The translations under genes and the position numbers were made by a program. Positions 1 through 41,331 of a stretch of 41,331 nucleotides of DNA are shown piece by piece. This stretch comes from an uncultured Bacilli bacterium (GTDB lineage Bacteria > Bacillota_I > Bacilli_A > RFN20 > CAG-288), in the NCBI GenBank assembly GCA_934700375.1, contig CAKUXT010000001.1, positions 1 through 41,331 of the forward strand, given 5' to 3'. Each line of letters begins with the position of its first letter. Position 1 is the first letter of the stretch. The notes below the pieces were generated by a model. That model saw nothing but the letters and a program-made list of their open reading frames with translations. It made no database searches and was not told the origin of the DNA.

Positions 1-588
1 ATCGAAGCCTTGGACAATGACAATTCCATTGTCGAAGCCTATAAGAAATCTTTGACTGAAAAAGGATTCACGATGTCTGTCATCAATGGCGAGACTGTCG
101 CACTTTCTGAAAAGGAAGATGTCAGACTCACCTTCGCTTCTGATGGCGGTGTCTTCTATCTCTTCGTCACAAAGAGCACGCCTTCTGTCGATGGCGCATT
201 CGATTTCTTCGATCTGAATCAGATCAAAGAAAAAGATGCTGATCACGCTCTTTGGTCCACAAAGACTGTTTTCTTCAAGATTGAAAAAGGAACATCCGAA
301 TTTAGTGTCGGAAACGGAAGCGATGAATATCTTGCAAATCCGTTAAGAGTCTATGCTAACCAGGTCATCACAGTTTCTACAACGGAAGGAAGCCTTGCAA
401 CCTTGGACTTTACGACAAATGGAAGCAAATATACGACTGCTTTATTAGGAGCCGCTGTTGAAGGCGGAACTATCAGCAAGGGAGACGGAAACCATGTCAT
501 CGTCACCTGTAATGAAGGTGTCACTTCTGTCACAATCACAATGTCAAAGCAAGTGAGACTCAACTCCTTGACTGTCACAAAGAAGTAA
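1..588 (+). CDS. C-terminal fragment of a secreted or surface protein; the 5' end lies outside the window
   Basis: Frame 1 is open from base 1 (IEALDNDNS...). The listed start at 10 is a TTG inside that open frame. The stop TAA is at 586-588 and a strong terminator follows. The visible N-terminal part (..AYKKSLTEKGFTMS..) loosely resembles module ends of the two large lipoproteins downstream. The rest (RVYANQVITVSTTEGS...RLNSLTVT) looks beta-rich, and I recognise no family. Confidence 0.5.
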   Translation: MEALDNDNSIVEAYKKSLTEKGFTMSVINGETVALSEKEDVRLTFASDGGVFYLFVTKSTPSVDGAFDFFDLNQIKEKDADHALWSTKTVFFKIEKGTSEFSVGNGSDEYLANPLRVYANQVITVSTTEGSLATLDFTTNGSKYTTALLGAAVEGGTISKGDGNHVIVTCNEGVTSVTITMSKQVRLNSLTVTKK

Positions 589-599
589 GCTGAAATCAT

Positions 600-630
600 G
601 AGCCTGAGCGAAAATGCTCAGGCTCTTTTC
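600..630 (+). terminator. Rho-independent terminator
   Basis: A perfect 10-bp stem pairs gagcctgagc (600-609) with gctcaggctc (616-625). The loop is 6 nt and a TTTT run sits at 626-629. Confidence 0.85.
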
Positions 631-708
631 TAAACACGGATTTCTGTTTTATCTCTAAGATGGATGGTTTATAATTGAGTCGGCTTACCAATGAAAGGAA
701 CTACAAAA

Positions 709-1083
709 ATGAAAACAATCGCTTTGATCGCACATGACAACAAGAAGAAGGATATCATCAAATGGGCAGAAGAGAACAAGGAGATACTCTCCCGTTTTTC
801 TCTTTGTGGAACTGGAACGACTTCCAAAATGATCTCAGAAGCGACAGGACTTGATGTACACGGATTCCTCTCCGGCCCTTTAGGCGGAGACTTGCAGATC
901 GGTGCACAGGTCGCAGAAAGAAAGATCGATATTGTCATCTTCTTCTGGGATCCGCTTCAGGCTCAGCCTCATGATCCTGATGTCAAAGCGTTATTAAGAA
1001 TTGCAGCATTATATGATGTTCCAATCGCCACAAATATTTCCACTGCAGATTTCATCCTTCACTCCGATCTTCTCTGTAAGTGA
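709..1083 (+). CDS. mgsA: Methylglyoxal synthase
   Basis: The sequence MKTIALIAHDNKKKD...CGTGTTSKMI...SGPLGGDLQIGA...DPLQAQPHDPDVKALLRI is the classic MgsA pattern. The ATG at 709 has AAAGGA 9 nt upstream. The track start at 691 adds 6 residues and lacks an SD. Confidence 0.92.
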   Translation: MKTIALIAHDNKKKDIIKWAEENKEILSRFSLCGTGTTSKMISEATGLDVHGFLSGPLGGDLQIGAQVAERKIDIVIFFWDPLQAQPHDPDVKALLRIAALYDVPIATNISTADFILHSDLLCK

Positions 1084-1163
1084 TTTCATTGTTCTGAAGC
1101 AAAAAAATTCTATACATCAAACAAACGCTTGATTATAATCTTTGGGTAAAAAACACATAGATT

Positions 1164-2159
1164 ATGTTTCAAGCTAAATTTAAAGTACCGAATTATTACA
1201 AAGACTTTCACTGCAAAGGCAATGTCTGCAGAAGCTGTTGCTGTCAGGGATGGATGGTCACTTTGACACAGGATGAGTATTTCATGCTGATGGACGAAGA
1301 CTGCTCCAAAAAGCTGAAAGACAAGATAGAAGCCTATGTCGGTATCCTTCCGCATCCGACAAAAGAAGCATATGCCAGAATCAACTATGACTATACTGGT
1401 CAGTGTCCTTTGAGACTGGAAAACGGATACTGCGGACTTCAGGTGGAATGCGGAGAAGATAAAATTGCATCTGTCTGCAGATACTATCCTCGTGCTCCTC
1501 ATCTTTATCCTTATCCGGAGTGTTCTGTTTCCAATAGCTGTGAAGCAGTCTTAGAGGCACTGGTGAAGGATGATTACTCATTTTCTTTTGAAGAAAAAGA
1601 GTTGTCATTCCTCTTCTCCAATGATGAAAACAATAATTATCCATCAGATTTTGTTGAAGTGAGCGATAAGTGTTTATCTATTATGAAGGATGGAGAAGGC
1701 AATGTGCTCTCCCGATTGAATCGAATTTGTTTCGAGTTAGGAATGAAGTATCTTTCTATTGATAACGGCCTTATCGAGGACGTGAAAAGAACCTATAGAA
1801 AGTCTATCAGCATTCAAGATTATCTTACTTCCATTCCATCTGTCATCCCTTCCATCAATGATATCTATGTTAGTCTTTTAAAGAAATATCCGCGTCTTGA
1901 CCAATATCTTACTAACATTCTTCTGAATCATTTCCTTTATGTTCGCTTTCCCTACGCATCAGCAAAATACACGTATTCAGAGAATGCGGTTGCCTTATAT
2001 TACGTTGCCTATTTATGGCTCCTTCTTCTTTTCTACAACCTGAAATCAGATACGATTGATGAGTTTGTCGACATCACCGGAAACTATTTCCGCGTTGCAG
2101 AACACAGCAATCTGTATGATGTTATTTTGTTCTATTTCAAGAAACGTCAAAAGAAATGA
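1164..2159 (+). CDS. FliB-family Cys-rich protein (flagellin lysine-N-methylase-like)
   Basis: The N-terminus F-H-C-K-G-N-V-C-R-S-C-C-C-Q-G-W, then GQCPLRLENGYCGLQ and SVCRYYPRAP, matches the cysteine pattern I recall for Salmonella FliB and its clostridial homologues. No flagellar genes are in the window, so the substrate is unknown. Confidence 0.6.
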   Translation: MFQAKFKVPNYYKDFHCKGNVCRSCCCQGWMVTLTQDEYFMLMDEDCSKKLKDKIEAYVGILPHPTKEAYARINYDYTGQCPLRLENGYCGLQVECGEDKIASVCRYYPRAPHLYPYPECSVSNSCEAVLEALVKDDYSFSFEEKELSFLFSNDENNNYPSDFVEVSDKCLSIMKDGEGNVLSRLNRICFELGMKYLSIDNGLIEDVKRTYRKSISIQDYLTSIPSVIPSINDIYVSLLKKYPRLDQYLTNILLNHFLYVRFPYASAKYTYSENAVALYYVAYLWLLLLFYNLKSDTIDEFVDITGNYFRVAEHSNLYDVILFYFKKRQKK

Positions 2160-2165
2160 TCAAAT

Positions 2166-2201
2166 AAAACGAGCTTTGCCAATTCAGGCAAAGCTCGTTT
2201 T
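2166..2201. terminator. Bidirectional rho-independent terminator between convergent genes
   Basis: A perfect 15-bp stem pairs aaaacgagctttgcc (2166-2180) with ggcaaagctcgtttt (2187-2201). The A and T runs allow it to work on both strands. Confidence 0.85.
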
Positions 2202-2202
2202 A

Positions 2203-4857
2203 TTATTCTGCGACTTCTGTTTTGTTCTTCTTTTTGAATGTGGTCTTACGGATGAAGATATCGGCAAGATAGATGATGACAGAGACGAGGAAGAAGATCA
2301 TCATTGTCGAAGAGTAACTGAACTGATTCAGTTCACTGTCGCTCATCTTGTACTCATATTCGCTTCCGTTAGCATACAATGTGCCAGAGGAAGAACGGGT
2401 GAGTTCACTGAGCAAGGTATTGTCTCCTGTGGTAGGAAGGACATCGTACTCTTTAGAGAAGTTATAGTAGAAGGTGAAGGTGTTTGTTTCGACTTTCTGA
2501 TAGTTGCCACTTGCATCCTTTTCAGAATAGGTGGCTTCTAAGGTGTACTTTCCGACTTCGCTGACAGGAAGATTGATGTTGTAGGTCTTGTTCTTGGAAT
2601 CATAGATGAGATCTATCTCGCTTGCAGTTCCTTTCGGATCTGTCGCTTTGACATGAACTGCACCATCTGTGCTTTCCTTGTCGACAAGGATAGAGACACC
2701 CATTGTCGTACCGTTTGAACTGGTTGTAAGATCCATCAAGGTAGTGACGCTTCTATCAGGCAATGTCTGATAGATCGCATTCTTCAAGAAGGTCTTTCCG
2801 GAAGAGGAGTTGCGGAAGTCTTTTGTCCAATCAGTGGTAAGATTGCTGGTGAAGGAAGAGACTTTTCCTTTTCCGAAATTCCAATAGGCGTATAACGGAA
2901 TCGTAGCGACACCGGTCACATTGTTCTTTTCATCTTTCTTGATGTATTGAATGGTGAGGACCGTTGTGGAGCCGCCTTTGATACGGCAGTAGTTGTAACC
3001 ATGTAAATCAGGCAACGTCTTGACGTTTGTGAGAACCGGATCATCAGAGGTACGATACTGGATCTGAGCGCTCTGGTTGATTTCGGTGTTTCCGATTTCA
3101 CCGGAGACGGAAGTGAGCATGACGTCGATCAAGCCGGATGCAGTACGGCAGAAATAGTATGTGCCGTTTCCAAGAGTGCTGAGCTTGGTCAGAATCTTTT
3201 TTCCTTCTTCGCTTGAGATGTTGATGAAGGAACAGATGATGTTGTCTTTTGCCATGTTGTTGACGATTCTTTCAAGTTCGGAATCGGATTCACTAGGCTG
3301 ACCATCTGTAAGAGTGATGACATTCTTATATTCGCATTTGGAGTTGTAGACCTGCTCCTGAGCCTGTCTTAAGCCAGCTCCTAATCTTGTACCGCCGCCT
3401 AAGGAGATGCTGTTGATTGCATTGATGATCGTCGATTTGTTCTTGATGGAAGTCATCGGCTGATGAATCTTGACGCTGTCGGAGAAGGAGATGATGGAGA
3501 CATAATCCTTGTCAGAGAGGACATCAAGACACTTGATGGCACCCTTCTTTGCAATGGTGAGTCTGTCATCGGAAGACATAGAACCGGAGCAGTCGATGAG
3601 AAGGACAAGGGCCTTTGCATCATCGGACTCATACTGGACAGGAAGCATGTCGTGATAGCTTGCGATGCCTTCTGAAGAACCATTGGTGTAGGTTGCACCA
3701 TAGGTCAGAAGACTCTTTCCGTAACTATAGACAGCAGTGTTGAGGTTTTCTGTAAATTCGCTGTGATGGTTGAGGTTGAGAACGTTGATGTTGTCCAATA
3801 CGATTTCATCGTACTTCAATAAGGATTCAAGCTTGTAGGGGACATTGGCGGTATCGACATAGGATGAGATCTTTGCGTTATCGGTATAGCCGCCGACATT
3901 CTTGAAGGCGGTAAGATCATCCTGTGTGTTTCCGATGAACAGAACGCTGAAATCGTCTTTGTACTCCTGTGTGAAGGAGACGGTGTTGTTTTCTTTGAAG
4001 GTGTCGCTGTCAGCTTTGACTTCAATCTGGTAGTCGACAGCACCCGCTTTTTCACTGGTGACATAGAAGGTGATGACATTGAGTCCAGGTGCCAAAGTCG
4101 TTTCTTTTTCTTCTTTGAGTTCACCGGAACTTGTCAGGTCAATCTTGACGTTCTTTTCGTTAGAAGACTGAATCATCGCCTTGACGGTCTGTTCTCTGTT
4201 TGTGAAGCAGTGATCGACATAGTCGACACTTCTGATGCTGACTTCGTCAGAGACGGTGTCTTCAAGATAGACGGCATCAAGAGAGATGTTGTCGTTGAGG
4301 ATAGTGGAGATGGTATCGATTGCGGAATTGTCTGTCTCTACACCATCGGTGACAAGGACCATCTTTTTGATGCTGCCATCGGTATAGAGATCTTTGGTGA
4401 AGTTGAGAGCAGAGGAGATATCGCTTGCGCTTCTGACAAAGTCAGGATGCTTGCTACTATCGAAGGCTTCTGAGACGCTTTTCAGCTTCTGGCCTGGTTT
4501 TACAAGAACGAAGCTGTTTTCTCCGAAGCAGACGACACCGCTTGAAGCAGAAGCAGAAGTTGACTTCTCATAGATGTTTTTGACTGTCTCATCGATCTTT
4601 TCGACGTTGGTCTTTTCGGAATCAGAACAATCTACAAGGATGTACATCTCGGTCTTATTGCTGTTTTTGATGACCTGAATATCGCTGAAGGCAAGGGAGA
4701 GAGTGAAGGAGAGAACAATATGGAGGCATAAGGAGAGAATGTTGTTGAGTCTCTTTCTTTTTGCTTTTGGAATCAGGAAGAAGATGACAACGGATAATAC
4801 GACTAAAGGGATGGCGACAAAGAGGAGATAGGGATAGGTGATTTTAATATTGTTCAT
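2203..4857 (-). CDS. Membrane-anchored protein with two von Willebrand factor A (VWA) domains (BatB-like); last gene of the MoxR operon
   Basis: The ORF is 884 aa and its ATG overlaps the upstream gene by 14 nt. It has an N-terminal TM pair and a C-terminal TM (MMIFFLVSVIIYLADIF). Two DxSxS MIDAS motifs are present (ILVDCSDSE and LLIDCSGSMSS). Confidence 0.8.
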   Translation of the reverse strand: MNNIKITYPYLLFVAIPLVVLSVVIFFLIPKAKRKRLNNILSLCLHIVLSFTLSLAFSDIQVIKNSNKTEMYILVDCSDSEKTNVEKIDETVKNIYEKSTSASASSGVVCFGENSFVLVKPGQKLKSVSEAFDSSKHPDFVRSASDISSALNFTKDLYTDGSIKKMVLVTDGVETDNSAIDTISTILNDNISLDAVYLEDTVSDEVSIRSVDYVDHCFTNREQTVKAMIQSSNEKNVKIDLTSSGELKEEKETTLAPGLNVITFYVTSEKAGAVDYQIEVKADSDTFKENNTVSFTQEYKDDFSVLFIGNTQDDLTAFKNVGGYTDNAKISSYVDTANVPYKLESLLKYDEIVLDNINVLNLNHHSEFTENLNTAVYSYGKSLLTYGATYTNGSSEGIASYHDMLPVQYESDDAKALVLLIDCSGSMSSDDRLTIAKKGAIKCLDVLSDKDYVSIISFSDSVKIHQPMTSIKNKSTIINAINSISLGGGTRLGAGLRQAQEQVYNSKCEYKNVITLTDGQPSESDSELERIVNNMAKDNIICSFINISSEEGKKILTKLSTLGNGTYYFCRTASGLIDVMLTSVSGEIGNTEINQSAQIQYRTSDDPVLTNVKTLPDLHGYNYCRIKGGSTTVLTIQYIKKDEKNNVTGVATIPLYAYWNFGKGKVSSFTSNLTTDWTKDFRNSSSGKTFLKNAIYQTLPDRSVTTLMDLTTSSNGTTMGVSILVDKESTDGAVHVKATDPKGTASEIDLIYDSKNKTYNINLPVSEVGKYTLEATYSEKDASGNYQKVETNTFTFYYNFSKEYDVLPTTGDNTLLSELTRSSSGTLYANGSEYEYKMSDSELNQFSYSSTMMIFFLVSVIIYLADIFIRKTTFKKKNKTEVAE

Positions 4858-6715
4858 AAGCGTAGACCCCCCAATCGGCTAAGAAGAAGATAGCAGCACA
4901 GATGACGATAGGAAGAAGGTTATCGAAGATGCTGTTTCCTTTTTTGACTTTAGTGTCGATATTCAAAGAAAGCTTCTCTGTGTCGACAACATGCGGAACT
5001 CTTTCATCGTCAGGATAACGAGAATAGAGATCGATTGTCTTTTCGCTGCCATCCTGGTAGGTGACATTTGTCTGATAGGTTCCGATTTCATCAAGCGTAT
5101 AGGTGAGATAGTCTTTGTTTGTGATAGAGAAGGTCTCTGTCTTTCCACTCGGTGTCTTTAAAGAGACGGCTTTTAAGTTGTTGGATAGCGTGACTTTGAT
5201 ATCGTCTCCGACTTCATATGCGTATTTGTCCATGATCTTCGGATTGGTATACATGAATGCATTTCTCATCAATACACTGTAGTCATACTGCATCGGAAGA
5301 TCGGAATCGTGAAGGTCGAAGGAGAAGACGACTTCTCTTTGCTGATTATCTGTCTTTCCGGCAAAGACAAACGGAATGTTGTCATAGCTGAGAATGGTTG
5401 TGAAGTCGGAAGTCAGAGAGTAACGGACATATTTTTTGACGGCGATATCGTTATGTGCGATATTCGCTGTCAAAGAATTGTAGAGCAAGGAAGAGGTGTT
5501 GTCTGCATAAGTGAGATGGACAGCCTCATCTGCTTCGACTGCTTTCTGAGCGATGAATCCAGTACCTTGTAAAGTGGTGGAAGAGTTGAAGAAGATGATG
5601 GAACCGGATTTAGGAAGAGAGGAAGGAGTGAAAGAATCATAGATATAAAGGTCGTAGTTGATAAGAGGATTGTAGTTATTTGTGCTGACGACTGTGACAT
5701 CGTTCTTATAGTCGGATTTGTTGTTGATCGCGGAGAGAATCGCTTTGATATAGAAGGGATCATCGGAGACCAATAAGACTTTTGCCATAGCGGTATCGCT
5801 GTTGTTATAGACGATCATCTCATTGTCTTCAGGAAGAGAATCCTCATCGACGATCTGTGCTTCGACAGAGGAGATATCTTTGTATTTTCCTTTGACATCC
5901 TTGTATTCGATCTTGAAAGCGTAAGGTGTTGCTTTCTTGACGGAATACTTTCTTGTTCCGATTTCCTCTTTGTTGACAAAGAAACGGACAGTCAGATTCT
6001 TGTCAGAGAGATGAGAAAGGACGCTTGCGTTCATAGAGAGGGTGCTGTCCTCATAGGAATAAGTGAGATCGGATAAGGAGTAATTGTCTTTTTCGATACT
6101 GCAGTCGATGAGATTGATGTTGTTCAGATTCTCGACTTTCTTATCGGTGAGAAGATAACATAAATTGATATTGTTGTTTTCAATGACTTCCTGGGCTTTG
6201 GAAAGAGAATCGCCGAGATCGTTCTTCAGATTCTCAGCCTTCAAAGAATCGACATAAAGGGAAAGCTGGTTTTTGTTTGTGACATTCTGGAAGACTACTC
6301 TGGTCTCTTTTCCGGAATAGACCAAAGAAAAAGCAGAACCGTTTTTGCTTTCTTCTGCTATTTTGTTGATCTCTTTCTTCGCTTTGTCAAAACTTGTCTC
6401 TTCTCCGTCTTTCATGTTCATGGAAGCGGAGCCATCCAATATGAAAAGAACATTGTCAGTCTTGTTGGGAGTCGTGATGATAGGATGGGCAAGGCAGATA
6501 GCAAGAGCGGAAATCGTTGCAATCTGCAGAAGCAAAGCAATCAGGTGTTCGAAGGTGTGAAGGGGGCTTCTCTTCTTCAAAAACTTTTTGCTTAACTCCC
6601 ATAAATAAGTGGAAGGAGTCGTTGATTCTTTGTATTTGTTCTTCAATAGATAGATGATGATAAGGACAGGGATTGCAAGAAGAATCAGAAATGCATAGGG
6701 ATAGAGAAAACTCAT
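4844..6715 (-). CDS. BatA-like VWA membrane protein (aerotolerance-regulator N-terminal domain type)
   Basis: The ORF is 623 aa. Its N-terminus MSFLYPYAFLILLAIPVLIIIYLLK is typical of BatA_N. It carries the MIDAS motif FILDGSASMN and a C-terminal TM (LLPIVICAAIFFLADWGVY). An ATGA start/stop overlap links it to the DUF58 gene. Confidence 0.8.
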   Translation of the reverse strand: MSFLYPYAFLILLAIPVLIIIYLLKNKYKESTTPSTYLWELSKKFLKKRSPLHTFEHLIALLLQIATISALAICLAHPIITTPNKTDNVLFILDGSASMNMKDGEETSFDKAKKEINKIAEESKNGSAFSLVYSGKETRVVFQNVTNKNQLSLYVDSLKAENLKNDLGDSLSKAQEVIENNNINLCYLLTDKKVENLNNINLIDCSIEKDNYSLSDLTYSYEDSTLSMNASVLSHLSDKNLTVRFFVNKEEIGTRKYSVKKATPYAFKIEYKDVKGKYKDISSVEAQIVDEDSLPEDNEMIVYNNSDTAMAKVLLVSDDPFYIKAILSAINNKSDYKNDVTVVSTNNYNPLINYDLYIYDSFTPSSLPKSGSIIFFNSSTTLQGTGFIAQKAVEADEAVHLTYADNTSSLLYNSLTANIAHNDIAVKKYVRYSLTSDFTTILSYDNIPFVFAGKTDNQQREVVFSFDLHDSDLPMQYDYSVLMRNAFMYTNPKIMDKYAYEVGDDIKVTLSNNLKAVSLKTPSGKTETFSITNKDYLTYTLDEIGTYQTNVTYQDGSEKTIDLYSRYPDDERVPHVVDTEKLSLNIDTKVKKGNSIFDNLLPIVICAAIFFLADWGVYAYEQY

Positions 6716-7587
6716 TTGATAATCCCCCTTTGTATCATTTTGTTCAGGAATAATTCTTTCATGTCATCGCCTGTGGAGAGGAAGAGATATTCGGCTTCTC
6801 TTGAATGACAGAAAGAACTCGTTTTTTCGGTGACGAATTTCAGTGCCTTCTTATATGCGTTGAGAACGTCTCTATTGATGTTGTCCTTGTAGAATTTGTT
6901 GTCGTTTTCACTATCGTGAAGCACGAACTTTCCTCTCAGGTTGGGATTGATCTCCTCTTCACCCAACAGCTGGATGCAGAGAACATCTCTCTTCTTTCCT
7001 CTTAAGTAATCGATCGCATCGGTATAGTTGTTATCGGTGAGGAAATCTGAAATCAGGATGGATTTGCCATCTCCGTATCCGACAGTGGAACGGATAATAG
7101 CATCGGAGATGAAGGAATCGCCTTCGAATATGATGTTGTTGAGCTTGTTGACGGAGTTTAAGAAGGCATCCTTTCCGATGACGTTCTCTAAGACAGGAAC
7201 AGCCTGCTTTCCTTTGATGACATAGATGTTGACTTTATCCATATCCTTCAAGGAGAGATAACTGAAAGCAGTGGCAAGACGGATTGCGTATTCTCCCTTG
7301 TTGAAGTACTTCATGGAGGTAGAACCGTCGATATAGATTCTAGTCTGCATCTGTCTCTCATCGAGATAGAGTTTCAGATACATCTTTTCGAACTTGCCGT
7401 AGATATTCCAGTCGATCTTGGTGACATCATCGCCTTCCATATAGTCTCTGTAATCGGCAAATTCACAGGACGAACCATATTTCTTAGATTTATGGTTACC
7501 ACCGAAAAGACCGGCGACATTATCTTTTACCGATAAAGAGAAAAGTTCGATTTGCTGAAGAAACTGTTCGTCGATCGCTTGTTTCAT
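6712..7587 (-). CDS. DUF58 family protein (VWA-like; usual partner of MoxR)
   Basis: The ORF is 291 aa. It contains GGNHKSKKYGSSCEFADYRDYMEGDDVTKIDWN followed by IYIDGSTSM, the DUF58 signature. It lies 3 nt downstream of moxR. Confidence 0.88.
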   Translation of the reverse strand: MKQAIDEQFLQQIELFSLSVKDNVAGLFGGNHKSKKYGSSCEFADYRDYMEGDDVTKIDWNIYGKFEKMYLKLYLDERQMQTRIYIDGSTSMKYFNKGEYAIRLATAFSYLSLKDMDKVNIYVIKGKQAVPVLENVIGKDAFLNSVNKLNNIIFEGDSFISDAIIRSTVGYGDGKSILISDFLTDNNYTDAIDYLRGKKRDVLCIQLLGEEEINPNLRGKFVLHDSENDNKFYKDNINRDVLNAYKKALKFVTEKTSSFCHSREAEYLFLSTGDDMKELFLNKMIQRGIIK

Positions 7588-7590
7588 ATT

Positions 7591-8577
7591 TTACTTTTTC
7601 TTTCTGATTTCTTTTGTCAATAAGCCGATGACTTTATCGACAGTAAGATTATCGTTAATTGCGTTGTAATTGATTTTGATTCTGTGTCTTAAGACAGGAT
7701 AGGCTAAGGCATCGATATCATCATAGGAGACATTGTAGTTGCCGTGGATCAAAGCACGGATCTTTGCACCGGTGATAAGAGCCTGGCAGGCACGAGGAGA
7801 AGCACCATAACGGATATACTTCTTTGCAGTATCGCTGGCATCATCAAGTTCGGAATGTGTGCTGTGGACAAGTTCCATTGCGTATTCAAGAACCTGAGGG
7901 AGACAAGGGACATCCTGAGCGAGCTTTCTCATATGGAGAATGGTTTCGCCATCGACGACCTTTGTCGCATTTTCGTTCATGTTCTTCTGTGTCATGTTGA
8001 CGATGTCGCCGAGCTCTTCGACGTTCGGATACTCCATGATGACCTTGAACATGAAACGGTCCATCTGAGCTTCAGGAAGCGGATAAGTACCATCCTGTTC
8101 AATCGGGTTATCAGTTGCTAAGACGAAGAACGGCTCAGCCATCGGGTAAGTGACGCCGGAAACTGTGACTTTGTGTTCCTGCATGACTTCGAGCATGGCT
8201 GCCTGTGTCTTCGGGGTAGCACGGTTGATTTCATCAGCTAAGATGATCTGTGCGAAGATAGGTCCCTTCTGGAAGGTCGTGACCAAGTTTTCGTTTTCGT
8301 CTTTACGGATGATGTTTGTACCAGTGACATCGTTCGGCATAAGGTCCGGTGTGAACTGAATACGGGAGAAAGGAAGGTTGAGCGTCTGTCCTAAGGAACG
8401 GACAAGACGTGTCTTACCAGTTCCAGGGACACCTTCAAGCAGGACGTTGCCGCCTGCGATGACGGCGATGACAACGTCATCGATGACTTCTTCCTGACCG
8501 ACGATATCTTTGTGCAACTCTTCTTTGATCTTCTTGACTGATTCACTGAATTCAGTGATTAATTCTTGATTTTCCAT
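7591..8577 (-). CDS. moxR: MoxR-family AAA+ ATPase
   Basis: The ORF is 328 aa, with Walker A GVPGTGKT and Walker B IILADEINRATPKTQAAMLEVMQE. The length is typical of AAA_3 proteins, and the C-terminus has the RYGASPRA motif. Confidence 0.93.
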   Translation of the reverse strand: MENQELITEFSESVKKIKEELHKDIVGQEEVIDDVVIAVIAGGNVLLEGVPGTGKTRLVRSLGQTLNLPFSRIQFTPDLMPNDVTGTNIIRKDENENLVTTFQKGPIFAQIILADEINRATPKTQAAMLEVMQEHKVTVSGVTYPMAEPFFVLATDNPIEQDGTYPLPEAQMDRFMFKVIMEYPNVEELGDIVNMTQKNMNENATKVVDGETILHMRKLAQDVPCLPQVLEYAMELVHSTHSELDDASDTAKKYIRYGASPRACQALITGAKIRALIHGNYNVSYDDIDALAYPVLRHRIKINYNAINDNLTVDKVIGLLTKEIRKKK

Positions 8578-8628
8578 TGTGATAACCTTTCATTGTCTAT
8601 TAGTAGTCGTGTAAGCCGTGATTCTTAG

Positions 8629-10341
8629 TTAAGGATTGGTCTTGCCATCTCCAGGATCTTTTTCGCTTCCATAGAGAGAGTGGAAGTAGTCTTCCAAGAT
8701 ATCACCTGTCTCTTCGTTTCCATTTTCTTTGTTGTCTTCGCCGGCATCATTGTGATAGCCATCGATGACATCGCCGTATTCGGAATAGCCGTTCTGATCG
8801 GTGTAGACCTTGTCACTGCTTCCGTATTTGGTATCGCCGTTACCGCCAGAGGCACCGGTACCGCTTTGAGAGCCGTTGCTTTCGCTGTCGCCCTTGCTGT
8901 TTCCGCCGCCTTCGGAGTCGCCTTCTTCGCCTTTTCCGTCGCCATCTCCTTCGGAGTCGCTGTTATCGCCGCTTTCGCTGTTGTCTCCGTTGTTTTCTCC
9001 GCCTTCGCCTTCAGAATTCTTATCGCCTGCAGAGTCAGCATCATCTCCGGAATTGTTTCCGTTGTTGTTTTCTCCACCGCTGTTCTGATTTTCGCTGTTG
9101 TTCTGATTCTCACTGTTGGAGCCGCTTCCGCTTCCTCCTCCTCCAGGATTGATCAAAGATTCCATATAGGCAATGACCTGGGCTGCAAGATCGCTGTTTT
9201 CCTGTTGTGTCTGCATACACTGGCCGATTTCGTTGATGGCGTGTTCAATGGCAGTGATAGAGTCAGCTTTAGCCTGATCTTCGTTGATACCTTTTTCGGT
9301 ATCACCGCTGAGGAAGGCACTGAATTTCTTGTTGATGGAATCGAGGCTCTTATAGAGGTTTTCCATAGAAAGATACAGAGTGTCATCTTTTCCGACAACT
9401 GTCTTTCCATCGGAATCATCCATGACTGCATCTAATGCGGAAGTGATGGATTCATCGATTGCTTCGATATGATCGTATAAAGCTTCGCCGGTATAAGTGG
9501 TTCTAGGACCGAAGTGCTTCTCTAACTGCTGTAAGATAGAGATAGCAGTTTCCTGGTCACCGCTCTTGATGGCTGCGCCAAGCTTTGCAAGAAGATCGAC
9601 TTTACTGTTTTCTAAGGCTGCGCCAAGTTCTTCTCTGGAATTGGCACGGTCAAGAGCAGCATTGACCTTACCTACTGCAACGATGACTTTGTTCATACGG
9701 GACTGAATATCAACATCGTCCTGTAAGTCTTTCAAGAGATCTGTGAGAATCTGATTGAGTTCAGCCTTGAAGGCTTCGCTTGCATCGGAATTGTTGATGA
9801 TGTTATGAATGTCATCAATGATGTCTTCTGTCTTATTGTTGAAGTCGTCCGGATTAGGTTTGTTGTTTTTGTTTGTCTCATGGATGACATTCGGTGTGAA
9901 GAAGCTTGCTGTGAACAAGCTGGCACCGAAGACAAGAGCAGGAATGTTGATGACGGCAAGCTTGAAGGGAAGCTTCTTGACATCCTTTTTGGAGAGCTGA
10001 GCCTTTGCATCTTCTCTCTGCTTCTGATAAAGGAATCCGTCTTCGTTCTTAAAGGCGACCATGCTGGTGACCTTCTCTTCCATCTTGAAGTCCTTGTCGA
10101 TTCTTTCTGCAATCTTTTCATCATTCGGTTTCTTTAAGAAGAACAGAGTGAGGAAGAGTGCAACTAAGACAACGGCACCGATGATGATGCTGTAGTAGAA
10201 CGGGAAGTTGGCTCCGAACATTCTTGTGAAAAGAATGATGAGGCCTGAAACTGTCAATCCGCCTGCTAATGAGATCAAAGATATTTTCAAATAGAATTCG
10301 CGCATCAGTTTCGCTTTGAATTTTTTGAAGTTTTCGTTCAT
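8629..10341 (-). CDS. Membrane protein with a helical middle region and a long acidic G/S/N/D/E low-complexity tail; first gene of the MoxR operon
   Basis: The ORF is 570 aa with an AGGAGG SD upstream of the ATG at 10341. It has three hydrophobic segments in the first ~150 aa, then an Ala/Leu/Asp-rich helical region, then about 165 aa of GGGSGSGSNSENQN...GDNSESGDNSDSEGDGDGKGEEGD. I recognise no family. Confidence 0.7.
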   Translation of the reverse strand: MNENFKKFKAKLMREFYLKISLISLAGGLTVSGLIILFTRMFGANFPFYYSIIIGAVVLVALFLTLFFLKKPNDEKIAERIDKDFKMEEKVTSMVAFKNEDGFLYQKQREDAKAQLSKKDVKKLPFKLAVINIPALVFGASLFTASFFTPNVIHETNKNNKPNPDDFNNKTEDIIDDIHNIINNSDASEAFKAELNQILTDLLKDLQDDVDIQSRMNKVIVAVGKVNAALDRANSREELGAALENSKVDLLAKLGAAIKSGDQETAISILQQLEKHFGPRTTYTGEALYDHIEAIDESITSALDAVMDDSDGKTVVGKDDTLYLSMENLYKSLDSINKKFSAFLSGDTEKGINEDQAKADSITAIEHAINEIGQCMQTQQENSDLAAQVIAYMESLINPGGGGSGSGSNSENQNNSENQNSGGENNNGNNSGDDADSAGDKNSEGEGGENNGDNSESGDNSDSEGDGDGKGEEGDSEGGGNSKGDSESNGSQSGTGASGGNGDTKYGSSDKVYTDQNGYSEYGDVIDGYHNDAGEDNKENGNEETGDILEDYFHSLYGSEKDPGDGKTNP

Positions 10342-10407
10342 ATGATGTTTCCTCCTTTATTTATAAAGAAATAGCCGCCAGATAATGTGGTTCTGGAAAC
10401 GGCAAGA

Positions 10408-10436
10408 ATTATAAAATGGAATATCGATATTTTAAA
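10408..10436 (-). promoter_or_regulatory. Candidate sigma-A promoter of the MoxR operon
   Basis: On the minus strand this reads TTTAAA (10436-10431), a 17-nt spacer, then TATAAT (10413-10408). It lies about 65 nt upstream of the ATG at 10341. Confidence 0.4.
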
Positions 10437-10439
10437 AAG

Positions 10440-10472
10440 AGCTCTTATCATGAAAAAGCTAATGATAGAGCT
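10440..10472 (-). terminator. Hairpin (possible insulating terminator) just upstream of the MoxR operon promoter
   Basis: An 11-bp stem with one bulge pairs agctct(t)atcat with atgatagagct around a 10-nt loop. On the minus strand CTTTTTAAA follows; on the plus strand atcatttt follows. No coding gene feeds into it. Confidence 0.3.
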
Positions 10473-10533
10473 ATCATTTTGAAAAAGTGGCGAAAAACTA
10501 TAAAAAAGTGATTGTTTTTACTAAGCGTGTAAA

Positions 10534-10727
10534 AATGTAAGCGGTTTTAAGTTTGAAGTCGAAAGGACAGACTTGATCTGCAAAAATTATATATAAAAAT
10601 CTTTTTTAAGTTTATTTTAAGGTTCAATTTTACGCTTTTTGGCAAGAAACATTAAAATAAGCTTAAAAAATATAAAAATGATAAAAGACAAAAGTAAAGT
10701 AAACAATTCTTGATAACCGCTTACATT
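10534..10727. repeat. Perfect 13-bp inverted repeat pair flanking a 168-bp AT-rich segment
   Basis: aatgtaagcggtt at 10534-10546 is the exact reverse complement of aaccgcttacatt at 10715-10727. Confidence 0.9.
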
Positions 10728-10885
10728 CAATTCTTTTTCTCAATTTAGATTTTCGACAAAATCATTGATGTTTTTAATGTTTTGAATTGTTTTTCATTGA
10801 AAAACATAACTAATTTTCAAAAACCAAAAACATATTTTTCATCTTTTTCAAAAAAAGATATAAGTTTCAGAACAAAATGAAATAG

Positions 10886-10913
10886 TTGTCCTCTGATTTC
10901 CTTATTTTATAAT
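10886..10913 (+). promoter_or_regulatory. Candidate sigma-A promoter of lipoprotein gene 1
   Basis: TTGTCC (10886-10891), a 16-nt spacer, then TATAAT (10908-10913). The SD GGAGGA is at 10927-10932 and the ATG at 10942. Confidence 0.45.
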
Positions 10914-10941
10914 TTCATTTGTTTTTGGAGGATTACAAAAC

Positions 10942-13900
10942 ATGAAAAATGTCAAAAAATCAGTATTGTTATCTCTTATCTCCTTGGCTTTGATCTCCTG
11001 TGGCGAAAACACATCGGCTTCCGATGTGACCACTGCCACTCGTCCAACTGATAAGGTTACAAATACTGAGACAGCAAAACCGATTGAGACTGCTACACCG
11101 GATACAACAGTCGGCCCGGATACTACTATACCGGATACAGACAGTGAACCTAGCACAGACAGCGAACCTAGCACGGATGAAGATGCCTGGGGCGAAGAAA
11201 TCAGCTCTTTGATGAGCAAGCATTTAGGCGGAGTTGTTCTTCCCTATATTTCCTTAGGAAGAAACCCTGAAGGTTCCTGGACAAGAAATTCCGGAGACTA
11301 TGGTATTCTCACAGTCATCGGAAGCAAGTTCAATAAGGACCTTCTTACCACTGCTACCACTGCTTTTGAAGCAAAGGGATGGGCTTGTACTGCTACAGCA
11401 ACAACTTTCACAGGTGAATTGAAAGACAAACATGTCAAAGTCGAATTGACCAGCGATCAGTATGGATATGCATTGCTCACTGCTGTTTATGATGAACCCT
11501 TTGATGCGACAAGTGTCGATAGCTGGGATCAGGATACTTTGGATAGCATGCGCGATCATTTGGGCGGCCATACGCTTCCTTTCATTTACACAGGTATGGC
11601 AGTTCCTTTCACACAGTGGTCCAATACGACCAAGACCTTCTCCATCGACGGCGGAAAATGGGATGACAGCGTCCTTGATCTTGCTCTTGCTTCTTTGACG
11701 AAAGCAAACTACACCAATGTCAAGAAGACAACAGAGAGCTGGGGTGTTGTCGTCAGCGGTGATTTCACCTTTGACGATGGATGCTCTGTATCCGTCTCTC
11801 TTTATAAATCAGGTGCGGAGACTGTTCCTTTCCCGTATCTTTCTGTCTTCTACAAAGAAGCCTACAATCCTGTCGAAGGCGCAACATGGCCTAATGTCAT
11901 TTCCGATCGTTTCAATGATAGCTTCGATGGTCATCAGCTCCCTTATCTCTATTTAGGCAGCGATGTTCTTTCTTCCGATTGGAACTCCACAGTCACCAAG
12001 CTTACAATTAGCGGCGGTGCTTTTGATACCCGTATGTTTGCTTCGGCAAAAGCTACACTTGCAGCCGATGGATATGACTGCACGGATGAGATGGATGGCA
12101 AGGGTGTACAGAAGTCCCTCATCGCTTCCAAGAAGATGAGCGAGGGCTGTACCATGGTCGCTGTATTATTTGGCAACTCCAAGTTGGCTAAGCTGGATGT
12201 TTACTACTATTCTCCTTTAAGCATTCCTGCTGATGCTACTGAATTTGATGAAGTCGTCAAGGCAAAGATGGACAAATATCTCGATGGTCACAGCGCAGAA
12301 GTTCCTTTTGTCTATTTAGGAGCGGATGTCTTGGATGTTTCCTTTGATGATTATGATGATGCTTTGGAAATCGTCGGAGACAAGTTCAATGGCGCCATGA
12401 TCGACAATGCAAAGAAATCCTTCGCTGATGCCGGTTATACCGTTTCCATGGCAAGCGATGAATCCTATGGAAGAGTCTTCACTGCTACAAAGACTTTATC
12501 CGATAAGTGTGTCATTACTGCAAAGATGGAATCAAGCTATGGAACAAAGACTGCAGTTCTTTCCCTTTCCTGTGTAGAAGGCTATAACCCTCCGAGTGCA
12601 GGAAGCACAGAAGCAGCATGGAGCGAGACTATCAAGGGTGCCATGACACTTGAATTGGGTGGCCATGTCCTTCCGTATTTCTATCTCGGCACAAAAGCTG
12701 CTACCTTAAAGCAGAGCAAGAACACCATCGAACTTGTCGGTGGTTCTTATAACAGCCTGATCCTTGCTTCTACAAAGGAAGCTCTTAAGACAATGGAAGG
12801 ATTCACTTGGACCTTCACTGATGGTGTCGATAGAATCGATGGAACAGGTGTTGATAAAGACGGCAACAAGATCACCATCGCACTTTACAAGAACTCTAAG
12901 AACAAGGTCTATTTCAAGGCCACATATCTGAAAGCATTTGTCGTTCCGACAAATGGTGCCTGGAGCGAAGCCATCCAGAGCGCAATGACTACAAACTTCG
13001 GTGAGGTTTTGCCTTTTGTCTATCTTGCCATAGATGCTCCTGAAGCAGGTGAATTCTATGATGGAAGATTAGATATCAAAGGCGGAACATGGGATGATCA
13101 GATGTATGACCTTGCAGAAAAGGCGTTCAAGGCTTCCGGATTCACTCTTAGCACCGGAACCAGCGAAAATGATTCTGGTGAAATGGTCACTGCTTATAAG
13201 GAAAGCAATGGAAAACTGATCCGTCTTGCTGTCTATAATTCCAGTGATGTTGCTATGTATAGAGCCTGTGTCGATGAAGCTCCGACATATCCTACTGATC
13301 AGACCGATTGGTCTTCTGCTATCAAGACTGCTATTGAAGGATATATGGGAACCACGAATACGATTCCGTATTTCTATACTGGTGAAAGTACACCTACTAC
13401 ACGTCAAAGAACATGGCCCGGAAACGGAAAGATCTATTTGCAGATCTCTAACCTCAAGAACTGGAATCAAAACTATACATTGAATGCAAAGAAGGTTTTG
13501 GAAGCTGCTGGATGGACAACAACTTTCTATGCAGTTCAGGGAGACACCAGCTCTGCTGCAGGTGCTAAATTAGTCGAAAAGAATACTTATAGCGATGGCT
13601 CCAGTGTCGTCCTTACAATCAAGGCTGGATATTCAAATACCATCTATATCGCCTATCAGAAACCATTCACTCCTAGCCTTGAAACAAGTTGGGCTCCGAC
13701 TGTTCTCAATGCGATGGAATCCAATTTGAATGGCCATGTCATTCCTTATTTCTATATGGGTACAGATGAACCTGCCTTCCAGTTCGACAGAACCACACAT
13801 TGCTTGACGGTTGTCGGCGGTGTCTGGAATGAAGAAATCTATGGCTTAGCCGAAAAGGCTTTGAAAGCAGATACAAGCCTTGATTGGAATATTCTTTATG

Positions 13901-14058
13901 ATTATTCTGTCGGCCAGTATTCTTCCGGCAAGACATTGATTGCGGTTGCTGAAGAAAAAGATACCGGCAAGCATCTCACCGTCAAGATCTATAATGCAAC
14001 ATCCGGTACAAACGAATACGGTGTCCAGGCTCCTGTCATGGAAGTCTATTACAACTAA
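10942..14058 (+). CDS. Giant surface lipoprotein built from eight ~115-aa repeat modules (paralogue 1)
   Basis: The ORF is 1038 aa, with a signal peptide and lipobox LALISC (Cys20). A T/P/D/S-rich linker follows, including a tandem DSEPST x2 encoded by an 18-bp DNA repeat at 11150-11185. Eight modules begin at about aa 83, 195, 316, 434, 560, 674, 790 and 917. Each starts W-x3-(I/L)-x2-M-x3-L-G-G-H-x-LP(Y/F)-x-Y-(L/M/T)-G and contains A-x3-(F/L)-x3-G-(W/F/Y). Confidence 0.85.
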   Translation: MKNVKKSVLLSLISLALISCGENTSASDVTTATRPTDKVTNTETAKPIETATPDTTVGPDTTIPDTDSEPSTDSEPSTDEDAWGEEISSLMSKHLGGVVLPYISLGRNPEGSWTRNSGDYGILTVIGSKFNKDLLTTATTAFEAKGWACTATATTFTGELKDKHVKVELTSDQYGYALLTAVYDEPFDATSVDSWDQDTLDSMRDHLGGHTLPFIYTGMAVPFTQWSNTTKTFSIDGGKWDDSVLDLALASLTKANYTNVKKTTESWGVVVSGDFTFDDGCSVSVSLYKSGAETVPFPYLSVFYKEAYNPVEGATWPNVISDRFNDSFDGHQLPYLYLGSDVLSSDWNSTVTKLTISGGAFDTRMFASAKATLAADGYDCTDEMDGKGVQKSLIASKKMSEGCTMVAVLFGNSKLAKLDVYYYSPLSIPADATEFDEVVKAKMDKYLDGHSAEVPFVYLGADVLDVSFDDYDDALEIVGDKFNGAMIDNAKKSFADAGYTVSMASDESYGRVFTATKTLSDKCVITAKMESSYGTKTAVLSLSCVEGYNPPSAGSTEAAWSETIKGAMTLELGGHVLPYFYLGTKAATLKQSKNTIELVGGSYNSLILASTKEALKTMEGFTWTFTDGVDRIDGTGVDKDGNKITIALYKNSKNKVYFKATYLKAFVVPTNGAWSEAIQSAMTTNFGEVLPFVYLAIDAPEAGEFYDGRLDIKGGTWDDQMYDLAEKAFKASGFTLSTGTSENDSGEMVTAYKESNGKLIRLAVYNSSDVAMYRACVDEAPTYPTDQTDWSSAIKTAIEGYMGTTNTIPYFYTGESTPTTRQRTWPGNGKIYLQISNLKNWNQNYTLNAKKVLEAAGWTTTFYAVQGDTSSAAGAKLVEKNTYSDGSSVVLTIKAGYSNTIYIAYQKPFTPSLETSWAPTVLNAMESNLNGHVIPYFYMGTDEPAFQFDRTTHCLTVVGGVWNEEIYGLAEKALKADTSLDWNILYDYSVGQYSSGKTLIAVAEEKDTGKHLTVKIYNATSGTNEYGVQAPVMEVYYN

Positions 14059-14086
14059 AAATTTCAGACTGAATATGCATAATAAA

Positions 14087-14112
14087 GCGGCTCAGCAATG
14101 AGCCGTTTTATT
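14087..14112 (+). terminator. Rho-independent terminator of lipoprotein gene 1
   Basis: The stem pairs gcggctca with tgagccgt (7 bp plus a G-U pair) around the loop gcaa. The T-rich run ttttattatgctttttt follows. Confidence 0.75.
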
Positions 14113-14452
14113 ATGCTTTTTTAAAGATGGAAGAGCTTACATTTATTCTAACCAATTCTGTACTTACTGATATTCGTTTGAGCTATTTTAATAAAATATT
14201 AAGAAAATGGTGATGAAATTTAAAGAAAACTGAAAAAACACAAAGTGGAAAAAATTCAATCAAGCGCTTACAAAAAGCCTTTTATTTTCATCACTTTTGT
14301 TCGAATTGATGAAAATTGGCTGATTTTGTTGAAAAAGCTGATGAAATTCTAAATTTTTAATACTTTTTGGCTGTTTTCTCATTGAAAAACATGTTTTAAC
14401 TTCCAAAATCAAATATCAATAATTGTATATACCCATTTGGGAGGTAAACGAT

Positions 14453-17400
14453 ATGAGAAAAAATAAAATCATTCTTACGGCTCTGCTTGCACTCGTCCTT
14501 GGAGGCTGCGGAACCAATACGAATTCTTCGGTCTCTAAGCCAACAGAATCGGCTACGGCCAAGGACACAGGTACAGAAATAGCACCTGTCACAGAAGGTC
14601 CGGTTTCTACTGACACAACCAGTGATTCTGGTTTTGTCACAGACATCATGGATAGTTCCACTGAATCCAGTTCAGAGGAGTTTGAAGAGACATGGAATGA
14701 TGATGTCTATGATTTGATGATGGTACATTTAGGAGAACAGGTTGTTCCCTTCTTTGACATGGGAAAGAATGTCGAAGCAAAGTGGGTTGCCAAGACCGGT
14801 CTTCTCACTGTCATGGGATCTAACAGTCTCAACAATAAGAGATTGCTGGAAGTCAAAGCCTTGTATGAGGAAAAAGGATGGACAGGAACAGAAGTCACAG
14901 ATACCTCTGAATCTTTGACGGTGACAAATGAAGAACTGCATCTTTCTGCTGTTCTCTCTGAAGATAAGTATGGTTATGTTCAGTTTGCCATCACCTATGA
15001 TGAACCGTTTGATGCAACAAAGGCAAAAGGCGAATGGAATGATGATGTCAAAGCAGCTTTCAATACTTATTTGGATGGCCATATCCTTCCTTATGTCTAT
15101 CTTGGTACGGATAACAACCAGTATTTATCCTGGGCTTCTGGCTCAAAGATTCTCACTATTAGAGGAAAGAAGTGGGATGATTCCATTGCTGATGCTGCAA
15201 AGAAGGCTTTTGGCGATTTTCAGCTCGAAACAAGTGTCGATTCTTATGATAGAACAGTCTCTGTCTTTAAGAAAGTGTTCTCTGACGGCTGCAGTTTCTC
15301 TGTCAAAGTTTCACCTACTAGCAGCAAAGACAATCCGAAAGCCAACTATATCATCACCTATTCTGAGGTCTTTGACGCAAGCACAGTCACAGAATGGAAA
15401 CAGGATGTCAAAGCCGATCTTGCAACCTTACATAATCACGAGCTCCCCTTTATCTATTTAGGAACAAAGGCTCCGACAAGCAAGAAGGGAACTAATACTG
15501 TTACAATCACCGGAAACAAATTCGATGTCGAAGTCATCACGACAGCTCAGGCTCAGTTTGAGAAGGCGGGATGGGAGACTTATAAAGGGACGGGTACATA
15601 TGGTGATGCTGTTTTCGCACTTCATGTCTTTGATGATGGATGCACGATAACAGCCTCTGTCCAGCAGTCTTCTTCGTCTACTTCCAGTGCCTATAATACA
15701 CTGGTCTTTGCGAGGTACGATAAACTGGTACCCTCAACTGATGTCACTGATTGGACGGATGCTGCAAGAGCCAACATGATCTCGAATCTTGGCGGTCATC
15801 TCATTCCGTTCAGCTTCATCGGCTCTACAATGACCAGCAAAGTCGATACAAGCACTAGAGCAGTGACAGTCACAGGGGATGCTTTCAATCCGACAATGGT
15901 CAGCAATTTCAAGGCTGTATTGGACAAAGATGGATGGACAGCAAAGTATTCGACAAATAAATACGGCAGAACCTTGGTGGCATCGAAAGAATTTGAGGAT
16001 GGTACGGTTTCTTTGACAATCGGCGCTCCGTATTCTCTTTCTTCGAAGATCAGCGTTGTCGCATCCTATCGTGAAAAGTTTGATGTTCCTTCTTCCGGCG
16101 GATGGTCAGAAACAGACCTTCAGGCGATGAAGGATGCCTTAGGCGGATATTCTATTCCGTACTTCTATATGGGAACAGATGCACCGGTTGTCTCTGCCTC
16201 TAAGACTGTGGAAGGCTCGGTTACTATCACTGGCGGACTTTGGAATGATCAGATCACAGACCTGTTTGATGAGGCGATCAAGGCCGATACGGCATTGACA
16301 TGGACGCTCTTGGATGATGGATCTTTAACTAATAAAATCATTTATCATGGAAAGGATGAGAAAGGAAATCTCCTTGTTCTTACTTTGACAATTCCAACTG
16401 TTGCCACAAAGAAAACATCGCTATTGATTCGTTATAAGGCTGCTTATGATCCGACGATGATGACAAAGTGGGATGATGATACAATCGCTGCGATGAAGAC
16501 AAATCTCAACGGACATGAGATGCCGTTTGTCTATTTAGGAAGCAAGGCAGTCGCTGCTAAAATAAGTTCGACTGGCTTCACTATTGAAGCTGAAGACTAT
16601 GCTACATTCGATCAGAGAATCCTTGACGAAGCTAAGAAGACTTTTGAAGCTGCTGGATTCACGACGAATACCAAATTGAACACCTACTATTATTCATGCC
16701 TTGAAGGAACAAAGACTTTCGATGATGGCTATACAGTTCGTTTTGTTTTGGAAAAGGCGGGTACAGCTGAATTGGCTGAGCCGCGTCTTGTCATGTATCT
16801 CGATAAGCCATTAACCGATACGAAGGCGGAAGATTATTCTTGGGGACTTACAATAGCTGATCAGACCAAGCTCGATAACTTCTTAGGAAGCTATAAGGCT
16901 CCTGATGTCTTTATGGGTACTGGAGCAACAGTAAAATGTTCTGTGTCTCAAGTCACAAAAGGCAACAACTACGCAAGACTCTATGCCTCCTTCAATAAGA
17001 CAGTTGCGCCACAGAACAACGGCTATATTCTTCAGGCTAAGAAAGACCTTGAAACACAGGGCTTCACGATGACCAAATATGTCATCAACAACGGTTATAC
17101 TGGATCCGGCATGGAATTCAGCAAGAAACTTGATGATGAAAATGAAATGAAAGTCGCTGTCAGAATGTCTTCTTCTAATATGGAGCTCTATATCTCCATC
17201 GTTCCGATCTTCACGCCTACGGAAAAAACCGCATGGAATGATAGAATTACTGCTCAAATGAAGTATTACTTTGATGGCTATGTTCTTCCTTTCTTCGATA
17301 TTGGTGACGAATATCCGTCTGTAAAATTCGATTACACAAAGGGTACACAGACATTGGTTTTGCAAAGTGCTACATATGATGACTCTATCTTCACTTCCGC

Positions 17401-17614
17401 AGAAGCTGCTTTTAAGGCAGATACGACCTTTGGCGGAACATGGGAATGCTCGGTGTTTGAAGAGAAATCGACTGATAAGATGGAACCGTTAAAGAGCTTG
17501 CGTGCAAGATGCTATAACAAAAAGACGAAGAAGACAATGACAATCTTAATTGCTGCCTCTTATACTGGCGACAATATGAGCAAATACGTCAAGGCAACAG
17601 TCAATTACTTCTAA
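14453..17614 (+). CDS. Giant surface lipoprotein built from eight ~115-aa repeat modules (paralogue 2)
   Basis: The ATG at 14453 has GGGAGG 8 nt upstream. The track start at 14423 is a TTG without an SD. The protein begins MRKNKIILTALLALVLGGC (lipobox, Cys19), followed by a T/S/E-rich linker. Eight modules share the anchors of paralogue 1 (ETWNDDVYDLMMVHLGEQVVPFFDMG ... TAWNDRITAQMKYYFDGYVLPFFDIG). Confidence 0.85.
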   Translation: MRKNKIILTALLALVLGGCGTNTNSSVSKPTESATAKDTGTEIAPVTEGPVSTDTTSDSGFVTDIMDSSTESSSEEFEETWNDDVYDLMMVHLGEQVVPFFDMGKNVEAKWVAKTGLLTVMGSNSLNNKRLLEVKALYEEKGWTGTEVTDTSESLTVTNEELHLSAVLSEDKYGYVQFAITYDEPFDATKAKGEWNDDVKAAFNTYLDGHILPYVYLGTDNNQYLSWASGSKILTIRGKKWDDSIADAAKKAFGDFQLETSVDSYDRTVSVFKKVFSDGCSFSVKVSPTSSKDNPKANYIITYSEVFDASTVTEWKQDVKADLATLHNHELPFIYLGTKAPTSKKGTNTVTITGNKFDVEVITTAQAQFEKAGWETYKGTGTYGDAVFALHVFDDGCTITASVQQSSSSTSSAYNTLVFARYDKLVPSTDVTDWTDAARANMISNLGGHLIPFSFIGSTMTSKVDTSTRAVTVTGDAFNPTMVSNFKAVLDKDGWTAKYSTNKYGRTLVASKEFEDGTVSLTIGAPYSLSSKISVVASYREKFDVPSSGGWSETDLQAMKDALGGYSIPYFYMGTDAPVVSASKTVEGSVTITGGLWNDQITDLFDEAIKADTALTWTLLDDGSLTNKIIYHGKDEKGNLLVLTLTIPTVATKKTSLLIRYKAAYDPTMMTKWDDDTIAAMKTNLNGHEMPFVYLGSKAVAAKISSTGFTIEAEDYATFDQRILDEAKKTFEAAGFTTNTKLNTYYYSCLEGTKTFDDGYTVRFVLEKAGTAELAEPRLVMYLDKPLTDTKAEDYSWGLTIADQTKLDNFLGSYKAPDVFMGTGATVKCSVSQVTKGNNYARLYASFNKTVAPQNNGYILQAKKDLETQGFTMTKYVINNGYTGSGMEFSKKLDDENEMKVAVRMSSSNMELYISIVPIFTPTEKTAWNDRITAQMKYYFDGYVLPFFDIGDEYPSVKFDYTKGTQTLVLQSATYDDSIFTSAEAAFKADTTFGGTWECSVFEEKSTDKMEPLKSLRARCYNKKTKKTMTILIAASYTGDNMSKYVKATVNYF

Positions 17615-17622
17615 AATCTATG

Positions 17623-17664
17623 CAAAACAAAATCACTCCGCAAGGATTGATTTTGTTTTGTTTC
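17623..17664. terminator. Bidirectional rho-independent terminator between convergent genes
   Basis: A perfect 13-bp stem pairs caaaacaaaatca (17623-17635) with tgattttgttttg (17648-17660), plus an inner tcc/gga pairing. T runs sit on both sides. Confidence 0.85.
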
Positions 17665-17692
17665 TATATTTAACAATCTGAATTATATATGT

Positions 17693-18103
17693 TTAAGTTG
17701 TAGGATGATCTTTTCTATATCTGTTCATCTTGATTCTATTATAGATGTCGATGGCAAGGGAGGGAAGAATCATCAGAGATGGTAGAAGAATGAACAGCGT
17801 GATCGGCTTTTCGACTGTCTTCTTCGTAAGAAGATAGAAGAAGAGAGAATAGACAAGGAAGCAGATGATGGAGATATAGAAGAAGTTGCTTGTCGTCATC
17901 TTTTCCTTTTCGTTTTTCTTCAATAAGGAATAGTATTGTTTTTTGTCTTTGAAGTAGAAGATATCCATCACGATCTGATAGATGCAATAAGCGGCAAGGA
18001 AGAACTGGAAGAGAACAAGGATGGTATAGATGAGATAGAACCAGAGGTTGTCTTTGAAATCATCCGGCTGTTTTAGGAAGAAGTCGATGACATTGGTGAA
18101 CAT
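17693..18103 (-). CDS. Small polytopic membrane protein (136 aa, about 4 TM), function unknown
   Basis: The start MFTNVIDFF at 18103 has AAGGAG 10 nt upstream. The 31 residues the track adds upstream are not hydrophobic and lack an SD. Four hydrophobic segments are present. Confidence 0.6.
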   Translation of the reverse strand: MFTNVIDFFLKQPDDFKDNLWFYLIYTILVLFQFFLAAYCIYQIVMDIFYFKDKKQYYSLLKKNEKEKMTTSNFFYISIICFLVYSLFFYLLTKKTVEKPITLFILLPSLMILPSLAIDIYNRIKMNRYRKDHPTT

Positions 18104-18255
18104 TGATCTCTCTCTCCTTTCTTTGTTTTGTAGCAAGGTGGGAAAATCATGCATAAGGCTAAGACAAAGGTGATACAGTCCTCGATAAGCCTCCATAAAA
18201 GAAGACTTTTTTCGGCCTGGTGTGATGCTTTTTTCACTTCTTTGTTTTCTGTCAT
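18073..18255 (-). CDS. Possible 60-aa single-TM protein overlapping the next gene by 31 nt in another frame
   Basis: The ATG at 18255 has AGGAAG 7 nt upstream. The product is MTENKEVKKASHQAEKS, then a TM segment LLLWRLIEDCITFVLALCMIFPPCY, then a basic tail. It could instead be the 5' part of a frameshifted gene. Confidence 0.35.
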   Translation of the reverse strand: MTENKEVKKASHQAEKSLLLWRLIEDCITFVLALCMIFPPCYKTKKGERDQCSPMSSTSS

Positions 18256-18310
18256 ACTGTTTCTTCCTTGAATTCTCTTAACATATCAATTATCCTTCTC
18301 GTCTATACAT

Positions 18311-18338
18311 ATTGTAAACCAATTGTCTATTAAATCAA
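18311..18338 (-). promoter_or_regulatory. Candidate sigma-A promoter for the small membrane-protein gene(s)
   Basis: On the minus strand this reads TTGATT (18338-18333), a 16-nt spacer, then TACAAT (18316-18311). It lies immediately after the response-regulator stop codon. Confidence 0.45.
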
Positions 18339-18344
18339 TTGAAA

Positions 18345-19142
18345 TTATTCTTTGGCGTTCTTTTCAACGGCTTCATTCAGCTGAGGGGTGAATTCGTTGG
18401 TCCAGTCATAGTTTGTCATGAAAGAGCCGCTTTCAAAAGAGTTGTTCATGCCATCAAGAAAATCCCAGTAATCGGAGTGTACTCCAGTATTTCTTAAAAG
18501 CAGCTTTGCTTTTCCGAATTCGACAATATCGCCGACTCCATTGTCCTTCAATGTCTTTCTTAAGCGCCATACGGCATCGCGATAGAGCTTTTTGGCAAGG
18601 TCGAGCTCTTTCTCGGGCCAAAGGTGATAGATGGCATCGCTCATTGTCAAAGTGGAGCCGTGGTAGGCGGTAAGAAGAGCGAGAAGCTCTTTTGCTTTTG
18701 TCGATTTGAATCCGACTGCTTTTCCGTTGACAAAGAGATCAAATGGGCCTTGGCATTTGAGGAAGATGTCTCTGTTCTCTTTGGCTGTGATAGAGGAGAC
18801 ATAGAAGTTGAGCTTATCGGAATCGAAAGGCTTATAGCAGAATCCTAAAAGGTTGTCTCCTAATCTCTGCTGAATCTCTTCTTCATCATAGGTGAAGCCG
18901 GTGATAAAGATGATCTTGATGGTCGGATTGATCTTGATCAGTTTCTCGGCCAAGTCGACACCGTTGATGATCGGCATACGGATATCAAGGAATGCAGCAT
19001 CGACTGCATTCTCTTCGCAATAGTCGAGAGCGTCCAACGGGTTTTCCAAGAAGAACTTGTATTCAATCTGTTTGTCATTGATGATCTGAAGCAAGAAGTT
19101 GCTCAAAGCTTCCATCTCATCATCTACTGCAATGATTTTCAT
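18345..19142 (-). CDS. Response regulator: REC domain fused to a SARP-type winged-helix DNA-binding domain with a truncated BTAD
   Basis: The ORF is 265 aa. The receiver is intact (D7-D8, D53 in FLDIRMP, T81, K104). The C-terminal part LKCQGPFDLFVNGKAVGFKSTKAKELLALLTAYHGSTLTMSDAIYHLWPE...AVWRLRKTLKD...HSDYWDFLDG matches the SARP/AfsR-type wHTH pattern. The SD overlaps the stop codon of the upstream gene. Confidence 0.8.
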   Translation of the reverse strand: MKIIAVDDEMEALSNFLLQIINDKQIEYKFFLENPLDALDYCEENAVDAAFLDIRMPIINGVDLAEKLIKINPTIKIIFITGFTYDEEEIQQRLGDNLLGFCYKPFDSDKLNFYVSSITAKENRDIFLKCQGPFDLFVNGKAVGFKSTKAKELLALLTAYHGSTLTMSDAIYHLWPEKELDLAKKLYRDAVWRLRKTLKDNGVGDIVEFGKAKLLLRNTGVHSDYWDFLDGMNNSFESGSFMTNYDWTNEFTPQLNEAVEKNAKE

Positions 19143-19153
19143 AATATTATCTC

Positions 19154-21007
19154 CTATTTCTTTGGAATGATGATTTCAACTGTCGTTTCATCATCATCGT
19201 TTCTGACAGACAGCTTTCCTTTGATGGTCAGCTGCAGTCTCTCTTTGATGTTTCTGATTTCTTCTTCGTCCTCATCGATTGTATGACTATGTCGATGGTC
19301 TATCAATTGTACTACAAATTCTTTTTTGTTTTCTATAGAGGATACCTCCATCATGTTCTTTTCTTCATCAATATCCATGATATTCTGCATATAGAATTTT
19401 TCGATGATGGTAAGGATGGTCAAAGGCGGTATCATGAACTCGTAGGCTTCGATGTTGAGAACAAGCGGTATTGCTTTGTTCTCTCTTGTGCTTTGGAAGT
19501 CATTGAAGGAGATAAGACCATCTATTTCATCGGAGAATGTCACTAGCATTCTATTCATGGATGTGATGTTATAGCGAAGCACATTGGAGAAGGAGGAAAG
19601 GGAATTGTCTCCTTTCGAGAGATCTCTGTGGTAGGTGTCTTCGATGATGGAAAGAGCGTTGAATATGACATTGGGATTGACCTGCTGCTGAAGTGCAATC
19701 GTCTTCAGATAGGTCTGTTCGCTCATGATCTTTTTCTCTTCTTCTGCTTTCTTCTTTAGGTACATTGTTCTGATAAAGAAGACAGAATAGCAAAGAATGC
19801 TTCCGATGAAGATGGTATAGGAAATCATATAGGCAATCTGGAAGGAGAACATGTTTGCGTCATCAAGTGTTGCTATGACAATGTTCCCTAACAAGGAGAA
19901 GAAGAGGATGATATAGATGTTTTCAATGGTATTTGTATTGGATGATGAAATCTGATAGAAGGTCAGAACAGAATAGAGAATGATGCAGATGATGAAAGGA
20001 ATCAGGAAGGTCGTATGATAGATCAAAGAGAGTCTGCTGATGATGGTGCTGATTCCTAAGACACTATAGGCTGTGATCAACAGCTTTCTCTGAGGTATCT
20101 TTCTGTTCAGAATGATACATAAAGGACAAACGATCATAAACAATCCCAAGAAGACAATTGAAATCGATTTATATAGCGTATAGGAGGTATTTGGTATGTT
20201 TATCAGCTTCATGATGACAAGTCCGTCACCGGAGAAAAGCCAGTAACATAGTAAACACAAGGCGGCCAGTGATGGAGGAAGCGTCTTAAGAAAACCGGAT
20301 CTCATGATACCGGTGATCGTCAGAAGCAAAAGACATCCCATCATGACACCGAGAATGCAGAAGAGAAGGAGCTGTCTTCCTCTCTGCCTTGGTGTCTGAA
20401 TCTGACTGGAGATGATCGTCGGCCCTTTGATGATGCAGGCATGATGGGAGTTTCCGACTTCGATTGTCACTGTGATTTCGTTTTTTGTAGTTCTGAAATC
20501 CGCTTTTTTCGTAAAACGGTTTTCGATCTTATCCTCTTCTTTGATTTTGCTGGGTTCACCGTTCTGACCGATTAAGACATTATCAAAGAAGATTCGTAAA
20601 GAGGAGTAGGAATAATCGCTGTCGGCTGTGATCTTGATGCCGACAGGGACATTGATGATTTTAAAGCGATAGCTTGCATAGCCGCTGGTAGGAAGATTCT
20701 TGCCGTCTACTTTTACCGATGTCCAGAAATCAGGAAGAGTGATCATACTATCAGGCTTTGCTTTCTTTTCCTTGTCAGTCACAATCCATTTGTTGTAATA
20801 GAATTCCATGCTTCCTTTCACATAAATGCCGTCGGTTCTCTGGCTGATGTCTCTGTTATGGAAATCCATGACGCCGTTTCTGATCATATAGGTGCTGTTT
20901 TTGTATAGCGATGTATCAAAAATGATTCCTAAAATAGAAGGCAGAAGAAGGAATAGGACGGAGAGAGCAATGGTGATGATTCTGTTTTTTCTGTTCTGTT
21001 CTTTCAT
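19154..21007 (-). CDS. 7TM sensor histidine-kinase paralogue with a degenerate catalytic core (predicted pseudokinase)
   Basis: The ORF is 617 aa and shares the architecture of the upstream kinase: signal anchor, ~180-aa ectodomain, 7 TM helices and a LytS-type core. Its H-box reads QQVNPN446VIFNALS, with Asn in place of His (codon at 19670-19672). The N-box is E536-K537, the G1 box is D570-H-R-H-S, and there are no G2/G3 glycines. The ORF is intact, with an ATGA overlap at 21004-21007. Confidence 0.8.
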   Translation of the reverse strand: MKEQNRKNRIITIALSVLFLLLPSILGIIFDTSLYKNSTYMIRNGVMDFHNRDISQRTDGIYVKGSMEFYYNKWIVTDKEKKAKPDSMITLPDFWTSVKVDGKNLPTSGYASYRFKIINVPVGIKITADSDYSYSSLRIFFDNVLIGQNGEPSKIKEEDKIENRFTKKADFRTTKNEITVTIEVGNSHHACIIKGPTIISSQIQTPRQRGRQLLLFCILGVMMGCLLLLTITGIMRSGFLKTLPPSLAALCLLCYWLFSGDGLVIMKLINIPNTSYTLYKSISIVFLGLFMIVCPLCIILNRKIPQRKLLITAYSVLGISTIISRLSLIYHTTFLIPFIICIILYSVLTFYQISSSNTNTIENIYIILFFSLLGNIVIATLDDANMFSFQIAYMISYTIFIGSILCYSVFFIRTMYLKKKAEEEKKIMSEQTYLKTIALQQQVNPNVIFNALSIIEDTYHRDLSKGDNSLSSFSNVLRYNITSMNRMLVTFSDEIDGLISFNDFQSTRENKAIPLVLNIEAYEFMIPPLTILTIIEKFYMQNIMDIDEEKNMMEVSSIENKKEFVVQLIDHRHSHTIDEDEEEIRNIKERLQLTIKGKLSVRNDDDETTVEIIIPKK

Positions 21008-22902
21008 AACAGTGCCTTCCCTTCATACGGAAAAACAATCGTTGTCTTGGTTCCGTTTCCAAGACTGCTTTCGATTTTGATCTCTGCATTGAGATTCAGA
21101 TGGAGTCTTTCGATCAGATTCTCCTGACCGATAGACGTGCTTTTCGTTTTTGAAGTATCGTATCCGATGCCATTGTCATTGATGACGATGACGACATTTC
21201 CGTCTTCAAGGCTTGATGAAATGCTGATGAATCCATCATCCTTTTCATTCACTTTGGAGTAGTTGACGGAGTTCTCGACAATTGGTTCGATCGTCAAAGG
21301 GGGAACCATGAAATTGACGAAATCAAGATCGAGAATCAAATCGAAAGGCTTTGAAAAACGTTTGTTCTCCAATTCGATATATTGATTGATGGTTTCAATC
21401 TCTCTTTCAAAAGGAATCATCTCCTCTTTCATGTTCTTGATAGATTGGCGGAAGTTCTTAGAGAACATCGCCATGACTTCGTCTCCTTCTTCCATGTTCT
21501 CATGGTATAAGGAGCGGATGACAGACAATGTATTGAAAAGATAGTGTGGCTGAATCTGCTGTTTCAATGCGTTCTCTTTGATTCTGATTTTCTCATTGTA
21601 AAGCTTGTTGTAGTTCTCTGCAGATTTGACATGCTGGAAGAAGAGAACAATGAAGTAGATGATGAATAAAGTCGCTCGTATGGCGGAGATGACAGAAAAG
21701 ACTCCTTTGCTGTTGAAGGAGAACGGAGATTTGATTCTGATGATTTCATACAAAACATCACCGATTGTCAAAGAGAGAACAAAGACATTCAGATAGGAAA
21801 TGTTCTCTTGGGTGCCGGAAAAGAAGTGATAGGCATAAATGAGAAGAGGAAGAATCAGAATGATATAGGAGATATATTGATAAGGAGTATCGTACAACGA
21901 GAAAATAGAACAGAGCGAAGTGAGGAAAACCAAACCATTGATGAGTATTGTTTTCAAAGTCAGTTTTCCGTTGTTCTGGGCTTCGGAAAGCGTGATGATA
22001 TAGATGAATAAGGCGGTGAGAGTATATTGCAGGAATTCAAAGACAAAGTAGTTCGGATAGATGGAAAAACGATTGAAGACATTCAGTCCATCGCCGGAGA
22101 ACAGCAATGTCAGAAACAGAATGATGGTCAAAGAAAGAATGAAACGGGAAGAAGGATTCTTTCTGTCGGTCAATAAGAAGGACAATGCGGTAAGGATGGA
22201 AGCTAAGATGATTCCAAAAGAGAAAAAGATGATAGCTTCTGCAATCGATGCCTGACGGGAAGACTTTGTCGACGGGTAGATGCTTGGTACATCTTGTAAA
22301 CCGCCATGTCCGTTGTTTCCGACTTCGATTGTCATAATGACAACGCCATCGTCAGGAACGACAAGTGAAGACTGAGAGAATATCTTCCCAGATATATTGT
22401 TGGTGTTCTCCTCTTTGGAAAGAACGCCGTAATGATAGACGATGGTATTATTGAAATAGATTTTGACACTGTCTCCGTAATCCTGTTTTGCAATAGAAAA
22501 GATCTGACCGGGTTCGATGTTCTTCATCGTCATCCTATAGGTCGCAAAACCATCGGATGTCAGTTTATAGTTTTTCCCGTTTCGATGCAGTTCTCTTCCT
22601 ACCCAGGAATCCGGCATATTGATCTTTCCATCTGATATCGGATTCTTGATATGATCTGTCATCAACCATTGGTTATAGTAAAACTCGTATTCTCCATTTG
22701 GATAGACGATGTTTCCAGAATAGGTGTATCCGTTGAAATCCATGACGGTATCCACTAAGGACACTTTGATTTTTGCTTCATTTGCTTTATTGATGGACCA
22801 CAATAAAAGAGTCTGCCCGAAAAGCGAAATCAGCAAAATGATGAAGGTGATGATCTTCTGATAGACCTTGCGTTTTTTATTCATCAAATGATATTTTATC
22901 AA
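21004..22902 (-). CDS. 7TM (7TMR-DISM-like) LytS/YehU-type sensor histidine kinase
   Basis: The ORF is 632 aa from the TTG at 22902; the ATG at 22884 is an alternative start. It has an N-terminal signal anchor, an ectodomain and seven TM helices. The H-box is QQIQPH453YLFNTLS, the N-box is VE543-N544-SVNY, G1 is ND576NGIG, followed by SIGQEN and GNGTKT. Confidence 0.85.
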   Translation of the reverse strand: MIKYHLMNKKRKVYQKIITFIILLISLFGQTLLLWSINKANEAKIKVSLVDTVMDFNGYTYSGNIVYPNGEYEFYYNQWLMTDHIKNPISDGKINMPDSWVGRELHRNGKNYKLTSDGFATYRMTMKNIEPGQIFSIAKQDYGDSVKIYFNNTIVYHYGVLSKEENTNNISGKIFSQSSLVVPDDGVVIMTIEVGNNGHGGLQDVPSIYPSTKSSRQASIAEAIIFFSFGIILASILTALSFLLTDRKNPSSRFILSLTIILFLTLLFSGDGLNVFNRFSIYPNYFVFEFLQYTLTALFIYIITLSEAQNNGKLTLKTILINGLVFLTSLCSIFSLYDTPYQYISYIILILPLLIYAYHFFSGTQENISYLNVFVLSLTIGDVLYEIIRIKSPFSFNSKGVFSVISAIRATLFIIYFIVLFFQHVKSAENYNKLYNEKIRIKENALKQQIQPHYLFNTLSVIRSLYHENMEEGDEVMAMFSKNFRQSIKNMKEEMIPFEREIETINQYIELENKRFSKPFDLILDLDFVNFMVPPLTIEPIVENSVNYSKVNEKDDGFISISSSLEDGNVVIVINDNGIGYDTSKTKSTSIGQENLIERLHLNLNAEIKIESSLGNGTKTTIVFPYEGKALL

Positions 22903-22995
22903 ATCAATACACTCATTACTTATAAATATATGTAATATGTAAAATCATTAAGAATGATTGTGCAAAAAACTATTGTTAACAAAAGAAATCATTTT

Positions 22996-23004
22996 TGATA
23001 GAAT
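22996..23004 (+). promoter_or_regulatory. Candidate extended -10 promoter of eno
   Basis: The sequence tgatagaat has the form TGnTAGAAT, about 35 nt upstream of the ATG at 23039. No well-spaced -35 element was found. Confidence 0.4.
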
Positions 23005-23011
23005 AGTCTAG

Positions 23012-24337
<1,326 letters not shown>

Positions 24338-24360
24338 TCTGATTCACTGAATTCAAAATA

Positions 24361-24390
24361 GGGAACCCCGCGGGGTTCCCTATTTCTGTT
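24361..24390 (+). terminator. Rho-independent terminator of eno
   Basis: A GC-rich palindrome gggaaccccg/cggggttccc (24361-24380) is followed by tatttctgtt. Confidence 0.85.
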
Positions 24391-24428
24391 GCATGTTTTT
24401 TCTTTGAAAATGATGGGAATATTTTTGC

Positions 24429-24491
24429 GTATTACCTGTTTTTAAGTACAACTGCTCGAAAAAGGAAAGTTGTACTGATAAAAGGTAATAC
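24429..24491. other. Nested double palindrome (63-nt hairpin) of unknown function upstream of the cop promoter
   Basis: The outer 9-bp arms are gtattacct (24429-24437) and aggtaatac (24483-24491). The inner 9-bp arms are agtacaact (24445-24453) and agttgtact (24468-24476). Both pairs are perfect, and no T run follows. Confidence 0.6.
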
Positions 24492-24538
24492 ATTCTTCAC
24501 TCGCTTCATATCTATTTAATATGACTAAATCATATAGC

Positions 24539-24567
24539 TTGAATATATTCGAAAAGAGTAATATGAT
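24539..24567 (+). promoter_or_regulatory. Candidate sigma-A promoter of copA
   Basis: TTGAAT (24539-24544), a 17-nt spacer, then TATGAT (24562-24567). Confidence 0.6.
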
Positions 24568-24569
24568 TA

Positions 24570-24590
24570 ATATACCCCTAGGGGGTATAT
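24570..24590. promoter_or_regulatory. CsoR-type operator (GC-cored palindrome)
   Basis: The sequence atataccccta-gggggtatat lies immediately downstream of the -10 element. The ATACCCC..GGGGTAT form is characteristic of CsoR operators, and a csoR gene is in the same operon. Confidence 0.75.
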
Positions 24591-24595
24591 AGAAC

Positions 24596-27163
24596 ATGAA
24601 AGAAAACGAAAAATACAATGTAACCGGTATGACCTGTGCATCCTGTCAGATGCATGTCGAAAAAGCAGTTTCCCATTTAAAAGGAGTCAAGGAGTGTAAC
24701 GTCAATCTGATGATGAACGATATGACGGTCACTTATGATGATAAGCTGACAAGCGATGATATCATCAAAGCTGTTGAGAAAGCAGGATATGGAGCATCTC
24801 TTGCTATTGAAGGAAGAAAAGAAACAAAACCAAAAGAGGATAATATTGAAACGAAGTCATCGTTGATTCGATTGATTCTGTCTATTGTACTTTTGATTCC
24901 TCTTTTCTATATTTCGATGGCCTATATGACAATGGGAGAATGGAATTGGCCCTTAGGTGCATTCGGAGAGAATCCTTTCTATATCGGTTTGACTGAGATG
25001 GCTCTCTCATTGATCATCATGCTATTGAATTATCGCTTCTTTGTCTCTGGATTCAAGTCCATGATCCATGGCGGAGCGAATATGGATACGCTGGTCGCAT
25101 TAGGAAGCTCTGTCGCATTCATCTATTCCTTTGCGATGATGTTTGTCATGTCCTCTTATGCCAAGGACAATGAATGGAACAAGGTGATGATGTATTCGAT
25201 GAATCTCTCTTTTGAGACATCAGGCATGGTTCCTACTTTGATCAGCATCGGAAAGACACTGGAGACCATCTCCAAAGGAAAGACGGCCTCTGCTATACGA
25301 TCCTTATTAGCAATGGCTCCGAAAGAAGCGTGTGTCATAAGAGACGGAGAAGAGAAAATCATTCCTGTCGATCAGGTCAGATTAGATGATACTTTCATCG
25401 TAAGACCTGGACAGAATGTTCCTGTCGATGGGGTTGTCATCGATGGAACATCTGCAATCGATGAATCAATTCTGACAGGTGAATCTCTTCCTGTCGATAA
25501 GGGAAAAGGCAGTTCAGTATCATCTGGTACGATGAATAAAAACGGAACTCTTATCTGCAAAGCAACGAAGGTAGGAGATGAAACGACCTTAAATCAAATT
25601 GTGAAAATGGTAGAAGAAGCAAGCGGAACAAAAACCAATATTTCCCGCATTGCTGATAAAGTGGCTGGCGTATTTGTTCCGATTGTCATCTCCATTGCTC
25701 TTGTTGTATTCATCTTCTGGCTGATCTTCGGAAAAGGGTTTGTATCTGCTAATCTTCATGTCACTACATTCTCTTATGCTTTAGAGCGTGCCATTGCTGT
25801 TTTAGTCATCTCCTGTCCTTGTGCTTTAGGGCTTGCAACTCCAGTTGCCATTATGGTCGGCAATGGAAAGGCAGCAAGAAACGGAATCCTTTTCAAAACG
25901 GCTTCTGCGATGGAAGAGACAGGGAAAACAGATTATGTTGTCTTAGATAAGACAGGTACGATTACAAAAGGTGAAATCAAGGTTTCCAATATCATCTCTT
26001 TAGCGGATGAAAATGAATTGTCTTGTATTGCTTACTCTTTGGAAAGAGGATCAGAACATCCTCTAAGCAAAGCAATCACCTCTTACATGAGTGAGAAGAA
26101 TGTCGAGAAAATCGATTGTGTCGATTTTAAGGCACTGCCTGGTTCTGGTGTAGAAGGTATAGTTGATGGTAAGAGATGTTTTGCCGGAAACGAAAAGATG
26201 ATGAAAGAGAGAGGAATCGCTCTTGATGAAGTAAAAGACAAAGTCTCTGAGGAACAGGGACAAGGAAAGACCTGTCTCTTCTTTGCGAAAGAGAATCAGT
26301 TATTAGGCGTCATATTTGTTTCGGATGTCATCAAAGAGGATAGCAAAGAAGCAATTTCCTTGATGAAGGAAGAAGGACTTTCTGTGATTATGCTCACTGG
26401 CGATAACTATAGAACGGCTAAGAAGATTGCTTCTGATGTCGGAGTCGATGCTTTTGTAAGTGATGTCCTTCCTGATGGAAAATCGGAAGTGATCAAAGAA
26501 CTGAAAAAACACGGAAAAGTCATGATGGTAGGAGACGGCATCAATGATGCACCTGCTCTTACAGAAGCTGATATCGGTGTCGCTATCAAAAAGGGAAGCG
26601 ATATCGCTATGGATTCTGCAGATGTCATCTTGATGAAATCTTCATTGATGGATGCTTTAAAAGCAATCCGCTTATCAAGACATACCTTCCTCAATATCAA
26701 AGAGAATCTCTTCTGGGCCTTCATCTACAATATCATCATGATTCCGATTGCAGCCGGTGCCTTTTCTTCTTTAGGTCTGGCAAAGATGAAACCTTGGATG
26801 GGTGCAGCTATGATGTCTGTTTCTTCACTTACTGTCGTGCTTAATGCACTGAGAATCAATCTCTTCTCTTTGGATAAGAAGAGAAAAGCGAAAGCAAAGA
26901 AAGAGATACCGTCTATTCTGACAAAGAAGAAGATTACTGATACAAAGAAAGTGACATTGCTGATTCCTGATATGATGTGTGAGAATTGCGTAAAGCACAT
27001 CAAAGAAGGATTGTTATCAAATCAGGATGTTGTCAGTGCTGATGTATCACTGGAGAAGAAAGAAGCAGTCATTGTGATCGATAAGTCATCAGATATACAG
27101 GACCTTATAAAAACAATAGAGGGCCTTGGCTATCAGGCGAGTATAATACAGGAAAATAAATGA
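24596..27163 (+). CDS. copA: Copper-translocating P1B-type ATPase with N- and C-terminal metal-binding domains
   Basis: The ORF is 855 aa. It has an N-terminal HMA domain (GMTCASC), the CPC motif (SCPCALG), DKTGT and GDGINDAP. An extra C-terminal HMA domain (PDMMCENC) follows the last TM. Confidence 0.95.
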   Translation: MKENEKYNVTGMTCASCQMHVEKAVSHLKGVKECNVNLMMNDMTVTYDDKLTSDDIIKAVEKAGYGASLAIEGRKETKPKEDNIETKSSLIRLILSIVLLIPLFYISMAYMTMGEWNWPLGAFGENPFYIGLTEMALSLIIMLLNYRFFVSGFKSMIHGGANMDTLVALGSSVAFIYSFAMMFVMSSYAKDNEWNKVMMYSMNLSFETSGMVPTLISIGKTLETISKGKTASAIRSLLAMAPKEACVIRDGEEKIIPVDQVRLDDTFIVRPGQNVPVDGVVIDGTSAIDESILTGESLPVDKGKGSSVSSGTMNKNGTLICKATKVGDETTLNQIVKMVEEASGTKTNISRIADKVAGVFVPIVISIALVVFIFWLIFGKGFVSANLHVTTFSYALERAIAVLVISCPCALGLATPVAIMVGNGKAARNGILFKTASAMEETGKTDYVVLDKTGTITKGEIKVSNIISLADENELSCIAYSLERGSEHPLSKAITSYMSEKNVEKIDCVDFKALPGSGVEGIVDGKRCFAGNEKMMKERGIALDEVKDKVSEEQGQGKTCLFFAKENQLLGVIFVSDVIKEDSKEAISLMKEEGLSVIMLTGDNYRTAKKIASDVGVDAFVSDVLPDGKSEVIKELKKHGKVMMVGDGINDAPALTEADIGVAIKKGSDIAMDSADVILMKSSLMDALKAIRLSRHTFLNIKENLFWAFIYNIIMIPIAAGAFSSLGLAKMKPWMGAAMMSVSSLTVVLNALRINLFSLDKKRKAKAKKEIPSILTKKKITDTKKVTLLIPDMMCENCVKHIKEGLLSNQDVVSADVSLEKKEAVIVIDKSSDIQDLIKTIEGLGYQASIIQENK

Positions 27164-27177
27164 AGGAGGTAATTATC

Positions 27178-27408
27178 ATGTCATTGTTTTCTAAAAAGCA
27201 GGAAGTGTTGATTGAAGGGATGAAATGTGAAGGATGCGAAAGACATATGGAAGAGGCCTTAGGCAAAATCGAAGGTGTAAAGAGCGTCAAGGCATCCCAT
27301 ACTGACAACAACGCAATTGTCAAAAGCAAGAATGGAATCAGCGAAGAGGATGCAAGAAAAGCAGTAGAGAGCTGCAATAAGAAGTTCTTAGGAATCAAAG
27401 AGATCTAA
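27178..27408 (+). CDS. copZ: Copper chaperone (HMA domain)
   Basis: The ATG at 27178 has GAAGGAGG 8 nt upstream. The track start at 27160 overlaps the copA stop and has no SD. The metal-binding motif is GMKCEGC. Confidence 0.85.
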   Translation: MSLFSKKQEVLIEGMKCEGCERHMEEALGKIEGVKSVKASHTDNNAIVKSKNGISEEDARKAVESCNKKFLGIKEI

Positions 27409-27671
27409 TGAAAGCCGATCATAAACAGATCAAGTCCAGATTGAATATCGTCAAAGGCCAATTGGAAGGAATATCCAAGATGATCGATGAGGATGCATAC
27501 TGCATCGACATCTCCAACCAGATATTGGCTGTGATATCAGCGCTGAAAAAGATCGATAATATTGTGATTGCCAATCACATCCGTTGCTGTGTGATGGATG
27601 CAAAAGGCAAAGAAGACGAAGAAGAAAAAATGAAGGAGCTTGAAAAGACTTTGGACAGAATGACAAATTAG
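27408..27671 (+). CDS. csoR: CsoR-family copper-sensing repressor
   Basis: The ORF is 87 aa. The pattern KSRLNIVKGQLEGISKMIDEDAYCIDISNQILAVISALKKID..ANHIRCC matches the DUF156/CsoR family, with conserved Cys..His..Cys ligands. Confidence 0.9.
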   Translation: MKADHKQIKSRLNIVKGQLEGISKMIDEDAYCIDISNQILAVISALKKIDNIVIANHIRCCVMDAKGKEDEEEKMKELEKTLDRMTN

Positions 27672-27709
27672 TCTGTCTTATCTATCTCCTGTCTGTATCG
27701 ATATGAATT

Positions 27710-27747
27710 GTCTCTCCTAGAAGTTTTTAAGGGGAGACATTTTGATT
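27710..27747 (+). terminator. Rho-independent terminator of the cop operon
   Basis: The stem pairs gtctctcc (27710-27717) with ggggagac (27731-27738), including one G-U pair. attttgattt follows. Confidence 0.7.
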
Positions 27748-28072
27748 TAACTAAATAATGCGGTGTGGAATTTTGAATGATAAATAATGGCTTACGTATT
27801 ATGTTTTCAATCATTTTTTAAGATATATGGACATATTAAGCCGCTAAGTGAAGCTCAAAAAAGCGGTTACAAGTTTCTTGAACATTAATGCATCATTTCG
27901 TACTAATTAATAACAAAACGTTGCTTTTTTTTAATAAAACATCAGTTTTTTTCTTTTTTTTGCAAAAGGGAACTTTTAAAAAACAGGCTCACTGTTTTTT
28001 TCTTTTTTAAAAAATAAATATACTCGTTATGTCGATGCATTTCGAAAAATAAAAAGAATGGAGGATTTCTTT

Positions 28073-29026
28073 ATGAGTGCATTAGCTACTATTTTATGTT
28101 TTACGACTTTGTTCAACACATCATCCGCTGGAAATGTTTCATCTGAGGCAAATACATTTTTGCGGGATGCGGCTCAAGAGGTTGTTGTAGATTCTGTTGA
28201 CTCAGTTGATTTCCAAGAGCCTGATTCAGAATTGCTTTTATCAGATGCGGTTTCAAAGCAAGTGATGGATTACACGCTTTTTACTTATGGATTGATGAGT
28301 GATACTATGTATGAGTCTTTGCAAGCCTATTTGAGTGAAGAAGATTCTTTATCTTCTACAGAAAACGGTATGCTTACTTATGATTGCCTTTCTGGTTTTG
28401 TTAAAGAGACTAATATGAATTTCATGACTCTTTTGAAGACAAGCACTGAATTTACTATAGAAGGTAGTGAAACGTTTGATGATGATGGCGAGGAGGAAGA
28501 ATGGGATTCATATACAACAGTAGATTCCGAACCGGAAGAAAATCAAGAGTGTGACTATTCTGAAGAAATCCCATTGATTGAACACAATGATTCTAATATG
28601 GAGATGGCTGTCAATAAAAAGGGTTTTTTTGACGGAAGGTTTATTGGCATTTATGCTAACAAAGATGCTTGCGTTGCGGTTTATAATAAATTTACAAAGT
28701 TTGTTCGAAATAAAATCGCTTTATCCGCGGCCGGCTTTTCAAGTGCTGAAGTCTTAGCAGCTTTAGAGTTGGCTTTTCCTGAAGCGGTGGCAAGTTTAAC
28801 TTCATTATTTAGTTCTATGATTGCTGAATTTTCAGCATATTTGTCTTCGTTAGGTGGACCAATCGTGACTGTAATTGCTATTATTGTTGCGGTGTTTGCT
28901 GTTTTGCTAACTACTATTCTTGTTTCAATGTATTATTGTGGTAGTAAACAATGTGGCTTTGCTATCGGCTGGATTGTTCATTCTTTATTCTCTTGGGAAT
29001 GGATTAATGAGGTGGTTTATGATTGA
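28073..29026 (+). CDS. Orphan acidic secreted or membrane-anchored protein
   Basis: The ATG at 28073 has GGAGGA 7 nt upstream. It has a signal-like N-terminus (MSALATILCFTTLFNTSSAG), a very acidic middle (DDDGEEEEWD..EPEENQE) and a C-terminal TM (GGPIVTVIAIIVAVFAVLLTTILVSMYY). I recognise no family. T-ending codons (gtt, gat, tct) are favoured, unlike in the flanking genes. Confidence 0.65.
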   Translation: MSALATILCFTTLFNTSSAGNVSSEANTFLRDAAQEVVVDSVDSVDFQEPDSELLLSDAVSKQVMDYTLFTYGLMSDTMYESLQAYLSEEDSLSSTENGMLTYDCLSGFVKETNMNFMTLLKTSTEFTIEGSETFDDDGEEEEWDSYTTVDSEPEENQECDYSEEIPLIEHNDSNMEMAVNKKGFFDGRFIGIYANKDACVAVYNKFTKFVRNKIALSAAGFSSAEVLAALELAFPEAVASLTSLFSSMIAEFSAYLSSLGGPIVTVIAIIVAVFAVLLTTILVSMYYCGSKQCGFAIGWIVHSLFSWEWINEVVYD

Positions 29027-29984
29027 ACAATTGAATGATAAAAGATATACGTGGCTCTATCTGTCTTTGCTTCTGAATTTTGTATTTGCATTCATTGTAG
29101 GCATCTATACCTATTTTGATGGTATCTACTATGATCAGAACAGCCCATTGCTGAGACTTCAGATCATTGTCATTTCCGTATATTCTCTCTTGTATTTCTT
29201 ATCCCTTGTTTCCAGCACAGTTTCTTATTTTGTACACAAGGGAAAGAAAAAGCTCTTTTTCTCTCTTTATATTCTTCTTTTGTTGGCTTTGTCTATCGGT
29301 TCTATGTTTTTATCGAAAATCACAGTCAAGATGGATTCTGATACTTTTGATATACATGCCAATGTAGCTCCGTTCTTCCTGCTTTTTGTTCCAGTTCTGA
29401 TTCTTATCAAATTCTACCTTCATCGATTTGTCTTCTTGGATATCATCAGAACAAGAAAAGAAAACGGAATGCCGATTCATCTGCAGGATATGTTATTTGA
29501 TAAGAAAAAGTTAGAAACATCTACTGTTTTTACGATGAACATGAGAACGATATTGTGGGTGATCATCTGGGCTTATATGTGTGCATCCGGTATGTTTCTT
29601 TGTTTTTTTGGAATCGATTTTCAGAATGCGTTATTAGCAAGCTGTCTTTCAATCGGCTTTGTTTTATGCATTCTGATAACTGCCTTGTATCTCTTCTTGA
29701 CTGATAAAAAGAAAGGACTGCTCACTTCATCTGTTCCTCTTCTTGCCTTTACTGCACTGAGTCTTCTTGTTGTTCTGTCTTGCTATTTTGCCTATCTGTT
29801 CTTAAAGAGTACAAATCAACTAGATATGATTCCTATCTCTCTTTCTATGAAGATGATCACACCGATCGCGTTCTGTATGCTCCTTTTGATTCTGTCTTTC
29901 CTTCCAACGATATTCAAAGCGATGAAAGAAAATACAGAAAACAAGAAACTTCAGAAAAAAGAAAAGGATTGCTTCAACAAATAG
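29007..29984 (+). CDS. Orphan polytopic membrane protein (about 8 TM)
   Basis: The start is uncertain. ATG 29007 or ATG 29019 both overlap the upstream stop at 29024-29026, suggesting translational coupling. The track start at 28920 lies deep inside the upstream gene. The protein has multiple hydrophobic helices and I recognise no family. Confidence 0.6.
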   Translation: MRWFMIEQLNDKRYTWLYLSLLLNFVFAFIVGIYTYFDGIYYDQNSPLLRLQIIVISVYSLLYFLSLVSSTVSYFVHKGKKKLFFSLYILLLLALSIGSMFLSKITVKMDSDTFDIHANVAPFFLLFVPVLILIKFYLHRFVFLDIIRTRKENGMPIHLQDMLFDKKKLETSTVFTMNMRTILWVIIWAYMCASGMFLCFFGIDFQNALLASCLSIGFVLCILITALYLFLTDKKKGLLTSSVPLLAFTALSLLVVLSCYFAYLFLKSTNQLDMIPISLSMKMITPIAFCMLLLILSFLPTIFKAMKENTENKKLQKKEKDCFNK

Positions 29985-29992
29985 CAATCCTT
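29952..29992 (-). terminator. Rho-independent terminator of vsr, embedded in the 3' end of the convergent gene
   Basis: A perfect 9-bp stem pairs aaggattgc (29964-29972) with gcaatcctt (29984-29992). On the minus strand UUCUUUUUUC follows. The stem includes the first base of the vsr stop codon. Confidence 0.7.
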
Positions 29993-30423
29993 CATTCGAT
30001 ATTCAGTTTCTCTTTCTGACTTTCAATAGCTGCTTCTATTTCGTTCATGACATCTTTCATCTGATGCTTGATTTCATGTTCCCAGAAACGAAGCACGACA
30101 TATCCTAAAGAGACTAACTTCACTTCTGCTTTTCTGTCTCTTTGCTGATTCTTCAGTATTTTCTGATACCAGTAGTCTTTGTTCTCTTTCAGCTGTGATT
30201 CGATCTTGTTGAGATCATATCCGTGAAAGAAATCTCCGTCACAGAAGATACAGATTCTGTATTTGGATAAGAGGATATCAGGATGACCTGGAAGAGAGGA
30301 TACATTCTTTCTATATCGATGGTTTGATGCATAAAGCTGTTTCCTTAACATTTTCTCAATCGAGGTATCCTTGCCTCTGATTCTGGACATGTTATAGGAG
30401 ACGGCTTCTTTAGTTTTCTTCAT
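29992..30423 (-). CDS. vsr: Very-short-patch repair endonuclease
   Basis: The ORF is 143 aa. The sequence SYNMSRIRGKDTSIEKMLRKQL...LPGHPDILLSKYRICIFCDGDFFHG...YWYQKILKNQQRDRK...LGYVVLRFWEHE is colinear with the E. coli Vsr motifs. Confidence 0.88.
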   Translation of the reverse strand: MKKTKEAVSYNMSRIRGKDTSIEKMLRKQLYASNHRYRKNVSSLPGHPDILLSKYRICIFCDGDFFHGYDLNKIESQLKENKDYWYQKILKNQQRDRKAEVKLVSLGYVVLRFWEHEIKHQMKDVMNEIEAAIESQKEKLNIE

Positions 30424-30826
30424 GCTGATGAATGTAACGTAAGGCGCCTCTCAACACTTGTTTGTCTGTCTCATGCGTAAGGATGGCAAGTGCTCTTTTC
30501 TCGATGAGCCATTCGATGTGATTGACTTCGCTTTCCTGCGGTTTGATATGATTGGAAATAGGGGTGGCCAGGAAGAATGTCACATCCTTTTTGATATCCT
30601 GTGTAGGCTTATAAGTGATGGTATGGGAGAAATTGGTATCCAGTCTGACGTCAAGATCTGTTTCTTCTTTGATTTCTCTTAATGCGCACTGTTCGGGTGT
30701 TTCACCTTCTTCGATATGACCTTTGGGCAAAGAGATGTGTCCTTGCTGCATGAATTCGATCAGGATATAGATGGAATCTTTTCTTTTCTCGTAGACGACG
30801 GCACCATAGCTGTATTCTTGTTTCAT
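30410..30826 (-). CDS. Nudix hydrolase (Ap4A-hydrolase-like)
   Basis: The ORF is 138 aa with the Nudix box GHIEEGETPEQCALREIKEETDL. The SD AAGAGG is 8 nt upstream, and the 3' end overlaps the vsr start by 14 nt. Confidence 0.88.
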   Translation of the reverse strand: MKQEYSYGAVVYEKRKDSIYILIEFMQQGHISLPKGHIEEGETPEQCALREIKEETDLDVRLDTNFSHTITYKPTQDIKKDVTFFLATPISNHIKPQESEVNHIEWLIEKRALAILTHETDKQVLRGALRYIHQHEEN

Positions 30827-30855
30827 GTTTTATGCCTCTTTTTGTGTTTCTAATT

Positions 30856-30864
30856 ATTATAACA
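30856..30864 (-). promoter_or_regulatory. Candidate extended -10 promoter of the nudix-vsr operon
   Basis: The minus strand reads TGTTATAAT (TGnTATAAT). It sits directly after the upstream terminator and about 30 nt before the ATG at 30826. Confidence 0.5.
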
Positions 30865-30897
30865 AAAAACTCCGCTATACCCGAAGGTATAACGGAG
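30862..30897 (-). terminator. Strong rho-independent terminator (minus strand)
   Basis: A 12-bp stem pairs ctccgctatacc with ggtataacggag around the loop cgaa. The single mismatch becomes a G-U pair only in the minus-strand RNA. UUUUUUG follows on the minus strand. Confidence 0.75.
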
Positions 30898-31226
30898 AGA
30901 GCAAAAGGAATTTTTATGTTGGAACTTATTATCAATTTCAGGTGTCTCAAGAAGTCATTTCTTTTGACACTAACAATATACTAAGTTGAGACCTGATTGT
31001 CAATAGTTTTTTGAAGAAATTGAAAACTCGGTCCTAAAAATGAAGTCAAAATAACATTTGATGTTAAAAAGTCCGAATTTTCTAGGAAAATTTCAACAAC
31101 AAATGTTCACGAAATTGGTTGTTTATAAAGTCGGTAAAAAGCCAAACAAACATTAAAACAATGAGTTTACTATATTATTCGCTATAATTCCCACCCTATT
31201 ATAGTATGAGAATCCGCTTGTCATTT

Positions 31227-32609
31227 TTAACGTTTGTCTAAGTTCGATTCCTGAACGAAATGTTCAAAGAACTCCTGATGGACGATAGCATCATTGGGCC
31301 TATTGGATGTCTGATAGACTGCATTTGCAAGCATCAGGAAAAGGAATACTGGAATCAGATAGATGGAATCTCCGACATATCCGATCAGATTCAATTGAAG
31401 AAGGAATACAAGGAACAAGAATCTTTCGCTTGTCTTTTTCTTCAATGAAATATAGTAGAGATTGATTTCAAAGATGACATAAGCGATAAGGGAAAGAGAA
31501 CCACCGAAAGTCATAGTCGTCAATACAGTGTTGCTTGAGAAGGTGATGATTCCATCCTTTGTCATACTGGCGATGGACGGGCCGAAGAAGGGATTCTCTT
31601 TGAACATAGTGATCGCATTCTGATACAATGCCCATCTTCCCTCTGGAATGTCGCTTAAGGGATTGAGAGCCTTCAAAGAGTTGATGATGTTGGTGTTTGC
31701 CGTATGATTCAGACCGATCAGAAGAGAAAGGATCGAACCTGTGACAATCAATGAAATGAGGACAAGATAAGGATATTTGTTCTCGTAAGTTCTGAAGGAG
31801 AGGAAGATGATAGGAACAATGGAAAGGAGAAGGCATACAAGACCGGAAGAAGAGGAGATCAGAAGGATTCCGACGATGTTGCATAAGACGACGGCGATGG
31901 CGCTGTATTTCTTCTTTGCGGTATTCATCGCCAAGAAAGGCAGTGATAAACATAATATCGTACTTGCAGTCGAGCTGTTAAGCGCCCATCCTAATGAGAA
32001 TGATTTCCATTCTAATGGGGCAGCCTGTTTATCAAGAACGATAGCTAAGATGACCTGCAGGGTGATGACAACATCCAAGCATGCGATTGAGTGGGAAAGA
32101 TAAGGAAGTGTTTCTCCTCTTCCTAATACTGTGAAGAAGAATATCGATAAAAGGATCAGTAAATACAGAGCGGTGATATATAAGATGCCGCGGTAGTCTT
32201 TGCTTCCGTCTTTGATCATGTTGTAGAGGTAGGAGACTAAAAACGTGGATACAAGGATCAAGAGGGAGAAGAAGAGTTCGCCTTTGACAAGTTTCGGTTT
32301 GTTGATCGCCAGAAATACAATGCAGGAAAGAATCAGCGCGATACCGGTGAGAAGGACTTCTCCCGGTATGCCGTTTAGTCCTGATACATTGTTCGGAAGC
32401 ACGATTTCAAAGAGGAAGAGAGGAAGATAGCACTTTCCTTCTTTTCCAAAGAGAGGAAGAAAACAGGCTAACGCATAAAAGGAAGCCGGAAGATAGACTA
32501 ACGGGTCAGGTGTTATCCATGTTAAGAAGGCAAGCAGTGCTATTGTGATAGGATAAAAGACAGAAGAAAGATATTTTCTGATCTCATCCAATAAGGTATT
32601 GATTTGCAT
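31227..32609 (-). CDS. O-antigen ligase/polymerase-like polytopic membrane protein
   Basis: The ORF is 460 aa with about 11-12 TM helices and a mid-protein loop, a layout typical of Wzy_C/O-antigen-ligase-like proteins. The assignment rests on topology and context only. Confidence 0.45.
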   Translation of the reverse strand: MQINTLLDEIRKYLSSVFYPITIALLAFLTWITPDPLVYLPASFYALACFLPLFGKEGKCYLPLFLFEIVLPNNVSGLNGIPGEVLLTGIALILSCIVFLAINKPKLVKGELFFSLLILVSTFLVSYLYNMIKDGSKDYRGILYITALYLLILLSIFFFTVLGRGETLPYLSHSIACLDVVITLQVILAIVLDKQAAPLEWKSFSLGWALNSSTASTILCLSLPFLAMNTAKKKYSAIAVVLCNIVGILLISSSSGLVCLLLSIVPIIFLSFRTYENKYPYLVLISLIVTGSILSLLIGLNHTANTNIINSLKALNPLSDIPEGRWALYQNAITMFKENPFFGPSIASMTKDGIITFSSNTVLTTMTFGGSLSLIAYVIFEINLYYISLKKKTSERFLFLVFLLQLNLIGYVGDSIYLIPVFLFLMLANAVYQTSNRPNDAIVHQEFFEHFVQESNLDKR

Positions 32610-32743
32610 ACAATTAGTATAACAACCGACATCAATTTCTAAAAGAGCATAATTTTCTTTTTGAAATAGGTGGAAAAGATGGATTGATGAACAAACGTGA
32701 TAGAAAAAACGCTCTATTAGTGTTTTAATAATAAGGTATTTAT

Positions 32744-35700
32744 ATGGATATCACATTAATCAAACAAAGAACAGAAAAGTATCTGAATCAGTTCACCGCT
32801 TCTGTGAAGGAAAAGGCAAAGAATCTTTATCATGCTTTCAGAAATCCGGGAGATAAAATGAAATGCTTTTATCTTCTTTTCATTGTAGCTAACCTTTGCT
32901 TTATCTACACATGGCTGAATCATTCTTTTACAGTACCGTTGAGCGGAGACTACTCCTTACAGGAGATGACTTTCATCTTCAACGGATATGATGACTGGCA
33001 TTACTTCTTCAGGACAGGTGAGTTCCCGCAATGGGATAGAAGCGTCTTCCTTGGAATCGACAATATCGGCGGAAACTCCTTCTATTATCTTTTCGATCCC
33101 TTTGTGCTGATCCTCCTTCCATTCCCACGCGACTGGCTTTTGGTCCTTCAGGGATTGGAATTTGTTCCTAAGATGGTGATGGCAGGCATGTTCTTCTACT
33201 GGTACTTAGGTTCGTTTGAACTCTCACCCAGAAACAGAACGATCGGCGCCTTGGCCTTTGCTTTCTCCGGTTATTCCATGTGCTATTTATGGTTCCACTT
33301 CATCGACTCAGTGGCTTTTCTGCCCCTCTGCTTTTTAGGAATCGAGAAAATCATCAGAGAAAAGGATCCTCGTGCATTCCTCGTCGGATTCTTCCTTGTT
33401 GCAATGACGAGCTATTTCTTCTTTGTCGTCTATATGATCGGCATCTTCATGTATGCTCTGTTCCGTTATTTCCAGACGATCAAAGAAAGAAATTACAATG
33501 AAAACATGGCAGTCATGGGAACTGGTATTCTCAGCTTCATCTTTGCTGTCATGCTTGGACTTTTTGTCCTGCTTCCCGGTATGGCTGTTGCAAAGAGCAT
33601 GCCGAGAGTCACATCAAGCTCCTATCTTGAAAGCATCCTTTCCGCTCCTTCTTTGTCTGAAAAGCTCAAAGCGATCTTCACCTTCACTGGTTCTACTGCC
33701 CACAATCAGGTGACTCCTCTTCTCAATTTCCTCTTCATGGCCGATGACTGCTATTACTCCAATCTTCTCAATGTCAATTGGTATGACAATATGGCAGGTT
33801 CTTTATATGCGACAACCCCGATACTGATCATGTTCTTCGTCTCTGTCTTAGATGCCTTCAAGAGAAAGAAATGGTCATATCTTATCGGTCTTTTCATCGC
33901 CTGTCTATTGATCATGACACCGATCGGATTCTATCTCTTCTCTGGTTTCACAGTCGGATATGCAAGATATTTCATTCTTCCTATCGCCTGCATGATCACA
34001 TGGTGCTGTCTGACCTTGGAGAGAAGAAGAGAGATACCGAAGACTTATTTGGATATCTCGATGGTCATCATCTCTGTCCTTTATGCGATCAGCTGCTATC
34101 TCATCATCTATGAGGTCGATCTTTTCCCCAGCCATTTCACTGGAACATACTGGGATGACAAGATGATTCTTATCATCGTCTGCTTTGTCTATCTTCTCAT
34201 CTGCTATCTTGTCATGAGACCTCTGTTCCATAAGAAACAGTTTTCTTATGCCACATTGGCTCTTATGTCTATCAATATCATCGGCATGTGCAATGCCACA
34301 ATCATCTGTCACGGCACCTCCTCGATCTCTAAGATCTCCTCTTATCCGGAAGAGACCAAGATTGTGGATATGCTTAGAAACGATGAGAACGGAGAAGACT
34401 TCTATCGCATTTACAATACGACAGCGACAAGAAACAATTCCAACGTTCCTTTAAGGGAAGGATATTCAGGACTGAGCGACTTCCACTCTGTCTATCCTTT
34501 CAATGCACAGGATTTCTTAGACAGAAGCAGGATTCCGCACGGCTATCGCAACTGGTCGATGGGTATCTACAACAGAAGAGAAAACCTTGAAACGTTCTTA
34601 GGAACAAAATATTACATGGTCGACCGCGTCGAAGACAACTTCTCGACGCTTTCCGTTCCGAAAGCCTATCCGGAAAGAGTGGATTCCAACGGATATCTTG
34701 TCTATGCATCGGATTACGATATTCCTTATGGATACAAGAACATCCTCTCTTTGACAGAAGAGGAGATGAAGGCGCTCGGTGTCAATTATTTGAAAGAGAC
34801 ACTCGACTATCTTAAATCTGATGCCTGTACAAAAGCTGTCTATGTGAATACGAACTTCATCGATTTCGCTTTCTCCTTCTCCACAGTCATGAATACCTCA
34901 TGGTTAGTTACCAATCTCAATTACAAGAGATATGAAGATGATCTTAGTTATGGCTTATACGAGGATCTTAACGAATATCCTCTTCTTCGCTTTGCCATGC
35001 TTGATGAAAACGACTATAACCGCTTCGTGTTCAACAAGAAATACAATGCAGGAAAAGTGAATCTGTTCGGAGACAATTATCCGACAACGGATATCGAAGA
35101 ACAGACTACACCTGCAAAGAGGGCGGCAAAGTTCCAGAGCCTTCTCACTTCCAGCAATGTGGATTATGTTCCTTATGACAAGAACGTCGATTATAAGTCT
35201 GGCACTGTAAAGAAACCTACCAATCCAATCATGCTTCTCTCCAGTTCGACAGGAAACTATGCCAGAATGAAGATCACAGTCTATTCTGCTTCTTGGCCAG
35301 CGACAGAGAGAAATCCATCCGGCGAATATGCAGTCTGCGATCCTAATGATGCTTCCAATCAGGTGTGTCTAAGCACATTCAGACAGGAGAATCCATGGGC
35401 TTATGAAAACGGAATCAGACCAGGAGACCGCGTCTATAATTACGATACGTTAAGAGACGAAAACGGAAATACTTCCGCTGATTATTCAAGAGACGTCTTA
35501 TACAACTCCAAGATTCTCATCACGGCGATGGATGGAAAAGGCAATCCGACTTTGTTCTGCGAGGATGCAGATCCAAATGATCCTATAACCGGATCTTATA
35601 TCTCTATCAATGATGATGACAATATCGAATGGCGTTTCTTTGATAAGAACGATAGGCTGATCTCCTTTGCCCGTCATCCTTATGTCGAATACAAGAAAGC

Positions 35701-36280
35701 GCACGGCTATTATGTCGATAGACCTGTCAGCAAGATTTTAGGCATCGTCAAGACAGGAACAAAGGATGATCCTGTCAGATTGGATAAACCCTATCTCTAC
35801 ATCACCAGAAACAGCGAGTATCAAAGAGCAATCGATGAGCTGAAAGCAAATGCTGTCACCATCACCAAGAGAAGCGAAGACAAAGTCGAGTTCTCTACTG
35901 ATTATGCAAACGACCGCTTCATCGTTCTGAATTATCCTTTCCAGGATGGCTTCAAAGTTCAGGAAGTCAAAGTGAAGGATGACGGAACGACATCTTACGA
36001 GGAAGTCGACCTTTACAAGGCGCAGGGAGGATTCATCTCCTTTGAGGCCAAGAGCGGAAACCGCAATTATGTATTTACTTATAGTAGTCCATATTTCAAA
36101 TTAGGATGCATGGCTACTGCTTTAGGATTGTTTGTCACGTTTTTATGCCTTGCTTATTTCGGCTATCGCCGCAAGCAAGAGAAATTGATTGCGTCTTGTA
36201 CGCTTCATTCGGTTGTCGATGAACATATCTTAAAGGAGAAACATCGCTATGACGACTTTGAAACATCACTTAGAAGGTAA
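32744..36280 (+). CDS. yfhO: YfhO-family membrane glycosyltransferase (GT-C-like), long form
   Basis: The ORF is 1178 aa. The N-terminal polytopic region SGDYSLQEMTFIFNGYDDWHYFFRTGEFPQWDRSVFLGIDNIGGNSFYYLFDPF resembles YfhO. A large extracytoplasmic domain and a C-terminal TM follow. Confidence 0.7.
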   Translation: MDITLIKQRTEKYLNQFTASVKEKAKNLYHAFRNPGDKMKCFYLLFIVANLCFIYTWLNHSFTVPLSGDYSLQEMTFIFNGYDDWHYFFRTGEFPQWDRSVFLGIDNIGGNSFYYLFDPFVLILLPFPRDWLLVLQGLEFVPKMVMAGMFFYWYLGSFELSPRNRTIGALAFAFSGYSMCYLWFHFIDSVAFLPLCFLGIEKIIREKDPRAFLVGFFLVAMTSYFFFVVYMIGIFMYALFRYFQTIKERNYNENMAVMGTGILSFIFAVMLGLFVLLPGMAVAKSMPRVTSSSYLESILSAPSLSEKLKAIFTFTGSTAHNQVTPLLNFLFMADDCYYSNLLNVNWYDNMAGSLYATTPILIMFFVSVLDAFKRKKWSYLIGLFIACLLIMTPIGFYLFSGFTVGYARYFILPIACMITWCCLTLERRREIPKTYLDISMVIISVLYAISCYLIIYEVDLFPSHFTGTYWDDKMILIIVCFVYLLICYLVMRPLFHKKQFSYATLALMSINIIGMCNATIICHGTSSISKISSYPEETKIVDMLRNDENGEDFYRIYNTTATRNNSNVPLREGYSGLSDFHSVYPFNAQDFLDRSRIPHGYRNWSMGIYNRRENLETFLGTKYYMVDRVEDNFSTLSVPKAYPERVDSNGYLVYASDYDIPYGYKNILSLTEEEMKALGVNYLKETLDYLKSDACTKAVYVNTNFIDFAFSFSTVMNTSWLVTNLNYKRYEDDLSYGLYEDLNEYPLLRFAMLDENDYNRFVFNKKYNAGKVNLFGDNYPTTDIEEQTTPAKRAAKFQSLLTSSNVDYVPYDKNVDYKSGTVKKPTNPIMLLSSSTGNYARMKITVYSASWPATERNPSGEYAVCDPNDASNQVCLSTFRQENPWAYENGIRPGDRVYNYDTLRDENGNTSADYSRDVLYNSKILITAMDGKGNPTLFCEDADPNDPITGSYISINDDDNIEWRFFDKNDRLISFARHPYVEYKKAHGYYVDRPVSKILGIVKTGTKDDPVRLDKPYLYITRNSEYQRAIDELKANAVTITKRSEDKVEFSTDYANDRFIVLNYPFQDGFKVQEVKVKDDGTTSYEEVDLYKAQGGFISFEAKSGNRNYVFTYSSPYFKLGCMATALGLFVTFLCLAYFGYRRKQEKLIASCTLHSVVDEHILKEKHRYDDFETSLRR

Positions 36281-37442
36281 TGCAGTCTATTTTCAGTCCG
36301 GTGGTCCAACAGCTGTCATCAACACATCTTTTTTAGGCGTTTACGAGACTTTCATGTCTTATCGTGAAACGGAGAAATTCTTCGTTTCACGATATGGAAT
36401 ATCATCTCTTCTTGAGAATAAATTAGAAGAAGTGAAAGGAGACTACTCTTTCCTCCGCTTTGAAAATGGAGCTCATTTCGGCTCCTTGAGAAAATTCCTT
36501 CCTGAAGAAGAGGACTGTGAAATCGGAGCGACATTGGTCGACAGTCTCAAGAAGAACAATATCCGTTATGTCTTTATCAACGGCGGAAACGATTCGATGG
36601 ATACCGCCTATAAAGTCAACCAATATTGCCTCTATCATCACTATGACTGCTATGTCATCGGCATGCCGAAGACCATCGACAATGACCTCTATGGATGCGA
36701 TCATACGCCAGGATATGGAACAGCAGCAAAGTTTGTCTGCAACACGCTTCTTACACTGACTTATGACGAATACAGCTACAAGAAAGGAAAGATCCTTCTT
36801 GTCGAGACGATGGGAAGAGATTCCGGCTATCTTGCTGCTTCCGCTGTCCTTACCGCAGTCCGTGGAAAAAGACCGGATTATATCTATGTTCCGGAAGTCG
36901 ACTTCGACATCGATTCCTTTATGGAAAAGGCGATCAGGACTTATCAGGAAAAAGGTCATTGCATCATTGTCATCAGCGAAGGAATCAAGGATAAAAACAG
37001 AGAACTTGTCTCCTCAAAAGGAAAAAGTGACGCATTCGGCAATAAGATACCGGGAGGCGTTGCAAATTATCTTGCGGCTCTTCTCTCTGAAAAAGGATAT
37101 TCTGCCCGTGCAGTGGAGCTTAACACCCTTCAAAGAGCATCCTCTTATCTTTTGTCTATGACAGACAGCAATGAAGCTTATGAAGTAGGAAAGACCGCTT
37201 TCCTTTCCGCCTACAACAAAGAGAGCGGAAAGATGGTTGCACTGAAGAGAGTTTCCAACAATCCTTATACGATCGAATATCCGCTTATCGATCTTTCTCT
37301 TTCAAGAAGAGAAGCCTCTTCGATGCCGAAAGAATATATCAATGAGACAGGTGACAACATCAAAGACTGCTTTATCGATTATGTAAAGCCGCTCATTGTC
37401 GGCAATGCGGTCGCATTGAAAGATGACGGCCTTTTGGATTAG
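36249..37442 (+). CDS. pfk: 6-phosphofructokinase family protein (ATP- or PPi-dependent; subtype not resolved)
   Basis: The ORF is 397 aa, with the motifs FQSGGPTAVINTS, INGGNDSMDTA, MPKTIDNDL and ETMGRDSGYLA. The SD AAGGAG is present, and the gene overlaps the yfhO 3' end by 32 nt. Confidence 0.85.
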   Translation: MTTLKHHLEGNAVYFQSGGPTAVINTSFLGVYETFMSYRETEKFFVSRYGISSLLENKLEEVKGDYSFLRFENGAHFGSLRKFLPEEEDCEIGATLVDSLKKNNIRYVFINGGNDSMDTAYKVNQYCLYHHYDCYVIGMPKTIDNDLYGCDHTPGYGTAAKFVCNTLLTLTYDEYSYKKGKILLVETMGRDSGYLAASAVLTAVRGKRPDYIYVPEVDFDIDSFMEKAIRTYQEKGHCIIVISEGIKDKNRELVSSKGKSDAFGNKIPGGVANYLAALLSEKGYSARAVELNTLQRASSYLLSMTDSNEAYEVGKTAFLSAYNKESGKMVALKRVSNNPYTIEYPLIDLSLSRREASSMPKEYINETGDNIKDCFIDYVKPLIVGNAVALKDDGLLD

Positions 37443-37507
37443 CTAAATTAGTGAAAAGAGAAAAGGAATGTTTTATCATATAGAGACTTTTTTGAGGTGA
37501 GAGAATT

Positions 37508-40345
37508 ATGAATACCAATTATAAAGATTATATCGTCGTCAAAGGGGCAAGAGAAAACAACCTGAAGAACGTATCCGTCACCATTCCTAAGGATTCCTTG
37601 GTTGTCTTTTCCGGTGTATCAGGAAGCGGAAAATCCACGCTTGCCTTTGATACGATCTTCGCAGAAGGACAGAGAAGATATGTCGAGTCTCTTTCTTCTT
37701 ATGCAAGAATGTTCTTAGGCGATTTTTCAAAACCTGATGTCGATAGCATCGACGGTCTTTCTCCTGCTATCTCCATCGATCAGAAAACCACCTCTCACAA
37801 TCCACGTTCCACTGTCGGAACGGTGACTGAAATCTATGACTATCTCAGACTTTTATATGCAAGAATCGGTGTTCCGTATTGCCCTAATCATCATATTCCG
37901 ATTCAGGCCTCTTCTTTGCAGCAGATCTATAATGCAATCAGAAGCAATCCTGACGGAAGCAAGATCACGATCTATGCACCTGTCGTCCAGAACGAAAAAG
38001 GTACGCATCAGGCTACCCTTTTGAAATTCTTCAATCAAGGATATTCAAGAATCAAGATCGATGATAAACCGCTGACAAGATATGATGAAGTTCCTCTCCT
38101 TGACAAGAACTATAAGCATACAATCGCTTTTGCAATCGATAGACTCATTCTCAATGATGAGAACAAGGACAGACTTTTTGATTCGTTAAGAACGGCTCTT
38201 GATTTTGCAAGAGGATATGTCACGATCGATGTCGATGGAAAAGAGACGCTTTACAGCGAACATCAATCCTGTCCTATCTGTGGTTTCTCCGTACCTCCGC
38301 TTGAACCGAGACTCTTCTCTTTCAATAATCCCTTAGGATGTTGCCCTGACTGCAACGGCTTGGGTGTCAGAATCGAAGCGGATCCCGAAAAGATGATTGC
38401 AGATCCCACGAAGTCGATTGAAGATGGGGCAATCGCCTGCCTTCCGAAGAAGAATCATGACACGATTGAATGGAACGACTTCTATGCTGTTTTGGATAAA
38501 TACAAGATTTCAACAAAGACTCCGTTCAATAAACTTTCTCAGAAGCAGAAAGAAGTTGTTATCTATGGACCGAAAGAGCCTGTCAAGTATGTCTATGAAT
38601 CTTCCTCTGGTTCTAAGATCGTAAAGAATGTAACTGAAGGCCTCAAAGCCAGAATCGATAGACTCTATATGTCTACAAAATCCGAATGGATGAAAACTTA
38701 TTATGGAAGCTTTATGTCGGAAGCCGAATGCCCGACATGCCATGGCGCAAGACTGAATGAGATGGTCCTTTCTATCAGAGTCGGCGGACTGAACATTCAT
38801 GAGCTCTGCTCGATGTCACTAGCAAAGATCTATGATTTCTTCCTCCATTTAGAGCTGACTGCGATGCAGCATAAAATTGCCGATCTCATCATCAATGAAG
38901 TGAAAAACAGACTGAAGTTCCTCATCGATGTCGGACTTGATTATCTCACTCTTTCAAGAGAGGCCTCCACTCTTTCCGGAGGCGAAGCACAACGAATCAG
39001 ACTTGCTACCCAGATCGGAAGCAGACTGACCGGTGTTTTATATGTCCTTGATGAGCCTAGCATCGGACTTCATCAAAGAGATAATGATAAACTCATCAAT
39101 ACTTTGAAGGAGATGAGAGATTTAGGAAATTCACTCATTGTTGTCGAGCATGATGAGGATACGATTCTTTCTGCAGATTACGTCGTTGATATCGGCCCTG
39201 GAGCCGGAGATCATGGCGGAAGCGTTGTCTTCCAGGGCAAAGTCGAAGACTTATTGAAAGATACTTCTTCTTTGACTGCTGATTATCTCACTGGAAGAAA
39301 GATGATTCCCCTTCCTTTAAAGAGAAGAGAGGCAAAGAATTATCTGACGATCAAGAATGCATATTGTCATAATCTGAAACACATTGATGTCAAGGTCCCG
39401 CTCGGTGAATTTGTCTGTGTCACCGGTGTATCAGGAAGCGGAAAATCATCTCTGATTGATCAGGTTCTTTATAAGACGATCAGAAGCAAGATTCTTCTCT
39501 CTGGTGAAAAGACGGAATGCGATGGAATCGCTAACAGCAAACTGATAACGAAAATAATTAATGTATCTCAGGAACCGATTGGTAGAACTCCTAGAAGCAA
39601 TCCTGCAACATACATTAAGGTTTTTGATGATATCAGAGAAGTGTTTGCCAATACCAAGGATGCCAAGATGAAAGGCATGGATAAGTCGATGTTCTCCTTC
39701 AATGTGAGAGGCGGACGCTGTGAGGCCTGCCAGGGCGCTGGTGTTCAGCGCATTTCCATGAACTTCCTTCCTGATGTCTATGTCGAATGCGATGTCTGCC
39801 ATGGAAAGAGATATACGGATGATGTTCTCTCTGTCTATTTCAAAGAGAAGAATATTTCCGATGTCTTGGATATGAGAGCGGAAGAGGCTTTGTCTTTCTT
39901 CTCCGCCTTCCCCAATATCAAAAAGAAACTTCAGACGCTTGTCGATGTCGGTTTAGGATATATGAAGCTTGGGCAACCTTCTACAACATTGTCAGGCGGT
40001 GAAGCGCAGCGTGTCAAACTCGCTTATGAGCTGGAAAGACCGAGCGATGGATCGACTCTCTATATTCTCGATGAGCCGACGACCGGTCTTCATCCTTATG
40101 ATATTGAAAAGCTCATCCGTGTTCTCAATCGTTTGGTCGATAATGGCAACTCAGTCGTTGTTATCGAGCACAATCTCGATGTCATCAAGTCTGCGGATTA
40201 TATCATCGATCTTGGCCCTGAGGGCGGTGACAAGGGCGGTAATCTTGTTTTCGAAGGTACGCCGGATGAGATTGTTTCCTGCAAGGATTCTTATACTGGA
40301 CTTTATCTTGCAAGAGAGATGGAGAAAGAGAAGTATCGTCATTAA
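37508..40345 (+). CDS. uvrA: Excinuclease ABC subunit A
   Basis: The ORF is 945 aa. It has two Walker A motifs (GVSGSGKST and GVSGSGKSS), two LSGGEAQR signatures, and zinc-finger cysteine pairs (CPICG..CPDCNG, CPTCHG, CEACQG..CDVCHG). The SD is GAGGTGAG. Confidence 0.97.
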   Translation: MNTNYKDYIVVKGARENNLKNVSVTIPKDSLVVFSGVSGSGKSTLAFDTIFAEGQRRYVESLSSYARMFLGDFSKPDVDSIDGLSPAISIDQKTTSHNPRSTVGTVTEIYDYLRLLYARIGVPYCPNHHIPIQASSLQQIYNAIRSNPDGSKITIYAPVVQNEKGTHQATLLKFFNQGYSRIKIDDKPLTRYDEVPLLDKNYKHTIAFAIDRLILNDENKDRLFDSLRTALDFARGYVTIDVDGKETLYSEHQSCPICGFSVPPLEPRLFSFNNPLGCCPDCNGLGVRIEADPEKMIADPTKSIEDGAIACLPKKNHDTIEWNDFYAVLDKYKISTKTPFNKLSQKQKEVVIYGPKEPVKYVYESSSGSKIVKNVTEGLKARIDRLYMSTKSEWMKTYYGSFMSEAECPTCHGARLNEMVLSIRVGGLNIHELCSMSLAKIYDFFLHLELTAMQHKIADLIINEVKNRLKFLIDVGLDYLTLSREASTLSGGEAQRIRLATQIGSRLTGVLYVLDEPSIGLHQRDNDKLINTLKEMRDLGNSLIVVEHDEDTILSADYVVDIGPGAGDHGGSVVFQGKVEDLLKDTSSLTADYLTGRKMIPLPLKRREAKNYLTIKNAYCHNLKHIDVKVPLGEFVCVTGVSGSGKSSLIDQVLYKTIRSKILLSGEKTECDGIANSKLITKIINVSQEPIGRTPRSNPATYIKVFDDIREVFANTKDAKMKGMDKSMFSFNVRGGRCEACQGAGVQRISMNFLPDVYVECDVCHGKRYTDDVLSVYFKEKNISDVLDMRAEEALSFFSAFPNIKKKLQTLVDVGLGYMKLGQPSTTLSGGEAQRVKLAYELERPSDGSTLYILDEPTTGLHPYDIEKLIRVLNRLVDNGNSVVVIEHNLDVIKSADYIIDLGPEGGDKGGNLVFEGTPDEIVSCKDSYTGLYLAREMEKEKYRH

Positions 40346-40414
40346 TCAGTAATGCTTTCTTTACACGGCTTTGTGATGTAAACTGATTATAGATGATGAG
40401 TGAGGAAACATTTG

Positions 40415-40513
40415 ATGTTTATTTATGAATTTGCATCTGGTTGGTTTGGATTCATTATAGATTTGTTGTTGGCTGAAACAGGTGAAGGAGATCATTTAAA
40501 TGAACCATGGTGA
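40415..40513 (+). CDS. Possible 32-aa hydrophobic micro-protein
   Basis: The ATG at 40415 has GAGGAA 7 nt upstream. The product is MFIYEFASGWFGFIIDLLLAETGEGDHLNEPW, and the ORF overlaps the next gene's start by 14 nt. It is not in the ORF track because it is too short. Confidence 0.25.
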   Translation: MFIYEFASGWFGFIIDLLLAETGEGDHLNEPW

Positions 40514-40904
40514 TAACGAAAAGTGTTCCCCTTGGATCACTTTTCAAGTTTTCTTATGGGCGTTTTTTGGACTCTTGCCAGCATTTCTTTTACCCCTTTT
40601 GTTTGATTATCTTGTATGGCGCTTTAAATTGGATGGATACTGGAATTTTATCTTTTTCGTTATATACATGGGATATCTATTGTTAGTTAATTACATTGGT
40701 ATTAAGAATTTTATGAAGTGGACAGATAATGACTTTTTAAGAATAAAAAAGTTATTTTTTGTACAAAAAGTCAAAGCGGAATCCTTGGAAAAAACGTTGA
40801 CGGATGCTCATCTTGTTCCTATCGGGAAAAAAGGTGACATGTGGTGGAAAAAGAAAAACTATCTGATTTCTAGTAAACTATACCCCGTAATTAGGACACG
40901 ATAA
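40500..40904 (+). CDS. Small membrane protein (2 TM plus a basic C-terminal domain), function unknown
   Basis: The ORF is 134 aa with GAAGGAG 7 nt upstream of the ATG. The DNA is AT-rich and favours T-ending codons, unlike uvrA. Confidence 0.6.
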   Translation: MNHGDNEKCSPWITFQVFLWAFFGLLPAFLLPLLFDYLVWRFKLDGYWNFIFFVIYMGYLLLVNYIGIKNFMKWTDNDFLRIKKLFFVQKVKAESLEKTLTDAHLVPIGKKGDMWWKKKNYLISSKLYPVIRTR

Positions 40905-40913
40905 CAGAAAACA

Positions 40914-40978
40914 AAAACCGCCATCCAGTGAACTAACTATGTAATAATATAAGAAGTTAGTTGCTGGATGGCGGTTTT
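40914..40978 (+). terminator. Long hairpin or terminator at the junction with the IS-like element
   Basis: A perfect 15-bp outer stem pairs aaaaccgccatccag (40914-40928) with ctggatggcggtttt (40964-40978). An 8-bp inner stem pairs aactaact with agttagtt. TTTT lies in the 3' arm. Confidence 0.7.
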
Positions 40979-41331
40979 CTGTCATCAGTCCGGAAATGGG
41001 GGACCGATATGAGCAAGAAAAGATTCACCAAGGAGCAGATAGAGATTCTAAGCAGGAACGAGAATGTGCACAAGGTCACGGACAAGTACATTGTGTTCGA
41101 GGCCGACTTCAAGCGCCTCTGCCTGGAAAACGTCAAAAAAGGAATCACTCTCCGACAGACTTTCATCGACTGTGGATTTGACATCGATATCATTGGTTTC
41201 GAAAGAATGAAAGATGCCTATCAAAATTGGAAGAGACTCGACAACGAGAACAAAGAACTGAAGACCGGCCATTATGGAGGCGGAAGACCGAGAAAAAATC
41301 CGATGACGCCAGAAGAAATAATCGCCTCCCA
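40979..41331 (+). mobile_element. Left part of an insertion sequence (IS3-family-like), boundary approximate
   Basis: Composition shifts abruptly from AT-rich to about 50% GC right after the 40914-40978 hairpin, and a transposase-like ORF begins at 41009. The inverted repeat end was not identified. Confidence 0.45.
41009..41331 (+). CDS. IS3-family-like transposase OrfA (HTH protein), 3' end outside the window
   Basis: This ORF is open-ended and absent from the track. The ATG at 41009 has GGGGGA upstream. The product begins MSKKRFTKEQIEILSRNENVHKVTDKYIVFEADFKRLCLENVKKGITLRQTFIDCGFDIDIIGFERMKDAYQNWKRL...GGGRPRKNP, and there is no stop before the window ends. The pattern matches HTH OrfA proteins of Firmicutes IS3-family elements as I remember them. 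The GC content is visibly higher than in the flanking DNA. Confidence 0.55.
   Translation, partial: MSKKRFTKEQIEILSRNENVHKVTDKYIVFEADFKRLCLENVKKGITLRQTFIDCGFDIDIIGFERMKDAYQNWKRLDNENKELKTGHYGGGRPRKNPMTPEEIIAS

Follow-up and report, generated by a model that had tools for sequence, protein, structure and literature searches.

Tandem giant lipoproteins of an uncultured gut Bacilli bacterium are each built from eight copies of an apparently new domain and adjoin a MoxR/DUF58/VWA operon

A stretch of 41,331 nucleotides from an uncultured Bacilli bacterium (the window) encodes two tandem giant lipoproteins, p1 (1038 aa, 10942..14058) and p2 (1053 aa, 14453..17614, both on the + strand in the ORF listing), each of which carries eight copies of an ~115-aa module behind a lipoprotein signal peptide and a stalk. 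The module is very probably a previously undescribed alpha+beta domain, and p1 and p2 surface lipoproteins built from this new domain. The two proteins appear to be old, surface-anchored, non-enzymatic paralogues from a small family of uncultured gut Bacilli, and in several gene arrangements members of this family adjoin an operon for MoxR, DUF58 and VWA proteins.

Translation of p1 starts at an ATG at 10942 with GGAGG upstream, and that of p2 at an ATG at 14453 preceded by GGGAGG; the orthologues P0015 and P0016 agree in length and start in the same way. The signal peptide of p1, MKNVKKSVLLSLISLALISC (10942..11001, +), ends in the lipobox LISC with Cys20, and that of p2 (14453..14509, +), which begins MRKNK and gives a weak LPAM_1 match, ends in LGGC with Cys19; an alignment of 27 family proteins shows the lipobox cysteine to be at least 90% conserved. 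The stalk that follows consists to ~70% of T, S, P, D and E (73% in p1, aa 21-79, 11002..11178, +, where TRF detects two 18-nt copies encoding TDSEPS at 11137-11172, +). Residues 1-75 of p1 have an AF2 pLDDT below 50, indicating disorder, and the stalk is hypervariable, with 34% identity among p1 orthologues. Each gene has its own terminator, for p1 an 18-bp stem followed by a T run (14077-14116, +) and for p2 an AT-rich hairpin between p2 and a convergent small TM gene (17622-17661; -20.4 kcal/mol, z -7.1). Upstream of p1 lies a 600-bp AT-rich divergent intergenic region (10342..10941; GC 0.31 in 10001-11000), in which promoter-like sites occur only at chance level. The original prediction of a tandem lipoprotein pair with these ORFs, lipoboxes, stalks, separate terminators and AT-rich upstream sequence was thus borne out.

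That p1 and p2 might be chance ORFs, pseudogenes or mobile-element cargo is refuted, and we give the idea practically no credence. Missing annotation is all that favours it, whereas dN/dS is 0.09-0.14 for p1 and p2 (0.13 for p2) across more than 1000 codons, which marks them as real genes, intact orthologues exist in many MAGs (54-96% identity for p1; P0015-P0017 for p2), the AF2 models are confident, the locus is syntenic with enolase, and PADLOC returned no matches. Both genes evolve faster than their neighbours, for which dN/dS is 0.03-0.10; orthologue identity is 64% for p1 and 55% for p2, compared to 95% for MoxR and 96.5% for enolase at the same locus.

For formal repeat detection, we built an HMM from the eight p1 modules alone and used 200 shuffled p2 sequences as a control. 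This HMM identified eight end-to-end modules in p2 at 15.7-78.6 bits, compared to 4.4 bits for the best domain in any shuffled sequence, and with an iterated HMM each of the 27 family proteins showed eight modules, or nine in the case of distant members. The p1 modules, all on the + strand, comprise aa 80-188 (module 1, 11179..11505, HMM E 4e-27, the most conserved module family-wide), 192-309 (module 2, 11515..11868, 3e-36), 313-426 (module 3, 11878..12219, 1e-31), 432-549 (module 4, 12235..12588, 4e-34), 557-667 (module 5, 12610..12942, 6e-30), 671-780 (module 6, 12952..13281, 7e-28), 787-910 (module 7, 13300..13671, 9e-26, the most divergent and position-specific across the family) and 914-1038 at the C terminus (module 8, 13681..14055, 4e-31). 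Those of p2, likewise on the + strand and scored with the p1-only HMM, comprise aa 78-187 (module 1, 14684..15013, 47.5 bits), 192-308 (module 2, 15026..15376, 78.6 bits), 312-423 (module 3, 15386..15721, 67.4 bits), 431-544 (module 4, 15743..16084, 54.5 bits), 548-666 (module 5, 16094..16450, 70.4 bits), 670-788 (module 6, 16460..16816, 73.7 bits), 794-921 (module 7, 16832..17215, 15.7 bits, again the most divergent) and 925-1053 (module 8, 17225..17611, 52.7 bits). The LP(Y/F) anchors of p1 fall at aa 100, 212, 333, 454, 577, 690, 808 and 934, and p2 has eight equivalent sites. The modules are only 20-25% identical to each other; repeats at the DNA level are confined to motif-coding stretches (60-80% identity), and neither near-identical DNA repeats nor phase-variation tracts were found in the lipoprotein genes. 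Catalytic-type invariant residues are absent from the family, the invariant positions being W, P, Y and G within the core motif, and conservation is slightly higher in membrane-proximal than in distal modules.

Since p1 and p2 align collinearly over their full length (28% identity), the proposed duplication of the whole gene is supported. The sequence YDEPFDAT, which closes module 1 in both proteins, can no longer serve as evidence that this event was recent, because the family's most conserved motif is (Y/F)DEPFD, where modules 1 and 2 meet, across 27 proteins with identities down to 22% (E185 is invariant, and conservation of P186 and D188 is at least 90%); used as a search pattern, it recovered distant loci. 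The duplication is instead old, as each paralogue has its own orthologues in other MAGs (54-64% identity for p1 and 44-56% for p2). It had also been observed that p2 module 5 resembles p1 module 8, and the best match is indeed this one (Smith-Waterman score 188, compared to 149 for p1 module 5), but the module shuffling read into it is not supported: modules 1, 2, 4, 7 and 8 hold their position across subfamilies. Modules 5 and 8 of p1 give the top off-diagonal score within that protein, and the p2 orthologue P0016 shows the same type of resemblance as p2. The likeness reflects an old 'KADT..W' subtype common to modules 5 and 8, to which p1 module 8, p2 module 5 and, by the score matrix, p1 module 5 ('KT/KADT..W') belong.

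AF2 models a single module (p1 module 2) as an alpha+beta sandwich with a pLDDT of 96.6 and a pTM of 0.88, in the order a1-loop-b1-b2-a2-b3-b4-b5-b6 with helices of only 10-12 residues; full-length p1 reaches a pLDDT of 85.2 and a pTM of 0.52. No confident match to the module emerged from Pfam, NCBIfam, a PDB profile search, Foldseek against PDB and BFVD, or PADLOC. The best Foldseek neighbour is only DcrB (6e8a; E 3e-3, probability 1.00, TM 0.44), and the module is therefore left without an assigned fold family. DcrB/Mog1-PsbP-like and BamC helix-grip domains are likewise small alpha+beta sandwiches of lipid-anchored envelope proteins, but they come one or two to a protein and not eight, and 6e8a, 3tgo_D and 2fpn superpose on the module with TM 0.37-0.44 and RMSD 4-7 Å without a sequence signal. 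The sole natural-protein matches in the PDB profile search were PASTA repeats of the PknB/PrkC type (3py9, E 0.035; 3m9g, E 0.1), which aligned with the beta-alpha-beta-beta half of the module (ITG..A...L..aGw plus strands); this match is not significant and covers half a module, and Pfam and Foldseek recovered no PASTA. TIGR03490 (LppA) matched only the signal and stalk region (E 0.26). The original prediction named a confident match to a characterised domain and a failure of periodicity as findings that would count against it; both were looked for, the periodicity held, and the module fell into no named family.

These weak structural neighbours (DcrB, BamC, PYR1/PR-10 and FabZ, which are envelope lipoproteins or have helix-grip or hot-dog folds) raise the idea that each module forms a helix-grip or Mog1/PsbP-like pocket that would take up host lipids or other hydrophobic ligands for an auxotrophic, reduced-genome bacterium. 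We consider this highly improbable, as all Foldseek matches have TM values of at most 0.46 and E values of at least 3e-3, the short helices of a 115-aa domain leave little room for a cavity, and no transporter gene is consistently adjacent.

The family is small, with 212 matches among 1.84 billion cluster representatives. Its members occur in MAGs of gut Bacilli, one of which is labelled Ca. Enterosoma (order RFN20), a taxon assigned to RFN20/CAG-288. Most complete members have 7-9 modules; relatives include a distant two-module lipoprotein subfamily and four-module proteins (L026-L028). At least five copies can occur per MAG (L001 plus L010; L006 plus L014).

As originally described, the genes lie between a MoxR-VWA operon and a convergent sensor operon. 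The former, upstream of p1 on the minus strand, begins with a 570-aa protein that is divergent from p1, matched nothing in family searches and consists of three TM segments, a helical region and a G/S/N/D/E-rich tail (TM-acidic protein, 8629..10341). It is followed by a MoxR AAA+ ATPase (AAA_3, Pfam 3.9e-60; 7591..8577), a DUF58 protein with a DGSTS motif at aa 87 (6712..7587), the BatA-N/VWA membrane protein BatA623 with a DGSAS MIDAS motif (4844..6715), and VWA884, a membrane protein with two DxSxS VWA domains and GATase1-like and Ig-like regions (2203..4857). BatA623 and VWA884 each have two N-terminal and one C-terminal TM segments with basic loops and tails beside them, and their DxSxS VWA domains are therefore predicted to lie outside, as is the acidic tail of the TM-acidic protein; these topologies derive from hydropathy and the positive-inside rule only. 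Downstream of p2 lie the convergent genes for an RR and two LytS-type kinases. The window also contains YfhO and Wzy_C glycan genes.

The sensor operon had been proposed as the likely regulator of the pair, a proposal that needs correction: synteny with the sensor genes is confined to orthologous loci, and what is conserved as a partner from locus to locus is the VWA/DUF58/TM-acidic operon. Family genes adjoin it in four arrangements. They are divergent from TM-acidic/MoxR/DUF58/BatA/VWA genes in arrangement A (the window, L001, L002, L005, L006, L020, L032 and L033). In arrangement B (L010, L013 and L014), a second, paralogous DUF58/BatA/VWA/TM-acidic operon is followed by at least three tandem family genes; L010 and L014 share their MAGs with L001 and L006, respectively, and L014 has no MoxR of its own. 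Arrangement C (L008 and L017) is co-directional, lipoprotein to TM-acidic to MoxR, and in arrangement D (L021 and L023-L025) distant two-module lipoproteins face a convergent VWA884 orthologue (35-37% identity, E 2.5e-165). A TM-acidic homologue adjoins family lipoproteins in L001, L002, L005, L006, L008 (twice), L010, L013, L014, L017, L020, L032 and L033. Arrangements A and B could represent one duplicated block and not independent evidence. VWA/DUF58/MoxR genes are absent from the available flanks of L029, L016, L012, L015 and L009, the p1 orthologue L031 is found apart from the operon, beside a DDE transposase, and the four-module relatives are unlinked to it. Because family genes usually lie beside this same envelope operon, we suggest that the two work together, and lean slightly towards a functional coupling of the lipoproteins to the VWA/DUF58/MoxR system.

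One form of such coupling, to which we give about even chances, is that p1 and p2 bind, or provide a scaffold for, the extracytoplasmic VWA-MIDAS proteins encoded next door. The lipobox cysteine would anchor each lipoprotein, a disordered, acidic T/S/P-rich tether of ~55 residues would space the modules from the membrane, and the remainder is eight diverged, partly position-specific domain copies. The operon would supply two membrane proteins with large outward VWA/MIDAS domains and a TM protein with an external acidic tail, with the DUF58 protein and the MoxR ATPase serving these membrane proteins from the cytoplasm. The VWA ectodomains may recruit or organise the lipoproteins through a conserved contact with membrane-proximal modules, leaving the faster-evolving distal modules to face the gut environment; direct contact between a MIDAS and an acidic ligand is doubtful. 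Surface exposure, the topology of the VWA ectodomains, physical interaction and binding by distal modules are what we infer here. For CAG-288, the Ca. Enterosoma family, a deficiency in peptidoglycan is predicted (PMC10868615), and the lipoproteins would therefore lie exposed; a cell wall is predicted for most RF39-type relatives (PMC10868615).

It is possible, if less probable, that the proteins are independent adhesins or otherwise face host, glycans or phages, in the manner of mycoplasma multigene lipoproteins, and that they adjoin the operon only through ancestry or shared regulation. The multigene nature of the family, the rank of p1 and p2 as the fastest-evolving genes of the locus, the variable stalk and distal modules, the several arrays far from any VWA gene and the gut origin of the MAGs all fit this explanation. 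Yet the linkage persists through rearrangement (arrangements C and D) and reaches the two-module subfamily, module number is fixed at 7-9, and the old, diverged modules with their lack of near-identical repeats and phase-variation tracts are unlike typical variable adhesins. Multigene surface lipoproteins of Mollicutes, such as LppA (TIGR03490), are large and arranged as tandem paralogues in relatives of Bacilli with reduced genomes; they have no homology to the module, and p1 and p2 differ from them in lacking phase-variation repeats, in using the standard genetic code and in their fixed eight-module plan. We regard it as unlikely that p1 and p2 are a structural coat or spacer, in which they would act as eight-domain rods and build a layer of constant thickness, like an S-layer or in support of a glycocalyx, where the wall is reduced or absent. 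The stereotyped module count, the pTM of full-length p1, which suggests some defined inter-module geometry in a 1038-aa chain, the member MAG in a family predicted to be peptidoglycan-deficient and the glycan genes of the window agree with such a coat, but many diverged paralogues per genome would be unusual for an S-layer, and the predicted walls of most RF39-type relatives also argue against it.

The proposed coupling of p1 and p2 to the operon resembles the PFNA cluster of Bifidobacterium (pkb2-fn3-aaa_atp(MoxR, MRP subfamily)-duf58-tgm), whose genes co-evolve and whose surface protein mediates adhesion (PMC6803598). There, as here, an MRP-type MoxR, a DUF58 protein and a polytopic membrane protein accompany a fast-evolving multi-domain surface protein in a gut commensal (PMC6803598). 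Unlike p1 and p2, however, the PFNA surface protein consists of FN3 domains, is not a lipoprotein and shows no sequence relationship to the module in a Pfam search; its membrane partner is a transglutaminase instead of VWA proteins, and the cluster includes a Ser/Thr kinase that the operon here lacks. Bat-like operons (the Bacteroides aerotolerance operon and Borrelia BB0170-BB0176) share the AAA_3 MoxR, DUF58, BatA N-terminal double-TM and VWA domains, but those described carry BatC/D/E (TPR, SH3) and neither giant repeat lipoproteins nor a TM-acidic protein, and neither p1 nor p2 is itself a Bat protein. In the BatA-like BB0173 the VWA domain lies in the periplasm, matching the topology predicted here for the VWA membrane proteins (PMC5700661).

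Two tandem long ORFs on the forward strand, p1 (10942-14058, 1038 aa) and p2 (14453-17614, 1053 aa), very probably encode surface lipoproteins made of a new domain, a module of ~115 residues of which each has eight copies. All features that the original prediction described (ORFs, lipoboxes, stalk, terminators and AT-rich 5' region) were confirmed, as was its corrected start of p2: GGAGG-type ribosome-binding sites lie 7-8 nt 5' of the ATG in both genes, and the 1053-aa form is correct because the candidate start TTG 14423 lacks such a site and the p2 orthologues P0015 (1053 aa) and P0016 (MKKNKIILTALMALVLGGCG...) have a like N-terminus. Both N-termini (MKNVKKSVLLSLISLALIS-C20 in p1, MRKNKIILTALLALVLGG-C19 in p2) are classical lipoprotein signals with the sequence features of Lgt/LspA substrates, defined here as a basic n-region, a hydrophobic h-region and a lipobox [LVI][ASTVIG][GAS]C within ~15-25 residues, and acylation and cleavage by signal peptidase II are predicted. 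Conservation of the lipobox cysteine reaches 90% or more in an alignment of 27 family proteins, and an N-terminal lipobox is found in 137 of 181 family proteins, the remainder being mostly fragments. The stalk that follows (~55 residues, ~70% T/S/P/D/E) is disordered in the AlphaFold2 model (pLDDT <50, residues 1-75). Each gene is followed by its own terminator, an 18-bp stem at 14077-14116 for p1 and an AT-rich hairpin at 17622-17661 (-20.4 kcal/mol, z = -7.1 vs shuffles) for p2, and the 5' region of p1 has a GC content of 31%. An identical 14-mer, TCATTGAAAAACAT, occurs at 10794-10807 and 14379-14392, ~135 nt and 61 nt before the respective ATG, and could from its placement be a candidate promoter or operator element common to both genes; the near-identical strain L018 retains it and locus L005 part of it, but more distant orthologous loci lack it, a distribution too narrow for a conserved operator.

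The anchor LP(Y/F)x(Y/F)(L/M)G recurs eight times per protein at a spacing of 112-127 aa. As an independent test of the repeat, we searched p2 and 200 shuffled p2 sequences with an HMM derived from the eight modules of p1 alone, which revealed eight end-to-end modules in p2 at 15.7-78.6 bits compared to 4.4 bits for the top shuffled domain; the predicted eight modules per protein and their periodicity thus held under a formal detector. The iterated module HMM tiles all 27 family proteins, with eight modules or, in the most distant members, nine, at per-module E-values mostly from 1e-11 to 1e-39. Within the window, p1 and p2 alone carry the module, bar a marginal signal (E 0.006, 11 bits) at the left edge, where the C-terminal end of an edge-cut gene (1-588, +; ...IVEAYKKSLTEKGFTMSV..VRLTFASDGGVFYLFVTK) resembles the helix-2/beta-meander half of the module and may encode a distant family relative. 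At the DNA level, likeness between modules is confined to motif-coding stretches of 20-60 nt (60-80% identity) and, apart from an 18-nt x2 unit in the p1 stalk (TDSEPS TDSEPS), there are no tandem repeats, indicating that the internal module duplications are ancient. A phase- or size-variable antigen with recombining repeats, to be recognized by tandem DNA repeats that are almost identical, a repeat number that varies and switches of homopolymeric or invertible type, was rejected, since there is only the 18-nt x2 repeat and module count is mostly 7-9.

That the module belongs to no named family, as the original prediction had it, was borne out, with no confident match in Pfam, NCBIfam, PDB sequences, PADLOC or Foldseek searches of PDB and BFVD. 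Pfam-A 2025 gave no family at E <= 1 for p1 and, for p2, nothing beyond LPAM_1 below threshold, and NCBIfam 20.0 gave weak matches (E >= 0.038), all far under cut-offs, the better of which fall on the signal-peptide/stalk region. No above-threshold Pfam match was found in the tested two- and four-module relatives or in a 1119-aa protein divergent from the family protein P0018, and the precomputed Pfam annotation was empty for 25 of 25 relatives. A 16-module profile run against all PDB sequences matched designed proteins and PknB PASTA domains only (E 0.008-0.1); PASTA was discarded, its best E-values being 0.035 and 0.1 over ~55 of the ~70-aa domain with no Pfam PASTA match. AlphaFold2 modeled the full-length protein (27-sequence alignment) with a mean pLDDT of 85.2, a pTM of 0.52 and each module near 90, and a single module (p1 aa 190-310, 48-module alignment) with a pLDDT of 96.6 and a pTM of 0.88. 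The single-module model was needed because Foldseek with the full-length model returned meaningless matches only (TM ~0.06). In the predicted topology, helix a1 and a long LPYxYLG-bearing loop precede b1-b2-a2-b3-b4-b5-b6. Foldseek of this model found nothing at E <= 1e-3 in PDB or the viral BFVD; the PDB neighbors were DcrB (6e8a, E 3.4e-3, probability 1.00, TM 0.44/0.39, RMSD 6.2 A), BamC, YwmB, MTC28 and PsbP (4rth, E 0.28), all at TM <= 0.46, where assignment to a Mog1/PsbP/DcrB-like fold called for TM >= 0.5 and a significant E-value. The modeled fold, a two-layer alpha+beta sandwich of generic kind, recalls Mog1/PsbP/DcrB or helix-grip domains of envelope lipoproteins. The invariant positions are the W, P, Y and G of the core motif, among which there is no catalytic-like constellation.

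A word-indexed search of 5.8 billion clusters returned 25 relatives of 960-1325 aa, and HMMER with the module profile over 1.84 billion cluster representatives returned 212 proteins at E <= 1e-3 (135 at E <= 1e-30). Counting as complete those with an N-terminal lipobox and the last module at the C-terminus (n=128), eight modules are present in 68, nine in 22 and seven in 19 proteins, while a two-module subfamily (~335 aa) accounts for 12 and a few others have three to five; every complete architecture is a predicted lipoprotein. Related loci were retrieved with an 11-protein alignment and the pattern (Y/F)DEPFD, and a metagenome scan contributed four further loci only. The genomic matches are gut MAGs titled Bacilli bacterium, Bacillales bacterium or Candidatus Enterosoma sp., the last being GTDB genus UBA7642 of order RFN20, family CAG-288 (PMC8035907). 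CAG-288 is predicted to be peptidoglycan-deficient and most RF39 members to be walled (PMC10868615). Other family-bearing contigs were binned as Alistipes onderdonkii (L002), Oscillospiraceae (L003, L015), Bacteroides uniformis (L011) and Prevotellaceae (L013); they are probably mis-binned in that MAG set, because in L002 and L013, where the operon described below is visible, MoxR is 84-95% identical to that of the window.

The two genes stem from an old duplication of a whole gene, as had been proposed, because p1 and p2 are collinear over their full length at 28% identity and each has its own orthologues in other MAGs. The octapeptide YDEPFDAT shared by their first modules, which had been read as a trace of this event, is no such trace: (Y/F)DEPFD is the best-conserved motif family-wide, located at the junction of modules 1 and 2, where, across 27 proteins, E185 never varies and P186 and D188 reach at least 90% conservation, and the pattern retrieved loci of 24% identity. 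Module 5 of p2 does most resemble module 8 of p1 (Smith-Waterman score 188 vs 149 for p1 module 5), but the shuffling deduced from this found no evidence, modules 1, 2, 4, 7 and 8 being position-stable across subfamilies. Modules 5 and 8 also give the highest off-diagonal score within p1, and P0016, the orthologue of p2, behaves likewise; the likeness reflects an old 'KADT..W' subtype common to positions 5 and 8.

Both genes are functional and fast-evolving. Between the window and L018, dN/dS is 0.09 for p1 and 0.13 for p2 (dS ~0.22 each), and between the window and L020 it is 0.14 for p1 (dS 0.60) and 0.10 for TM-acidic, a neighboring membrane protein (dS 0.54), compared to 0.03-0.08 for MoxR, the DUF58 protein, the VWA proteins, the response regulator and kinase in both comparisons (dS 0.06-0.48). 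At a more distant orthologous locus (L006), identity to the window is 63% for p1 and 56% for p2 vs 95% for MoxR and 96.5% for enolase. The stalk is hypervariable between p1 orthologues, at 34% identity, and their modules 1-4 retain 67-69% identity vs 59-63% for modules 6-8; family-wide, conservation is highest in module 1 and lowest in module 7.

Upstream of p1 and divergent from it lies a five-gene operon encoding TM-acidic, MoxR, DUF58, a BatA-N/VWA protein of 623 aa (BatA623) and an 884-aa VWA protein (VWA884). TM-acidic (8629-10341, -; 570 aa) combines three TM segments with a long helical region and a ~120-aa G/S/N/D/E-rich tail, and is without a Pfam or NCBIfam family. Pfam and NCBIfam identify a Bat-like core of AAA_3 MoxR (E 3.9e-60), DUF58 and a VWA protein with the BatA double-TM N-terminus, and VWA884 contains two VWA domains, a GATase1-like region and an Ig-like region; DxSxS motifs are present in VWA884 (aa 76 and 422), BatA623 (aa 94) and DUF58 (aa 87). 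An anti-phage defense role, including that of MoxR-vWA ternary systems, was rejected, as PADLOC models gave no matches for p1, p2, TM-acidic, DUF58 or the VWA proteins and only a generic weak AAA match for MoxR.

Comparison of 30-odd loci revealed that this linkage recurs in four arrangements, with ~13 loci in the first three and four two-module loci in the last. The divergent layout of the window (type A) is seen in L001, L002, L005, L006, L020, L032 and L033. In type B (L010, L013, L014), a second, paralogous TM-acidic/DUF58/BatA/VWA operon, whose VWA protein is 43% identical, is followed by at least three tandem family genes. L010 and L014 share their MAGs with L001 and L006, and no MoxR gene was detected in either, L014 having no room for one between DUF58 and TM-acidic; from this gene content, the second operon may rely on the MoxR of the first locus. 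Type C (L008, L017) is co-directional, running from lipoprotein to TM-acidic (x2), MoxR, DUF58, BatA and VWA, and in L017 TM-acidic starts 1.4 kb downstream of the gene for the family protein P0013. In type D (L021, 2689-3702; L023-L025), genes for distantly related two-module lipoproteins converge on a VWA884 orthologue (35-37% identity, E 2.5e-165); on the side away from that orthologue, the two-module gene is adjoined by one for an unrelated 825-aa T/S-rich lipoprotein without a Pfam family. TM-acidic, conserved beside the lipoprotein genes in most loci and duplicated in L008, may be the direct link between the lipoproteins and the MoxR operon. Other loci lack the linkage: L029 has a divergent pair of family genes and no VWA gene within 10 kb, L016, L012, L015 and L009 have no operon gene in the flanks covered, and the four-module relatives L026-L028 are unlinked. 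In L031, which carries the sole unlinked p1 orthologue, the ORF directly upstream (8249-9778, -), considered as a diverged TM-acidic, proved to be a DDE_Tnp_1 transposase, and this position suggests IS-mediated relocation. Because four arrangements recur while these loci are unlinked, we conclude that, in the loci compared, operon linkage is frequent and appears to survive rearrangement but is not obligatory.

Hydropathy and the positive-inside rule were used to predict topology. VWA884 and BatA623 each have two N-terminal TM segments with a basic loop between them and one C-terminal TM segment, followed in VWA884 by a basic tail, and their large DxSxS-bearing ectodomains are predicted to lie outside the membrane, as are the helical region and acidic tail of TM-acidic (ectodomain pI 4.1), whereas MoxR and DUF58 have no TM segment. 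There is experimental precedent in the BatA-like BB0173 of Borrelia, whose VWA domain is periplasmic (PMC5700661). These predicted topologies would place the lipoproteins, the VWA ectodomains and the acidic tail on a common outer membrane face. The lipoproteins could then act as non-enzymatic scaffold or binding proteins that the VWA/MIDAS ectodomains recruit or organize, with the better-conserved proximal modules, the family-wide acidic DEPFD junction or the stalk as candidate contact sites and the faster-evolving distal modules exposed to the gut environment, and assembly or remodeling of the membrane partners would fall to MoxR and DUF58 in the cytoplasm, as is proposed for MoxR-VWA pairs generally (PMC3893208).

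We lean slightly towards a functional coupling of the lipoproteins to the operon. Direct contact with them as MIDAS ligands is considerably less probable, and the full picture, in which they are extracellular MIDAS ligands or clients in an integrin-like, MoxR-driven surface complex of a reduced-genome, possibly wall-less gut lineage, is a little less probable again. A serious, if less favored, alternative to coupling is that they are autonomous adhesins or antigens with the operon merely as a shared neighbor: their multigene arrays, fast evolution and unlinked loci would all fit, but a constant module number, a lack of recombining repeats and operon linkage of the two-module subfamily do not. 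The fixed module number would also suit a structural coat or spacer of fixed length, with which the pTM of 0.52 is compatible; this reading appears improbable. Carriage of hydrophobic ligands, suggested solely by the weak fold neighbors, is very improbable, and an artefact is refuted for practical purposes by purifying selection, many intact orthologues and confident structure models.

The nearest functional analogy to the lipoproteins with their operon is the bifidobacterial PFNA cluster, in which an MRP-type MoxR, a DUF58 protein and a polytopic membrane protein are encoded, and co-evolve, with a rapidly evolving FN3 surface adhesin (PMC6803598). We found no description of the present family in literature on RFN20/RF39 lipoproteins or on MoxR with lipoproteins. 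Multi-domain surface lipoproteins are familiar, and a repeat-built one is a known kind of protein; what distinguishes this family, and is not described in the libraries and literature searched, is a building block outside curated libraries and solved structures, an eight-module plan that is unusually constant, occurrence solely in uncultured gut Bacilli and the recurrence beside MoxR/DUF58/VWA operons. Such operons are widespread in bacteria and tied to stress tolerance and host interaction, and we know of no partner or mechanism defined for them. An operon that repeatedly travels with specific surface proteins offers a concrete, testable hypothesis on its targets, and if the MIDAS-ligand reading were true, this widespread, functionally obscure class would gain its first defined partner and a new domain family would be defined as well. 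The lipoproteins are likely to rank among the major surface antigens of a little-known gut bacterium, and the module domain deserves a family entry of its own.

Downstream of p2 and convergent with it are genes for a small TM protein and for a sensor system of one response regulator and two LytS-type kinases; among the 30-odd loci compared, synteny of these sensor genes is confined to the orthologous L006 and L018. The sensor genes (18345-22902, -) encode two tandem PF06580-type histidine kinases (617 and 632 aa), with HATPase_c undetected in the first, and one response regulator, the C-terminal half of which aligns with OmpR-family regulators (RprY, model positions 6-217), and this two-kinase layout is conserved in L006 and L018. 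In the first kinase gene (19154-21007, -), dS to L018 is 0.064 against 0.20-0.22 in all adjoining genes, which suggests recent recombination or a sweep confined to this gene. Convergent with VWA884 is a gene for a 331-aa Cys-rich protein (1164-2159, +; ..HCKGNVCRSCCCQGW..) without a Pfam match at E <= 1e-3, which mirrors the position of the two-module gene in L021 and is unrelated to the module. Two overlapping ORFs of 322 and 354 aa with no Pfam family lie at 28058-29984 (+).

Follow-up and report, generated by a model that had tools for sequence, protein, structure and literature searches.

The window analysed here is a stretch of 41,331 nucleotides from an uncultured Bacilli bacterium (GCA_934700375.1, CAKUXT010000001.1:1-41331). 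Its minus strand contains three co-oriented genes: HK-A, an active-looking sensor histidine kinase (21004..22902, 632 aa when read from a TTG codon), HK-B, a predicted histidine pseudokinase and paralogue of HK-A (19154..21007, 617 aa), and a response regulator with a REC domain and a weak winged helix (REC-wHTH, 18345..19142, 265 aa). The TGA stop codon of HK-A overlaps the ATG start codon of HK-B in the sequence ATGA at 21004..21007, allowing, as far as can be predicted, translational coupling from HK-A to HK-B. HK-B and the regulator are separated by an 11-nt spacer (19143..19153), where an AGGAG ribosome-binding site overlaps the TAG stop codon of HK-B. A preliminary description of this DNA had read the three genes as one unit with these two junctions; its coordinates and lengths, the stop/start overlap and the 11-nt gap are all reproduced. 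An intergenic region (22903..23038) lies between HK-A and a divergently transcribed enolase gene and is presumed, by position only, to hold the operon promoter. Consensus scans of 17600-23100 returned 16 promoter matches (14.1 expected from shuffling) and 5 terminator matches (3.6 expected), i.e., no excess of either. As the matches are at the shuffled level, the scan neither supports nor contradicts the operon boundaries.

HK-A and HK-B are clearly paralogues, as had been proposed. They align with 26% identity over 588 aa (E=1e-48), far above chance, and the motifs VMDF, EFYYN(Q/K)W, TIEVGN and LFSGDGL are all common to both. The architecture is also common: a membrane anchor, a beta-sandwich ectodomain, about seven transmembrane helices and a DHp domain of the PF06580 (LytS/YesM-type) family, for which both proteins score above the gathering cutoff. 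For both cytoplasmic halves, the closest solved relative is the GanS kinase (6swj/6swk), with a sequence E-value of 1.2e-15 for HK-A and 3.6e-07 for HK-B. In the GanS-anchored alignment, the histidine of PHFLFN corresponds to H453 in HK-A and N446 in HK-B, ENA corresponds to EN in HK-A and EK in HK-B, while DNGVG corresponds to DNGIG and DHRHS, respectively.

The term LytS-type, used in the preliminary description, is appropriate for the DHp family. However, Pfam detects no 5TMR_LYT domain in HK-A or HK-B and no LytTR domain in the regulator. LytS proper combines a 5TMR-LYT sensor with a LytTR regulator, and by its domains the present system falls outside that class, so that the term applies to the DHp family only. 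A relationship to the 7TMR-DISM sensors, also raised earlier, is weakly supported. Neither 7TMR-DISM_7TM (PF07695) nor 7TMR-DISMED2 (PF07696) matches HK-A or HK-B in Pfam at E<=1, and when the family profile was compared by hhalign with P0039, a protein containing both PF07695 and PF06580, only the kinase core aligned. The sensors are therefore not filed under 7TMR-DISM. The anchor, the approximately seven predicted helices and the beta-sandwich ectodomain do resemble the 7TMR-DISM layout, a likeness of architecture that does not establish homology.

HK-A consists of an N-terminal transmembrane anchor, an ectodomain (approximately residues 38-221), about seven transmembrane helices (222-431), a PF06580 DHp domain (432-526; 68 bits, Pfam gathering cutoff 25.2) and a GHKL catalytic domain (527-632). 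The phospho-acceptor His453 (QQIQPH453YLFN, codon at 21544..21546 on the minus strand) aligns with the H-box histidine of GanS. HK-A thus has the family H-box P-H-[FY]-[LIV]-[FY]-N. Its histidine does not vary among the A orthologues, and PH is found in almost all of the approximately 150 PF06580 family members examined. The catalytic motifs are intact, i.e., E543-N544, D576-N-G-I-G, SIGQEN (590-595) and GNGT (615-618), and all five HK-A motifs are invariant or near-invariant among orthologues. The Pfam match to HATPase_c is below the threshold (24.3 bits, cutoff 26.4); nonetheless, the N, G1, G2 and G3 motifs are all present and conserved, and by its motifs HK-A qualifies as a GHKL ATP-binding kinase. 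Every motif position given earlier for HK-A (H453, E543-N544, D576-N-G-I-G and GNGT) is exact, and so is the open reading frame of 632 aa. The start codon is a different matter. The orthologues start at an internal ATG (22887), so translation probably does not begin at the TTG at 22902. The true start of HK-A is probably the ATG at 22885-22887, six codons in, giving a protein of 626 aa.

In HK-B, the extracytoplasmic sensor domain (residues 30-205, 20393..20920, minus strand) is predicted to be a beta-sandwich with a galactose-binding-domain-like fold, and its AF2 model has a pLDDT of 89. In Foldseek, it is most similar to sugar-binding beta-sandwich domains found in GH2/GH3 glycosidases (E ~1e-4, TMq 0.4-0.56). 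From this weak fold match it can be speculated that the ligands are probably glycan-like. The polytopic membrane region follows (residues 206-424, 19736..20392, minus strand) and includes LFSGDGL. It contains about seven helices according to hydropathy and the AF2 model, in which helices cover residues 206-237, 239-257, 260-268, 276-301, 307-327, 332-355, 360-383 and 392-442.

The cytoplasmic half of HK-B has kept its fold in the models and lost its catalytic residues. The DHp-like domain (residues 425-519, 19451..19735, minus strand) still matches PF06580 with 36.7 bits (cutoff 25.2). Asn446 (NPN446VIFN, codon at 19670-19672, minus strand) occupies the position of the acceptor histidine. The following GHKL-like domain (residues 520-617, 19157..19450, minus strand) is degenerate: the N-box asparagine is gone (E536-K537), G1 has become D570-H571-R572 (DHRHS), the glycines of G2 and G3 are gone, an acidic DEDEEE stretch is found at residues 578-583, and no HATPase_c match is detected by Pfam at E<=1. 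All of these losses had been described before, and each position is exact; profile and structure-anchored alignments agree that HK-B of the window has an asparagine at the acceptor position and no N, G1, G2 or G3 motif. The AF2 model of the C-terminal half has a pLDDT of 83.5 and keeps the alpha/beta fold, and the top PDB match of the modelled DHp and GHKL-like domains in Foldseek is GanS (6swk, E 1.7e-7, TMt 0.60).

The acceptor position varies across the B clade. The residues found there are N, D, E and Q, with His in the two lineages P0006/L008 and P0009. The universal trait of the clade is thus the degenerate ATP-binding domain, while the loss of the acceptor histidine is not uniform. D-[HYT]-R is kept in the former G1 box across the clade, except in P0090. 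Further degenerate proteins of the family are P0141, P0133 and P0080/P0085. Next to the lost histidine, P445 and F449-N450 (H+3/H+4) are conserved family-wide and kept in HK-B. Y459-H460 is also conserved in HK-B, and H460 was considered as an alternative acceptor; it was rejected since it is equally conserved in HK-A and missing in GanS. On these residues HK-B is classified as a histidine pseudokinase, i.e., a kinase homologue without the residues for ATP binding and autophosphorylation, and it is predicted to be catalytically inactive. Some kinases with degenerate motifs do stay active.

The receiver domain of the regulator is clear (Response_reg, 57.7 bits in Pfam), with the acidic residues DDE at 7-9, the acceptor D53 (LDIRMP) and K104. 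Of the earlier assignment as a REC-SARP regulator, the first part stands. The second holds loosely: the Trans_reg_C match is weak and below the cutoff (E=0.014, residues 148-202), the winged helix is followed by a tail of approximately 60 aa, and Pfam finds no BTAD in the protein. SARP can be used in the COG3947 'SAPR' sense adopted by JGI, where regulator relatives with 47-57% identity are labelled partly 'SAPR family' and partly 'LytT family'. Of the three genes, that of the regulator shows the strongest conservation, with 70-97% identity and a dN/dS of 0.047.

The clade carrying the pair consists of uncultured gut Bacilli. In all 16 loci that carry B, this gene is full length, is flanked by the genes for an A-type kinase and the regulator, and overlaps the stop codon of A. 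The overlap is 4 nt in ten of the twelve loci L001-L012 and in L013 (GTGA); it is also 4 nt in L006 (A ends at 5938, B starts at 5935) and L008 (6001 and 5998), and 14 nt in L014. The triad spans three different genomic contexts, with the identity of B going down to 25%, and it is kept in L013 and L014, two lineages in unrelated contexts. Scanning metagenome contigs with a profile of the B clade revealed only two additional genuine B loci, L018 and L019, which are 90% identical and have the same A-B-regulator order; the other 78 loci were generic PF06580 kinases matching in the DHp/CA part only. No conserved target gene was found beside the operon, as the enolase/CopA neighbourhood is present only in the closer loci and differs in L013 and L014. 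In L011, HK-A has 578 aa. This was considered as a loss of the live kinase and rejected: it is a 1-nt frameshift on a contig with 5x coverage, the remainder is intact in the next frame, and we regard it as either an error of assembly or an event of very recent date.

HK-B evolves faster than HK-A. Within the same genomes, HK-B has 36-47% identity and HK-A 42-55%, and the overall dN/dS is 0.138 for HK-B vs 0.085 for HK-A. For the CA-like part the values are 0.127 and 0.044. However, dN/dS of HK-B is far below 1 in every domain, and in its DHp domain it is 0.068. Among eight distant lineages, the ectodomains have a mean identity of 0.47 (A) and 0.51 (B). For the catalytic domains the values are 0.65 (A) and 0.44 (B), with 37% vs 10% invariant columns. 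The DHp domain is the best-conserved cytoplasmic part of HK-B, with 23% invariant columns. The equal conservation of the ectodomains, together with the looser catalytic domain of B, shows that the sensor part of HK-B is as constrained as that of HK-A and that only catalysis is relaxed. HK-B is maintained under purifying selection, the dead domain included, and is not decaying. The preliminary description had taken HK-B for a maintained pseudokinase co-sensor and not a decaying gene, and this has withstood the computational tests it named, i.e., the profile and structure-anchored alignments, which place Asn and not His at the acceptor site, the synteny of related loci, where B is full length and in place in 16 of 16, and the dN/dS of the degenerate domain, which is that of purifying selection.

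A neighbour-joining tree with bootstrap was made for A, B and their relatives. The B clade is recovered with 94% and the A clade with 92% bootstrap, and A and B are sisters with 65%. More distant homologues of the regulator (L015 and L016) adjoin a single canonical kinase, so the A/B pair is derived. The pair would then go back to one duplication, followed by the loss of catalysis in B. The ancestral gene would have been a PF06580 sensor kinase with a beta-sandwich, about seven transmembrane helices, a DHp domain and a GHKL ATPase, and its tandem duplication would have given HK-A upstream and HK-B downstream. HK-A would have retained autophosphorylation and the transfer of phosphate to the one REC-wHTH regulator. 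HK-B would have lost ATP binding and, in this lineage, also the acceptor histidine, while keeping the ligand-binding ectodomain, the membrane domain and the DHp helices.

We suggest, leaning only slightly towards it, that the three proteins form a module in which HK-B is a non-catalytic co-sensor that modulates HK-A, so that two inputs converge on one regulator. HK-B would be co-translated with HK-A through the overlapping stop and start codons, would most likely pair with it via the DHp four-helix bundle and/or the membrane helices, and would set its kinase/phosphatase balance. Phosphorylation of the regulator would then depend on two extracellular inputs, probably glycan-like. More tentatively, A and B may form an obligate heterodimeric receptor, where HK-B adds a second, differently tuned ectodomain and allosterically gates the one live catalytic domain, with D-[HY]-R as a novel element, structural or regulatory, where the ATP pocket used to be. 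If true, the heterodimer would be a bacterial counterpart of the ErbB2/ErbB3-type kinase/pseudokinase receptors and would act as a logic gate with two inputs on one regulator. The histidine at the acceptor position in P0006/L008 and P0009 means that B could be trans-phosphorylated by A in some species, where phosphate would then flow differently from what we propose for the window.

Other explanations have to be weighed against such a co-sensor. That HK-B is a decaying or recently inactivated, functionless duplicate is hardly credible: its faster evolution would fit, but it is full length at every B-carrying locus with dN/dS far under 1 in all domains, the pair persists down to 25% identity of B in different genomic contexts, the ectodomain is as conserved as that of A, and G1 has been replaced by a new, conserved D-[HY]-R motif. 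It is also very improbable that HK-B is still an active kinase using a non-canonical acceptor, e.g., H460, together with an atypical nucleotide pocket. HK-B does keep D570 of the G1 box, the overall predicted fold and Y459-H460. However, the asparagine for Mg-ATP binding and all lid glycines are lost, HATPase_c is undetectable at E<=1, and the distribution of H460 described above (conserved in the canonical HK-A, absent in GanS) speaks against a special role in HK-B.

An independent role of HK-B deserves more consideration, even if we find it rather unlikely. Here an HK-B homodimer would act alone on the regulator, either as a signal-controlled phosphatase of its phosphorylated form or as a docking or sequestering scaffold, and A and B would be antagonists without forming mixed dimers. 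The strong conservation of the DHp domain within the cytoplasmic part of HK-B points in this direction, and so does the retention of P445, F449 and N450 beside the lost histidine. In HisKA and HisKA_3 kinases, phosphatase activity needs a polar residue a few positions past the histidine and not the histidine itself, which for PF06580 is an analogy only. Nevertheless, PF06580 kinases have no defined phosphatase motif, and the conservation of the stop/start overlap speaks for production of the two proteins in stoichiometric amounts, as for a complex. The freely varying acceptor (N, D, E or H) is neutral towards this explanation. A split of functions within a heterodimer is improbable. The catalytic domain of A would then phosphorylate the DHp domain of B in trans, with B passing the phosphate to the regulator, similar to FasBC, where H246 of the pseudokinase FasC is the proposed target of phosphorylation by FasB (PMC12675982). 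The B proteins of P0006/L008 and P0009 do combine an acceptor histidine with the same dead ATP-binding domain. However, B of the window and most members of its clade have N, D, E or Q at this site, and HK-A keeps its own invariant histidine. Moreover, the lineages with histidine are nested within those with N or D in the neighbour-joining tree, so this histidine looks less like an ancestral requirement than like a one-nucleotide reversion at a polar site that is not under constraint.

Bacterial histidine pseudokinases (DivL, RocA, FasC and PsmA) are just beginning to be recognised, and very few have a defined partner. The present locus is a clean natural case, in which a kinase always occurs together with its full-length, predictedly dead paralogue, with overlapping codons and a single regulator, and in which close outgroups keep the single-kinase ancestral state. 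It opens the questions of how a two-component system gains a second input, whether sensor kinases can function as asymmetric heterodimers, and what role a GHKL domain has after ATP binding is lost. It is also a caution for annotation, as PF06580 'histidine kinase' calls would include conserved non-kinases.

The combination of a kinase and a pseudokinase has precedents (FasBC, RocA-CovS and RetS-GacS), but within the PF06580 family none is described in the searchable literature, where a search for PF06580/LytS pseudokinases found nothing relevant. The earlier statement that no LytS-family system with a pseudokinase partner is described thus holds for PF06580 in that literature, while the general design is not new (FasBC-FasA, PMC12675982; RocA-CovS, PMC7028121). 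In Streptococcus pyogenes, FasB and FasC heterodimerise, FasC is a proposed pseudokinase, and both feed FasA; in two-hybrid assays the two contact each other and not themselves, and the catalytic domain of FasC is dispensable (PMC12675982). As in our system, two adjacent kinase-like membrane proteins and a single regulator are encoded in one operon (PMC12675982), and this arrangement of two kinase-like genes next to one regulator gene is seen in 16 of our loci. However, the pseudokinase FasC carries the essential acceptor H246, whereas HK-B of the window has neither the histidine nor the ATP-binding motifs and HK-A keeps both. HK-A and HK-B are also clearly paralogous over their full length, and the ectodomain is conserved in both. 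Fas proteins are of the AgrC-like kind, with six transmembrane helices, no large ectodomain and a LytTR-type regulator.

RocA of the same species is a membrane pseudokinase that binds and modulates CovS (PMC7028121). Like HK-B, it is a kinase homologue with a degenerate CA domain, and it acts on a true kinase by direct interaction with no need for autophosphorylation (PMC7028121). In contrast to HK-B, RocA has six transmembrane segments, no ectodomain and a histidine that is present though dispensable, and in the cited work it is not described as a paralogue of CovS. The rocA gene is not known to be part of the covRS operon. RetS of Pseudomonas aeruginosa, cited in PMC12675982, controls another kinase, GacS, through mixed DHp dimers and not a regulator of its own. 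It differs in being a HisKA-type hybrid with receiver domains and retained catalytic motifs in a Gram-negative host, and it is neither adjacent to nor paralogous with GacS. RetS is a 7TMR-DISM sensor with a jelly-roll ectodomain and seven transmembrane helices.

Within PF06580, the GanS/YesM-type kinases have the same H-box context (PHFLFN) and N-box (ENA). These kinases act singly with AraC- or LytTR-type regulators and have different sensor domains, and none of them is known to have a pseudokinase partner. DivL of Caulobacter crescentus is likewise a kinase homologue repurposed to regulate another kinase, with Tyr in place of the acceptor histidine, and in its case the information flow is reversed through the binding of DivK~P (PMC4211667). 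However, DivL is of the HisKA type, contains PAS domains and is not a tandem paralogue of its target CckA.

The operon consists of three minus-strand open reading frames: HK-A, the sensor kinase that appears active (21004-22902, 632 aa counted from a TTG), its degenerate paralogue HK-B (19154-21007, 617 aa) and a response regulator (18345-19142, 265 aa). All three lie exactly where the preliminary description had placed them. Its account of the junctions was reproduced, i.e., an ATGA at 21004-21007 in which the HK-A stop and the HK-B start overlap, and an 11-nt spacer between HK-B and the regulator in which an AGGAG overlaps the TAG stop, as were all its residue numbers and codon coordinates. 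Upstream of HK-A, a 136-nt intergenic region separates the operon from a divergently transcribed enolase gene. The mechanically called HK-A frame opens with a TTG (22885-22902); since all orthologues begin MNKKRK..., at an ATG that lies six codons further in (22887), HK-A is probably 626 aa long.

In the regulator, the REC domain is complete (DDE 7-9, D53, K104) and the winged helix matches Trans_reg_C weakly (E=0.014); domain searches found neither BTAD nor LytTR. The earlier REC-SARP label thus holds for the REC domain and, weakly, for the winged helix, but its SARP part needs loosening as no BTAD match was found.

HK-A and HK-B are colinear paralogues (26% identity, 588 residues, E=1e-48). 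PF06580, the H-box-bearing DHp domain of LytS/YehU/YesM-type kinases, scores above its Pfam gathering cutoff of 25.2 bits in both (68 bits in HK-A, 36.7 in HK-B). HATPase_c is just sub-threshold in HK-A (24.3 bits, cutoff 26.4), and a search with the same profile gives no match in HK-B at E<=1. The only solved structure matched by sequence is the Geobacillus GanS kinase domain (6swj/6swk; E=1.2e-15 for HK-A and 3.6e-07 for HK-B). The acceptor His of GanS (PHFLFN) aligns to H453 of HK-A and N446 of HK-B, its N-box ENA to E543-N544 and E536-K537, and its G1 motif DNGVG to DNGIG and DHRHS. In the confident AlphaFold2 model of full-length HK-B (mean pLDDT 83.5), a helix at the N-terminus is followed by an ectodomain rich in beta structure, a bundle of membrane helices, a helical hairpin and, at the C-terminus, a domain of alpha/beta type. 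The GanS kinase domain once more heads the PDB matches of this model (E 1.7e-7, TM 0.60 on target), ahead of many structures combining DHp with the ATP-binding catalytic domain, which points to a predicted kinase fold in HK-B that lacks any catalytic motif.

Modelled separately, the HK-B ectodomain is a beta-sandwich (pLDDT 89). The PDB structures most similar to it are the beta-sandwich domains with which certain glycosidases bind sugar (GH2 beta-glucuronidases and beta-galactosidases, and a GH3 beta-glucosidase). The similarity is weak (E about 1e-4, TM 0.4-0.56 on query), and a carbohydrate-type ligand would fit it. The sensor layout resembles the 7TMR-DISM arrangement, as the earlier label implied. 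However, none of the 7TMR-DISM Pfam models match HK-A or HK-B, and when the profile was compared with a kinase that carries PF07695, the alignment covered the kinase core only, so membership was not assigned and this label, too, needs loosening.

A search of 5.8 billion proteins recovered ten clusters of HK-B orthologues (36-95% identity), all full length and with PF06580 as the sole domain, and HK-A orthologues in parallel. In 12 out of 12 related loci, taken from metagenomes and from MAGs of uncultured gut Bacilli (L001-L012), enolase is followed by HK-A, HK-B and the regulator, with a 4-nt overlap between the two kinase genes; two loci from a metagenome scan (L018, L019) have the same arrangement. 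The one apparent truncation of HK-A, in L011, is a 1-nt frameshift at about 5860-5870, just after DNGIGY, and the next frame encodes an intact conserved C-terminus; as the contig has a coverage of about 5x, this is probably an assembly error. Loci were also sampled through the regulator rather than the kinases. In L013 and L014, with regulators 67% and 61% identical to that of the window and unrelated genomic neighbourhoods, a canonical kinase is followed by an overlapping degenerate kinase (H-box/G1 NPN/DYR and KQN/DYR, respectively) and the regulator; the degenerate kinase of L014 is only 25% identical to HK-B. The regulators of L015 and L016 (55-57% identity) each accompany a single canonical kinase, and that of L017 (51%) is an orphan.

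Nei-Gojobori dN/dS over five close loci is 0.085 for HK-A (0.044 in its catalytic domain), 0.138 for HK-B (0.068 in the DHp, 0.127 in the dead catalytic domain) and 0.047 for the regulator. Among eight distant lineages, mean pairwise identities in HK-A and HK-B are 0.47 and 0.51 for the ectodomain, 0.40 and 0.37 for the membrane region, 0.64 and 0.51 for the DHp, and 0.65 and 0.44 for the catalytic domain, where invariant columns make up 37% and 10%. These identities and invariant columns show that the sensor half of HK-B is constrained like that of the true kinase and that release is limited to the catalytic half. HK-B is not decaying: its full-length orthologues, the conserved triad, the low dN/dS and an ectodomain as constrained as that of HK-A all bear out the earlier view of a maintained gene.

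The architecture of about 620 aa (anchor, ectodomain, about seven TM helices, PF06580 kinase) belongs to a large family: among 1.84 billion representative proteins searched with a profile, more than 130 match over full length. Nearly all are canonical (PH[FY].[FY]N, EN[AS], D[ND]G.G, G.N, G.GT). In a neighbour-joining tree, the degenerate partners, L014_HK2 and P0090 among them, all fall into one clade (94% bootstrap) and their upstream kinases into another (92%); these two clades group as sisters (65%) and lie within a background of single canonical kinases. The simplest history suggested by this tree is that a single tandem duplication took place and the downstream copy then lost catalysis. 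At the acceptor position, most lineages of the HK-B clade have N, D, E or Q; two nested lineages (P0006 from L008, 6001-7842, and P0009) have His, within NPH, and an ATP-binding domain (DHR) as degenerate as in the other members. Even in the released catalytic half, a new motif, D-[HYT]-R in place of DxGxG, is conserved in every clade member examined but P0090. As the acceptor residue varies and behaves like an unconstrained polar position, the universal feature is the dead ATP-binding domain. Outside this clade, four members of the family show partial or full motif loss, i.e., P0141 (H to Q, N to S), P0133 (nearly all motifs gone) and P0080 and P0085 (His kept, G1 NNGIPF, no G3), and may be independent pseudokinases.

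Kinase/pseudokinase partnerships are documented elsewhere. FasB and FasC heterodimerise and both act through FasA, and FasC, whose kinase domain is dispensable, is a proposed pseudokinase (PMC12675982), a paper that also cites mixed RetS-GacS dimers. The membrane pseudokinase RocA binds CovS (PMC7028121), DivL, which regulates CckA, has no acceptor His (PMC4211667), and PsmA provides a recent example from Streptomyces (PMC12963549). The claim of complete novelty therefore needs tempering, although our literature search found no paper linking a pseudokinase to PF06580/LytS-type kinases. Compared with these systems, the kinase family is different and the regulator is of the REC-winged-helix type; the partner is a full-length paralogue in which neither the His nor the ATP site remains, and its large ectodomain is equally conserved. 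The pairing is also demonstrably conserved here, and the ancestral single-kinase state persists in relatives.

We suggest, with slightly more confidence than doubt, that HK-B is a non-catalytic co-sensor that associates with HK-A and tunes it. Translational coupling would yield the two in stoichiometric amounts, HK-B would join HK-A through its DHp bundle, its membrane helices or both, and it would then adjust the kinase/phosphatase output that HK-A delivers to the single regulator, supplying a second extracellular input. The motif contrast between the paralogues, the conserved synteny and the purifying selection support this co-sensor reading, already put forward in the preliminary description. 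HK-B could instead work on the regulator by itself, either dephosphorylating it or serving as a scaffold; P445, F449 and N450, which flank the missing His, are indeed kept, but we consider this unlikely. A Fas-like relay, with HK-A phosphorylating HK-B in trans, is possible only where HK-B has a His; P0006 and P0009 might be phosphorylated by their own HK-A partners, but as a general explanation the relay is quite improbable. Cryptic kinase activity in HK-B seems more improbable still, and neutral decay, contradicted by the distribution, synteny, dN/dS and domain constraint, is barely credible.

On the same strand, 148 nt downstream of the regulator, lies a gene for a 167-aa predicted membrane protein (17693-18196), with DUF7358 as its sole weak match (E=7e-4); it could be co-transcribed with the operon or be a target of the regulator. 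A gene of about 186 aa occupies this position in L010 and L011. Downstream of the triad, L001 (8763-13863) has NEAT-domain and Flg_new surface proteins, and L003 (8938-11663) has TldD/PmbA and an ABC transporter. As only the enolase/CopA side is conserved and the downstream genes differ between lineages, synteny does not reveal a conserved regulon gene. Convergent to the operon is an adjacent pair of genes for paralogous lipoproteins (1038 aa, 10942-14058, and 1063 aa, 14423-17614, both plus strand; 28% identity over full length, E=2e-98), with orthologues after the operon in L010 and L011. Neither has a Pfam match; each has a Cys lipobox in its signal peptide and consists of repeats roughly 110-130 aa long (W..D....M...L.GH.LP[FY].Y.G...). 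Further away, a minus-strand cluster (2203-8577) encodes BatA/VWA proteins (884 and 623 aa), a DUF58 protein (291 aa) and a MoxR-type AAA_3 ATPase (328 aa), similar to Bacteroides aerotolerance (Bat)-like operons.
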